64,000 nucleotides of DNA, taken from positions 1,925,223 to 1,989,222 of the forward strand of contig OZ316892.1 of NCBI GenBank assembly GCA_973895155.1, written 5' to 3'. The position numbers and the translations under genes were made by a program. This document shows positions 1 to 64,000 of this stretch, piece after piece. The notes below the pieces were generated by a model, which saw only the letters and a list, made by a program, of their open reading frames with translations, made no database searches and had not been told where the DNA came from. This DNA is from Marsupella aquatica. Its lineage: Eukaryota > Plantae > Marchantiophyta. Every line of letters begins with the position of its first letter. Within the stretch, counting starts at the first letter, position 1.

Positions 1-745
1 GAGGAAAGTGTTGTGGCGCCCAAAATGCTCTTAAGAGAATTATATGTTGTGTTTCCCAAGAATGATGTTCTTATGTGAAAAATGTCATGAAGTAAAAAGA
101 TGTTGTTAAGAAAAAGAAGTCAATTGCCAAAGATGGCATGTTGCCCAAAAGGTCATCAAGTAAAAAATTGTGTCAAGTAAGTAGATGTCATGTTGCCAAT
201 GATGTTGGTATGCCAAAGATGTCGTTAAGTATTAAGATGTTGTTAAGTATAAAATCATGGTCAATAGATAAAATATGTCATTACTAAAATATGTCGTGAA
301 GTAAAAGATGTTGTTAAGTACATATCGGGCTTGATACCTGTGCATTGCACAAATGATGCATGTTGAGGTGAGAAAATATGTCGATAAGAGAAAAACATGT
401 CGAGCTGAGAAAAATATGTCAAGGAAAGAAAATATAGCAAGGTGAGGAAAAGATATCATATTACAGAAAAAAACATTCAAAGGTGAGAAAAATAAGTCAA
501 GGAGAGAAAACATGGTGAGATGAGAAAAAGATGTCAATATGAGGAAAAAATGTTGAGGGGGAAGAAAGATGTTGTGGTGAGATAAAGATGACCAGGTGAG
601 AAAAATATGACAAAATGAGACAAATATAATATATATATGTTGAGGTGAGAAAAGATCTCAAGGTGAGTAAAATATGTCAAGATGAACAAAGATCTTGAGG
701 TGCGAAGATCTTAATATGAAGAAAAGATGTCAAGATGAGAAACTA
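1..745. repeat. Degenerate ~20-bp tandem repeat (AAAAGATGTC/TGTT...AAG(G/A)TGAG-like units)
   Basis: Recurrent aaagatgtc / aaaatatgtc / aaggtgagaaaa motifs at roughly 20-bp spacing. The 232-537 ORF is a read-through of these units. Confidence 0.7.
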
Positions 746-1749
746 TTTTATCTATATTTGATTTATATTTGAAATTATTTCCAAAAAATAGAATTATTTA
801 TATATTAATAAATTTAATTAAAATTTGATTAATTTTTTCAATTGTGGCAGGTATGGGAAGGTTAAAGGGTAGCTTGGGCAGGAATTTATTTTAAAAAGTG
901 GTGTATGGCTAGATCTTAAAGTATGGAAAAAAATATGTTTTGGTGAACATTCAAGATTGATTGTCACTTTTTTTTAGTTTGTAAAGGGACCGGATCAAGA
1001 TTATAGTGGTACATGGTAAAGGGAGGTCTCCTTGATACTCTTGCATTGCTAGAGACCCTCCTTATTTTCTTTGTACTATTAAATTCATTTTTTTCTTGGA
1101 AACATTGCTCTCCATTTTCATTCACAAAAGAAATCATTCTTTCATGTTTTTCATTTTTGGGATATTGCAAATTTGAATGACTACGATAATATAAAAAGTA
1201 ACAATTTATTATAGCTTTTGATGTTGTCTTTGTAATCTAACCTATTTTTAATTAAGCTATTTTAATTAAATTACTATCATTATTATATTTTGCAATATTG
1301 TAATACTTGTAATAATATATAGTATCATATATATTATGTATTTTTGTATTTCATGTGTATACCTTCTTGATACTCATGCATGTACATTCACTCTCTTGTT
1401 TTGTGTGCCCCATTGGTTCTAGCATTGGCTCCCTACTTTTGTGTCTCGCATTTGATTCACCGTTTGTGTGTAATGTATTTATTATTTTTTTGGTGCACAC
1501 TAAATTTAATATAACCTTTATTACTTTTGTCACTTGCTTATCAAACGATTTACACGACAAATACGTGTTTCCTCCTACTAAAATCGTTTATTATCGTATG
1601 ACGGGAACGTGGAGGGACGCTATTAGGATTCTATTGCATGTAGGATGAGTATGTTTGATTTCGCTCCTGGAAGTGTAATTTTTGATCAAGTCTACCGACT
1701 AGCCTCTCTGCTTTTGATCAAGTCCCATGGACTACACCACACACACTCC

Positions 1750-2770
1750 TACTGTCTTCCCCCGAACACAGCGCCCGGGCGTTGTGTTCGAATATGGTAA
1801 AAATAGGGACTTTAGGCAAAAAAGATGTTTTCACTCAAACACAACGCCATATGAACACAACGCCCTGGCGCTGTGTTCGAAATTGACTTTGTGTTCGAAA
1901 ATGTGCAAAAGTGACTATAGGAGGGCATTGTGCTCGAATTTGACTTTGTGTTCAAAAATGTGCAAAAGTGACTATAGGAGAACTTAGGTAACCGGGTTGC
2001 AACTACGATGCATGAAGCCCAAACGCAGACCACCAGAGAATGGAGTATGCCATCAATGCGCAAATCCTAGGAGATGGAAAAGTCTGGTGAGGAATACATG
2101 GGCACCTACGAGCATCGACTTGTTTTAGGGGAGCCTTGATAAGGAAGCGGAGAGAAACTATGAATACTTTAGAGGTACTCTGGGAGATGGTGAGTTTTGT
2201 TCTTATGCACAGGCAAGTAGGTGTTTCTTTTTAACGAAACAGACTTAGCAAAGCAGCATACATACATACGTTACTTAAAATCGTCCCACACATCCGTTCT
2301 TTCAACTTACAAAATACATTGTCCTTTGAGAAATGTAAGCTAATTTCAGAATCCATTATTCTCGGAGGAGTGTGCGCTGTTTCCAAAATGTTAAGCAGCA
2401 ATCTGGAAGTATCGATATATTGTTCTGTTGTGTGAACTTTTGATGGACTTTCACATCAATCTCTGACTGACGCCATGACGTCTCGTGAAAGAAACCATAA
2501 TACCTATGTGCATAATTAGGTCTGACGACTCACTTCCTCTATTTCCAATTTTCCATTGCCCTACATGCATCTCACAATGCCAAAATTCAAGCACATGAAT
2601 TACCTTAAATTTGAACACAACCCACATTTTGAATTCAAACACAACGCCACATTTTGAATTCAAACACAACGCCACATTTCGAACACAATGCCACAAGTCC
2701 AAAAAATGAAAACATTGACTTCAAACTCAAACACAACGCCCTGGGCGCTATATTCGAATAGAGCGCCCTT
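1750..2770. mobile_element. Relic of a non-autonomous DNA transposon with AACACAACGCC subterminal repeats (possibly pogo/Tc1-mariner-like)
   Basis: Starts ta|ctgtcttcccccgaacacagcgcccgggcgttgtgttcgaa (internal palindrome). AACACAACGCC-like units occur in both orientations at 1764-1960 and 2610-2770, and a ~57-bp duplication lies at ~1866-1980. No matching right terminus seen. Confidence 0.4.
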
Positions 2771-3904
2771 TGGCTCATTATTAAAAATTTTGAAAACCAA
2801 ACACTTTTGCTACACCTACTTGACTTTCTACTCATATACGCAATTATAAGTCATCACTAAGTTACTACCGGGTTTGGGGCCCTGCCACAACTTCTCTTTG
2901 ATTAATGTTTTTTGGACACTGCAAATTTGAATGACGACCACTTCATAAAAAGGCGCAACCTTGTATTATAGTTTAGGATAGTTTTCATCTATGGTTCCTT
3001 AGGTTAACATGTGTGTCATGTTGAAGGAGTCAAATATGTGTCGAGCCGGTGTCTCATCCACATTGTTGAAATTTCCTAAAGCAGTCTTGTGACTGACAGT
3101 GCTAATGGAAGAGACCACATGCTAACACATGTCTGACCCAGGTTAACCCTTGTCTATCTTTGGTTTGTCCGAATTGTAGAACAATGGCACACTAACAAAT
3201 GGAAATATTATAACTATACACATCTTTAGTGGCATTCTACTTAAAAGTTAATGAATTTAAATGTGATATCTTCAAGCCGAGGCATTTTTGGTGAACATGG
3301 AACCTAGGCTGAGCCTCTATTTGCTTTATCTGGGCAAGATGTGGGTGCCTGAGGAAAGACTGTTGTTTTGAATTGATTTGACTCACATTACTTTGTTTGC
3401 TTACCCTTGGGTGTTTACCAAGCCAAGTAAATGAAGCAGTAATCTAAGGTGCTTAACAATCTAACTGAATTTATTTACTTATAAGTGAACTGAAATATTT
3501 GAATAGTTATACAAAAATAATGATAGTTATCTCAAAGGAAATCCACATAATAAGTACTCGTCATCCTAATGTCCATATGCACATTTGTTTACTTACCTCA
3601 TTTGTACCTCCATGAAACCCTCGTGAATGTAGTTGCCTAAGTCCACTTTTGGTCATTCGTCAATGTATTGTACTCACTTTGAGTTCTTTGAAAAATGTAT
3701 ATTTATTAGATCTTGTTTACTTTGGTTATTTAACAATACATGTAAAGTACATCAAACACTATAATAAACGGTTAAAATGTGTTGGTACTTAACACTAGCA
3801 CTTGGTTAGGGGGCATAATATAACCTTAGTTAAGGGCTGTTGAGGTTAGACTAGTGAAGGGCCTGTACCTTGGAGGATGTTGAGAAAAGACGACATTCAC
3901 AACG

Positions 3905-4172
3905 GCATGCCCATAACCATCCAATGATCAAGTAGTCAACACAGAGAGATACGTGATTCACCTCCACATGAAGCTACATATATCCACGGGAACACAAGCT
4001 TTACTGCACACTAGGCTGACCGGCCAAGCATCCATAGCACAAACTCTCCCTATATCTCAACTGGCTCCGTAACAATGAGCCTGAGTTCCCCCTATCCAAG
4101 CAAACACCGCTTGGGATATAGAATGTGCATAACATGACTAACCTAACCTAGCTTGCGACTAAAGTTAGCCCT
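3905..4172 (+). repeat. Dispersed repeat family A, copy 1
   Basis: Shares ccaagcatccatagcacaa...ccgtaacaatgagc...tatccaagcaaacaccgcttggg...aacatgactaac.taacctag with 36570-36857 and, inverted, with 63535-63668. Confidence 0.8.
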
Positions 4173-5029
4173 ACCTATGGTACATTCGTAACTCTAGACC
4201 TAAGAGTTAATCCTAATAGAGGAAATCTTGTTATGCTCTTATTGGAGTTCAATCTTCAAGAATGTGAAACTTTTTTTTCTCATCATGTCACCAAACCATA
4301 TTACAGGTGTGTGCTCATATCTTAATTTAAATTAGAAGATGCATATTATGCTAGAGGAATATGATTAATTGTTGGCAACTGTACAATCTACCTTGTTACT
4401 CAAAGAATTCAGATATGTAAAGTGCATTAGAAAGATCTTGACAGAGATGAGTATTAATGAGTTATAGACCAATTTATATGAAAGGTTAGCTTGAATGTTT
4501 TTGAGGTAGCTTGGACTCGGCCTTGGGTTAGCACAGGTTAGCTTAATTTGGGCAAACATAAATATATTCCATCATACTGAAAGCAATCTCCGAGTCCAAG
4601 CTACCTTTAGTACATTTACTATAATTACATATCATGTCCAATTTAATCATTAGTTGTAAGAACAACTTAAGTTTTCTCTTTGTTTCTGGGTAGACATACA
4701 CAAAAATATTATTCACTTGTCTTTTTACCAAAACTTGTACCGACCACCCTTTTTTGAATGTGAATAGAGGGGAGGACAATAAAAATATCACCAAAACACC
4801 TTACTCACATTCTTTGAATGATAGAAAAACATCATCCATGTCACCATTTTAATAATAATTCATAACAAGCCATACTCGTTTCTATGCACATCTCTCTTTC
4901 TATGCACATATGTTATAGTGGGGCCATAGAACCCATTTTTAATGCAAATAGAAATCATGGGAAAAATAATGCATGATTATCATTTGACATACATCATAGT
5001 CACGAGTTTTTTATCCACATGATGAGTCA

Positions 5030-5325
5030 TGTCTAGAGGCTTCTAGAGAGCCTAGGCCACCACTCTAGCTTATAGTTGACGCTTTATAAGTAAGATAATG
5101 TCAGGTGGAAAATAAGTTAGAAACTTTCATACCACTGGGATGGTTTGTGAAGGGTGCGTACAAGATTATCATGGAGTTAGTGTCTAGTGGCTTCACTCTA
5201 GAAGCCTAGGCCATCACTCTAGCTTATAGTTGGTGCTTTATAAGTAAGATAATGTCTGGTGGAAAATAATTATAAACTTTCATACCACTCGGATGGTTTT
5301 TGAAGGGTGCGCACAAGATTGTTGG
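5030..5325. repeat. Tandem duplication (~150-bp period) of dispersed repeat family B
   Basis: cctaggcca.cactctagcttatagttg...taagtaagataatgtc.ggtggaaaataa occurs twice. Its core ggcttcactctagaagcctag is the reverse complement of motifs at ~13420 and in 59210-59670. Confidence 0.75.
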
Positions 5326-5443
5326 ACAGGTGGAGATTCCCCTGCACATACCCTCAAAAGGTCAAATTTTGAGTGGCTTTCTACAAGGATTTCAATGACA
5401 TTGAAATCATAAAAATACCAAAAATATTGTAGTGTGTCACCTT

Positions 5444-5695
5444 ATTGCTTTTGGGATCTTTTGACTCTAGTTAAATTAGTGTAGTGAAAGTTTGGGAGGT
5501 TGTCAGCAATCGATAATCATTGATATGATTGGCTGTATCCCATGGTCTTCTAATGTGCTCCCCTTAAGAATTGCTTTGGGATCTTTTGACTCTAGTTAAA
5601 TTAGTGTAGTGAAAGTTTGGGAGGTTGTCACCAATGGATAATCATTGATATGATTGGCTGTATCCCATGGTCTTCTAATGTGCTCCCCTTAAGCA
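5444..5695. repeat. Near-perfect ~126-bp tandem duplication
   Basis: ttgggatcttttgactctagttaaattagtgtagtgaaagtttgggaggttgtca...ttctaatgtgctccccttaag is present twice. Confidence 0.85.
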
Positions 5696-7238
5696 TTGCA
5701 TGTTTTCATCTATCTGCATTCAACAGAATAATGATGGATGGGTCTATGACCAGCCCTAGGCTCACCATCAAAGTATTGTTTGAAGCAAACCGAGAAATAT
5801 TTGTCCAGCAAGTAGAGATTTCCAGACAGATTTCCAAATTACATTTTTCACTTCTGACTTGTATTGTGGTCGATTATTGATTGCTGACAACCTAATTTAT
5901 GGTCGATTATTGATTGCTGCCACTTTCTACTTAATCAACCTGAACGTGCACTGCTTGATATATGTTTTGTGTCCAGGTTAGGATAAATCTACTTTGGAAC
6001 TTAATTTAATTTCAAGACTTACAAGAAAGCTTTGCTATCACACAATCAAGTGGAGCTTAATTTAATTTCAAGACTGACAAGAAGCATTTGCTATCACACA
6101 ACCAAGAGCCAGAGCTACATGAAAGATGATTGACTGGTGTCCTAGGCGGCAAATTATATCAGCTTTTACTAATCAAACATTGGTCACATAAGCAGGGACG
6201 CCCTACAGCGGGAGTTGAGAAAAGGGATAGATGTCTGAGTGGTTTCAATCTACATGTACATTCTCAAGCGTTAACTCAAGATCTGGAAAGATTTCCATTT
6301 CCATGCATTTGTAACCGAAATGTGGGTCATTCACAGCAAATACTAACAACATTTAGAGCTTCAAGAGCTGGTTTCATAATTGCAATTATGTATGTCTGCT
6401 AGGCCTGCTCAATTGGCATAGATAGGAAGAATGGATGACTCTTTACTCTCTTTCTCTCTCCTTCTCTCTTGCAAAGTGGTCTGAAATTTTGGCAGAGGTA
6501 GATAGACGAAATGATGTGCAAATTTCTGAGCCTCAATGGCCCTAATGCATGGAACAGCAAGCAAGAATAATAAGTAGTGTTTGTGCTGACGTAGGGATAG
6601 CTAGAGATGTCAAGATCTTGAGATTAGTGAGCATCTTTCACAAATTTGAGAACCAAACCGCACTCACCTTGCACATAGCTCGCAAATTAAGGTTGAGCAT
6701 CGCTCTAGATTGTTACGACAATCGAATCTAAAGTTTTGGATTGATTTTGTGCAATGGTATATTAGATGTAGGTGCAATTCGAATTGCCTATTGTTCATGT
6801 CGCAGTATGTGGCTTTCAATCTTTGAATATGATCATGGTCGCCTTTGCCCGATGGAATGAGACGGAATTTTGATTGGTGGTTGTCAGGTTTGACATAGAA
6901 GACAATCGGTTAAGAACATGAGATGGAAGTCGAGGATCAAAGCTACTGATTCAATTACCTGGTTAAGAACTTTGCAACCGACTTTTCTCGAAAGAGTGGA
7001 GTTGCAACAGCTAATTCAATGCCAAAATTGGAGCCTTGTAGACAGAAGTTGCCAAAATTTGTGATAGTGGAAAGTCCTAGAGAAAACGTTTGACAACATG
7101 GATTTTATTATTGATAGAAATTGAGAAACAAAATGCCAAGACGTAAGTACCAGTCGGTCAGAAGCAACCTTCAACACGTCAAATAGGCAGAGTCAGTTGT
7201 GGAGGGGGGGAGGAGTAAATGATACAAACGCAAACAGA

Positions 7239-10200
7239 ATGGCAGCGGTCGAATGGTCGACTGATGCCGAATTTGTTGCCAGAAACGGTAAACTTGAGAG
7301 ACAGCTCTCGCTAGTACAGATCCATGGTGACATGAGGCATAGATCAGCAGCAGAAATATGGAAGTGGCTTGCATTGATACTGAAGAGAATCCATGGATTC
7401 ATAACATTCTTCAAGTGCGACAATGTGAACATTGTCACTGCTTGGCGGCCACTGCGGCAACGCTGGAAAACTGTAGAACAGAGAAGAAAAGCGAGAAATC
7501 AAGGAGGAACAGATAATAACAAGCTTGTAGATTCAGACTTGAGTTGCGATGATGACGCATCTGTGTCATCTTTGAAAGTCAAGACCCCTCGACAAGGAAA
7601 AGGTTGGGTTAGGCGCTTGATCATAAGAGGGGTGAATGCTAAAGGACCCAATAAACGAGGAATTGAGTTTGATGGGGAAAGCCGTCGGGCACGATTAACT
7701 CGAAAGCGAAGAAGAATAGGCCGAGTAGGCTGGGCAAAACAACAACACAAAGAAACACGGGAACCGGGATTGCGTGTCTTCCTACGACCGGAGGAACGTT
7801 ACACGTCGAGTGGGGATTCCAGTCAGGAAGACACAAAACGAAGTCCTGAACACATAACCACAACACCAAGCAACTGTGAGCCGACTAGCTATTCCCACGG
7901 AGGCACAACCTCTGATGGAGAAGTGCCAGAGACAAACCGGTCCGGCACACACAACTCTGATGCTTGTCAAGAAAACAGAGCACCAGCACCAGACAACGAG
8001 GCAGCCATCCAGCTTCTCCCAGACGAGCTCGTTGATAAGGTTCTCGGGAGGCTACCTCTGACCAGTGTCTTGCGCTTCCGCTCCGTCTGTCGACGATGGC
8101 AATCCCGCTTGTCACCTGAGGGCTGGTGCAACATTTTTCCCAGAAATGCACCTCCGGCATGGACAGCATGCCCGGCACTTTTCACGTCTGGCAGCGGCAG
8201 AAGGCAGTGCGCTTTCTATGACCTGTCTCTGAGAAAATGGTCGTGCGTCTTGTTGGACTTCTTGCCGGATCTAGCATGCCATTTCCTTGCTGCCAGTGGT
8301 GGATTGCTCTGTCTATGCTTCTCCGGCATGAACTCCACCTTGTTCATATGCAACCCTCTCACCAAATCCTGGCGTGAGCTGCCCTCCTTCAACCATTCCA
8401 GACGTCGTGCAGGTAATTTTTGCACTCTCATGCAAACTCTTTTGCTTACTATATCAAATCTTAAGCACTAGCTTGCTCAAACTCTAAGTTGTGTTCTCTC
8501 AATGCTCCTGTCACTAGATGTTTCATATTCTTTCTCACCAGCTCTGGTAGCCATCGACGATGCCCTTCAGTCGTTTGCTGAATTGCTGAATTGCTCAATT
8601 TTGTTGTCAAATCCTTGTTCTCATTTGTTACTCTCATTGCAAACTACTATGCTTGGCTGCTTTATCTAAAGCAGATCATCACTCTTGTTAGAATCAACGT
8701 CACATTACTGTTTCTTCAAAACAACAGTGATTTCTAGTTTCGAGTGAGAAGACGAGCAAGAGAATCCCTGCTTGAAATTTGTCGTCCCTCAGTCTAGTAG
8801 GTGCACAGTCCTCCACTCACTCACTCTCGTTGCCAATCAATGGCTCAAAATATTGTTGAGATGTACGAGAGGCAAGAAATGACTTTCAAAACAGTTTAAT
8901 CTTTGTGACAAATTTGCACAAAAGAAGTCCTACATTTTCTCACAAATTTTGTGCAAAGCTCTGGGCATGAAGCAGAGAGGGAGGGCACTGTTTAATTGGA
9001 GTGAACAGTGACAGGCTCTTGTAGACCCCTAGTTGAGGTTTGATGGTATATGTGTGCCCATGTTGTCTTTTTCCACCCTCATAAGTGTCACAAGAGAAAA
9101 ATGTGTCACTTGGATTAGACACACCCAATTGTTTTTTGTGATGCAATTCAATAACCCTCAACTAGATATGATTAGCCAGACTATCAGTAAGTCCAGCAAA
9201 TATTTGTGCCGATATGAATGGGGCTACAATGCCACAATGAGACGCATATGGCATCTAAATTGCCATTTTTTGCTGCAAGTTTTTTGTCAAAGATGGACCT
9301 CATAGATGGCTAAGTGCTCATAGGAGTTGTTTATCTCTCTGTGGCCAATTGCATGAGAGGAAACAACAGAATTTAGTATCAAGCCCTTATGCCCAGCCAT
9401 GCACCCATGACTGCATACTAGGGGATGTCAAACCTCCTCCTTCACTCATGGGTGTTTTTGGATCTTTGGTCTTCCTGGATTTTCCTTTCTCTGCTCCTCT
9501 TAGGTCACTTGCCTTTGGGATACTATCTCCAAGTTTTGTCTTTGGCTAGTAGCTCTATGTTAAGAGGTAAAATGTTTTTCACTAATCAGGGTGGCTTCAC
9601 AAGATGCTTGGGGCACATTGTCTTCTTTTCTTTCCCTCTAAGATTATATGAAGATTATGGAATGAGTGAAAACTGCTGTAGTTGGCTTTTTATGAACTTG
9701 GGGAACACTCAAGGGTGGTGTCTACCAATCCTACATGGTAGATGCTGATGTGAAGTGTTTATTTTGTCTAAAAGTTTAGGTTACCCAAAAAGGTGGTCCA
9801 AACATTTCCAAACTTTGGCTCCTTCAACTAATTTGCATTTATTGAAGTTCATTTCAATGACCTTTGGTATATAACTGTGGAGTCTATGATTAAAACAATA
9901 AGTGTCTTTCCACTTTGCTTTGGTGAAAAAAGTGCACAAGTGCCCCCCAGGTTCTGTAAGACAACGTAATTCACAAAGGCTTTTTCTCACTCGATTGAAT
10001 GAATGGATTGTGGATGGCTGGCATGAACGGATGGACAATCGGACGGACCGGCATGACCGGATGGATAATCGGACGGAAGGGCAGGGTCGATGATTGTGCA
10101 CATGCTAGTGCATCCAAAGACAGGGGCGTACAAGGTGATCCTGATTGGGCACCCAACGTGCATGACGGCAGCGCCCCCACCCATGACGGAGGTCTACGAT

Positions 10201-10725
10201 TCAGAGACGGGCTCATGGACGGCGCTGGCCAACGTGCCGTCGGTCGGGTGCACGCTAGCACCGTCAGTGGTCCTGCGCAACGGCGTCCTCTACTGCTTGA
10301 CGGAGCTCCCGACGGGGCTGCTGGCCTTCAACCTTGCCCGAAAGGTATGGCGAAGGCTCGAAATCAAGAGCCACTTCCGAGTGCTCTTCCTCTTCGAGCA
10401 CCTTGGCCACATTCTGCTCGTGGCGCGGATGAGCGCGCGAGTGACGAGATTGGGGATATGGAGATTGCGGGAGAGCTTCCCCAGGGTCTGGCTGAAGGTC
10501 GCGGTCATGCCTGCCGACTTTGCGAATTACTTCCTGAAGAGTGGGAAGCTCCAATGCTTTGGCCATGGTGACTTTGTCTGCTTTGCCAGCCCCCGCCGCC
10601 CGCAGTGGCTACTTTTCGATCTGGCCAAGCGCATTTGGACGTGGGGCTCTCCGGCGCGGGGCTTGGATCAGGATAACTACAACCAGTGGTTCTTTTACGA
10701 GCCCCGCCTCGACATTCAAGCTTGA
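7239..10725 (+). CDS. F-box protein with C-terminal F-box-associated/kelch-like domain; exons 7239-8412 and 10085-10725
   Basis: Exon 1 has the F-box motif LPDELVDKVLGRLPLTSVLRFRSVCRRW plus LAASGGLLC and FICNPLTKSWRELP. Exon 2 has YKVILIG, TEVYDSETGSW and NGVLYCL. The GT donor at 8413 and AG acceptor at 10083-84 join in phase (G+GG = Gly). The start codon is inferred from the first in-frame ATG. Confidence 0.85.
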
Positions 10726-12397
10726 AGAGTGTCCTGTTTCGTGGGCCACCCTGTTGTACTCTGTGTCTTTGCATAGAATTCAATTTGATGTTTCAAGGCA
10801 AAAAAAAGAGTTTCCTGTTCGATCTCCAATCGAGCATGGGAGGAGTGTGGTGAGTTCCTGAGAGATGACTGACAACGATGAGCTGGTTGGATTTTATGAG
10901 TTGATTCTTTCATGGGTCCAAGCGCCGCCTCGACAAAGGAGCTTGATGACTTTGAATATGCTGCAAGTCCAGCTTGCTGTTAGGAGGCGACGAAGAGATG
11001 AGATGGCCACAAGACAAATTTGGAGCGAACAATTGGCTTACGTCAGGGAAACGTTTTGCTTGAAGGAAAGAGTACTGGCAACACATCCAGCGCATCATGG
11101 TTGTCAACCTATTGTGCATGCTTGCAGCTGTTTGTCATGTTTGTCTGAACAATCCATGAACTTGTGGTGTTGAGACTTACAATCTCTGTGTCGTACATTG
11201 AATCCTGTAGGAACTAGAAGTTGAAGTGTCGGTTGTTTGGTAATGGTCCATGTACTGGCTAACGCAAATTTGAGCATTCTTCCACATTTTTAACACATTG
11301 TGTGGAGGGACCTGGAAACCTACCTTCGAGAATGTCTTGTTGCCATAGCTATGGCTCCAACTTGGGATCAAAGTGAGCTTCTGAGAAAGTAGAGTGTCCA
11401 GGGTGTGAATGTATGATTTCACCAAGGAGGTGGGTGCCCACGATGTCAAGGTTGCCAAGGGTTATTTTGAACCCAGCAACCCTCACTAGAAGGATTCCAC
11501 TGATCAAGGACGCATTGACGGCAGCCTCATTTCAGCACTACATGCCCCAGGTGAAGTAGAGTGAGCTCAAACATTCAAAATTTTAGTTTAATCCAAGGCC
11601 TAAATTCTTGTCCATTTGAACCATTCCCTTACCAGATTTGAATAAACAAAGGTTTATTATTACAATACCATTAAAGATGTGAGGAATCACAACTTTGCCA
11701 TACAAATATTTATATTCATCAAATTGCCCCGCTTTTGGTATAACACTGCCAACTTTTAATCTACCTTTGTACTCGACTACATCTGCACTCTACTATCATC
11801 GGATAAGTTCTCGAACAACCCAAAGTCAATGAAATTACTCACAAATTCCTATACAATACAAGCACACAAAGGCAATGAATATACGCACAAATTCCTTTAC
11901 AATACAAGCCACACCCTCGAAAGGCTGTTTGTTTTGAAAGCAAGCTTGTACAGTAAAGCACTGCCATGAAAGTGTTTCTGTCGAGTACAAGCAAGAGTCA
12001 AGTGTTTTAGTAGAGCTTTGAAACACAGGGTGGAGAAAGGCAACACATATAGCTGACCCCTTCTAAGAACATGCTATTTTAACTTATTGACAATAAATTC
12101 CATTGTACCCTATTTAGAGTACTGATAGCTTATGAAATAAAAGCTATCCCATAGTATTCAAATGTATTGCAACAGATTCTAAAACGAAAAAGAATAAAAA
12201 TACACACCTTTAAAGTGACGAGAGGTACTATACTTTCGGGTGACAGACAAGTACATTATAATAAATAAGTCAACGTACCTTGGGGGTATACTATTTCTGA
12301 TTAAAAAAGAAATACACTAACTTTATTTTATTTTTTTAAAGAAATCTGTGAAACCCCACAGAAATGGAAGAGTCAGCCGCAATAGTTGGAAAGAGTC

Positions 12398-12470
12398 AGT
12401 CGGCAACAGTTGAACCCAAGACTTATCAGTCTCTACTCAAGTGAGTTACCACAAAGTCATGCCTCTCTGG
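12398..12470 (-). mobile_element. tRNA-derived SINE-like relic
   Basis: The minus strand reads ...tttgtggtaactcacttgagtagagactgataagtcttgggttcaactg..., i.e. A-box-like and B-box-like (GGTTCAA) elements at tRNA-like spacing. No intact cloverleaf. Confidence 0.35.
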
Positions 12471-13104
12471 GTTGGACTCTAGTTTGAGATTCTTTCTATT
12501 AGGTGACACCTATTAATGTATAAACCATAAACATTGGAAACTATTTTAGTGTCCATGTTCAGCCAGCCTGGTGAGGTGAACCTTAGAAAAGGTTATTAAA
12601 GAAAAAATATAAATATATCATATCAATATAAGTTTCTAGCATATCTAGTCAAACCTAAGGATTCAAGAAATTAGAGGCTATAAGAAATAGCTAAATTCAA
12701 TTTAATACAAAATGAAAGCATAGACTAGGCCATATGTATATTAAAATATTTGACCATCTCTTCTAATAAGACAAAATAGGGAGAAGGTGTCCGGCCATGT
12801 AGCAGCCCTATATTAGCCCTACACTAGTCTCCAAGCTTTTTTGTGGCTTACTAGAGAGATAAAGTACAGCAAATATACAAAGAGAACATGCAATATGCTG
12901 TCATATACATGATTGTATTGTATGTGAAATGACTACTACTCTACTCATTACCCTTCGTATGCTCCTTCATATACACTAGAATAATTATTTCTTCCTTGAA
13001 CATAAATAAAGATGAGAAGAGGAGACCAAAAAATATTGCAGGGAAAATTCCCCCTTCATCTTTGCCCCCATCCCTATTATTTGTCTGCACCGTCACTTTC
13101 AGGT

Positions 13105-13285
13105 AAGTACTCTTTTAGAGTTAAAGTCTGTAGAGGTTTCACTCCAGACAACAGGCCCAGGAATAGTAAATACTCTCTTAGAGTTCAAAATCTGTTGAGG
13201 TTTCACTCCATACAACAGGCCCAGGAATAGTACATACTCTCTTAGAGTTAAAGGTTTCACTCTAGACAACAGGCCAGGGAATAGT
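13105..13285. repeat. ~60-bp tandem repeat, about 3 copies
   Basis: tactct(c/t)ttagagtt...aggtttcactc.a.acaacaggcc.aggaatagt is repeated three times. Confidence 0.85.
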
Positions 13286-14741
13286 TTTTGATCCCACTTT
13301 ATTAGTTAGATGATTATAGTGCGTGTGAAATGAGTACTTTGGGTCACCTAGAGTAATTCATAAGGGAACTGGTATCTTATTTATAAAACATCAAATGCAA
13401 TGCAAGCTAGAGTTGGGGTCTAGGCTTCTAGAGTGAAACCTATAGATAGTAATTCCATGGCTCATCATGGGAATGGGAAAATTCATGACTATGTCAAATG
13501 GTAACCATGCATGCTTTTTGTCATGTTTTCTATTTGCATTAAAAAATGGGTTTTATGGCCCCACTCTAAGGGATAACTATGGGATGTTATGTATGATTAT
13601 TAAAATGATGACATGCAGGATGAATTTTTTTTTTCATTCAAAGAATGTAAAGTGTATATTTTGGTGATAGTTTTTTTGTACTCCCTTCTATTCGCATTCA
13701 AATAACTGATAGTTGGGGCTAGTTTTAAAACAAATAAAAACACCATGGAAACACCCTCACGAGAAAATCCATCCTGTGCTTTAGGACCAGCAAAACACGA
13801 CAAAAACTCGCAAATTAACAAGGAGCCCAACCGACCAGAAATCACCTTGCCAGTTTTTTTCACTCTCTCCAAAATGAACAAGGTTAAAAAGCCACACAGG
13901 GACCAAAGGCAGGGGTGGCACTTTTGGGTGGGGGGAGCACATTGCATGCCACGAGCAATCGAGCATCAGGGACTCGAGGATCATCACGACAGAGCAATTC
14001 TATGGCAGATTGCCAAATTGAACTGCAACAATCCTTCGGCAATTGTGTGATTCCTCCAGTCGAGCAAGGAAGACAGCATTGGGTATGACTGCACCTAAAG
14101 CACTCGTAAACGCTGCACTTGTCACCTGTCTATCTGATAACTACAGGAACATTCCTGCTTAATTCTCTACTTCTCAGAGACATGACTGCTTTCGAGCCTT
14201 TGCTACTCAGCGGGTGAACGCATCTTGCGTTTCTCCTCGTCCAGAAGTTCTCGAGCCTGCTGTAGCCTAGTAGTAACCTGAGTGTCAAAGCTCTTAGAAT
14301 CCCTTTCATGTAGTGCCGGTGGTTCCGATTTCCCGTCGACAGAGAGCTCTGTTTTCTCCTACGTGCCATGTAGGCAACTTTTCAGTGAGGGAGCCAGTTG
14401 CTTGCACAACCTTTCTCTCACTCTCCCACTGAAAAACGATCACCTTCAGTTTTTATGGCGAAGAATGTTTTTCGCATAGGCTGCTCCTGCGGATCCCTTA
14501 AGCGTCAAATCCACTGAGGCCTCTAAGGTAGATTTTTTGACAAGTAGGTTTTATTTGGGTGGGCTTTTCTTGTGGATCTCTTAAGCACCAAATGTCCTGG
14601 GGTCCCAACTTCGGGAGAACATCTGAGAGGTGGGTGGCTGAAATGTTGTTGTGCAGTCTGTGATCAATCTCTCATGTCCTTCTTGGAACGGCCCGAAGGG
14701 GGTGAATTGTGACATCCTGAATTCGAAGCGGTGCAGATGAG

Positions 14742-16619
14742 ATGCGTGGGTGTAGCGTTAGAGCGATCTGGATTCTTAATCGGTCATCCAAATTGGTCTT
14801 CTCGAGGCGGTTTCCCACCGTGGAGAGGCACTGGAAGCGAGCATGCTTGGACGCAGTGGAGCAGGAGCACCAGGCGGACGGGCAGAACATTGAAAATGTA
14901 GTCTATCAACCGATTCCTTTTGATGGGCAACTGATACATGCATTTCAGGACCGGAAGCAAAGGGAAGGTTCGATTCAAGGTTCTGCAATACGCACAGAAG
15001 ATTCTCATGAAGGCTCTGACTCATGGTTAGACGATGTCATCACACGGCATGTTATTAGTCTCCAGCTGCCCAAGGGGGATGGGGATGGAGCACTTGGCCT
15101 TCTGTGGCCGGTGGTTTTGCATATTGCTGGGACTTACCAAATATTGATCCTGCCTTTGGTTCAGCCAAAAGATTTATTGGCTTATGAAAGGCTCTGCTGG
15201 AGAAAGGATTGCGGCAATGCAACAAACATGGAAGACAAGAGTCTATCAGGCATTCTCCTGGATTTACCCTGCATCACAGCTTCTTTGGAGTTGGCTCACA
15301 TTTTGGGAGATACCGTGACTGGTGAGGTTGGTGAACCAGAAATGTTCATCAATACTGCATCTACCATGGGAGGACTTCTGGAAACTTTAACTGGGGGAAT
15401 GGGTCTCTCTGGCATCGGAGCAAGAGCCAAACCTGTTACGGCTCCAGTGACAGCTGCAGCCACCGCAGTTGCATCTGTTGCAGCCAATGCAACATCTGCA
15501 ATTGTACAGGGAGGCAAAGCTCTTGTGAAGTCAGACAAGGACGCTTTGCGCAGCTTCATCAGCAGTGCCATGCCTTTTGGGACTCCACTTGATCTGAATC
15601 CAATGAACCTTGCGGCCATTAGGTCTAGTGGATTCTCATCTCTGGATGTGCCACATCAGGAGCAGAAGCAACCTGCATGGAAGCCCTATCTTTACAGAGG
15701 CAAGCAAAGGATTCTGTTTACTGTGGATGAAGTAGTCACCGCAGCTTTATACGATCAGGATGATGTAGCCGATGTCATATCTCTTGGTGGCCAAGTTCTG
15801 TGTCGAGCAGACGTAGAGGGATTGCCTGAAATTGTTCTTCCACTGAGTTGCCCTAGCTCTTGCCGACCTGACTCTGTATCATATCATCCTTGCGCTCAGT
15901 CTGCAGAGTTGGGAGCGGATAAACTGACTGTAACATTTTCACCACCTCTTGGGAATTTTGTTTTGGCACAGTATACGGCACTTCCAACAGTTCTGAAGCC
16001 GCCGATGCAAGGGTTTTATCAACTTTCAATGGTGTCCAAGGATGAAGGGGCCTTTCTAATTAGAATGAAACTCATGGAGGGTTACAAGGCTCCTTTAGCA
16101 ATGGATAATTGCTCTTTGTTGATACCCTTTCCCAGGCGCACGATAGTTTCGATGGATGGAACTCCTTCCTACGGTTCAGCGACAACATCTGATCATGCTA
16201 TTGAGTGGAAAATCATCGTTAGCGGCAGGGCACATTCAGCCAAACACAATGATATCACATTCTCAGGAACAGTCAAATTTGCTCCACTATCTGATTCCGG
16301 GCCGTATTCTTATGAAAGTGAGGAAGAAGTTGATGACAAAAGTGCTAACCATTTTGAGGGAGCTGAAACTGGAGATGGTGGGGTAGAGCCTGCGAAGTGG
16401 GAGGAGCCTTTTTGCTGGGAGGCTTACAACTATGCCAAGGCTTCGTTCAAGATTTTGGGGGGAACTATGTCGGGGATCCAAATTGATCCCAAAATCGTCA
16501 CCGTGTACCCTCAAGCAACAAAGCCTTCCTGCGATTATTCTGCTCAGGTTGTTTCTGGAGAGTACATTGTTTGGAATTCTCTGGGGAGATGTCCTCGGGC
16601 AGCTAGTCTAAAACAGTGA
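14742..16619 (+). CDS. AP5M: AP-5 complex subunit mu (adaptin mu homology domain), single exon
   Basis: 625-aa ORF with N-terminal CSVRAIWILN...VFSRRFPTVE, the motifs FISSAMPFGTPLDLN and KQPAWKPYLYRGKQR, and C-terminal SGEYIVWNSLG, all typical of plant AP5M. Confidence 0.92.
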   Translation: MRGCSVRAIWILNRSSKLVFSRRFPTVERHWKRACLDAVEQEHQADGQNIENVVYQPIPFDGQLIHAFQDRKQREGSIQGSAIRTEDSHEGSDSWLDDVITRHVISLQLPKGDGDGALGLLWPVVLHIAGTYQILILPLVQPKDLLAYERLCWRKDCGNATNMEDKSLSGILLDLPCITASLELAHILGDTVTGEVGEPEMFINTASTMGGLLETLTGGMGLSGIGARAKPVTAPVTAAATAVASVAANATSAIVQGGKALVKSDKDALRSFISSAMPFGTPLDLNPMNLAAIRSSGFSSLDVPHQEQKQPAWKPYLYRGKQRILFTVDEVVTAALYDQDDVADVISLGGQVLCRADVEGLPEIVLPLSCPSSCRPDSVSYHPCAQSAELGADKLTVTFSPPLGNFVLAQYTALPTVLKPPMQGFYQLSMVSKDEGAFLIRMKLMEGYKAPLAMDNCSLLIPFPRRTIVSMDGTPSYGSATTSDHAIEWKIIVSGRAHSAKHNDITFSGTVKFAPLSDSGPYSYESEEEVDDKSANHFEGAETGDGGVEPAKWEEPFCWEAYNYAKASFKILGGTMSGIQIDPKIVTVYPQATKPSCDYSAQVVSGEYIVWNSLGRCPRAASLKQ

Positions 16620-19600
16620 AGTGGATGGAGGCCATGTAAGATGTGGGAATACGAACTGGTTGTCAAAATCTTGTTTAGTTCGCCTTTCGGTATCATTCTG
16701 ATGTCTGCTCGCAGACAATTACTGCAGATTTTCCTATTTATTAGAACCTAAGAAAATTCAAATGTTGTTGGATTTCATGGTTTCTGTAGTCTTGTAGGAT
16801 TGCTCGTAGAGAAATTAAAGAAATCTTGGAGATTTCAATTATCATCAGGTGCTGTTCGATACTACGCCCATGACAAATCCGGCATCCGCTGTTCATTCGG
16901 ATTGCACACAGTGATCCATCGAAAATACAGTCAGCAGTCCCTGCCTAAGTTCGTCCACAGTCATTTGTGCCCCTAATACAAGGCTCAAAGGGCAATACAA
17001 CACATTTACGGAATCCATGCCCAGATCCAGACAGCACAAAGCTGTTGCAGTGGTAGTTCTGAGCCCAGAGGACTCCATACAAGCATATCTCAAATTCAGA
17101 GATCACCGACAGATTTAAGTAGCGAAAGTAAGGGGTTAACAGAGATCCTAGAACCCAGCCAGAAAGAACCTGACCTCTGCTTTTCCAGTCACAAAGCTTC
17201 CCCAAAGTCGAAGGATCCAGAGTATTCGTTGAAGAAGAGCTGGATGAGCAAGTACTGCCGGTACCAGACAGGAGCAAGATGCCAGACATGTCGTTCGAAG
17301 AAATGGTTGCGGGGCCAGCATTGAAAGCATGTAATTGACACAGTATGCCGTTTTTAGAAGCCGAGTGATGCCTCTAAAGCTTTACTGGTCTACGGTCAAT
17401 AATAGAGAAGTTTCCTCTTCAAATTGGATTTCAAGAATAAAATGAGTACTATTTCCAGAATTCATTTACTTTTAGCACATTTTCAGATATAAGTCCTTTG
17501 TAGACTTCTATTATATGTGCCGTTTAGATGGAAACATGGTTGTCGCGCTCAAGCAGAGACGATTGAATCAACATGATACCGGTGTTGAAGCATTTTTTCC
17601 GTTGGTTGCAAAACATGTTACCGTAAGATAACATTATGCTAGTCCAAGAGTAGTGACATTATCAGTGTACAAATGTAACCAAGACTAGGAATGCGAGCAG
17701 AAAGTATAAAATCTGCCCAATTGTCACTACAGAGACAGAGAGACGTGAAACAGGGAACATAATAAGCAGATAACCGGAGAGTTTGAGATGGGATTCTGAT
17801 GTCTCGTAGCCTTGCTCATGCAAGAACAGATGCAGTTGCAAGCAACCCCACAGCTGCTTCCGGATTAAATAGGTCCCAATGCTATTACGGATTTTTAACT
17901 GGGCCAATCTGACTTGCATTTGACCGACCCATGATGCCACATGATAGACGTTTTATGGAGACCCTAATGAATCTGGCTGCAGTTCAAAGTTCGATGGTTG
18001 CAACTAAGTTGCTGAGAAGTTTGTTTTTCCTGGTGTGATGTGTGTATGGTGCCCTAATATTACAATGCTGAAAAGTGCCTCTCAGTATCTTACCAACGAA
18101 TCCATATTCATTTGTTTTTTTTTATGGCCCAACTTCAGGGTGATTCCCGGTGACGGGCACTAATTTGTTTCTCAGTAGTATTTCCAAACTTTCCAGCCAC
18201 GTCCCATCACGTCCTGTCCAAACCGCGAATCATTTCACTTAAAGTGTTTTCCTTTCTTCGGAGTCTTCTGGCAGTACTAACCCGAGGCTACTGTGAAACT
18301 CAAATTCATGAAAAGTACTAGTACATTACAAGGCTTGGCTGCCTTATACTATACACATGTTCAAGGATTGACCCGGAGCCAGAGTGCAATCCAGATGATT
18401 TCATTGGTCAATGTGTCACTTTGTTCTGTGACATTGGAAGGGTAAGATATCAAGCAGGAAATGAGTCGTGTAACCAAGATCGAGTCCGACTCTATTCAGG
18501 GCCTTCTGAGTGTGTCTTCGTCCCCAGCAATATTTGAGGGCTCGCAGTGGTAGGTTGACTGAACGTTTGTAACTCTTTCCAGACCAGCGATCCAACCCGC
18601 GTTTCATTTGAGCTCCTGCTATCTCTTCCAATTCTTCTGGTATAGTATAGGATGTGACTACAGTAGTTTGCTGCATTGAAGAGTGTAGGCTCAATGATTT
18701 TATTCCTTGGCTTCCCCACGTTACGTCAGGTCACGGAAAGACTGTCCAAAGCATCCAATGCGTCGAGATAACAGGAATTACTTGTTACGGGATTATGCCA
18801 AGGAAACACTGCCTTAAACACCGAATTCGTTTAGATTTCAAGAATGACATGTGAGAAGATTACGACAAGGAAAACCTTCCAAACAAGCATAATTCGTCCA
18901 GATTTTAGGAGTGCATGTTACAGGATTCTCCTATGGCTCAAGAATACAAAGTCTTCCAGGGAACTTTACCTTTTAGAATTCCTCGATACGCATTTTCTCG
19001 ATAAGTTTTTAACCCTGCAGAACGGCTTCAACTTAAACTTCCGCAATGTCTAGGTGGGCACTGTCTAAAGCATTTGTAGAATTCAATATCCGTGTTGCTA
19101 TTCCAGCTCATGCGGGTTTGAATCCGCGGTCTGCAGGAACTTCAACTGGCAAAGACGGGATCGAAAATAACCGCTCCTGTACAGGAAGCTCCGTCCATAT
19201 CAATTATGATATGGCCCCTTCATCTGCATTTGGCGAATCAATTATAGCTGGTGGCAAGTCATTTGTAAATCAAGTTTGAGTCGTGCCAGGCAGGATTCCG
19301 GCGAACATTTGATATTCAACGAAAAAAGACATCCATTGAGATGCTCGAGTAAATTAGCTATCTTTTTGGATTCCCCTGCCACACCTTGGGTACCTGCATA
19401 TGCTACTCCGAGTAAGGCCCATTACGTTGTTCTCACGACCAACTCAAAGTCTTCACATGTAGCACTGAATTGGAAAGAAAATAGATTTTATAAATTGCCG
19501 TCAATCCCAACTACCTTTATCAGAGCTGCACACAGTTTGAATTTCACTAGGAATGGGCTTGGGCTCCAGTTTTTATGGTGAATGCTCCATCTCTTATGGT

Positions 19601-20746
19601 TGAGTACACTATTCACCACAGGACACGAGTGAGCAGTGGCGAGGCAAGGAATGGGACTTTTTATATGGGCAGGTGTGGTTTAATGACCAAGGTTTTGACT
19701 TCAACTCTCTCTAAAATCGAACTTCATCAACAACCCTACTTGTAATGCATTGATAGGTTGAAAAGAGGGTAGGGCAAACGAGGACGTAAAAGAAAAAAAC
19801 CGCGGAATAATCAGACCACTTGCAGAGCTTAGATCACCAGGCTATGGACAATCCTACCAAATAGAACTCATTAAAATGAAAACAAGCAAACATAACCGAT
19901 ACTGGCGACCAACACATGCCGAGTTGGGATACGTCGCACCATTCATAATAATCCTTGGTGCGTCTTGAACAGATTTGACACAACCATGGAAGCCACGGTG
20001 AAGACTGATAGAGACGGTTTGAGGTAACTGTAATTTGACAAAATGCTTTTCGAAATAATATGGCCACTGACCACCAAAATTACAATCCTGTACTGCTGTG
20101 GTGCTAAGAAAAATAGCCTACACTTTTGGTTTGTAAAGCCAAGGGAGCTGATAACAGAAACTACTGTATTCCCATGACCTCTTTCTGGGAACGAGGTAGT
20201 GGCAGTAGTCCCCTTCTAGGATTAGTGAGACAACTGATTCATGTACAGCTCACCGAATGCATGAAATTCAACTTCCTCTGGAAAACTTGGGACGGAACAC
20301 ATGGGTGCCCACCATCCCATTCAAAATTTGGGAAAACTACGTGTCAAGATCAGGAACAGCAACCCTGCAACAGTGCACGAAGTTGATGTTTTTGCATTGC
20401 CTATAATCTGTCTCGGCAACGATAGTGCACACCAAAGTAACCAGCTGAATCATAGCCCTAGTAATTTGGAAAAGCATCATCTTCTATAGAACTCCTCCGT
20501 GATAAACTTGACCATGCTTCAAGTTGAAAGAAGCCCAAAGCCTGACTTTGATCCGTTGTTGCCTGATTCAAACAGACCAAGTCCAAACAAGACATATACA
20601 GTATCTATGTATATCTATGTGACATTAGGAGGAGTATTCCATACTTTTGAGATGATTCCAGGTAAAAATTGACAAGATGGACCAAACGTGCAGGGAGTGA
20701 CCTTAGCTAAGAATTCTTAAAGGAAAGGAGCGCAGGATCTGTGCCT

Positions 20747-21925
20747 TCAAGACGTTCCGCCCCTCTTGCCAAATATCATTTCGTCTAAATCTGCCATCGC
20801 TTTGTCATCTCCTTGCGTAGAGAGAGGAGTGTGTTGCACCCTCTGCCCATAGTTCCGCACTAATGCATCCTCTCCTCCCCCCGTAAGAAGATCATCTTCG
20901 TCGAAAGCAGGAGCCACCGACCTGTTCACTTCAGTAGGAGTAGTTGCAGGCGTGGACTGGATGGGCGCAGCCGAATCATCATATTTGGACAACACTTTGG
21001 CAAGCTCGTCGTTCAAATTCAGTGCCTCAAACAGGTTGGGATCGTTATCTCCTGCCCTCTGAATTATCCTCTGCAAATTGAGCTGGGATTGTCGGCATTG
21101 CTCGACCAGAGTCTGTGTGATGTCATCCTTCAGGGCCTCTTGCTCGGGCGAGGAGCTCAAAACAGTGGACAAAAGCTCTACGCTGTTCCTCGCCACATCA
21201 AGAGTCTCCTTAACACTCGATGGGTCCGTTAGGTCGGGCTGGGGAGCTTCGTACGCGTCTCTCCACAGAGGCTGGGCACTTCCTCCTCGTGATCCTCTTC
21301 CAGCTCCTGGAGAGACAGACTTTGCTGCGCCCGGAGGTGTGAAAATTGGAGCCAAACTCTCATTATCCCGACCCGGAAACTTCACCCCTCTATTCTTTAA
21401 ACTTTTGTAAGTCTCTTCGTAGATGGGCAAGTACCGGAGCTCGTCTGTGGACTCGCCCCACGCCTCGATGAGCTTGAGGGCCTTCTCGCGGCTCTCAATT
21501 GACGACTGGCGGTCGTCAATTAGCTTCACCATCTCATCCAAAACCCTCTCCGACGCCACCTCAGAAAAGAACTTGTCGCAATTCTTCACGCACGTCTCGA
21601 GCAGAATCAGGGACAGAAACTGTACCGTAGGCTGCTTAAAAATGAGGCGTTTCTTAATGGCTCGCACAGCATCAGTACCAGTGATCTTCTCGTGGTTGAC
21701 CTGATCGCAGAGGTCCAAGTTCCTGGCCCAGTCGGGCCCGTCTAGCGTCTCAGCCGTGGCCTCCTCAACGATCTTGTCCGCTGCCGTTCTGTCGGCAAGG
21801 AAGAGCTCCTTCATCTTCCCGCTCACTGTTGTCATTCGCTCGGACATCTTCCGAGCAAGGTCGGACCCCCCGACCTTTAATTTCTCGCCTACCGCGGAAA
21901 CCTTCTCCTTAAAATTGTCCGACAT
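20747..21925 (-). CDS. TOL: TOM1-like (TOL) VHS-GAT domain protein, single coding exon
   Basis: VHS domain (VEEATAETLDGPDW...LLETCVKNC...KALKLIEAWGES), YEETYKSLKNRGVKFPGRDNESLAPIFTPP, GAT domain (LFEALNLNDEL) and C-terminal DLDEMIFG, as in the TOL1/TOL2 clade. Confidence 0.92.
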   Translation of the reverse strand: MSDNFKEKVSAVGEKLKVGGSDLARKMSERMTTVSGKMKELFLADRTAADKIVEEATAETLDGPDWARNLDLCDQVNHEKITGTDAVRAIKKRLIFKQPTVQFLSLILLETCVKNCDKFFSEVASERVLDEMVKLIDDRQSSIESREKALKLIEAWGESTDELRYLPIYEETYKSLKNRGVKFPGRDNESLAPIFTPPGAAKSVSPGAGRGSRGGSAQPLWRDAYEAPQPDLTDPSSVKETLDVARNSVELLSTVLSSSPEQEALKDDITQTLVEQCRQSQLNLQRIIQRAGDNDPNLFEALNLNDELAKVLSKYDDSAAPIQSTPATTPTEVNRSVAPAFDEDDLLTGGGEDALVRNYGQRVQHTPLSTQGDDKAMADLDEMIFGKRGGTS

Positions 21926-22974
21926 TTTGCTGTCCGTCTGTCTATCCTTCCCGTTCGCGTATCCCCCCTCCTCTGCCCTAGACCACCTTACTACCCTTCA
22001 CTCGTCAGCGAATTTCTTCTCTGCGACCCCCTCCGCCCTCCCGATCAACGATAGAAAAAATTCCTACAGAAAAGCAAAGCAAACAGAGCAGCTCAAACAA
22101 AATTCATCGTCACTTCAGGCAGCGCTCCTCGCCGCTTTGCACAAAGTCCGCGCATAAACAGACAATCGCGGAACCCGATCTCGCGAATTGCGAACACAGT
22201 GATGTTTCTCACCTTCTGTCTCGCCAATCCAAAAGTCCGGCTCGTGGTCGAAACCTCCACGCCGCTTCCTTCCCTCTCCCGGCTCGCTGCCTTTCACGGC
22301 CTCACCAGAAACTCCAGCAGCAGCGAGGAACGATATAATCAGCACACCCTGAGCGAGCGGAATCTCGCGATGATACCTCTGCTTTGCGGCAAGCTTGCTT
22401 CCCTCGGCCAGTCGACAAAGCCACCACCTCCCACCCTCTCCTTCTCTCCCTCGCTACGTGAGAAAAGCAGGCTGGAGTGAAGTCGAAGGCGACTAGGCCC
22501 TCAGAGGCTTCCAAAATTGAGCAACACCCTCCCTCAGAGGTCCGCACGCCGTGATCAATCAATCGATCACCCTGCACCCGACCGATCTCACTCTCTCGTC
22601 AACGAGCGAAACTACTCATCAGCAGCATCGGTGGGATTCGGTGCAGTCGACAATCCTCCGCTTCCTCTTCTTGTCGAGCTGCTACAGTTCGCAACTTTCT
22701 TGCTTGCTACAGGACTTGCTCGTCGCCCATGGTTGGGCTCTCGAGGTATGGAGCAAGCAGTAGTAGACTGGAACGCAACGAGACGCAAAGCCCGGGCGCC
22801 GAGGAGCTCGGGAAGAGACGAAAGAGAGGAAAGGAAGGAAAGGGAGGAAAGGAAGGAAAGGAAGGAAGCCACGAAGGAAGGGACTCCAAAGGGAGGGAAG
22901 CGAGGATTCCGGTCTTGTACAGTCCAGCTTCGTTTGTACTTTGTAGTCGCGAAAATTGGTTTTTAAATGGCTGA

Positions 22975-23800
22975 TGAAACTGCGAAAGTCACTGAAAAGT
23001 AAGGTATGCGCCACTTTTGGCTGGAATTCGCAAGTCTTGGCTTTTTGTCTTTGATTATTCGATTAGCCACTTGTCTTCGCCACTTCAGGCTTTTTGTCTT
23101 TGATTGGATAAGCCACTTTGTGGAAGCAATGGGGAAATGCAGGATATCTGTGTGTAACCATTTTCTGGAGTTCTTTGTTATTTCCATAATTTGATGCCCA
23201 GAAAACTAGTTGAGTTCCTTGTTATTTCCATAATTTATTGCAAGAAAACTAGTTCTCCGTGTGTACTGCGTTTAACCATTTCTGGAGTTCCTTGTTATTT
23301 CCATAATTTAATGCCCAAAAACTAGTTGAGTTCCTTGTTATTTCCATAACATACTTCCCAAAAACTAGTGAAAACTATTTCTTCATGTGTAACCATTTCT
23401 GGAGTTCCTTGTTATTTCCATAATTTATAGCCAAAAAGCTCGTGATATGTAAAGAAGTCTGAGCTGGGGTTCTATTCTGAACTCTACTCTTAAACTGCAG
23501 AAGTCACTGAAAAGTATGTGCTACTTTCGGCTAAAATTTACAAGTCTTTGCCACTTCAGGCTTTTTGTCTTTGATTAGAGACTTCTGTAAATGCCGAAAT
23601 GGAGGTGTGAGGCTATCCGAGTGTAACCATTTCGAAATGACTTTGTTATTTCCATTATTTATTGCCAAAAAACTCTCGATCTGTAAAGACGGTCTAAACT
23701 CTACTGTTAAACTGCAGAAGTCACTGAAAAGTATGCACCACTTTTGGCTAAATTTGGCATGTCTTGGCCACTTCAGGCCTTTTGTCTTTGATTAGCAAGT
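22975..23800. repeat. Complex local tandem repeats upstream of TOL
   Basis: gagttc(c/t)ttgttatttccataa occurs about 5 times in 23165-23425. aaactgc.gaagtcactgaaaagta...gccacttcaggc.ttttgtctttgatt occurs 3 times (~22977, ~23492, ~23709). Confidence 0.8.
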
Positions 23801-24419
23801 TTCCTACCGAGCCACCACAGGGCCCACTGATCACAATCTGATGGTTATCTTCAAATCTCGGGAGATCTAATGGTCCAAAATTCATTTAGAAACATCTGAT
23901 GAGGAATCTATTGAGTATTTTAAACCACCTTAAATTACCTTGGTACAGTGGGTGCAAAGAAGAAGCAATCTTAAGTCTAGTGTACAGTCCAGCACTGTAC
24001 AACACCAGCTAGGCCGCCCCAATTGCATGCTTGCTGAATGCTGATTGTGCCCCTTCACTAAGAGCATCCCCATGGGGCAAACTATTCAGAAGCCTGCCTC
24101 AGGCTCTTTGGCAAAATGAGTGGCACCCAAGTCATCTTTGGCAGTTTGTGCCCAGAATGAAAACCCACCCATTGTGAAACCTGAGCTAACAACATGTGCA
24201 ACAGGAGTTGCAAGTCTGGAGCCTGGGTTCCAATTTTCCACTGGCTGGTGGGGATAATAAATAACCATTTTAGTGAGCACCTCTCACTTGAGTCATTGCT
24301 GGCCCAGCATCCCCCGCCAGCGGTTGGGATCAGAGTTTCCTTTTGCATTTTGGGCTGGGGGCAAATTATGGCACTCTGAAGCCTCCGATTAGAAAGTAGT
24401 TTGTACGAGGACAGTATGA

Positions 24420-24632
24420 CTATTAGATCTAAGTGCGACCATGAGATTTATGAATGGTCACATCCGGATGATTGATTTTGGCAATACATCACTAAGTTTC
24501 TTTTAAACCTCTTTGTATCATTAGCAAGGCATACTACCATTAGATTTATGTATGGTCACATCTGGAACATTGATTTTGGCAAATAAATCAATAAGTTCCT
24601 TTAAAACCTCTTTGTATCATTAGCAAGGCACT
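24420..24632. repeat. ~100-bp tandem duplication
   Basis: agatttatg.atggtcacatc.gga...ttgattttggcaa...aaacctctttgtatcattagcaaggca is present twice. Confidence 0.8.
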
Positions 24633-25879
24633 TCACCTGATTGCAAATGTGCGAATTTAGGAAATGTGGACAGAAAGGAATACTGGCGGGGATGCTCTAG
24701 TAGTAGTAATAAGTCCTTGAGAAGGACTCGTGAAAGGGAGGGCCGGGAGCTGGCGGATCCCAGGAATTGGGCTTGGGGACATAGGGCTTGTCCCTTGTGA
24801 GCCGGTTGACAAGGAGTACCAAGAATGGGTGGGGCCTCCTCATCCTCCCCCTTCCTCCTGCGACGGCGAGAAGAATCAGCAGCTTTCTCACTCTTTCGCT
24901 TTCTATCATTCTTCTTCGCTCGATGAGATGCCATAGCCCCGACCTCGAGAGTGGAGAGAAACCAAACATTGCTGCGCGATCGATCGGGACAGACCATGGT
25001 GAGGAGAGGCGAACTTTACGCCAGACTGATGAAGAGCGTGACCTAAGCAGAAAAATGAGGGACTGGAAAGTAAAGTACCGTAGAGTAGACGTCAGGCGCG
25101 ACCAAATCTGCTAAAGAGACAAACTGCACTGCAAAAGACAGAGAATGACCGAGCCTGATTGTAAACCAGGCCTGTGACCAGACCTACATAGTCATGTGTC
25201 CCAAGCAGCTTATTTTTTAGGCGCGAATTTTCACCAAATTACACCTCCCCAAAAGGGTTTGGTCAATTTTGGCTGAAATTCCATATATTCTTTGCATGCC
25301 ATGCGCCATTTTCCCACCAATCATGGTCCCCATTTGCCAGAATCTAATAGTCTTCCATAAATCTAGGGATATTTGACGGTCAGGATATAATCCAGGAAAA
25401 ACTTATAAGAATATTCCTAGCATCTCCTCCCTTAGAGCACTTGACATTCGCCACACTGGTTAAAAACAAAAAACCTGAAAAAACACACTGGTCCCACATC
25501 AAAAATAATCTCACATAAAAAATGTGACTGTATAATTATGGTGTAAGATGTCAATCCATACCATGAGAACCCAATTATTCTCTTTTTAAATCATTGAGAG
25601 TTATAATATTGGGTCTGCCAATAGTGGTTTCATGAACAAATCATGCCAACCAGCCCCTTGTGCCCACCTCCCCATGACCAAAGTAGGCAGGGGAATTGAA
25701 TTTTAGAAATCCTCAAATGAATCTTTCTCTTGGGGAATGGAGGGGCCCTTTACCATTTTGGTTAGTTGTTCCAGGTGCTTATTATGGAAGGAAAGTTAGC
25801 CAAGCATGGTCCAGTTCCAAAACTAGTCACACATGGGTCTGCTGCTAGACTCATGCTATAGTACACATGAGCCATTCCA

Positions 25880-26097
25880 ATAGAGTGACACTAGAGTCAC
25901 ACAGACACAGCAGCAGCCTGACAAATTCCCGTTGGAGAAAGCTGTGGGAGTGGCCACTCCAATCCACTCCACAAACCAGATTGGTGGGATGGCATATCCT
26001 CTGCCATAGCTGTTACACCAACAGAGAGGCCTTAGTTGGGGGAGTAGCAGATGGTGTCTGCCATCGCTGCAAGAACATGAAGAAACAAAAGATCTAA
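25880..26097 (+). mobile_element. LINE (L1-type) ORF2 3' fragment, zf-RVT region, degenerate
   Basis: WRKLWEWP...RLVGWHILCHSCYTNRE...GVADGVCHRC fits the W.klW...k.f.W......l.t......C..C pattern of the plant LINE zf-RVT domain. Confidence 0.65.
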
Positions 26098-26611
26098 CAA
26101 ATCTTAAGAGTTGGTTTAGATATCTTGCTTTGAATTATTTTTTATTAATTGCCCCTGCAGAAAAGGTGCTGTATAACTCAATCTTTATGTTTTTCTTGTT
26201 TGAGAGAACGGAATCAAACCCACCAGAGCAGTAAATCGAAGAGGCAAGACAACTTTTATGTTCTAGTAAACTATCATTTTCTGGGGGATGCTTACTTTCT
26301 TGGTTGATAAGGCGTGTCTTCCTTTTTGTGTCTTGTTATTACCTGCACAGAAGACACACACCTTTTGTGTTCCCTGAATATTATTGTTACTACTTTCCAA
26401 GAGCACTCAATGGGCTTTCCTTTTATCAATGCCAACCTTGTGACCCCCTTTGAAGGCATTGCATTTTAGTGTGCATTAGTGTCTAAGTTGCAAGCTTCCA
26501 ACAAAGATATGATGACTAGAAGAAGGTAATGGAGAGGTTCCTTTATCTCTAGCTTGAAGGTTGTGATTATTAGCTCAGCTCAATCAACCATATTTTCTTG
26601 TCATGAAAGTT

Positions 26612-26832
26612 ATGTGACTATACAGCACTTACAATCTTCTTTTTTTAATTAGAACTTGTTGATAAAAGTTCCAAATGTAGGTTTCAAGTCAAGTTTCTCT
26701 TGGTCACTCTCTGCGCTCTAGTGTGACTATACAGCACTTACAAGCTCTTTTTTTTAATTAGAACTTGTTGTTCAAAGTTCCAAATGTAGGTTTCAAGTCA
26801 AGTTTCTGTTGGTCACTCTTTGCACTCTAGTG
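26612..26832. repeat. ~110-bp tandem duplication
   Basis: tgtgactatacagcacttacaa...aattagaacttgttg...ttccaaatgtaggtttcaagtcaagtttct...ctctagtg is present twice. Confidence 0.85.
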
Positions 26833-29698
26833 CCCAGTGAAAACTTTACTTTGCTTTACAAGATATTTTCATGTAGGTTAAGAATCATTTTCAGCCACAT
26901 ATACTAAATCCTCCAAATGTTTAAACCCAAGTTTTTGTTTGTTTGCTGGGGAAGAGTGGGGGGGGGGGGGGGGGGCGCAAGGGGAAGGGAAGTCCCAAAG
27001 ATCCAGACAAGCTTGAACTGTGTTAGAAATGATTCTTGCAATTTGCATAAGGCCAAGGGTAATCTTACTTGATTTTAGTCGACACAAACAATAAGTGCAA
27101 TCCGTTTTGGCAGCACTAGCAATATTATGATTTTCTCTGGTTATCTCTGTTAAGAGTAATTTGAAAGTACAACTTTACGGTAGTATGGTTCAGAAATGAA
27201 CCGGATGGCTTGCTTTTGTCTCGCTAGTGTTGAGTATTGTTAAGAACTGGGCTTGAACAAAGCAAAAGCACCTACAGGCCAGCCATGAGCCTAGAACCAA
27301 GAGGGCCCAGGTTCAATACTCCCTCCACACACAAAGTGGTGTGTATGTGTGTTTTTGTGTGTGGTGTAGCGGTGTGAGTCATGGTTTCTCTTAAGCCCCT
27401 GGCTGGTCAGCTTTGGGACCCTGGTTTAATCCTTGCTCTCGCCTTTTCTGGGTCCCCTTTTGGTTATCCTATGGAGGCACATGCTCCAAAGTTGATAGTC
27501 TATCCTCAGCTGGATGGGTTTGCTTTTGGTTTCAAGGGCAAAATAATTAAGTTTAATTGAAAGGAAGTGAGGAAAGCAAGAACAAAAGGCAAACATGCAA
27601 ACCAGGAAGCTTCAAAGCCAAGTAATATGTTCCCAAGTGCAGTAGGTACAAAATGGATCACCCTAACCCCTCTGCCAACGATTTTCACAAAGATGGTTTC
27701 TAAAAATAGATTCCTTCCAATTCTAAGTAGTACTATCACACAACAAAAACATATTATTTTGATGCTTTATATAATAAAGATAAGATATACACGTTATCCT
27801 GTTGTTTCCTTTCCCCTTTTTCCTTTTAGTATTAACTAATACTAAAGTGTTTCAGGTTGAGCAGTCTTGAGTAAAGTGTGCGAGACACTTGACTTGGCTT
27901 AGGCATTCAGTATTCTTTGTAGGGCTGGGGCTGTTAGGCTTAAGGTTTCTAGACAATTTCTCTCTGCGACCCTCCAATGTGATTTACTGGTGAGCGTTAC
28001 CAGGATTCAGTTTGTTCCTCCGTAAGGTTTCGTTCTTTGGCCGGTGTTGGGGACTCTTGGTTTTTGTTGTTGCTCTTAGCTCTTCTTGGGTATTCCCCTG
28101 GATTTCCCCCTTTTGTTAGTCTCCGGTCTTTGGGATCCCGTCTCCAGATTAGGTGCTTGTTGTTCATTGGCAGCATGATATGTACTTACTCAAATTACTA
28201 AAGCTGTTTAGGACATACCATTAAAATCAAATATGATTTCTGTCTTGCACGGTCACAGAATAGAACACATGAAATCATATGCTCCCTACACATCGATTGT
28301 CAACCATTGTGGTGTGGTCTTGAGATGTTAGTTGACAATATTGTGTTTTCGGTCTAAAATAAGGAACAAAACATCTTTCGATTCTACTTTAGGGTTTAAA
28401 GCGGCAACAATAAGATAAGATCAACAATAATTTCTCTATCTTCGTGCACTGTTGCGCATCCAAATCTGGAGTGAGGGTCACACTGATTGATGAACATAGA
28501 CTAGTGTTAACTATCCTAACAGATGTAGTTGATAGAGCAAAATCATGAGCCCGATCATAAGCAGTCTGATCTGCAGAAGCACGATCCATACAAGAATTGA
28601 GATTTACAAGGATTCGTATTCGTGCGCTACCGTGTTGCATATATTCAAGGTTTGACAGATTATTTCTGGGAAAAAGTTTACTAGTGATCTACCATGATGC
28701 ATACCTGCAAAATATTGCAACGCAAAGACGAGACTTTAACTTTGGAAAGGTATGAGAGAAACTGCAACGCTTGGTAGCACATATATATCATTTGCTGATG
28801 ACTAGAAAGAGGCTGGAGTAAATTGAAAGCCTCTTGCTTCTTTAGACTATAAGAACCAGGACGCACCAATAGATGAATCACATCTGCCATCATTGCAGCC
28901 GTAGAAATGAAGTCTTCTTCACTTGATTGTGTTTGTTAACTGAAGAAAAACCTTCACAGTCAGAACGTACAGTCAGAACGTACAAAACGGCAGACGATTC
29001 TTAGCCTGGTTCTTCACGGAACAAAAATCACAGCCCCAATTCGAGGCCAGTGACTTTTCATACATTCAGAAAAAAACTGCTGATTTCAAGGGCGTCAGCC
29101 TCAGGTTGCCAAGATCACTATGACTGCAGCTCTGAACAATAAGCGGACCATCATTTAGCTACCTTTCCAGATAAGTTATCTAGTTCTTGTTTGCTTTCAT
29201 GCAATATAATTGGAGCACTTGTTCACCAGTTTAAGGCTTGCTCCTTTCAGTGACTTTCCTTTTCACCATGGTACACATGACTCTTCTTACCATAGTAAAC
29301 AACTTTCTATCCTCGGAACCGAAATTGAATCACATATCCAATACGGACTTTCTAAACCAGAAAATTCGTTGTCTGTTTTAAGTGTCCCCTTCGAAGTTAC
29401 CATTTAGCACAGTACAAAACTTTGGAAAAATGTAGTGACGACACCAGAGAGAACCCAACGAGAGACCCCGGCAGGAGGGGACTTCCTTCCCTTATATCAA
29501 AGTGGCTGAGAAGAATGGGGTGAGGTAGCCCAGTACTGAATAGGCATTCACCTTCAACGTCTGGATTGAAGTTGAGCCACTCGCTCTTGCACAGCCCTTC
29601 GTGCGAAAAGGAAGGAGGAGGATGGTCGGGGGTCCAATTCTTGCTCCGTGAACTCGTGGACTTAAATTGTCTTTCGGAACGACCCTACTATTCAAGTA

Positions 29699-31870
29699 TC
29701 AGGGATCTAGGCCTGTGGAATCGCCTCTTCTAGCTGCTGGTGGTAGCCGAGCTAAAATAGTTTCAGTGATTCCATCTGCATGGAGGCCCTTCTCTTTCAT
29801 CTCCTGCCAGAGATTCAAAGCAGCAGGCACACGACCTTGTTTGATAAGATTATCAATAACGAGGTTATAAGTCACCACATTGGGCTGGCACCCAACCTTT
29901 TTCATCTCTTGGAACATATAGAGGGCTGAATCAACCTTCTCTGCTACGAAAAAACCATCAATGAGGCTGGTGTAAGTGACTACGTCTGGAACGGTTCCCC
30001 TCTTCTGCATTTCCAAGAAGAGTTCACATGCAGAATCAATTTTCTTTACTTTCCCAAGACAGCTGATGAGGACGTTGTAAGTTACTCGGCCTGGCGTGCA
30101 GCCTGCTTCTGCCATTTCTTGAGCAACCTTGGAGGCAGTGTCTATTTGCCCTGCTTTGCATAGCCGGTTAATCATTATATTGTATGTACAAATATCTGGA
30201 TTGACGCCGAGGTCTTTCATTTCTTGAAATAGTCCCAAGGTCTTGTCAATCAAGCCCCGCTTCCCAAAACAATCCAACATATTGTTGAAGATGGTGGCAT
30301 CCGGTTTCAGATCTAGACGTATCATCTCCTCGTACACCTTACACACTTCATCGACCTTGGAAGCTTTGGTAAGACCCCTGATCATAATTGCGTAAGTAAC
30401 CTTATTGGCAATGCAACCTTTGGCTGCCATCTGCTCAAATAATTGGGAGGCAGCGTGAACATCACCCTTCTTCACAGCCCTGTCCATGATACTATTGTAG
30501 GTAACAGCATCAGCAATACCCTTGGCTCTATCGAAAAGCTCCATAGCTCCATCCCAATCATCTGCTCTCGCATATGCATCTATCAGGATGTTATAGGTTA
30601 CAATACCTGGTTGGTATCCTTTACTCACCATCTCATTTACGAGCTGAACTGCGTCAGCTACATTGCCTCTTCTCCCATACGCATGAATCAAACTATGATA
30701 CGTGTACGAAGTGGGCCTCACTCCTGCAGCAATCATGTCTTTGAAGATCCTAGAAGCTGCACTTAAGTAACCCTTCTTACCAAGACTTCCAATTACAATG
30801 GTGTATGAATACACATCTGGCACGTAACCTCTCTTAGCCATGTCGTTGAAAATATTGCTCGCTGTCGTCACCTGACCGACCTTGGCGAAGCCATCAATGA
30901 GCATATTGATGGTAGTGTTGTCAGGAGTAAATCCAGCTTCCATCATCTGCATGTACACTTCAGCACCTGTTTTCAGGTTGCCTGATTTGAGAGCTAGATG
31001 AATTATGGACTTGTATGTGAAAAAAGTTGGCGACCATCCGCACCCTTTAATTGTTTCCAACGTTTGGACAGCTTCATCCAGCAATTGGGACTGAGTGAAG
31101 AAGCCCACGAGGGCATTATTAAATGCGAGATTCTTCTCGCATCCGTCAGTGTCCATCTGCTCCATAAGATGCTTCACATCCTCGTGCTTCAGACAAGCTC
31201 CTGCACTTGCTAATATACGAGTGTAAACCGCAGTTGTGTGCTTGTACTCCGGCTGCGTCTTGGCCCACTGGAAGAATTTGAATGCCAAATCCGGGTGAAC
31301 TTGACGCTTCAAAACCTCGTAGACCAAGTATGGGGTCAGCTGAACTTTCAGCTCCGTGAGGGCTTTCTCTGTAGAATCTGTCCATTCTTCCCCACCGTGC
31401 AATATGTTGCAGAGACTCCCTATGATCTTCGCTTCCACGTACCCTGGATCCTCTTTCCTCCTATTATAGCCCCTTCTGTAGTAAACTCGCAAGTCCACAA
31501 TCTCGTTGCTACCCTTGAGCCTCCGCCAAAGATCATCTTCATCATGTTCTCTGTCATTAGAATGTTTGGGCGCTGCTGCTGCTGTAATCTGCCCTGAGAG
31601 CACCTGGGAGAAGCATCTCCCACCAATTCCACGAAGACAGCTCATCCAGTTTCTGGCAATTCTTTGAGGGAGGGGATGGACATTTCCTGAAAACCCTAAC
31701 GTTTGTCTGCCATGTAAAATCGAGTCTCCTGTGCCACCTTCCCATGCTGCTGCTGGACACGATGAAAAGAAGAGAGGCACCGGAACCTCGCTAATATGCC
31801 TCGCTGCTCTCTTCTCGGAAGCTCTGGAAAGACTCCAGGCATAAACTACCCGACTCCTCATCTTCATCAA
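29699..31870 (-). CDS. P-class pentatricopeptide repeat protein, probably organelle-targeted, single exon
   Basis: 723 aa with a tandem array of 35-aa PPR motifs (e.g. VYSYTIVIGSLGKKGYLSAASRIFKDMIAAGVRPT, VVTYTSLIDGFFVAEKVDSALYMFQEMKKVGCQPN), an AFKFFQWAKTQPEYKH motif and an R/S-rich N-terminus. No E/DYW domain. Confidence 0.95.
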   Translation of the reverse strand: MMKMRSRVVYAWSLSRASEKRAARHISEVPVPLFFSSCPAAAWEGGTGDSILHGRQTLGFSGNVHPLPQRIARNWMSCLRGIGGRCFSQVLSGQITAAAAPKHSNDREHDEDDLWRRLKGSNEIVDLRVYYRRGYNRRKEDPGYVEAKIIGSLCNILHGGEEWTDSTEKALTELKVQLTPYLVYEVLKRQVHPDLAFKFFQWAKTQPEYKHTTAVYTRILASAGACLKHEDVKHLMEQMDTDGCEKNLAFNNALVGFFTQSQLLDEAVQTLETIKGCGWSPTFFTYKSIIHLALKSGNLKTGAEVYMQMMEAGFTPDNTTINMLIDGFAKVGQVTTASNIFNDMAKRGYVPDVYSYTIVIGSLGKKGYLSAASRIFKDMIAAGVRPTSYTYHSLIHAYGRRGNVADAVQLVNEMVSKGYQPGIVTYNILIDAYARADDWDGAMELFDRAKGIADAVTYNSIMDRAVKKGDVHAASQLFEQMAAKGCIANKVTYAIMIRGLTKASKVDEVCKVYEEMIRLDLKPDATIFNNMLDCFGKRGLIDKTLGLFQEMKDLGVNPDICTYNIMINRLCKAGQIDTASKVAQEMAEAGCTPGRVTYNVLISCLGKVKKIDSACELFLEMQKRGTVPDVVTYTSLIDGFFVAEKVDSALYMFQEMKKVGCQPNVVTYNLVIDNLIKQGRVPAALNLWQEMKEKGLHADGITETILARLPPAARRGDSTGLDP

Positions 31871-33239
31871 GCTTGGAAGGACTCATACCTGCCTTAAGAT
31901 GCCGCTGGAATTCAGAAATGAGGCAACTATTGCCAATCTCGAACCGAACATCGATGAATTTCGACAAGTTCCTTCTCCCACGCATCCACAGCACCTCGCC
32001 TTCGTCCAAATCTCATCCACTCATACCCCAGCCGAGTCTCCTACGAGACACGAACCACTCAAAGAGACGCCCGTTGCACTAACAACCCTGGCATTTACTA
32101 TCTCCTGACTGTCACAGAGCTCCAACGCACGCAAAGCTCCACCGCTCTACCAAAGAAATTCCGGCAGTTCTGTATCACTGTGGGTCAGACCGTCGGCTCT
32201 CTTGGGCCGCAGCTCCACGAGACAGGATTCGCAAATTGTCATGAAGCTCTCCGTGCGTGATCGATCTATGGAGTTTTTTCACTTTCCTCCTGAACTCAAG
32301 CAAAGCGAACTTGGGGCTTCAAAGAGGGCACTTTGTCGCCCAAAGCCCCAAACCCTAAAGATGAAATGTTCCCACATTCTCTACTGGAGTTCGACTTTTC
32401 CACGCTGTGTTGCAGACTTATGGAATGTATTATTTATATTTTATGTTTAAGAGAATTCAAGACAGTGTGCCAAATGTATCCATAATCCAGGCAAGGAGCA
32501 ACCCACATTGGGGGCCAATCTAAGCCTCTACCTACAAACCACTCCAATCTTTATTAGGGGTTTATTTATTTTCTCTTAAGAGTAATGCACTCTGTTCAAG
32601 ATTTAAAAAAAACCCATAATAAACCTTCTACCAATTGACCAAGGTAGTCACCATTCACCCCAATTAGAGCGACATACTTGATTTACATGGTATGCCCTCC
32701 CTACTAACGTTTCAACCAAAATCCATTCACTGATCCACTAACCTATTCAGATGTGAAAACTATGGTTGAGGATGGCCAAGTGCATGAGGAGCCCACAAAC
32801 AACCAGATTGACTCGTCCCGTCCCATCTCACATGAAATGCAAGGGCAGTGGAAAACTTTAGTAAACACTATTGGGGTGCACATAATCTAAACAACATAAT
32901 ATTTAAATCCAACTCTTTCTTCTCATTGTCTGCTTTACAAAATCATGTCATGCCATTCTAACATAAATCCTCACTTGTGTTTGATTATGGTGACATTTTT
33001 CCTAAGCATGAAATGGACCTAAAGGTGCCACTATGCACCCTTTTTTTGTGTCCAACCTGATGCTCTCTCCACAACTTGCACATTCCTTGAAATTCAGTTG
33101 CCAGACCAATTTGTCAACTCCTTGTAGCGTCCAACTGTCTGACCATCTCATTTATGGTTGACAACACTTCCACCCAACACCAATTACTATCGACAATATT
33201 GTGTGATGCACGGTCAGTGGGCTACCAATAGTTAAAACA

Positions 33240-33470
33240 TGAATCATATGATCCCCAAAATTTATGTAGAGTCAGCTGGTTTGGGAGGAAGGCTGGCCAC
33301 CATAATGGTGTTGGCCTTCCATAGCAGACAAGGTCTTTACCCAATTCTTCCTCTTATTTGGGTTAAGGTAAACTGTCCCATCCCACGAGGAAGTGCACAT
33401 TTTGGTGAGTGTTGCTTTCCAAATGCAAACTTTGTAAAAGGTGCAGATCTTGGGTTTACACTTGAACCCT
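33240..33470 (-). mobile_element. Highly degraded LINE ORF2 fragment
   Basis: A minus frame gives HFLVGWDSLP*PK*EEELG, resembling the LINE hLVaWd.lc.PK..GGLG motif, with internal stops. Confidence 0.3.
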
Positions 33471-34557
33471 AAGACAGAAACAAGACTTTTTTAATTCACA
33501 ATATTTAAGTTTAGCTGAAATCAATCCCAGGATCTTTCATTTTGGGAATTAGCCTACAAGGAGGGCTCTACTATGAAGTGAGTCTTGTAGGGAATGTCTT
33601 AAATGTAGCAAAAATCAAACACTAATTGTACTTTGCAAGCTGTAGAGGGCATTCTATCACAGCAGAATGCCTGGCCCTGGTAAACTGGTCATCTAATTTA
33701 CAAATGGGAATTTGGGGACCAGGGTCACAGACCTACTGCAGTATTTGATTTCATGGCCTATGCTGTAGCATGAAAATGAAACCCGGATGGAGCTCCATGT
33801 TGGACAGAGTGGTCCGTGTATCACATTTTGGTGGTACATGGGAGTTTTGGGCTTATAACTTGATGATTAGGAGTCTTAAATTTAATTTAAATTTTTCATA
33901 TGCGAGGCAACTAGAGAAGGAGGAGATAAGAAAACACAAACCCTAATGTTTCATATTGACACAATGAAAATTAATTTCATAGAATTCACCCCTCCACATT
34001 CCATGATGAATAACTCAACTAAAATGGTCAAAGATTCACCCTCACTTTGATGCAAGTGTAACTTTCCCATACCTCTTATACATCCTCAAAACTAAAACAT
34101 ATTTGATGCAAGTGTAACTTTACTACCCTTCTAGTACATCCTCACAACTAAAAAAAATTTGAATTTATCAGAATCAAATTCTTACAATTAAACTCAAATT
34201 TTGGAAAATTTTCAAAGACCCACCTTGTGGTACATGGGAGCATCACTTTCTACAGTAGATTTCCACCGTTTTCCTTCGAGGGGCCTCAAATTTCACTTCT
34301 AATTCTAAAATGCTTGGAATGTACCCAGTTTCATCGAGGTTGGTTGTGTTGAAGGTTGAGAGATCGCCCGTCGTCCTTCAGTCTGAGCTTGAATTCTGTT
34401 CAGAGAGCATCAAACAATGTGGAGGTAACTGGACAGGAACGCCAACGATTCGAGCCTTTTTTTTCTCATCAAGCTAAGGGCCAGCTCGTAGCGGAGTTTG
34501 ACAGTGGAGCTTGGTTGTGGAGTGGTTGTGGAGTATTGGAGTGGATCGAAGAAGAAG

Positions 34558-36017
34558 ATGTTTAGGAATCAGTATGATACAGACGTTACGACATGGAGTC
34601 CTGCGGGCCGACTGCACCAGGTGGAATACGCAATGGAGGCAGTGAAGCAAGGGAGTGCCGCGATAGGGCTGCGGTCGAAGACGCATGTGGTGATGGCCAC
34701 GGTGAACAAGGCGTCGTCGGAGCTGTTGTCACATCAAAAGAAGCTGTTCAAGATCGACGACCACATCGGGATTGCCATGGCCGGGCTCACGGCTGACGGG
34801 CGTGTGCTGTCTCGCTACATGAGGTCGGAGTGCATCAATCACAATTTTGTGTACGAATCTCCTCTTGCCGTCGGTCGCTTGGTGGTTCAAGTAGCCGATA
34901 AAGCACAGGTTGGTTGAATTGCCCCTCTGTTTCCCTTGTTACAGTCTCGGGATCTTCCCGTGGGTTTTGGCTTGCTTGAAATGTGATGCTTAGCAGGTTG
35001 CATTCCCAAAACCCCACGTATATGAGATCCCAGGTTGGGCAGCAGTCCTAAACCAGCTTTGTGTATGGAATAAAATGTTTTCGTCTGATGTGGGTACGTA
35101 TGGTGCATGCTATGACCTCGTTAGGGTTGGACCTCTTCCTGAGACCCATTGCAAACACGCGACATGACAATCATAGAAGGATCAGTTAGATTATATGATA
35201 CTCCCGTCACTTTTTGTAGTTGAATCACATATCTCTTCGGCAAATTTCCATTCTTACCACCTTGGTGGTTGCGAAAAAAATGAGCGTGAGCTTCCGATCG
35301 TTGAAGGGGTTTTATATCTGTGTCCCTGGATATTGCAAAATTGGTTTCTGTTAATTTTGAAAGTTTTCAATGCTATTCAACTGAACAAATTGTTTCAGGT
35401 CATGTTTCAAAATGTCTTACCATGCTTTCCTTCGTAGGCTTTCTATGGAAGGACATGTACAACAGAGGCTGCATGGTTAATTCAATGTTTTTGTTCTTGC
35501 CTTCCAGGTTTGCACCCAGAGGTCCTGGAAACGACCCTATGGTGTTGGGTTATTGGTAGCAGGCATGGATGAAACTGGCCCTCATCTCTATCAAAATTGC
35601 CCTTCTGGAAACTATTTTGAATATCAAGCTTTTGCTATTGGATCACGCTCACAAGCTGCTAAGACATATCTAGAGCGCAAGTTTGAAACTTTTTCGGATT
35701 GTACAAAGGATGAGTTAATACGCCACTCACTGCTTGCAGTGAAAGAAACTCTACAAGAAGAAGAGTTGACTAGTGGAAACTGCGGGGTGGCTGTAGTGGG
35801 AATTAACGACAAATTCAAGATTTTAGATCCCAAGGAATTACAAGAATATATTAACAGCTTGGAAGAGGGGACCAAGGAGGAAGTCACTCCCATAGAAGAG
35901 GGTGCACCACCAACTGTAGAAGCTCCAGCAGAGCTCTTGCGCAGGGAAGGATCTGGGGGAGTGGAAGTCCCTGCAGACGGAGATGGACCGCTTCCCTATT
36001 GGCTGCATCTTAGCTAA
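34558..36017 (+). CDS. PAF1: 20S proteasome subunit alpha type-1 (alpha6); exons 34558-34908 and 35508-36017
   Basis: Exon 1 starts [34 protein letters not shown]. The phase-0 GT-AG intron joins ADKAQ to [19 protein letters not shown], followed by [17 protein letters not shown]. Confidence 0.95.
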
Positions 36018-36545
36018 TTTGCAATTCCTGGTATTTTAGTTAGCTATGCTATGCTATATGCTTGGGCATCATCTGGAAAGCCATTGTTGCCCACTAGCCT
36101 TTCTTCCCGGTAGACTGCATTTAAGTTAAATGGCAAGCATCAAGGTACATACTATTATTTGCCCACTTCACCTTTCTTCCCTAGTGGCTGCATTTTAGCT
36201 AAATTGCAATTCCTGGTATTTTAGCTAGCTATGCTATGCTATCTGCTTGGGCATCATCTGGAAAGCCATTGTTGCCCACTTGCTATTGGCTGCATTTTAG
36301 TTAAAATTGCAACAATCAAGGTACATACTATTATTTGCCAACTTTGCCTTTCTTCCCTATTGGCTGCATTTGAGCTAAATTGCAATTCCTTGTCTTTTAG
36401 CTAGCTATGATATACTATCTACTTGAGCATCATCTAGAAAGCCATTGTTGCCCACTTGCTATTGGCTGCATTTTAGTTAAATTGTAGCAATCTAGGTACA
36501 CATTATTATATGCCCACTTTGCCTTTCTTCCCTAGTGGTTGCATT
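35991..36545 (+). repeat. Tandem repeat, ~176-185-bp unit x3 (family C), overlapping the PAF stop codon
   Basis: cttcccta(t/g)tgg(c/t)tgcat recurs at 35991, ~36176, ~36352 and ~36527. An inverted partial copy lies at 55468-55613. Confidence 0.85.
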
Positions 36546-36569
36546 GTTGAGCATAGACGATAATTACAA

Positions 36570-36857
36570 TGGCAAACCCATGAACCATCCAACGCACAAG
36601 TATCAACACCGAGAGATATGTGATTCACTTCCACATGAGACTACATTCATGGGAACATACAGGAGCTTTACTGCACTCTAGGTCGACCGACCATACCAAG
36701 CATCCATAGCACAAGGTCTCCCTATTTCTCAATTGGCACCGTAACAATGAGCTTAAATTCATACTATCCAAGCAAACACCGCTTGGGTATAGTATTGCAC
36801 AACATGACTAACTTAACCTAGTCTACCTAACCTAGTCTATGACTAAGGTTAGCCCTA
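36570..36857 (+). repeat. Dispersed repeat family A, copy 2
   Basis: Aligns by eye with 3905-4172. Confidence 0.8.
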
Positions 36858-37949
36858 ATTGCGGTATAGTTTGTTTTGCCTGAGTCATTCTCATCTCGCG
36901 AGTTAACACTTTGGTTGTTTGACACTTTAGAATAGTTTTCTGTTTTTTATGACTTTATATTATATTGACATCTTTGATATTTTATTAGTAGATTTAGATT
37001 AGTCCCAAAAGTTTGAGTTTCTGCCAAGTAATAGATTATAGGTAGAGGAATGCACTGGCAAATTTTCAGTGCAAATGGAGTTCAAGGTAGAATTTTTAAA
37101 AATAAAAAAGAATAGGTGTCTAGTAGTTTTGTCGCAAAACCGCTAGGCCGCTAAGCCGTTTAGCCATTTCATCGCAAGTTAACCGGGGGGTACTCCTGAG
37201 TGAAAAGAGGATACTCTAAAATATCTAATGAGGAGGAGGATACTCCTGTGTGAGAAGAGGATACTCTAAAATCAACTAGGGTACTCTAATGTGGACGAGG
37301 GTATTGAAAAGAAAAGAAAAGAAGAAGCAGAGGGTAATCAAAGGAGCAATTAATCCGTGGACCCCCATGTTCATCCAATGAATGTGTACGTGTGTGATGA
37401 AGTGAAATCAATTTTCAACCGGTAACCGATGATTTTGAGTCTCCCAACAATCTTGGTTGAGATGATCTCTTTGGTTTATCAAGAAGGTTGAATATGGAGA
37501 AATTGAGTTTTTTGATGATTTTTGCTTACACATTGAAGAAATCATATTTCTACAATTCATGATTGATTGTTTGTCAGTTACATTGAGCATTACCGCCACA
37601 AGACAGACTGGAGGACAACACTCAGTTGTTGGCGAAAGAGCACTTGTTGATTTGGTGGGAAGAACACACAAAACAGATGAGTCATCACTTCACATGAAGG
37701 ATTTATAGTTTTTTATTTAAGAAAGCTATGGTGTGAGGGGGAGACCAGCAATGGTTTCTTTGATATAGAGGTTGCATTTGGCATCAACCTATGCTCAGAG
37801 TGAGCTTCAATTGAAGGTTGGAGGGACGCAAACAATTCAAGTCGAGAAGCAAGCGTTGCGAACAGGCGATGGCGACGTAATCAAATAAATCAATTTGCAA
37901 CGGCTAAGTTTGTGACGGTGATGAGATTGTGACATCTCTTACTTGAGAA

Positions 37950-38420
37950 AGGGTTTCCAATGAGCCTCAGATTGAACAAATTTTGTCAAGTTCCAATTGA
38001 GTTTTTGAATTTTTCTGCCTTTCCAATGAGTGTGACAATAAGAATTTTTGATCATGAGGTCATGAATTTTTTTAGCTTTCCAACATTGAGTTCAACATTG
38101 ACAAATTTCATGTCAGATTTTATCACAGTCAATATCTCTAGCTTTCTAATGTGTGACATTGGGAGTATTCGTAAAAAATTAGAGAGATCATGAGTATCCA
38201 ACGTTCTCTAGTTTTCCAATGAACCTAACATTGATAGATTTGGTCAAGTACTAAGGAGATGATGAGTTTCTAACTTTACTCTAGCTTTCCAATGAGTGTG
38301 ACATTGAGAGATTTTATCAAGACAATATTAAAGAGGCCATGAATTTCTAAATGTTGAGCTTGAGCTTTCCAATGAATCAAACATTGAATCAAACATTTCA
38401 TCAAGTACTAAGGAGATGGA
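37950..38420. repeat. Degenerate tandem repeat (tagctttccaatga...acattga units)
   Basis: About 7 recurrences of a (c)tttccaatgag.....acattg-like unit. Confidence 0.65.
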
Positions 38421-38959
38421 TTATTTAGTTTTACAATGTGGAGCCAAAGGGTTTCTAACTATGTACAATTTTATCGATTGGTTTTTTCAAACTTGCAACA
38501 TTTAAAAAATACATTATTTTGATGTAAAATATTGACATATCATTGACAAACATCATAATGGTAATTTCATTTTACTAAATGACATCTCTTCCTTTGTATG
38601 TTCATTTTTTACGCTTATTACTTATGGCACGGCGCCCCAAAAATTACATTGTTTTTGCCACAAACATGAATGTGCACTTTTGTTACTGTCAAAAATATTA
38701 TTTTTCCTGTTTGTGGCTGGTTGTGCTGATATGGCGCAACCTTGTGGCAAGGAATTTGCAAGGGACCTCTCTAGGGGTCCATAAAGAAAATATAGAGAAT
38801 TACTCTATTGATAATCAACCTGGATGAGGTATGGAATTAGACAAGACTGAAGACTCAACCCATCATTGATTGGTGAGATATGGTGGTTGGGAAATTCCAT
38901 GATTGCAAGGAGTGTGGTTGAAGAGGCAGGTCAAATTGAAGGTGACAATGTTAATATCA

Positions 38960-40183
38960 CAAATTTTTTTTATCCTCTTGCGCAACATTCCAACTATAAA
39001 AGAAAAACCTCCTTTGGAAGTCAACAACATGACATTCATTAGAGGTTCCCTACGGATGTTTTCCCATCCATTTGATAAAAGAGAATAACCAAAAGGTTTT
39101 GCCTCCTTCATGGTTTTGGTCATGTCTTTTGTAAGATCTTCATTAGTCTCCTCCAACAACTTCACTCGCAAATTTTGCATAATGGGAAGAGAACACCCAT
39201 TTACAATACCATTTGAAGTTTCATGTACTCGGAGGGGTCACTTCCACGGAAGTGGCACATCACGTTCAATGAAGTATAGGCCCATTTAAATGAGTGTGGC
39301 GAAAGATTTTCAAAGTTTGGTGAAAGAATACATAGGACATGTGTTATTGCCTGGTCAACTTTAAAGAATACATAGGCCTATTTAGTCGAAAGAAATATTT
39401 TCCTTAAAGTTTTTAGGGGTTTTTCAGTAAAAAATGTTAAAATTTAAAGAAAAAAAAAGATTTTGCAAAGAAATATAATTTACTTATAAGCTAGGGGGTC
39501 AAACCCTAAAATGTGGCATGCAATGTATGGCCCTCCATATAGTGATCCCCCGAGCTCATGTACAACTTCTCAAAAATAGATTTTGTAAAACAATGAATGC
39601 AAACCACTTGTGTAAAAAGCTTTTGCTCGAAGCTTGTCCAAATGTGCTCTGTAGAATTTGATAAACATCCATAATTGGGTTGGAAAGATTGCTTGCCCTA
39701 GCCGTATGAGTCCTATTTGACTCATCCTCCATTTGAAAATGGTTTGACTCTCATATGTGAATGCTTGTGAATTGGAATTTCCAATAGATGGCATGCGACT
39801 CCTTGCATCCCACAAAATATGGGTTCCATCCCTTCGTTGGTAGTTGATATTTGGTGAAAGTTTGATAACATTGTACATTTTGTTGATTTTATCCAACTCC
39901 ACATCACCATAGAGTCCTAGGCATGGTGATGCATTCCCTTTGATGATGTTTCCATCAAATGTGCCTTTACTCGTGTTGCATGAAAAATATTATATATTTT
40001 ATAAAACTTGCATTTTTGATAGATAAGGTTGACATCATTAGATATTAACGGTGCATCACATTGTTCAAAATATTTCCACGCTGTAGAAAATTTTGGACCA
40101 TGCTCATGCGAATGATTTGGTCCATGCCTAGGGACAGTGGAATGATATCCAAATTCATCAGACTCATCCTCATCAAAAGACAT
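38960..40183 (-). pseudogene. Degenerate hAT transposase 5' half (BED + start of DUF659), same family as 50895-53801
   Basis: MSFDEDESDEFGYHSTVPRHGP...WKYFEQCDAP matches MSDEEDSHETGYHSTTPRPGP...WRYFERCDAP, and GYSLLSNGWENIRREPLMNVMLLTSKG matches GYSLSSDGWENVQREPLMNVMLLTSKG. It has frameshifts, stops, a catalytic D>N change and a MITE insertion, and is truncated near 38960. Confidence 0.9.
39228..39554. mobile_element. 327-bp MITE nested in the dead transposase
   Basis: Imperfect TIRs ctcggaggggtcact / agtgatcccccgag, with an 8-bp TSD ttcatgta (39220-27) / ctcatgta (39555-62). Removing it restores colinearity with the intact transposase. Confidence 0.8.
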
Positions 40184-41726
40184 TGTTCTAAAGATAGATG
40201 TCTATATAGAGTTCAAACTCTGTAGTCTCTACCATCAACATAATGAGAGTGTCATCTCCGCTCCAACACACACTGAATTTACATATATACAACATTATAA
40301 AATAAATATTTACTCCATGTCAAAAGATCATATATTTTGCACATACCATGAAAGCAAACAACAAACACATTAAACAATCACATTTTGCAACATTTTTAGG
40401 TCCCTAAAATTTATAACGAGTATTTTTCTTCCCTTTAATCTTTGGTTGTAACAAATAAAAAAGAGTAGGACATTTTGATGAGTTACCACAAGCCGAGCCG
40501 AAGCTCCAAGATTGCGCACCATCATTTCCCAATCTCTCATACTTGCGTACATCCCTACTTTGTCCTACGTTGTAAAATATGTATTACTAACAATCATTTA
40601 TTTATGAAGCAAAAATATTTTCAAAGGAATCGTGACACACATGTGAAATATCACAGACTAAGCCAAGGCTCCAAGCCAACGCACTTGAGTTTCTCTATCC
40701 TTAAATTTTTCCGCTTTGTAAAACAATAACGTCAAGTTGTTAAGGCAATATAAAAAACTTTTGTACAAAATATCCCAAGCCGAGCCAAGGCTTCAAGCCT
40801 GCTGGTACAAGAATTCTTATATATCCCTCCATTTTAGAATAGACATAATGGAATGTATATGATAAAACCAATACTAAAACAAAGAAAATTTGCAAAGCTT
40901 ACCTCTTTGGTTTCTATCCTGGGTTCTCAACAAGTACAATGATAGAAATTCTATAACATCTCCCCTTTTATCCCCTTGCAATGACCCCTCTTCCTGGCAA
41001 ATGAGGCCTTTCAAGCCCTAATTTATAGGCAACCCCGCCCTAATCTTGGCCGCCCCGACCCTTAAACCTAATCCCGGCCGCCCTGACCTTTCCCGGTCCT
41101 CTTATTCTCGGCCCAACCCTCCCCGACCCCTGACCCGCCCCGCTCCGCTCCCCGACCCAGCTCCTCGCCCCGACCCTGGCCCCCGCCCCATCCCCCTCGG
41201 CCCTGCTTCCACCCCAACCCCCGCCCCTACCCCAACTTTACCGGGAGAGTCCGGGACCGGGCCGAGAGACTTTGGGACAGGGCCGGGAGGATTAGGAAGA
41301 GTCCAGGACTGGGCCGGGAGGGTTCTGGAAAGTCTGGGACCCGGCTGGGAGGGGTTGGGAGAGTTCGGGACCAGGCCGGGGATGGGTTGGGAATTTTTGG
41401 TCCCGGCCGGAGAATATAAGGGAATACTGGACAAATAGACCATTTTTGGGCAAACAAACTATCATTTGTCATGTCGGACTTCCCCTTATGGTACATCAGT
41501 GTTTCATTCTCCGAACTCCAATTTATTTTAGTGATTATTTTAATTTTTAATTTGGTCCTCCAATGGCTGGCTTCCTTGTACTTTTTCTATGTGCAAATTA
41601 CTTGAACCCCCCATATATATTCCATTTAATGTTTCGATGTAGAAATTGATTGAACCCGTAGACCCCACTCCCTGTAAGACACGATCAATTGCCCTCGCAT
41701 TGGCTCCAACATTCATTGATAATTTT

Positions 41727-41945
41727 GTACTCCTGGGCCGCCATCGTGAATACGGTAGTGTGGAAACAAATTCAAATTTGTATCCTGTAGTGTGGAAACA
41801 AATTCAAATTTGGATCTTGACATGTTGGTGCTTTTTAACGGTAGGCATATTGCTAGGAAGTTGGTGGGCTTATCATGAATTAGGCTGGGGCGGCTGGTGG
41901 TTCTGGGATCCCGTAGAAAATGCTTCTTTCATGCCTTGCTGTTTT
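41727..41945 (+). pseudogene. ccmFN: Nuclear copy of a mitochondrial ccmFN fragment (NUMT), WWD heme-handling region
   Basis: [49 protein letters not shown] is the CcmF signature. It is preceded by [10 protein letters not shown] in another frame via a ~32-bp duplication, and followed by a stop. Confidence 0.9.
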
Positions 41946-43149
41946 TAGTTACTCATCAAATGGCACTTTGCCTATGTTTATGAGCCTAATGATTTCTCGG
42001 GGGCACAGCACGATAGAAAACTCAATAAAATTCTGGTATTCTTGCCTCGTAGTTTGCTTTCTTGAATCTTCATCTTGGGCAGGTGCGCGCAGGCTAAAGA
42101 GCATCTTGGACGAATGTTTATTTTAGATGGGTATACGGATAGATCTAAAGGTGTCAAAATATAATGTTTTGATGAAAGGTCAAAATTGGTTTTCATTTTT
42201 TATTAGGGACAGAGTATTATACTGGTAAAAAATGGTAGAGGGAGTAACACTTTATATGCATGGATGGTACCAAAACAACTCTGGTGCATTGGTAGCCACT
42301 TTTATTGCTTATAATTAGAAACAGTGTCACTTTTTCCCTTCACACAAATGTAATTAATTTTTTGTTTATTTCTTCTCTTTGTTCATTTTTTCCTTTTTGG
42401 GCCCTGCAAATTTAAAAGATGACCACTCTATAAAAGAGCGGGACTTTGTATTATAGTTCTTGATTAGACTAGCCCAATTCCCATGCAGTGGATGTTGTGG
42501 GGAGTTGGAGAGTAGGTCTAGCAGTTGGATCAGATACTTTCTTCCCCCCCTTGCTATAAAGATATTTGGGCAACTTCAACATCAATTCACTGGGCTTCTT
42601 CAACAGGTGGCTTGAGACATTCACTGAAGGGTGGGTTCCATCAGATCACCATTATTTTATTAGATCATGCACTTTTGTCAACAAATTTCACTAACATTAC
42701 AACTTGCTCAAGCTCAACCTATCTTTTGTAGATCTCTCACAGCGGATACAAGTGTGCCTCCATATAGTCTTGCCCCTTTAGAGCACATCAACTTGCAGAT
42801 TTAGTTACAATACAAAATGTGTACCATTCACTCGTGACACTTTTGTGTTAGATGTGTAACATTATCTCATCAAAGTGATGTAGTAGTAATTATTTTGCCT
42901 TTTTTCTATTCATCTTTTAGCTACATTGCCACTAAATATGTTCTAATTAACAAAAGTGCCATTGTTTTTTATTGTGTTTTCAAATATGCAACTGTTTTGT
43001 ATATTCTCATTTTTGTTACGTCATTGAACTTGTCATCTTTATACAAAACATTGGCATATTTATACACACACAAACTAATAATGGCCATAATAAACCAATT
43101 TGAATATCTTTCCTGGCAAAATAATTAGAAGTTTGTTCTTTTTCCTCTT

Positions 43150-43285
43150 TCTAGATTTTCAAGGCTATTTGCCTCTTGTTTGTCATCTTTTGGATCTCTT
43201 TTGCTTTTCCTTCATTGTGTTTCAGGGTTATTTGACTCTTGTTTGTCCTCTTTTGGATTTCTTTTGTTTTCCATTCATAGTGCTT
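43150..43285. repeat. 54-bp tandem repeat, about 2.5 copies
   Basis: tttcagg(g/c)tatttg.ctcttgtttgtc.tcttttggat.tcttttg.tttcc.ttcat is repeated. Confidence 0.75.
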
Positions 43286-43734
43286 TGTTTGGCTCGTTTG
43301 GTGAATTGTGTCCTGTATATTTTCATGTAACATCAACCAAGGAAGGCAGAAAGAAGACTGCAAACATACAAATCAACATTGGCAAAAGCATCTGTTGACG
43401 TGTTCTTCATGGGGAGATGTTAAATTCGTGTCCATCTCAGAAGCAAATGGATCTGGATATTAAGCAGTACGTGATCCACAATTGTCACTGGTTTAGATGA
43501 ACATAATGAGATGCTACTCAATTAACACAGATACTCCACCAAAGAAAAACTACATGATTTCCCGAAAGGCAATTATCATCCATTAAACTTGAAGTACTCT
43601 AGTATAACGAATCTCGGCTGCTTGCAGCTGGCCGAGTAACTTCCTCATCAAGACCAATTCTCATCAGACAGCAGCCAAATCCCGGTTTGACCTTGCCCGT
43701 CAAACTGGGCGTTTGAGAGCGGCAAATTGACAAC

Positions 43735-44210
43735 CCGGCACCCGGGTTCGGAAGCAGTCCGGGAAAGGAAACGTCCGGTTCGGGGTTCGGGTTCGGGAGG
43801 AGGTTCGGGAGGAGGTTCGGGTGGGGGTCCGGGTGACTAATCGGGTCCGGGTCCGGGGCGGAGGCGCTCGGTGGGGGCTCGGGGTGCGGTCCGGGTGGGG
43901 TTCGGGTCCGCTCGGTGGGGGTCCGGGTGGGGTTCGGGTCCGGGTCCGAGGGGTTCGGGTTCGGGAGGTACGGGGGGTTCGGGTGGGGTCCGGGCCCGGG
44001 GCGGAGGCGCTCGGTGGGGGTTCGGGGTGGGGTCCGGGTGGGGTTCGGGTCCGGGAGGCCGGGGTGGGTCCGGGTGGGGATCGGGGTTCGGGGTTCGGGG
44101 TCGGGTTCGGGGTTTGGAAGTTCGGGGTTCGGGATTGAGGCTCGGAGAATTAGGGTTTCGCGATTTAGGGTTGGAGGATGGGGCCGGCCGGGAAAGGGTC
44201 GGGGGCTCGG
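43735..44210. repeat. Left subterminal GC-rich repeat array (GGGTTCGG / GGGTCCGG units)
   Basis: Dozens of ggggttcgg/gggtccgg units, strongly G-skewed on the + strand, followed by telobox-like attagggttt (~44149) and a (GGA)n tract at 44268-44341. Confidence 0.9.
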
Positions 44211-44456
44211 GAGAGGATAAAAGGAGGAGATCCCTCCTCTCCCTCCTCATTTTCGGTTTTGCAGAAAGGAGGAGAGGAGGAGAGGAGGAAGAGGAGGAGG
44301 AGAGGAGGAGGAGGAGGAGGAGAGGAGGAGGAGGAGGAGGCAAGTGTTTGGTTTTGGTTTTTATTTTTGATTTTTGGTTTGTTTTTATTTGTTTATGTTT
44401 TGTTTTGTGATTTTTTAAGTTTTTTTTGTGTTTTAAACCTTAACCTTAGAGCCAAA

Positions 44457-44810
44457 TGGAGGGATATAAAGAAACACTTGTACGCGCACGCTTTGAGCCT
44501 CGGTTCGGTTTGCGATACTCCGTACAAGAATTTCTTAATATCACCTTAACAATTTAGTCTCCTTTGTTCATTAAGTAAAACATTTGCGGAGATAGAGGAA
44601 TCCATGTACGCATGCTTAGAGTTTCGGCTTGGTCTGCGATACTTTGCATGGATACCACGATTCGCCGAGAATGTTTTTACTTGAAATACAAATGAGTGTT
44701 AAGTTATAGACACCAAATCACATATGTCGAAGCAGGAATATAACAACTTTGAAAGAAAAGAACACTTTTGTGCGCATGCTTTGAGCGTCCACTCGGTCTG
44801 CGATATTTCA
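44457..44810 (+). promoter_or_regulatory. Left internal subterminal block with three copies of a ~40-bp motif, mirrored at 53890-54246
   Basis: tgt(a/g)cgc..gctt(t/a)gag...cggtctgcgata at 44477, 44605 and 44769. 44457-44555 is a close reverse complement of 54150-54246. A regulatory role is inferred. Confidence 0.6.
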
Positions 44811-45032
44811 CAAGTGTTGTCTTTCTCTTTTATTATTGTTATATAGAAAGGTAATTAAAATCATGTGTGCAATAAAAATACATAATGCATGGGAGAAATA
44901 AATCGGGAAAAGATAATAACAATACGACTTGTAATTTTCAGGTTGGTCGTTGAATCCTTATTGGAAGGATTTTATTTAAATCCCGGTAAGATCTTGTTCC
45001 TCCCTCACATATTCCTTTTGTGAAGGGAAAAC

Positions 45033-46688
45033 ATGGTCATCGAAAATTTTAGTTTAGAGTATAGGCAAGTGTTGGAGATGATCACAAAACATGTGAATGA
45101 GGGATATGAGCCGAATCTTGTTGCTCTGGATGCATTGAAGAACGCTCGAAACACTCTCGAACATGCTAGGAATTCTAGCAAAGTGGCCGGGAAACGAAAA
45201 CGGAAGGGGGCAAACGAAGAGGCAAAACAGGTTCGACACAATGTGGTAGTGTCGATATGGAAAGAGATACTTTATCGCTACACTCAACCGAAACAGTATG
45301 GGGTGGACGGGTTCGAGAGGGAGTTCACAAGACACGGAGAGAAAGGATACAAGAACTTTCTTGGTGAGATAACCCGTTGTATGCGGGAAAGTGTACAAAA
45401 GGAGGACAATTTCACACGAGAGCAAATGAAGTCATTTGAAGATGAAACTGAGAAACCGGGAGGATTTCTGGAAAATTTGGCACTCAACTCGGAGAAGCAT
45501 GTTTGGGATAATTTGGCAGCCAAAGTGGAAGAGGGTGACACTACATTGCTTGGAAACCCCGGGATGTACACACACAAGAGAGAATTGCTAGTGAAGTGGA
45601 GTAAGGAGTTGGCAATGGCAAAATCTGATAGCAATGTCAAATATGCTAACGAGATTGTGCACTTTGGGGATGTCAGCATCAAAAGTGCTCGAAAAGGAAC
45701 ACGTCCATCGCGTGTAGTTCCAGAGGTTAGGAGTATCCATTTTCTTAAACCTGAGCAGGTGCACAACACACGTCGCATTGGGAAAGGAATCCAAGGAGAG
45801 GTATACACTTGTCGTATATTACATTGTCCTCTCATTCCCGTCAACGTGACCTTAGTCGCAAAGCGGTTCAAGGATGGAGACAAGCATAAGAGACGAACTG
45901 ACGCATTACAAGAAGTGCTTATGGGAGGACTGAATCATAAGGGAATCGTTGGAGCTCTTGCGTTGACTATTGAGGATCCGCCAAAACTTATTTACGATCA
46001 CTATAATGGAGGTGACTTGGGTAGCTTTATTGATAAGTGCGGCATATCATCAAAGAGCAAGGGGAAGGCACAGATCACGACAGACCTTGATTTCAAGTTT
46101 ATTTCGGAGAAGAAACTCTTGTTGGAGAACCGGTTGGGAATCGCCTTGGCTTTGCTGGAGACACTGCAATACTTGCATGAGCATGATCGATTTCATTGTG
46201 ATCTTCACTTTGGAAACATCCTTCTTCATTTCGATCACGAGCACGATGTGGCTATTAAGGTGTATGTTGGTTTATGTGATTTTGGCTTGTCTAAGCATAA
46301 ATCACAGTGCAAATTACCAGCTAATCGGATGTGGCCCACAGCAACAGAAAAAGCAGCAACATACCAAAAACAATTTCCACAGTTGGCTCCGGAGCTTGTT
46401 CAACCTACCCCTATCGAGTTTAGTGAAAGTACCGATATATATGCTTTGGGGAATATTTTTGAGACATTGTTGACAGAGAATTGGGATGGAATGTCTAAGG
46501 GTTCACGGTTTTTGGGGAGGGGTTGGAGTGCACAAGTGCATGGCCCCAAATTGGATATCATAATCCGTGAAATGATGGCCACGGATGCCAAGAAAAGAAT
46601 GGATTGTGCTTTTTGGAGTTTGAAGATAGTTCGAACGTTTCCAGATTGCACATTGTATTTGCACAACAGTCCATATCTTAGAGATTAG
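45033..46688 (+). CDS. Transposon-borne protein kinase, intronless, with basic NLS-like motif
   Basis: 551 aa with all core kinase motifs: IGKGIQGEVY (G-loop), LVAKRF (Lys), HCDLHFGNILL (catalytic loop), LCDFG, LAPE, TDIYALG. KRKRK lies near the N-terminus. Confidence 0.88.
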   Translation: MVIENFSLEYRQVLEMITKHVNEGYEPNLVALDALKNARNTLEHARNSSKVAGKRKRKGANEEAKQVRHNVVVSIWKEILYRYTQPKQYGVDGFEREFTRHGEKGYKNFLGEITRCMRESVQKEDNFTREQMKSFEDETEKPGGFLENLALNSEKHVWDNLAAKVEEGDTTLLGNPGMYTHKRELLVKWSKELAMAKSDSNVKYANEIVHFGDVSIKSARKGTRPSRVVPEVRSIHFLKPEQVHNTRRIGKGIQGEVYTCRILHCPLIPVNVTLVAKRFKDGDKHKRRTDALQEVLMGGLNHKGIVGALALTIEDPPKLIYDHYNGGDLGSFIDKCGISSKSKGKAQITTDLDFKFISEKKLLLENRLGIALALLETLQYLHEHDRFHCDLHFGNILLHFDHEHDVAIKVYVGLCDFGLSKHKSQCKLPANRMWPTATEKAATYQKQFPQLAPELVQPTPIEFSESTDIYALGNIFETLLTENWDGMSKGSRFLGRGWSAQVHGPKLDIIIREMMATDAKKRMDCAFWSLKIVRTFPDCTLYLHNSPYLRD

Positions 46689-46868
46689 GGTTTACACAAT
46701 TTTGTAAAGGTCACCTTAACGATTATATGTTTATTCATTGTATGTCAATTACAATGTTCTGCATTTTGTTGATAATATTCTATCAAAATTTGTCGTGAAT
46801 GCCCAAAATTGTGCTAAATGTGTTTGTACATTGTCAAATATCGCAGACCTTTTGTACACATCGCAAAC

Positions 46869-48827
46869 ATGGGACGATGGGAATTGTCTTCTGATGATGA
46901 AGACAAAGAGTTCACGACACAACATCTTACCATGCAAGATGGTCAAGGATCCTATTGTGACGATGAAGCTCTTCGTAATAATGTGTTGGATAATCTTACA
47001 ACCATTGGCATTCACTATGAGGCTAAACCCAAGGTTGATGGAACACCGGCGCCAAACACAAGAAGATGGGAAGATGAGGGTATGAAGGATGAATGGAGTA
47101 TATTAACGCCCAATGTAAATCCTCCCCATGACGAATGGGCCATGAATGCAAAGGAATTGGAGATGTTGATGCCAAAGAAAAACTTTTGGCCATTAGCACA
47201 ACAAGTTTTTCACGATCCGGATCTTTGGGCAACAAGATCATGGGCGCAAGAAAAATTCACCATGTCCAAAGTAACACATGCAGGTGTTAAATCACATTGG
47301 CAGCAACGATATCGAGAGTTTGCTCCACACAAAGCCCAAACAAAAATGAGTTCCATTTACCCTCCTTTTATCCGATGTCTGATTGCTGAATTCATTCTCA
47401 AGTGGAAGGTGGATTACCGTTGGGAAAACAATGCTGGCAAGCTGACTCATCAGGTGCATCCATCAGTGGTTGCGATTGCAACGAATAGGAATACAACTAT
47501 TGCAAAGGACCCTTCAATGGAGACTTCCAACAAGGGATCCAAAAGAAAGCTAGATGACATTGGGGAGGGATATGCGCATGAGAAGGGGAAAGCGGCTGTA
47601 CTTCCTCGAGTCTCCATGCCTGACCGTGCAGCACCACCAACCAATGTGGAGTCAACGCACACCAAAAAACCAATCCTTGTAGGTGTTGGGAGTAGAACTC
47701 CACATGCAAAGAACAACAATGTTACTGATGCTAACAAGGATAAGTTCAACCTGCACAACATATGCAAGAGCTTGGGGGCAGATGTTGCAGAGGTGATTGA
47801 GACAAATCTCCGCACGAAGTATGTAGTGGAGCTATGTGAATGTGGCAGCATCGAAAAGTTCAAGTCACAATTGCAACAAGCTGATATAAAGATGAGATCA
47901 CTTGAGAAGAAGCAGAACGAGCCGACGACCAATTCGGAAGTGATGTTGTACAAGTGTCAATTGTTTGACAAGATGGAAGAAATCAATAAGCTGACAAAAC
48001 AACTTGCTGAAAAAGAGCGTCAATGCAATGAACTGGCACGACTTGAGGAGAAGGACAAGATCATTAATGATCTTAAAAGTGAACTTGCAACGCAAGCAAT
48101 CATCATATCAAATCTTCATGAAGAGGTGCAAGAATTTAACAATGATGCTTTGGGGATGAGGTCAAACAAAGGGCAAGGTGAATTATCGTCGCCAAATTTT
48201 GTTAACATGCAAATCATAGATCCTACAGGGCACAACAACCTTTTTCCAGATGTGGAGGTTGACGCGGAAGGTATTGATAGGTTTTTTGATAAGTGGAAAA
48301 AGGATGAAACTATGACAGCATTTGTTCGTGAAAAGGATGACAAGTGTACTTGGTGCCTATATCCTTGGGGCCCTGAATCTGTTTCCATGTTGGGAACCTG
48401 CGGTCATATATGGCATTATGCTTGCTTGTCTAAATGGTTGAAGAAAAGCCGAAAATGTTGGTGTCGCACACCATTTCATGAACGCGAGTATGAGCAACGA
48501 GGATTGTTGAAGCAAATGCCATCAATGGAGACTCAACAAAACACTGAAGATATGACTGAAGATATGACTGAAGATACTATACCGGCGATGCAAATAGATG
48601 AAACTCCCATTGAACATTTCATAATCAATGAATATAATTTGTCAGATGGGGAATTTGACAGGTTGTTATTCAGTGGTCGACTCGATGAGTGGAAACAATA
48701 TGCGGCAGCCAACCAGCCATCAATAGATGAGCAAAATTTGCAACGATCCATTCGGCGCCATCGACGATGTCAACAACAGGCAGAGGTGAAAACAGAAGCT
48801 GTTGACAATAACAACAAAAGGAACTAA
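46869..48827 (+). CDS. Transposon-borne coiled-coil + RING-H2-like protein (putative E3 ubiquitin ligase), intronless
   Basis: Open frame 46818-48827 with first ATG at 46869. Heptad-rich EEINKLTKQLAEKERQCNELARLEEKDKIINDLKSEL and CTWC-x14-CGHIWHYAC-x9-CWC RING-H2-like motif, plus SKRKL NLS-like motif. Confidence 0.8.
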   Translation: MGRWELSSDDEDKEFTTQHLTMQDGQGSYCDDEALRNNVLDNLTTIGIHYEAKPKVDGTPAPNTRRWEDEGMKDEWSILTPNVNPPHDEWAMNAKELEMLMPKKNFWPLAQQVFHDPDLWATRSWAQEKFTMSKVTHAGVKSHWQQRYREFAPHKAQTKMSSIYPPFIRCLIAEFILKWKVDYRWENNAGKLTHQVHPSVVAIATNRNTTIAKDPSMETSNKGSKRKLDDIGEGYAHEKGKAAVLPRVSMPDRAAPPTNVESTHTKKPILVGVGSRTPHAKNNNVTDANKDKFNLHNICKSLGADVAEVIETNLRTKYVVELCECGSIEKFKSQLQQADIKMRSLEKKQNEPTTNSEVMLYKCQLFDKMEEINKLTKQLAEKERQCNELARLEEKDKIINDLKSELATQAIIISNLHEEVQEFNNDALGMRSNKGQGELSSPNFVNMQIIDPTGHNNLFPDVEVDAEGIDRFFDKWKKDETMTAFVREKDDKCTWCLYPWGPESVSMLGTCGHIWHYACLSKWLKKSRKCWCRTPFHEREYEQRGLLKQMPSMETQQNTEDMTEDMTEDTIPAMQIDETPIEHFIINEYNLSDGEFDRLLFSGRLDEWKQYAAANQPSIDEQNLQRSIRRHRRCQQQAEVKTEAVDNNNKRN

Positions 48828-49330
48828 AACCAATAGTCTCTACATTTTGATGTTATTTTCATGTAGTTACTATTAGAGACATTTTGTTAAAATAGAAGCG
48901 GCATATCCTCTTTGACAATTATTTTCAACTTGTAATTGGTAAAGAGATTTTGGAGTGACATTACATTGCATATCTCGATGAGTACATATATTTTTCATTG
49001 GGGGCATGGCGTTGCCTTTTGGAGAATGTGTATTTTCGTAAGAATATTCCATCCTCCAATCAGCCATAGGTTTTGGAAGCATATTGTCGGGCTCACAATC
49101 ATATTTTTGGACAAGTATGAGGAAAATAGACGTGATGAGAGACGGTAGCACAGTGGACTCAGGTACTGATCCTTCTCTGAAATCATTTCCAAAAGGAGAT
49201 CGTGTAGCACAATGAGTTCAACAAAGTCAACATCGCAATGGTTTTAGCCGCCCAAGTTGAGAATGATTTTGTAGAAGGATGTATACCTAAGTCCACTCAC
49301 TTTTCCTATCTTTCATAATTTTTTCCGCTA

Positions 49331-50660
49331 TTGCTGCTACGGCCAATGACATTCATGCACATGCGAACCGAGGCCAACGCCTACTCCTTTGCCCACCGCA
49401 AAAATGGGCCCTCATTACAACTTGAAGTTGAACGGAGTTTATTTGAGTACGAGAGAAGTTCTGAAAGCAAATGCACTCTCAGGTCAAATTTTCAGGTCCT
49501 TCGAGCAAAAAATTACTGAGTATGTCATCGATCCGTTGGTTTCACAACTTCTCTCGTACTCAAATAAACTCTGTTCAACTTCAAGTAGCGTAGCTGCTAC
49601 GACCAATGACATTCATGCGCATGCAAACCGAGGCCAACGCCTCTACATTTGCCTACCCCAAAAATGGGCCCTGATTAGAACTTGAAGTTGAACAGAGTTT
49701 TTTTCATTATGAGAAGGTTTATTCAAGCAATGGCACTCTCAGGTCAATATTTCAGGTCCTCCTGACTTTGTTATTATTGAATATGTTCGTGCTATGTTGC
49801 TTGAATAAATCTTCTGATAATGAAATGAACTGACCAATTACTGGAGTACGGCTACTACGGCCTATGACATTAATTTGCACAATTGCATGTTTATATCCTC
49901 TCCTTTCCGAATTCCAATTCGAGCTTGGACATCCTCTCGTCAGCTGGTCTCCACCATTGCAGTTGCTCTTCACGCAAACCAAGATAGCAGTCTCTAGAAT
50001 CCTCGAACCTATTTTATTTCAATGCATCATTCATAGTGTTTGAGGAATCCAGAGGTTCGCGTGAGGAGCAACTGAAAGGGTGGAGACCTGCTGACGAGAG
50101 GGTGTCCAAGCTCGAATTGGAATTTGGACAGGAGAGGATATAAACGGGTGAACTTTGACTTGAAATTGGTGACTGTATTTTGCGTCTGCATATCAATTTG
50201 GTGACCGATCTTGCGGAATCCCCGTGACCGTGTCTGATCATCATCATGACATTGCTCTCCTTGGCCACCAATGGGCCCTCATTACAACTTCAAGTTGAAC
50301 GGGGTTTATATGATTATGAGAAGGTTACTGATCATGTAGGCGATGTGTTCATTTCACAACTTCTCTCATAGTCATATAAACTCTGCCCAACTTCAAGTAG
50401 TGCAGCTGCTACGGTCAACGACATTCACCCACCCCAAAAATGGGCCCTCATTACAACTTCAAGTTCAACTAAATTTATTTTATTACGAGAAGGTTTATTC
50501 AAGCAATGACATTCTCAGGTCCAATAATGAGGTCCTCTCGAACTCATTATTATTGAATATGACGGTGCTCTATTGCTGGACTAAATCTTCGCATAGTGAA
50601 ATGAACTAACCAATTAATGGAGGGGGCTAGTATGGACTACGGCTGCTATGGCCAACAACA
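49331..50660. repeat. Internal repeat array of the transposon (~170-260-bp units)
   Basis: gctgctacg..caa.gacattca...aaaaatgggccct.attacaactt.aagtt recurs at 49331 and 49591 (260-bp period) and partially at ~50270 and ~50400. Confidence 0.85.
49889..50145 (+). ncRNA. Long fold-back hairpin, pre-miRNA/hpRNA-like
   Basis: Arms 49889-49980 and 50054-50145 (92 nt each) are reverse complements with 8 differences by manual alignment. An inner stem 49992-50008/50038-50054 follows a bulge. Four differences are G:U-compatible on the + strand. Expression is unknown. Confidence 0.6.
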
Positions 50661-50894
50661 AGGTACTTTGAAATAGTCAGTGTTGGAGATTTGGAAAACA
50701 TGTTGCGTTGGTGTGTCTCTATGGCATTCTCAAATGCAAATACAAATAAATTATTCAATCATTGTACAATAATAAACACACTGCAAGACAATACAATCAT
50801 GTTACAAAAAATATAATTGTTTATAATTTTGTCTATGTCAGATACGACAATATAAGAGTAGCAACACTTGATATTATCCTAATGAAAAGATGCT

Positions 50895-53801
50895 TCAAGG
50901 CTGTGAAGAGAAATTTCGTGCATTGTTGTTAAGATTTTTGCACAAAAGCGCATTCCACTCGTCTTGTTTGTCGCCCCAACTGAGTGGATCACGATTGTGT
51001 GACTGAACATTGTGCGATGTTTCTTGAAATGATGATATTCCTCGAAACCCACCAAGGCCAATAGGCCTGTTCGACGTATATGGATTCATGACACTTGGCC
51101 CTGCATACGCATTCAAGGGTGGACCTGCATGGTGTTGCCAGTTTGCATGTGGGTCGTTTGAAGTTTGACCTTCATGATTGTTGTATCCATGAAAAAAGGT
51201 TGATGTCCTTCCATTCGTCGAATGCCCTGCTGTGCCTGTGCGTTGCTCGTTGAAATATGGTCTGCTTGTGTCAACATCATTCGCAAAGTTCGACCAAGGT
51301 GACCTTGGTTGGGAAGGCATCACAAAGTTTCTGTCCAGTGATGCATCTTCCTCGTCTTGGATTTGCGATTCATCAATTGTAGGATACATCTCCAAATCCA
51401 TTTCATTCTCCCATTCCTCTGCAGCAGTGATGTCTGTATCTGGTGGAATACGAGTCAACAACTCACTATCCTTATCCAGTGAAAATCCGTGTAGCAATTC
51501 ATCAGCATCATCAATTGTATCATAATCTTCGACATCTTCTTCACCAAGAGCCGCACGTGTTGCATCGTACTCTTCATTGCTGCACAACTCCATGGAGATA
51601 GGTCTAGGTCCATCATTTGTTCTTCTTCTTTGGTCATAACGTTCATATATAAACGTATGCGGGTTTCGAACATTTGTGAGCCCTTTCTCTACCCTCATGT
51701 TTGTAAATACAAACACCAAATCTTTTGCTCGATCATTTGTCAATCGATTGTGACTTTTGGAATGTATAAATCCATACGAACTCCAGTTTCGCTCGCAAGC
51801 TGATGCACACACTTTTTGGTGTAAGATTCTTCGCGCCAGGATTCTCAAATATTTATAATCTGCACCATACGCATGCCACCACTCTGCTGGACTGACATTA
51901 CCTATACTTGATTGGGCGGCTCCCATCGCTATTGATGTGTTGGGATTTTTTTTTGGGGCGTCAATGGCTTGACTGTGGATGGCAGAAATAAGTTCTCTGA
52001 CGTCGCGATCATGGTTGATCCCCTCCTTCACCTGTTGTTCTGAATATCTAGCAATGTATTCACTGAAACCCCTGTAGAGTTCTGGATCTCCAGCGACATC
52101 TATGTCCTCATCAAAAAACATTTGGGGATTGAGATATGCTGCCGCTAGCATGAAATCAGTGGTAAGAGATTTTTTTCGATCCAAATACACTTTTAGTATC
52201 TTTGGTTTCAATACCTCTATTACCAATGGACAATCCTCCATGCTTGCTTTCAAAACATCAATCCCTATTTTCAAACTCCAATACAACCAACCTGATTGCG
52301 GAGAATCACCATCAAATTCTCGCAACATCTTGACCAACGGAGTAAAGAATTTAACTGTATCCTTCACTTCAACCCAAAATGTATCTTGCTGTATCCACAT
52401 TTTAAGTTCGTCTGCCTTTCCCCTCGTCATGTGTCCAGCTGATTTTGGTCGCAATGGAAGTCTATCACGATAAGACTGCCAATTATCATCAATGACCATC
52501 TGTTGTAAAGCTCCTCTTAGCTCCAACGCTCTTTGTGCCATTAGGAAATTGGTCGCAAATCTAGTTGCATTTGGACTCAACAGTTTTTTGTCAGGAGATT
52601 TTCTTGCAAATATTGCAGAAAGCTTTTGCGATGATGAAACTGCTTTTACTATCCACCTCAACCGTTTAAAAATCTTTTGGAATGGATTCTGTCCAGCATC
52701 ATCTAGCACTACACGCTTGTGACCACACATATCCTCTAGCAGCAAATTAAACACGTGGGTAGCACACCAGCTCCAAGTGACATGAGGATACTTTTTCATG
52801 ACTACCTCACAACCTGCTACGCGATTTGCGGGTGCTCCATCAGTTACAATTTGAATAATATGATCTGCACCAATATCCTCAATGTATTTCAACCACATGT
52901 CGCCAAGATATTTCCCATCTTTCTTGTCAGCTTGCGCAGCATTCCAACTATCCAAGAAGAAGTCACCTTTAGAAGTCAACAACATGACATTCATCAAAGG
53001 TTCTCTTTGGACGTTTTCCCATCCATCTGAAGAAAGAGAATACCCATAAGGTTTTGCCTCCTTTAAAGTTTGCGTCATGTTCTTTGTGAGATCCTCCTTA
53101 CTGTCTTCCAATAATTTCAATCGCAAACTTCGCATCGTAGGTAGAGAATAACCATTGACAATCCCTTTTGAAGTCTCTATGACTGCTTCTTGAAAAAAAG
53201 GATTATTTGAAACATTGAATGGAATACCACTGGTGTAGAAAGCTTTCGCCCAAAGCTTATCCAAATTTGTTCTATTTGGAATTTGATAGGCATCCATAAT
53301 TGGGTTAGGAAGATTTACTGGCCTATCTCCTTCCCTTACATGTGTATCATCCATGTCAACATAGTTTGACCCTCGTGTGGATGCTTGCGAATATGAACTT
53401 CCAACGCTTGGCCTACGACCTCTCACATCCCGCAAGATATGACTTCCATCTCGTCGTTTGTACTTTAAGGTCGGTGGAACCTTTATCACATTGTACATAA
53501 TGTTGATGGCATCCAAATCGACGACACCATAGAGTTGCATGCAAGGGGGCGCATCCCCTTTTTGGATGTTTCCCATCAAATGCGCCTTTGCTCGTGTTGC
53601 ATGATGAGTAACGTATGTTAAACAATACTTGCATCTTCGATAGATACGATTGACATCATGACATGTTGAAGGCGCATCACATCGTTCAAAATATCTCCAC
53701 ACTGGAGATTGTTTTGAAGGGTGTTCTTGCACACGAGTTGGACCAGGCCTGGGAGTAGTGGAATGATATCCAGTTTCATGCGAATCCTCTTCATCGGACA
53801 T
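50895..53801 (-). CDS. hAT transposase (BED zinc finger, DUF659, hATC dimerisation domain)
   Basis: First ATG at 53801 gives 968 aa. BED finger WRYF...CKYC...HATRAKAHL. Catalytic residues in SSDGW, VTDGA and ACERNWS, plus CATH (CxxH) and PAEWWHAYG...LARRIL. No internal stop. Confidence 0.95.
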   Translation of the reverse strand: MSDEEDSHETGYHSTTPRPGPTRVQEHPSKQSPVWRYFERCDAPSTCHDVNRIYRRCKYCLTYVTHHATRAKAHLMGNIQKGDAPPCMQLYGVVDLDAINIMYNVIKVPPTLKYKRRDGSHILRDVRGRRPSVGSSYSQASTRGSNYVDMDDTHVREGDRPVNLPNPIMDAYQIPNRTNLDKLWAKAFYTSGIPFNVSNNPFFQEAVIETSKGIVNGYSLPTMRSLRLKLLEDSKEDLTKNMTQTLKEAKPYGYSLSSDGWENVQREPLMNVMLLTSKGDFFLDSWNAAQADKKDGKYLGDMWLKYIEDIGADHIIQIVTDGAPANRVAGCEVVMKKYPHVTWSWCATHVFNLLLEDMCGHKRVVLDDAGQNPFQKIFKRLRWIVKAVSSSQKLSAIFARKSPDKKLLSPNATRFATNFLMAQRALELRGALQQMVIDDNWQSYRDRLPLRPKSAGHMTRGKADELKMWIQQDTFWVEVKDTVKFFTPLVKMLREFDGDSPQSGWLYWSLKIGIDVLKASMEDCPLVIEVLKPKILKVYLDRKKSLTTDFMLAAAYLNPQMFFDEDIDVAGDPELYRGFSEYIARYSEQQVKEGINHDRDVRELISAIHSQAIDAPKKNPNTSIAMGAAQSSIGNVSPAEWWHAYGADYKYLRILARRILHQKVCASACERNWSSYGFIHSKSHNRLTNDRAKDLVFVFTNMRVEKGLTNVRNPHTFIYERYDQRRRTNDGPRPISMELCSNEEYDATRAALGEEDVEDYDTIDDADELLHGFSLDKDSELLTRIPPDTDITAAEEWENEMDLEMYPTIDESQIQDEEDASLDRNFVMPSQPRSPWSNFANDVDTSRPYFNEQRTGTAGHSTNGRTSTFFHGYNNHEGQTSNDPHANWQHHAGPPLNAYAGPSVMNPYTSNRPIGLGGFRGISSFQETSHNVQSHNRDPLSWGDKQDEWNALLCKNLNNNARNFSSQP

Positions 53802-54374
53802 TGTTACGACTCTCAATGGTAAAAAAATAAAAGGGTTGATTCTTTTGATTTTGTGAATATAACAAATATAGTACAATGGGTTACTTTCCTGAATTATCGC
53901 AGACTGGGCCTAAGCTCAAAGCATGCGCAGGAAAGTTTCCCAAATTCTTATATTTGTCAACATCCCTACTTCAACCTATGTTATGTAATATCTATAACTT
54001 CACAATAGTTTATCTTTGAAGTGAACATATGTACGAGAAATAGTGATACCCATATGAAATGTCATAGACCGAGCCAAAGCTCTAAGCATATGCACATGGG
54101 TATCTCTTTACTCGCAAGTAGTTCACTTTCAAACAAAACAATGATGCAAAGTTGTTAAGGCGATATAAGGAACTTCTCGTACGAATTATCGCAGACCGAG
54201 CCGAGCTCAAAGCATGCGCGTACAAGAGTTCCAATGTATCCCTCCGATCTCTCCCTAATGCTAAACCACAAGAGAGAGAAACACAATGAGACTTTGGATT
54301 AGTGAAATGAATTAGTTATTCCTACTTATACTAAATCATCTACTTTTTATCCTCTCTTAAAACTCTTAATCTTT

Positions 54375-54985
54375 GATCCTAACCCTAATTGCGCCTCCCT
54401 TAACCCTAATCTCGCGCCCCTAACCCTAATCCCGCCTCTAACTCTTCCCCGGCCACCAATTCCCGAGCCCCGTCCCCGAACCCCGCACCCCGTTCCCCGA
54501 ACCCCGTTCCCCGCATCCCCGAACCCCCTACCCGAACCCCCTTCCCCGAACCCCCTACCTCGTTCCCCGAACCCCGTTCCCCGAACCCCGTTCCCCAAAT
54601 CCCCGAATCCCGGCCCCCCTTTCCCGCCCCCCCTTCCCTGGTTCCCCGAATCCTCTTCCCCGAATGCCCCCCGTCCCCGGTTCCCCGAATCCCGTCCCCC
54701 GGGCCACCTTTACCCCGGCCGGCCCCGGAAGGGTCCGGGCAGGGTTCGGGTGGGGGTCCGGGGAGGGTTTGGGTGGGGGTCCGTGGAGGGTCCGGGAAAG
54801 GCCCGAGAGTCCGGGGAGTGTTCGGGGGAGGGTCCGGCGAGGTTCCGGGAAAGGCCCGGGAGGGTCCGGGGAGGGTCCGGGAAGGGCCCGGGAGTCCGGG
54901 TTCGGGTCAGGGGGAGTTCGGGTTCAGGTCCGGGGTGCTCGGGAGGTGTTCGCGAAAGGTCCGGGGAAGTCGGGGTTCGTTCGGG
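54375..54985. repeat. Right subterminal region: telobox-like taaccctaat repeats, then C-rich CCCGAACCCC array switching to G-rich GGGTCCGG array
   Basis: taaccctaat x3 in 54379-54430, ccgaacccc units in 54470-54700, strand switch near 54715, then gggtccgg/gggttcgg units to ~54980. Confidence 0.9.
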
Positions 54986-55467
54986 AGAATCTTCAGGAAT
55001 ATACGTCAAATTGCGTGTTTTCGGGCCGTCATTTGACGATTTGACGTGCCCGACAAGGCGTCAAGGTGCCCGTCAGATTAAACCGGGAGCCAAATCCTGG
55101 GAAAGCTTGTTCATTGGATATCGTCTGCCACTTCCTACGCAGAGGATCGCTTTCCAACTCTAAGAGGATTATTTTAGTATGTCTATTAAGATTGTCCCTC
55201 ACCGTGTATAAACCCTGTGTAAACCTCTGTGACTTTTGCATCCTGTTACGACAGAGTGAAGATCTTAGAAGGACAGAGCACATCTCCAGTTGGAATTTCG
55301 AGGTCTAGGCCAGTCACTTGGAGATTCAACTATTAACCCTGGAAAAATGATCACAATTTATTCACCTCCAGTGAACTCGTGAGGGACTACTCATCAGCCC
55401 TCAGTTATCGGCCTACATTCTACTGTGCTTCACTGCAGTAGTCATCCAGCCACTTCACGTTTCCATT

Positions 55468-55613
55468 GGAGAAAGGCAAAGTGGGCAAATAATAGTATGC
55501 ACCTTGATTCTTGCGATTGAACTAAAATACCTGGAGTTGCAATTTAACTAAAATGCAGCCAATAAGTTAGAAAGGCAATGGCTTTCCAGATAATGCCCAA
55601 GCAGATAGCATAG
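55468..55613 (-). repeat. Inverted partial copy of repeat family C
   Basis: gaaaggcaaagtgggcaaataatagtatg.accttgat...aactaaaatgcagccaata...caatggctttccagat.atgcccaagcagatagcatagc is the reverse complement of the 36.0-36.5 kb unit. Confidence 0.8.
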
Positions 55614-56290
55614 CCGCAGAGGCAGAGGCAGAGGGTTGAAGCAAGCATTTTGTCCCGCTGCGGATAAGGGCCTCAGAATAATGAAGGGCGTGCGGGAGAG
55701 CGTTCGCTCATCGCTCATCGTCAGACATGGGCGTGCGGGAGAGTCTCCTCCTACATTGCTCAACTCCTTCCTTCTGTGGAGACGAAGCTCAGCTGAACGG
55801 GCACGAGAGTCTCCTCCATCGCCCAGCTTCTTGTGGTGTGGAGACGTGAGGAGAGCAGACGCTCAGAAGCTGTGAGCTTCTTGTGGTGTGGAGATGTGAG
55901 GAGAGCAGACACCGAGTCAGACAGTGAGTGAGTATACAGTAGGAGTCGACGAGGATTCGGGCGAACTGCTTGTCCTTTTGGTTGTTGCTTGCGTGCTCTC
56001 TCGCAGATTGCTTGCTTAGATACATACAATCCGCGGTGACATCAACACTTGTCGTCGTCATTTCCGGATTGGAGAGTTGGAGAGGTGGAGTGAGCCATCG
56101 GCCCTGTTTTCTTTTGGTCTGCTTGTGTTGTGGAGAGTGTCGGTCGCGAGTGTTGCGCTTCTGGGTTACAGCTTGCGGATGTGTGTTTGTGTAGTCCCCT
56201 GTGCTTGCTTTTCAGGAGAGGTCTAGGGAGGGAGAGGGTTTCAGGAACGCGACGGCATTGTGTCGGAGGAAAAGGGGAGGGCGCATCAAA

Positions 56291-57934
56291 ATGGCGTTGA
56301 GACACTTCGCAGCTCAAACAGCCACTGCGCTGAAGGTGCGATGTACTCCGAGGATTCATTCCGGATTCTCTGTACCGCTCTTTCGATCGATGTCGACTGG
56401 TACGCTTTCACACTCTCACAATCACAACTCAGCCGCTTGGTTTCTTCAGTATCTGGCAGGCTTCCAGAGGACATCCTTGTAATGCATGGCCTTCCTCTGT
56501 AGTATCGTTGAGGAGTGCATTCTGCCAAAGGAAGTCTTCCTGTACCGGTGAGCCGGTTGCAGAGGGGATTCCTGCTTGTTTTACACTTGGCGAGGTTTCC
56601 ACGTCTTGAAGAAACGCCAAAATGAAATCCCTGAGGCCAACTGTCCCTGTTGGGTCTCGGATCCATCTTGATTTTGGAGCATTTAAACTGCATTGCACAT
56701 GAGCGAGAATGCGGCATACCGTTCATGGAGCTTAGAGCCTGTCTTGCAAGAGTTAGGACCATATGTTCTGTTAGCACACATCTGTAAGGCTGTATGCAAC
56801 TTTTACAGTATGTACCCTCAGTGTTCTCTCTTTTGAAATTAACGAAGTATTCGTCGCGACAGTGATTCTTCAGTACTTCGCTATGGGACTCGCAAGGAGC
56901 ATGCGATTTAGATGTAGAGGGCATCAAGATACGTTTTGTGTCGCGCACATTCATGTTTTCTGCGGGAGTTTCCGGTTTTTTCCTTGGAGTCTAGTGCGTT
57001 CATACGAAATTTTGTTGTCTCTTTGCACAGTTCTCGAGAATCTGAAGTATGCACCTTCTCACGAATGGGTCAGAGTGGAAGGAGACGTCGCTTATGTCGG
57101 CATCACCGATCACGCTCAGGTAGGTACATGTCTTTATGGAGGACTTGCCTCGACAGTTCGCGGCAGCTGTGGATGGGAGGAAGCCTAATCTTAGGAAGCC
57201 TAATTTCAGGGAAATGTTCACGTGTCGTGTGCGACTTATCGAAATCTGCTGTCATTGCAATCCTTTTTGGGCTTGCGTATTCATTTCTGTCGAACCACTG
57301 GTATTCGCTGTCCATCAGATTGGTGGAGTGAGTGGGAATTTATTATCGTTTCACAATGCCCTTGTCTAATCTCTGATATTACCCGGAACCTGCAGACTGA
57401 GCTCGGAGATGTCGTCCATGTCGAAGTGAAGATGGCAATAGACGAGAAGGTGACCAAGGGTTCCCCTTTCGCAGTTGTCGAGAGTGTCAAAGCAGCTAGC
57501 GATGTATACGCCCCCATATCCGGCACTATCGTCGAGATCAATGACACCCTTGATGGTAGCAAAAGCCCCGAGCTGGTGAGTTACACTATCTTTGCGATGA
57601 GTTCTGGGCTGATGCTGACGACAATATCCCCTACAGAGCCTCGCTTTGATATTTCTTGCTAGCTTGCAGGGCTCCTGGAATTGGAACCGTTTGTGCGAGA
57701 TTTTGTCTGGATCCTGTTTAGAGAATTTATGCAAGGGTTCAACAACAGTCGGAAAGAGATGTGGGCGTTATTTGAGTCATGTTTTGACATTCTTGGTATC
57801 TTGACGTGCAGGTGAATAAAAGTCCATTCGAAGAAGGATGGTTCGCGAAAATCAAGTTGACGAATCCTTCAGAACTTGATACTCTCTTGGCACCCAAGGC
57901 ATATGAGGACCATGTTGCAGCTACTGCTCATTAG
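56291..57934 (+). CDS. GDCH: Glycine cleavage system H protein, mitochondrial; exons 56291-56399, 57031-57119, 57396-57575, 57812-57934
   Basis: Transit peptide [16 protein letters not shown]...FRSMST, then [18 protein letters not shown]|TELGDVV, lipoyl-lysine motif [16 protein letters not shown] and [10 protein letters not shown]. All three introns are GT-AG and in phase. Confidence 0.95.
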
Positions 57935-59209
57935 GGGCATAACGCAGGCCAGGCAGGGCAGAGGCAATACATTCACTACTGTCTGGTGAACTGAGCAGCA
58001 GTTAACAGGGAGTGCTGGGCTCATTGTGTTCCCCGGTCATGTTTTGTCGAACAGATGAACACGACGAAGGATGCATTGAACGTGCCCCTCTGTTTGGCTT
58101 CTCCACGACGGTAGAGTACGTTTGTTCCCTTAGGTTCTTACTCCCTTAACGTTGCTCATAATTTGGTCCTCAATTTTCTAAGGGTAGCCCAAGATGGCCG
58201 TCGTTCGCATGATCTTCTTGTACATTTTAACTCTAGCTCCTTTTCCTTCTGCCAGAGCTCCAAGACCAGCTCTCTAGTCACATCGTCAGATGCCTGGCAG
58301 TCTTATATGCCCTTTCATTGGGCAAGTTTCTGCTACTACAGTTCATTGTTCAAGTCTTTGGTCATCTCAAGACCAGAGACTCGACTATTTGTTGTGATTA
58401 ACTAAAAATCGAAGTGCATGCTGAAGTAGTTCTTCTTTAAATTTCAATTCGCACTAATCAGGGGACAATTGAAGTCAACCACAGAGACAGCACAGAATGG
58501 GATTCTAATCAAGTGCAAATTGTTAAGCAATTGTTGCATTGGTAAGCTTTTTTCATCTCTGGAGGGACAGGATGATCTGATTGGGAATTATATGAGCTCG
58601 TGACAGTAGCAGGTCTATGGAAAGATGGCAAGTCTTCCTCACCCAATGTATCACTGGGAGAAGTTTAACTCGTCTGGGTGCAACGGTGGCTTTGTGAATG
58701 GAAAGAACACCAGAAATCTTTTTATTCAGCCTCTTTGTTTTTCGAGTTCTGGGGATTTATGACTCCCTGCGAAGGCGTTGGAGTCCTTTCCTTTCCTTCT
58801 GGTATATTGGGAATACTCTTCTATGGATGTACAGTACACGTGAACTTGTACCTTGAATGTAAATTATGATCATTTCATAATTTATGATCAAAAGCCAGCC
58901 AGACCATACAAATGAATCCACATTCCTGAATGAGTAGAAGTGGGCCCCTCCTTCACTGCGCCAGGTAACCAGAATGGATCCCTTTTATCTAATCCATTAC
59001 AGAAATACAAAAATCCATTACAGTGCAAAGACCTGAGAAGAATCGCACGCAAGAAAGTATTTCCCATCACACTTATGTGTCTAACATGCTTTTCATGTGG
59101 AAGAGCTTTGATTTGAATTAATGTAGATGAATCATTTAATTTGCGGGGGGAATTATTCTCTACTTATTAAGGGCACTAATAATTCACAATGGGAAGCTAG
59201 TCTTAAGGC

Positions 59210-59670
59210 CCATGATCTAGAGTGAAGCCTCTAGGCCGGAACTCAATACAAACTAGTTACAAACAAAATTGTCAAGGAGTCTTAATAAGGACAATGAGAA
59301 GCTCCTATGATCTAGAGTGAAGCCTCTAGGCTGAACTCAATACAAACTAGTTACAAACAAAATTGTCAAGGAGTCTTAATAAGGACAATGAGAAGCTCCT
59401 GTTACGGCCTGTGGTCTAGAGTGAAGCTTCTAGGCTGGAACTCTCAATACAAAACAAAATTGAATTGCTGATGAACTGTAATCTAGAGTGAAGCTTCTAG
59501 GCTGGAACTCTCAATAACAAAATTGAATTGCTGTGGTCTAGAGTGAAGCTTCTAGGCTGGAACTCTCAATACAAACAAAATTGAATTGCTGATGAACTGT
59601 AATCTAGAGTGAAGCTTCTAGGCTGGAACTCTCAATACAAACAAAATTGAATTGCTGATGAACTCTCCAT
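59210..59670. repeat. Tandem array of repeat family B (tctagagtgaagc(c/t)tctaggc units)
   Basis: Six tctagagtgaagc.tctaggc starts at ~59217, 59311, 59415, 59482, 59537 and 59603. Confidence 0.88.
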
Positions 59671-61649
59671 ACAGCTGATAATGACAAAACTTAAAGTGAG
59701 GGTGAACAAAAATCTAAGGATGGGGCAAAAATAATCTAAATTGACATTGACTCTAAATGAAGATGAAACTGAAATGAGGGTGGACAAAAAACAAAGATGG
59801 GGCAGAGATAAACCAAAATAGCATAGACTTCATTTGGTACATTTTTTTTAATTCATATCTATTAGGTCAAGGAAGGGGTAATCAGGCTAGTTCTCAAAAA
59901 ATCTCATGGATGGGAAACAAATAGGCCAATTACAAGATAGCATAAAGGGACAATTCCCTCTCAGAGGCCGGAAATGCACTAGGGCCCAAAGATGAGCAAC
60001 TACCACACCACTAACAGGCATAATACTTGCAACAGCACCACACCAAAAACCAGCTACAAAAAGCCGAGGGAGGGGGGATCGAGGGGGGGGGGCGCTGTCA
60101 TAAAAAATGAGGACCAGTAGCACATGAGGGCCCAAGATATAGCAACTACCACACTGCCAGAAGGCAAATACCCTGCCACAACACACAAAAAACCAGCAAC
60201 AACCAGCCCAATCAAGTACATCGCACCCACTAAAGAGAGCTCTAGAGGAAAACGCAGACCAAAGTAATGCACAACCCCTTGTATATGGCCAGTGGTGGTT
60301 TAAAGATATGCTCATTTCTACCTGGCCATCAAGCCCATTGAATTTAGTAGAGCAATAATAGAGACCCTAATAATCAAACACTTTTAGAGCATCGCAGCAA
60401 CAAGAAAAGATATGGGGAATGCTATCTAATGCCTCAGGGCAAGAGGCACAAATGCCCGGGCTGACTCCAATAGCAAGAGCTCAAGATCCAGTGAATAACC
60501 TGCCAACCAATGATTGTCAAATGAATATATTCACTTGGGTATAGAGATCCAAGCTCCAAAGGCCTAATAGGGCATGTCGAAGCAAGGCTGCAACTAAGTT
60601 ACAGCCAAGGACATAACGTGCTTTTTTGGCCAGGACAACAATGTTACAGGCTACTCTAGATACCCCATAAGAAAGGTGTGTCCAAAAAGTAACAGCTTTA
60701 AGATTTTGCTTCTGGCAGTGCTGTGACACATCCCGATAAACACTTTTCCCATTCCATTTGCTAAACTAAAGTTCAGTTTAATGATGGGGCCTGAAAACAG
60801 GCCCCATCAAATATTGTGAAAATAAAGGTGATGCTATTCCATGACTGTGCGTGTTCTGCTCAAACCTGGATCCTGTTCATACTCTGCATCACAATTGTAT
60901 ATTTAGTCACAGAGTCTATTCCATTTCTCTTCTCATAGTTTCAAGCCCGGTTTTTTCATTTAGAAATCTGACACTAATTGACCCTAAGACTCTCCCAGAA
61001 GATACTTTCCTACCTACTCCATGCACCAGTAAAATTTCAGCCCATTCCATTGAGGAAATGTGATGCTAAAATTTTGCATTACTTGGATTAGTTTTTGCCA
61101 GAAATTACCAATTGTGACAGTTTTTCTGGAAAAGCTTACTCCTCCACTTTTGTAGACATCTGATTCCTGCTTCGGAGCTTGGTTTACTCTAAACATTCCC
61201 TGGTTTACCAGCCAATAGCACATACATTCAGTCCATATATTCTATTGAGGAATGTGAAGCTAGAAATTCAGGAGAATTCAGGTGTGTTAAGTAAGAAATA
61301 TGTTTGGTGAACTATTGAGTTCAGCATATTGTGATCAAACTCTGTTTGGTTATGGCCTGGTTTACTTGGGCTCGGAATACTCCCATAATCAAATATAATA
61401 AAAAAAGTCTACCCCTTAAATGTTTTTAGGAGTGCCATCAAAGTGGTTTACTTCTTACCCCTTCAATTTCAAGGGATCAGTTCCTGGAGAAAGAAATTCA
61501 TACAAAGCCCCTTAAATTACAATGAGAGGTACAGCATTGGAAAATGAACCCACAAAACCAAACAAGCACTCCCAGGACAATAAAATGGCCAGCCATTTCA
61601 ATACAATGTCAAAAGAAAGGGGTCAAAGCATCAATATGTAGCTGAAGCT

Positions 61650-62400
61650 CAGAATGTCAGGCAGAAGTTTAAACTCTGAAGAAAAACCAAACCCCAAGGA
61701 GTCATTAGACTGCCTTCCAAGCAACTCGTGAAAATGGAAGATTCCAACTTTTTCCGCACGAGTAGAAAATAGGAAATGTTCCAATCATCCTTGTCGGTGT
61801 CCAACTCAACATCAGTACTCCGTATGAAATCATCACTGCCTATTGCTTTTAGCTGGGCAGGACAAAATGAAGAGACCAGACCCCAGGTGAATTTTGCCAC
61901 CATTGCAAGACCCAAGAAGTTTGGCGGGCTAGATTATTTTCACTCTCAACAAAATTCAAATCACTCAATGGCAATTTAGTTAGTTGGGCTTTGGGGCATA
62001 GGATGACCATCCTATGCATAGCATTCTGCAGCACATGATCAAATTGGGATCAGAGGATTTCTCCTAGGTCTCTCAATGTTGCATGTTCCCGCAAGATGAA
62101 TCACTAGTTTGGACTAATATTTGCATGGGTTGGAGTAGAATCAAGAAGAATCTGATACCTGCCGCTCCCAGCCATCTTGTGAGCCATTTGTTTAAATTTT
62201 CCTTAAGTGAAGGGAATCAAACCCCAATTAAGCCGATCAGCCTTCCAAGCAGAGCCCCTCCTATCTGCTTCCCTTGTATAGACTCTAAAACCCTGCAACC
62301 ACAATCTATATATTTTAAGCCCCCACCCACAATTGCTCCCTACAAAGCATTGAACATACACAATGACATCAGCATACATTGCATATAGACAAAAAGAACT
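61650..62400 (+). mobile_element. Degraded LINE ORF2 fragment (region downstream of RT)
   Basis: IAFSWAGQNEETRPQVNFATIARPKKFGGLD matches the LINE FlW.g....v.W..i..PK..GGLG motif, followed by SLVWTNICMGWSRIKKNL. Frameshifted. Confidence 0.65.
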
Positions 62401-63534
62401 CATACTGGCCATAACCACTACACCTAGTGCCTGGCAATATTGGCTCTGTCTGGATTCTGGGTCATTCCACAAGCCATGGAGAGATGGCTTACTAGGCCCC
62501 TCCTCATCCAAAGACAACGTTGGCACATAGGCAAACACCCTCTCTTTCCCCTTGCAACCCTACAAACAATACTTTGATGGTCTGCAAATAATCAGTCTTA
62601 GGAAAGGCAATACAATCTGCCAAAGGCACAAGTCACCTAGAGAGTCTCCAAATACAGGACCCCTCTCGAGAGACTTAGGGTCAGAGAAATCATCCTTTGA
62701 GGTAACAAAATAGGTGCAGCCTAGGAGGATTTAGCTTCGTTGTAGACAATCCAATTTTAAAACTTGTCATCACCATATATATACAACAATTACAAAACAA
62801 AAGCACTAAGAAGCAACTTGAAGCAATGACAAAAGGATGCACAATGCCAAAATAATCTACAAAGAAATGATGATAAGTTTCAAGAAGTAAGCTTATCAGC
62901 TGGTGCCACAGATGAGCACTTAAGGAAAACTTAAAGAAATGGCTCACAATGAACAAAAATATCAGGACAACATAGGGTTATAAAATCTAGAGAACATATT
63001 AACAAAATTCAAGAATACCATAATAATACAGAAAGAAAAACACACCAGTTAAGCCCAACTAAACAAGCTATAACTATAGATGAGCTGGATTATGAGTCAT
63101 GGGAACAAGCCCCAATCCGTGCTGACTGTTTGACAACATGAGCACACTCATTGACCAATATGTAAACATCCAGGCAGGCAAAAGGGCATGAGGCCGACAA
63201 AATTATGCCTAAGTGGATTTTTAAAATCAAGATGTAACTGTTTATTAATGCCAATTATAGGCTGGTCTCGTGCGATAATGAGAGTGGGTACTACTTTACG
63301 TCATTATTCAATTTATTACAATACCAAAATGCCATGGTTTTTAGTTGGCAGGTTCCTGGGTTAACTTTGTGAAATCTAGATCCAAATTCCCCCTCTACAC
63401 TAATTGCTGATGGCCCAGACTGCGGGAAAAATGTCATAGGCACCGTTGTTGCACTTTGCTCCACCCTTACCAGAGCTTCCAGGTGAAGTGTCTGTTAGGA
63501 TTTACTCTTAGATCTAGAGTAACGACTGTACCGT

Positions 63535-63668
63535 AGTTAGAGCTAATCTTAGTCGCATACTAGGTTAGGTTAGTCATGCTGTGCATACTTTACATCCAAA
63601 CGATGTTTGCTTGGAGAGTAGGAACTCAGGCTCATTGTTACGGAGCCAATTGAGAGATAAGGAGAGCT
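63535..63668 (-). repeat. Dispersed repeat family A, inverted partial copy
   Basis: ctaggttaggttagtcatg...tgtttgcttgga.ag..ggaactcaggctcattgttacggagcca.ttgaga is the reverse complement of ~4050-4170. Confidence 0.8.
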
Positions 63669-64000
63669 TAACCAGGTTGCACTGAGAGAAAGATTGGGTT
63701 ATGAGACTCCAGGCACCCTTTGGCTAACCTAGCTCGGGCTCGGGTGAAAGTCTTCCTGTAAAAATGGCATAATATACTCATCTCTGTCTAAACACGCTAA
63801 TATGCAATCTCAATCTTTATTTGTCATGGTCTACTTACAAAATGTTATTCTAGCCAGAAGCCTGCCTCCTCAGCCATAGGATTATGGAGACATTTTTTCA
63901 TGAATATGAGATGGAGCTAAAGCTGCCACTATGCTTTTTCACGTCCGACCCGTCACTCCTCCTAGCTCACATGCTCCTTGAAATTCCATTATCAAGCCAA

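Follow-up and report, generated by a model that had tools for sequence, protein, structure and literature searches.

A multi-copy hAT transposon carrying a protein kinase gene, a RING-H2 gene and a hairpin cluster in Marsupella aquatica

A 64,000-nucleotide stretch of the Marsupella aquatica (Marchantiophyta) genome was analysed (GenBank assembly GCA_973895155.1, contig OZ316892.1, positions 1,925,223 to 1,989,222 of the forward strand; hereafter, the window). Within it, an 11,407-bp segment (approximately 11.4 kb) is bounded by an 8-bp target site duplication (TSD), AGCCAAAT, and contains a transposase gene, a protein kinase gene, a RING-H2 gene and a hairpin cluster (Table 1). The exact boundaries and perfect TSD proposed in an earlier sequence-only reading were re-found at 43673-43680 and 55088-55095, and the right boundary was obtained independently from 10 sequencing-run contigs. 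The 8-bp TSD, the short terminal inverted repeats (TIRs) and subterminal repeats at both ends, and a DDE transposase with a DUF659/CxxH region and a C-terminal dimerisation domain, whose residue roles are assigned from hAT motifs, place the element among the hAT transposons. The usual hAT terminal consensus, (C/T)A(A/G)NG, is common but not universal; the ends of this element start with CCCGG and do not match it. We regard the CCCGG ends as a peculiarity of the lineage; hAT membership is decided by the transposase. The subterminal motif occurs twice in the 49,900 nt of the window outside 41001-55100, and by analogy with a case described in excerpts of PMC10368747 the repeats are likely candidates for transposase binding sites. 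In a self-comparison, which was not exhaustive, no internal TIR/TSD pair that would point to a nested origin of the cargo stood out.

Table 1. Features of the element, with positions in the window.
Feature	Position	Strand	Remarks
Left TSD	43673..43680	.	AGCCAAAT
Left TIR	43681..43693	+	ends CCCGGTTT/AAACCGGG; 8 bp perfect, 11/13 extended
Left GC-rich subterminal repeats	43740..44200	.	GGGTCCG/GGGTTCG; 21 motifs in 520 nt
Promoter-like module	44455..44815	+	~340 bp, three motif copies 124 and 164 bp apart; upstream of kinase
Protein kinase ORF, intronless	45033-46688	+	551 aa; ORF and Pfam
Reversed single copy of module motif core	46839..46849	-	upstream of RING gene
RING-H2 ORF, intronless	46869-48827	+	652 aa (669 aa from ATG 46818); ORF and Pfam
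Hairpin cluster	49333..50660	+	tandem units with common leader
Hairpin H1	49420..49586	+	z -16
Hairpin H2	49696..49831	+	z -7
Hairpin H3	49889..50145	+	92-nt arms; stem unrelated to H1/2/4/5, leader the same
Hairpin H4	50281..50401	+	z -7
Hairpin H5	50474..50606	+	weakest; z -4.6
hAT transposase ORF, uninterrupted	50895-53801	-	968 aa; ORF and Pfam
Second copy of promoter-like module	53886..54250	-	upstream of transposase; 260/357 identical to first
Right GC-rich subterminal repeats	54440..55000	.	17 motifs in 648 nt
Right TIR	55075..55087	-	inverted-repeat match; contigs departing into other flanks
Right TSD	55088..55095	.	AGCCAAAT

The transposase had been described as uninterrupted, and its ORF indeed runs through DUF659 (Pfam, 5.6e-30) and the hAT dimerisation domain (4e-9). 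It also contains a BED-like finger and a long acidic tail, which is common to P0033, and we take D259, D321, C346xxH349 and E670 to hold the roles typical of hAT motifs. The nearest named relative is a Ceratodon purpureus protein (28%). With P0023 and P0024, the transposase forms a clade of its own (support 100/100), and the nearest named clade contains Ceratodon proteins.

The two further uninterrupted, intronless ORFs that had been reported were likewise confirmed. The kinase (Pfam Pkinase, 1.4e-15) comprises a basic KRKRK motif, a helical N-terminal domain without Pfam match and a TKL-like kinase domain, and is probably nuclear. With G250KGIQG, K277, E294, H388CDLHFGN, D416FG, APE and D468, the motif set of an active ePK (Gly loop, VAK Lys, helix-C Glu, HxD..N, DFG and APE) is complete, and the nearest solved structure by profile was the TKL kinase Roco4 (E 7e-8). 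Eight homologue clusters with 48-73% identity were found among 7994 scored candidates, and a profile search yielded 63 representatives at E <= 1e-10 and 886 at 1e-3. The catalytic-loop motif was kept in 11 of 12 homologues, the remaining one being truncated. No relatives were found among 116 viral stretches, and the profile search of genome contigs gave no kinase locus; L003 was rejected as an ordinary bacterial kinase. Beyond some 30 family members, mostly fragments, the ranking continues with sister families whose loop is of a similar H[CN]DLH type and whose N-termini have no assignment. In P0085, P0089, P0090, P0093, P0095, P0099-P0101, P0104 and P0110, the loops are of the H[CN]DL[HS] type and a post-hinge insert is present; these sister families are possibly also transposon-borne. 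Between the kinase of the window and those of L001 and L002, synonymous differences were saturated (pS 0.72-0.75) while dN was 0.32-0.44, which shows the family to be under purifying selection.

The RING protein consists of a conserved N-terminal domain without assignment, a coiled coil and a RING-H2 domain with the ligands C493, C496, C511, H513, H516, C519, C530 and C532. The match to zf-RING_2 (3e-6) lay barely above the cut-off (27.8 versus 27.3 bits), and the best PDB match was RNF165 (8e-6). All eight ligands, including the final C-x-C pair, are conserved in P0020 and P0022. Because the last ligand pair is C-x-C, E3 activity is a prediction. Two homologue clusters (49-50% identity) were found, of which the sole named one is from Calypogeia fissa and could be a host gene. 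For the RING gene, the selection signal is thin (3 of 4 differences synonymous, among the 40 of 1153 differences listed). Pfam recognised no chromatin-binding domain in the kinase or RING protein and no VANC-like domain among the element proteins. AlphaFold models of both cargo proteins were poor (pLDDT 52 and 37, respectively), and fold searches returned nothing beyond kinases and matches of Z <= 5.2, leaving the N-terminal domains of both proteins without assignment. The L002 kinase is a dead copy with two in-frame stops. An ORF starts 182 bp after it (L002:1280-1561; the corresponding gap in the window is 180 bp) and is faintly similar to the RING protein; against three RING proteins, 70, 198 and 459 of 2000 shuffles scored equally well, which is at most a hint of kinship with the RING N-terminus.

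Between the RING and transposase genes, the sequence-only reading had noted one long, small-RNA-like hairpin. This hairpin, H3, is real: its arms (49889-49980 and 50054-50145) are 91% complementary, and none of 200 shuffles was equally stable (z = -21). It is not single: four further hairpins had been overlooked, and the element contains five. H1, H2, H4 and H5 are tandem paralogues, and the leader of the units gave four matches versus 0.02 expected by chance, one of them preceding H3. The + strand folds better in all five, and such stable, strand-biased fold-backs would be in keeping with a plant miRNA cluster. The stems contain 15 G-U versus 4 A-C pairs (p = 0.02, with arm limits set by hand). 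Among the four paralogues, 7 of 25 stem pairs were changed on both sides, a count from only four related units whose structure was derived from the same sequences; arm-to-arm gene conversion could be an alternative source of these compensatory changes. Hairpin 21-mers had no match within four mismatches in the three genes of the element (best, five), so the hairpins do not look self-directed, and arm 21-mers had none within three mismatches in the rest of the window. As to a donor of the hairpins, peptides of the region gave no Pfam match (0 of 11), two PDB searches found nothing real, and seven Rfam matches were all far below the gathering score. Tiled folding across the whole window failed to detect H1-H3 themselves and could not serve as a control.

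A duplication within the element had also been overlooked: the promoter-like modules upstream of the kinase and transposase genes are copies of each other. Their local alignment score was 296 (shuffle maximum, 38), and control stretches scored 22-35. The module also lies before the L001 kinase, where it scored 127 against the kinase module of the window (shuffle maximum, 30) and 89 against the transposase module, and before a decayed relative of the element at 38963-41460. An arrangement in which each end drives one of two convergent units resembles that of MuDR.

The decayed relative is a truncated hAT element in which the 5' part of the transposase is 43-75% identical at the amino acid level, with stops and frameshifts; it is interrupted at ~39223-39530 and retains the module and a GC-rich end. 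By eye, a stretch at 37131-37190 ending in TTAACCGGG resembles the right end of the element and is perhaps the end of another relative. The short stretch at 41800-41960 resembles mitochondrial ccmFN in a motif and is a probable organelle insertion. Tandem-repeat arrays occur at 36030-36540, 55470-55610 and 59200-59680, of which the first two look related by eye. Of eight ORFs scanned in the window, six had Pfam matches; PPR, F-box, VHS-GAT, adaptor, proteasome and GCV-H genes are present. An exact-match protein look-up of host and element ORFs returned nothing (0 of 3 and 0 of 5). The element lies ~1.2 kb upstream of the glycine cleavage H-protein gene (56291-57872, with ATG 56291 inferred; GCV_H, 1.8e-17) and could affect its expression.

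Contigs of four of seven sequencing runs were aligned to window positions 44900-56200. In run X1, which may be the window's own sample, the contig with the right-junction flank was identical to the window and had a depth of 17.7. The kinase-RING bridge, H1-H2, the H3-transposase bridge and the region upstream of the transposase are each covered by an element contig with 2-6 differences from the window; the depths of these four contigs were 211-243, a ratio to the flank of 11.9-13.7 that is only a rough guide to copy number. Ten X1 contigs leave the element exactly behind 55087 and enter unlike flanks (agreement 0.44), revealing other insertion sites at the right end, as expected of a mobile hAT element. 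Although no contig among those listed spanned the whole element, the depth ratio and the ten right-end exits indicate roughly a dozen young copies, mostly with cargo. Older copies at single depth, of both RING (83%) and transposase sequence, are present in X1 as well. Many element variants were found in X3 (organism B). In X5 (organism C), contigs 80-98% alike partly cover each of the three genes and reach the beginning of H3; depth was 12 in the H3 bin and below 1.5 in neighbouring spacer bins, including H1/H2, where missing cover is not evidence of absence. X6 contained diverged kinase and transposase pieces, and near-identical pieces at a depth of 3-6 that may be carry-over. At the kinase stop (position 46677), the main copies in X1 and X3 hold seven extra bases relative to the window copy.

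Among the 40 of 1153 differences listed, cargo differences between subfamilies were synonymous in 9 of 11 cases and private ones in 1 of 9 (Fisher p = 0.005), and transposase subfamily differences were synonymous in 2 of 9, with 5 of 9 in the tail. As a control, the transposase thus lacks the excess of synonymous changes found in the cargo. From the same 40, 15 of 19 private differences of the window copy were C>T/G>A, as expected if the copies are methylated, and 12 of 13 private coding differences were non-synonymous. By these private changes, the window copy drifts neutrally, probably in a methylated state, and may itself be non-functional. The element had been called intact; this is true of its uninterrupted reading frames, but not of its coding content, given that nearly all listed private coding differences change an amino acid.

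One explanation, passive hitchhiking, would have captured sequence and foldback repeats amplified in a single recent burst and intact only because they are young. In the main X1 copies, divergence from the window copy is only 0.33% (13/3965 nt), in fungi a hAT has multiplied histone H3 into hundreds of copies that were inactivated (excerpts of PMC6710886), and the RING gene, with its thin selection signal and its Calypogeia fissa homologue of possible host origin, would suit such an origin. We consider it decidedly improbable, since saturated dS is combined with full-length conserved ORFs, diverged RING copies (83%) exist in X1, RING ligands are conserved in P0020 and P0022, and no donor was found among the homologue clusters. 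A Pack-type element was rejected as well: the ORFs are full, the element has its own transposase, the best homologues are 49-83% identical, and no named donor appeared among the homologue clusters searched. The sequence-only reading had preferred maintained accessory genes to Pack-type fragments and had named a near-identical host donor among the observations that would speak against them. With cargo in most copies, purifying selection on the kinase and no such donor among the kinase and RING homologue clusters, this preference is upheld: the transposon is an autonomous-type hAT that conserves accessory genes.

L001 (1-5822) bears on what these genes may do. It combines the module with a 47%-identical kinase, followed within ~340 bp by a DUF6729 ORF (2e-11); the Atlas look-alikes of the second ORF were DUF6729 clusters, and the DUF6729 and core ORFs are probably one spliced transposase gene. 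We take this transposase to be Zisupton-like, a label based on motifs for which DUF6729 and the Atlas look-alikes are the only backing. It did not resemble the hAT transposase (best E 0.7), and within the contig there was no RING gene after the kinase, no KDZ Pfam match and no element ends. Judging from the ~340-bp gap, it is fairly probable that the L001 kinase moves with the Zisupton-like element. Kinase and module together look like a cassette exchangeable between transposon superfamilies, and because the L001 kinase precedes another transposase, with no RING gene after it, the kinase-RING-hairpin set is not a fixed unit. These observations also weigh on the idea that the accessory genes control their own transposase, the kinase activating or timing it and the RING protein degrading it, so that host damage is limited. 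The shared module before kinase and transposase would accord with such control, as would the long acidic, Ser/Thr-rich tail of the transposase, common to P0033. We nevertheless judge it unlikely, because the 47% kinase homologue stands before an unrelated transposase-like gene, which a host substrate fits better, and the hairpins do not match the transposase (best, five mismatches in 21).

We therefore favour, tentatively and at a little under even probability, the reading by analogy that the kinase, RING gene and hairpin cluster are kept for weakening host silencing of the element. The transposase would bind the subterminal repeats and mobilise the whole 11.4 kb, and the two modules would jointly activate two convergent transcription units, a transposase arm and an accessory arm. 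The kinase, which is probably nuclear, and the RING-H2 protein might then act on chromatin or silencing proteins of the host, the one by phosphorylation and the other by ubiquitination, and the hairpins might be processed into small RNAs against host transcripts. A kinase and ligase acting on host proteins would fit the pairing of the kinase with two unrelated transposases. The analogy is with passengers that counter silencing, for which PMC12730594 and PMC5735166 provide precedents. Against such a role, no chromatin-binding domain was recognised in either protein.

Selection on the kinase says nothing of its target, and the cargo could have another role, selfish or host-side: it might act as a toxin-antidote pair, cause drive at the spore level or alter signalling to the advantage of carriers. 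The kinase-bearing cargo of nematode Mavericks and linked toxin-antidote elements are a precedent, and the kinase family is large and diverse, as the 63 representatives at E <= 1e-10 attest. We hold this to be improbable: the hairpins match neither kinase nor RING mRNA (best, five mismatches), which argues against an RNA antidote, and the L001 kinase is not followed by a RING gene. Returning to the weakening of host silencing, a broader and more doubtful version would have bryophyte transposon superfamilies share an exchangeable effector cassette that disables silencing through kinase-triggered degradation of the silencing proteins and through small RNAs against host genes. The shared cassette would be the module plus an orphan kinase, here perhaps extended by the RING-H2 ligase and a polycistronic microRNA-like cluster into a virus-like counter-defence kit, a notion that we regard as speculative.

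The escape of DNA transposons from silencing has been explained in few cases; VANC is one, and the roles of TET/JBP and SET passengers are for the most part inferred. With its three separable accessory parts, a plant hAT that is young and multi-copy is a compact test system, and the substrates of its accessory proteins and the targets of its putative small RNAs would reveal where bryophyte silencing is vulnerable. Genome annotation would miscount the members of the large, unnamed kinase family as host signalling genes. The data also suggest that accessory genes move between superfamilies along with their promoter.

The statement of the sequence-only reading that hATs encode essentially only a transposase was overstated. 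In fungi, a TET/JBP gene is found in hAT7 elements and an alpha-kinase in IS3EU elements, with passive transfer of accessory genes between superfamilies, KDZ included (Kojima 2025; excerpts of PMC12730594), and histone H3 has been amplified by a hAT. Fungi thus already provide examples both of hATs with accessory genes and of DNA transposons with kinases. The combination of kinase, RING gene and hairpins in a hAT was not found in the open-access literature and is apparently undescribed; the accessible part of PMC13317346 contains neither hAT, kinase nor RING as whole words.

With Ac/Tam3/Tag1-like DUF659 hATs, the element shares the 8-bp TSD, short TIRs, subterminal repeats, BED-like finger, DUF659 and dimerisation domain, but its ends begin with CCC, it has two extra genes and five hairpins, and it measures 11.4 kb, compared with 4.6 kb for Ac (excerpts of PMC3260210). 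The TET+ hAT7 and IS3EU elements of rust fungi (excerpts of PMC12730594) resemble it in having a maintained accessory gene, a kinase opposite the transposase and cross-superfamily transfer; here, in contrast, the host is a plant, the TSD is 8 bp and not 7 bp, the kinase has an ePK/TKL fold and is not an alpha-kinase, TET/JBP is lacking, and RING-H2 and the hairpin cluster are additional. VANDAL/VANC is likewise a DNA transposon of plants that is large and has both accessory genes and tandem motifs outside coding sequence, but belongs to the Mutator superfamily, and its VANC protein binds DNA motifs and causes hypomethylation (excerpts of PMC5735166), whereas the present element has no VANC-like domain. 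The histone-H3 hAT (excerpts of PMC6710886) and the 14-kb ToxhAT (excerpts of PMC12506042) are also large hATs that amplify or move whole genes; the H3 copies, however, have a host original and are inactivated, while the kinase of the present element is conserved and the search for a close donor was negative. Finally, Zisupton/KDZ elements with an F-box isoform (excerpts of PMC12062965) share the use of ubiquitin-system domains, and in L001 a DUF6729 gene follows a homologous kinase, but the element in the window encodes a hAT transposase and its RING gene is a separate ORF.

Follow-up and report, generated by a model that had tools for sequence, protein, structure and literature searches.

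Why would a transposon of a liverwort carry a gene for a protein kinase, and on what would that kinase act? The question is raised by a 64,000-nucleotide stretch of the Marsupella aquatica genome (contig OZ316892.1, positions 1,925,223 to 1,989,222; hereafter, the window), in which a single uninterrupted, intronless frame at 45033..46688 on the forward strand encodes a 551-aa protein kinase. A sequence-only reading had proposed that this gene is encoded by a transposon and travels with it. Our data demonstrate that the kinase, a RING-finger gene and a transposase, all three intact, lie inside an 11.4-kb element at 43681-55087, and the kinase is very probably a dedicated transposon gene.

The element is a hAT DNA transposon: terminal inverted repeats (TIRs), subterminal repeats, an 8-bp target-site duplication, transposase domains and dispersed copies were all found. 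The left TIR, CCCGGTTT (43681..43688, forward strand), and the right TIR (55080..55087, reverse strand) match perfectly over 8 bp and at 11 of the first 15 positions, and the identical 8-mer AGCCAAAT abuts them as the left (43673..43680) and right (55088..55095) target-site duplication. When the bases of the two 1-kb end zones were shuffled, 0 of 1000 trials produced comparable ends with a duplication. Copies exit into differing flanks exactly at the right TIR. The proposal of a transposon-encoded kinase therefore holds, with CCCGGTTT and AGCCAAAT bounding 43681-55087 and copies diverging behind 55087. Towards the interior, a G-rich array of GGGTTCGGG-type units (43777..44133), which also occur at the right end, is likely bound by the transposase, and the right side has GC-rich arrays of the repeat families D1, D2, D4 and D6 (54432..54946). 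Telomere-like TTAGGG/CCCTAA motifs lie just inside both subterminal arrays (44150-44170 and 54383-54429) and recur at 41016-41043 in a decayed copy of a related element; they are possibly telo-box promoter or Polycomb-recruiting sites.

The transposase gene (50895..53801, reverse strand) is intact and encodes 968 aa of the DUF659 type, with Pfam matches above cut-off to DUF659 (E 5.6e-30) and Dimer_Tnp_hAT (E 4e-9). Residues D259, D321 and E670 and a CxxH at 346-349 were assigned from established hAT motifs, on which the DDE triad rests. The second cargo gene (46818..48827, forward strand) encodes up to 669 aa with a coiled coil and a RING finger at residues 507-547 (Pfam zf-RING_2, E 3e-6, 27.8 bits against a cut-off of 27.3), and its product is predicted to be a ubiquitin ligase; none of six pattern matches in viral contigs encodes a relative of it. 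A motif of ~35 bp occurs three times upstream of the kinase (44458..44810, forward strand) and twice, inverted, upstream of the transposase (53890..54245, reverse strand), the former block being a 72%-identical inverted copy of the latter; these are likely putative promoter or binding sites. The RING and transposase genes converge, and two long, near-perfect hairpins in the spacer that separates them (49420..49586, z -12.8; 49889..50145, z -22.2) could yield small RNAs or serve as terminators. The first of them is composed of a spacer unit with copies at 49398, 49658, 50265 and 50434. No Rfam family was matched within 36000-58000, and a sigma-70 promoter scan, whose bacterial consensus is irrelevant to a plant host, stayed at chance level.

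Short TIRs, the 8-bp duplication, subterminal repeats, DDE and CxxH residues and a dimerisation domain are shared with hAT elements that have DUF659-type transposases. Unlike the usual hAT, the liverwort element is 11.4 kb long, holds two intact genes besides that for the transposase and has duplicated upstream blocks that face inward. Its ends start with CCCGG, whereas those of Ac-like elements begin with TAG or CAG. Nearby, in the same orientation, lie the decayed remains of a related hAT (~38960-41400, ~70-80% identical), which correspond to its right part and contain broken transposase pieces, an upstream motif block and GC-rich repeats; we found no kinase match and no terminal repeat in them, and the left part is missing altogether. 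The three open reading frames of the element are depleted in CHG (0.68-0.77) and four of four host frames less so or not at all (0.84-1.26, a small sample), which fits long residence in methylated DNA.

Elsewhere in the window, host genes appear as single long frames: an AP-5 mu subunit (14742-16619), a VHS/GAT-like gene (20747-21925) and a PPR gene (29699-31867), the last two identified by eye. The AP-5 mu protein is 90% identical to that of Calypogeia fissa, 70% to those of Riccia and Marchantia and ~50-56% to those of most vascular plants, values that place the host among the leafy liverworts, near Calypogeia. A tandem repeat of ~176 bp at 35935-36545 has an inverted copy at 55470-55614, ~400 bp right of the element. 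Repeats with a 19-bp period occupy 367-750, and other dispersed repeats lie at 4041-5225, 13404-13705 and 63491-63669.

Four public sequencing runs from two studies contain the stretch, none of them recorded as RNA. Their contigs were aligned on 44450-55600, a range that leaves the left end outside, and the contig figures are drawn from 32 of 7070 pieces and 24 of 954 loose-end rows. In one run (X1), possibly made from the same sample as the window, the seven longest interior contigs among those drawn on show 23 differences from the window in 6043 bases (99.6% identical); a single 7-base indel beside the kinase stop codon leaves the protein unaltered. The interior contigs of X1 are 184-243 deep against 17.7 for the contig with the right flank, that is, 10-14 times deeper, and at least 10 contigs pass 55087 into unlike sequence (agreement 0.44; right end only). 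A run of the other study (X4) gave the same pattern, with interior contigs 305-427 deep at one to four differences and a mean of 61 in the last bin, which is flank. From these figures, without the use of summed depths, we estimate about 11-14 very young, near-identical insertions. The kinase contigs of X1 (184, 201 and 211) are as deep as the transposase contigs (214, 236 and 243), demonstrating that the kinase is a fixed part of this young, autonomous-looking family and does travel with the element, in copies that are 99.6% identical. Contigs also bridge the RING gene, which is intact and at full copy depth, to the end of the kinase. Further contigs in the public runs, of low depth and 85-92% identity, cover the kinase, RING and transposase genes, so older subfamilies exist. 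Seven of 17 kinase variants listed are silent, a selected set from 40 of 1053 variant rows that is unfit for dN/dS.

The kinase protein is laid out as a helical N-terminal domain, a basic linker with a conserved RPSR, a tyrosine-kinase-like domain and a conserved C-terminal tail. The kinase motifs follow at the expected spacing: GKGIQG (residues 250-255), the Lys277 of VAK, the helix-C Glu294, the catalytic loop HCDLHFGN (388-395; 46194..46217, forward strand), DFG (416-418), APE (452-454) and the helix-F Asp468. What had been read from the letters is thus correct in that all catalytic motifs are present, from the Gly loop to Asp468, and that the loop is non-RD, with His in the usual place of Lys. 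The KRKRK noted in the N-terminal region was likewise located, at residues 54-58 (45192-45206) within a variable loop of the domain. The absence of introns, also claimed earlier, is upheld by one frame and by full-length relatives that are colinear with the kinase over 99% of its length, so that no intron is concealed in it. Receptor domains had been said to be lacking, and Pfam matched none; an ectodomain or membrane helix of the plant RLK/Pelle type was not found in the protein. Pfam assigned residues 244-482 to PK_Tyr_Ser-Thr (E 2e-16) and Pkinase (E 1.4e-15), each with a score that exceeds the curated cut-off, and Pkinase_fungal (PF17667, FunK1) was absent from the matches at E up to 0.1. 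With its Lys, Glu, Asp, Asn and DFG retained, the kinase is predicted to be catalytically active.

The term "atypical protein kinase" in the sequence-only reading is wrong in the formal sense, as the domain has the ordinary eukaryotic protein-kinase fold. Membership of the atypical families was rejected: ABC1 scored 16 bits against a cut-off of 22.9, over just 46 loop residues, and neither RIO nor alpha-kinase was matched. The predicted model folds as an ordinary kinase, with a structural identity to TKL/TK kinases of only 16-21% and an N-lobe of low confidence (pLDDT < 50 at 296-361). A profile of the family against solved structures matched best Roco4 (E 4e-11), KIT (6e-9), B-RAF (1e-7) and CTR1 (5e-7), along with DDR and FLT3, and the 60 best of its 338 matches included no plant RLK; an Atlas search with the kinase domain returned generic kinase clusters only. 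We conclude that the protein is a divergent tyrosine-kinase-like (TKL-like) enzyme and not an "atypical" kinase. It shares the fold of the TKL/TK kinases (Roco4, B-RAF, CTR1, KIT, DDR), the best solved-structure matches of the family, but several features set its own clade apart from them, namely the non-RD, His-containing loop, the NGG hinge, the LLHF strand and a helical N-terminal domain that is private to it.

This family-specific N-terminal domain (residues 1-200; 45033..45632, forward strand) is predicted with confidence as an all-helical bundle (mean pLDDT 79.5). It had no Pfam family above cut-off, no Atlas match and no Foldseek match at E 0.001, and its best VIA fold match (Z 5.5, rmsd 4.7 over 96 residues) is no better than helical bundles give by chance. 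The lack of a match to the model does not show that the fold is new; our guess is that the domain binds a substrate or partner.

For the phylogeny, 59 kinase domains were picked from the matches, leaving aside short fragments and near-duplicates; the resulting unrooted tree, whose group names come from a faster, preliminary tree of 118 rows, includes no curated plant kinase family and no named RLK. Nine core rows (100/98) nest within a 29-row set (97/94) and this within a 35-row set (100/99), which is separate from 24 generic TKL, TK and other kinases. The 35 rows are all non-RD, and the NGG hinge, the LLHF strand and a GxxD(F/W)G motif occur in most of them; the residue in the loop is His in most and Ser, Thr or Ala in one branch. 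The sequence-only reading had left room for an ordinary host kinase family, and the phylogeny revealed no such relative among the matches and a separate 35-row clade. Three multi-domain TKL kinases with an HxDLH loop (P0082, P0123 and P0146), which presumably resemble TKL kinases of arbuscular mycorrhizal fungi, adjoin the plant clade with weak support (82/74), and their regrouping with other TKLs was not rejected (AU test, p-AU 0.34), a result that neither supports nor rejects the fungal origin suggested earlier. They share with the liverwort kinase the His at the catalytic-loop Lys position but fall outside the 35-row clade (100/99) and have repeated kinase domains. The viral origin that had been suggested was not substantiated, as 0 of 24 pattern matches in viral contigs encode a relative and the matches by fold to viral proteins, at 12-20% identity, are to generic kinases. 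A prokaryotic origin was likewise unsupported, with no relative among 181 pattern matches.

Relatives of the kinase numbered eight in a word search (48-73% identity) and 19 in a profile search; an exhaustive search of 1.84 billion representatives gave 140 matches, 13 of them with E < 1e-30, and no host parent gene of the kinase among the 140. A pattern scan of metagenomes yielded two relatives in 115 matches. Relatives at 46-73% identity retain every catalytic motif and the N-terminal domain, and the RPSR ahead of the kinase domain and a C-terminal LRD are conserved among them. A basic cluster of 5-9 Lys/Arg is kept in all 23 rows of relatives and query that span it (one further row only touches the stretch), and from this NLS-like feature the kinase is likely nuclear. 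The loop is non-RD with His in each of the 24 close relatives in which it is covered, a count that includes near-duplicates. The alignments thus indicate a family-wide trait with parallels elsewhere, and the earlier emphasis on the His loop as unusual has to be tempered, since the residue is not peculiar to the window protein (His in 39 and Lys in 58 of the 140 matches). Comparison with two relative loci, L001 and L002, the latter with two stops, gave a dN/dS of ~0.11-0.18, a rough value with dS near saturation. Judged from these alignments, the family is conserved and under purifying selection over the whole protein.

Organism names were attached to four of 28 clusters looked up: Calypogeia fissa, Riccia fluitans (twice) and the fern Adiantum nelumboides. 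By sequence match, the named relatives are thus all from liverworts and one fern. The closest is a C. fissa protein (83% over 271 aa), in agreement with inheritance within the liverworts. In C. fissa, 10 proteins of the family are named, on seven scaffolds of distinct length; they are one full-length protein and nine fragments, 37-98% alike, which form several subfamilies 52-83% alike to the window kinase. The fragments, together with the stops in L002, suggest birth and death as in a mobile family. A stable single-copy orthologue was not present among the named matches.

L001, a 5.8-kb locus that begins 544 bp upstream of its kinase and includes no element ends, is the sole relative with usable flanks. 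It contains an intact kinase relative (47% identity). The ~35-bp motif occurs twice ahead of this gene (68% over 149 bp, E 6e-9), and a DUF6729 gene and then a 653-aa frame with DDE/DxxH-like residues follow it. Whether the best matches sit beside hAT transposases had been put forward as a check; at this locus the relative does not, and the DUF6729 gene and the DDE-like frame stand there instead. Neither a hAT transposase nor a RING match was found in the 5.8 kb, the 3.6 kb behind the kinase have no RING gene, and no tRNA was detected in the locus. The two neighbour genes (2584-5521 of the locus) are probably one intron-split, Dada-like transposase. By eye, they show a CCCC-like cluster and D..D..DxxH..E in addition to the DUF6729 match, in a locus known without its element ends. 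Dada transposons are described as having a DDE transposase with DxxH and an N-terminal CCCC finger and as inserting in small-RNA genes (PMC3706591); by that description, the L001 neighbours look Dada-like.

Because its relative in L001 stands beside a non-hAT gene set, the kinase is apparently not bound to a single transposase. We therefore tentatively suggest, at somewhat less than an even chance, that the kinase moved between kinds of transposon, as TET/JBP genes do; either this happened, or another element sits inside the left arm of a hAT at L001. For the wider kinase family, transposon status is what we infer.

What, then, would the kinase do for the element? Given a dedicated transposon gene, a counter-defence directed at the host has somewhat better than an even chance. 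Our best explanation, with a probability just short of one half, is that the gene is a standing accessory of a young multi-copy hAT and that its product, a Ser/Thr kinase predicted to be active and likely to be nuclear, phosphorylates a host protein of silencing or defence. In this scheme, the kinase and the transposase would be jointly expressed via their common inward-facing upstream motif, and the basic cluster would direct nuclear import of the kinase. Non-RD kinases activate without loop phosphorylation, and the liverwort kinase may accordingly be active without phosphorylation of its activation loop. Phosphorylation of the host silencing or defence protein would then allow the element to be expressed and to jump. 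The target may also be marked for destruction by the neighbouring RING protein, in a phosphorylate-then-ubiquitinate route; as no RING gene lies behind the L001 kinase, this route cannot be obligatory in that arrangement. A host target is favoured because the kinase seems untied to one transposase and because known DNA-transposon accessory genes act on silencing.

Other explanations must be weighed against this one. The kinase could instead phosphorylate the transposase or the RING protein of its own element and so time or limit transposition. The upstream motif common to the kinase and the transposase, which makes their joint expression likely, agrees with such self-regulation, as do the young copies with all three genes and the long, acidic, Ser/Thr-containing tail of the transposase beyond the hAT dimer domain. 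We nevertheless consider it unlikely, given that a 47%-identical relative stands beside a different, non-hAT gene set in L001 and that most hAT elements transpose without any kinase. The absence of a RING gene behind the L001 kinase counts against the idea that kinase and RING protein act together as a selfish module, of the poison-antidote or drive type, favouring element-bearing spores or gametophyte cells. Two adjacent, co-directional and intact genes in each young copy would suit such a module, the haploid-dominant host would make drive effective, and fungal transposons bear kinase-domain spore killers; many broken kinase copies, however, persist in C. fissa, and we give the module only about a slim tenth part of our belief.

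A kinase that serves the plant, for example in immunity or stress, with the transposon merely spreading and diversifying it, would explain the long purifying selection and the relatives in Riccia and Adiantum, and non-RD loops in plant receptor kinases go with immunity. The liverwort kinase, however, has no receptor or other known domain, nine of the 10 C. fissa proteins are fragments and the named matches lack a stable single-copy orthologue, which leaves this benefit to the host improbable, if marginally less so than drive. Passive capture of a host gene as Pack-type cargo, intact merely through its young insertion, is the least probable reading and is already largely refuted. Copies that are 99.6% identical would be expected to keep an intact frame regardless of use, and intron loss is common among captured genes. 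But the protein is 47-56% identical to relatives with all catalytic residues retained at near-saturated synonymous sites, no host parent was seen among the 140 matches in 1.84 billion representatives, and several subfamilies, 52-83% alike, coexist in one related genome. Pack-type capture was accordingly rejected on a whole gene, a dN/dS of ~0.11-0.18 and the lack of a parent among the database matches.

Accessory enzymes in DNA transposons have been described before. Fungal DNA transposons carry TET/JBP and alpha-kinase genes, with alpha-kinase borne by IS3EU families; TET/JBP genes pass from one transposon superfamily to another, and an action against silencing has been proposed for them (PMC12730594). 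Anti-silencing genes of Vandal elements in plants are cited by the same source. Kinase cargo in DNA transposons is therefore already known. The liverwort element resembles the IS3EU and TET/JBP-bearing elements in keeping an intact enzyme gene, which in IS3EU lies opposite to the transposase in orientation. It differs from IS3EU in having a tyrosine-kinase-like enzyme and not an alpha-kinase, in being a hAT of a land plant and not a fungal IS3EU, and in its RING partner. Vandal (Mutator) of Arabidopsis is likewise a plant DNA transposon with its own accessory gene, for which anti-silencing is proposed or shown; the Vandal protein acts sequence-specifically on its own element, whereas the liverwort kinase would act on proteins, and no sequence relation between them is expected. 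By analogy with these systems, we infer that the kinase may be a transposon anti-silencing factor.

A broader version of the host-directed reading holds that a transposon-borne kinase family as old as the liverwort-fern split has moved between superfamilies (hAT, and DUF6729/Dada-like in L001) and, with RING ligases, phosphorylates and destroys host silencing components. Such a family would correspond, in plants, to the TET/JBP genes carried by fungal transposons, and we regard this version as doubtful, at under a third. No literature on the kinase family or on a kinase-RING hAT was found in open-licence PubMed Central and bioRxiv.

Transposon accessory genes reveal where host silencing can be attacked. 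If our preferred reading of a host-directed kinase is true, a kinase and a RING ligase in a young hAT would constitute a protein-level counter-defence that is new for plant transposons, within the literature scope given above. With intact ends, an intact transposase and near-identical sister copies, the question is directly testable in Marchantia. For liverworts and ferns more widely, a block of unclassified "lineage-specific" kinases in genome annotations is likely to consist of transposon genes.
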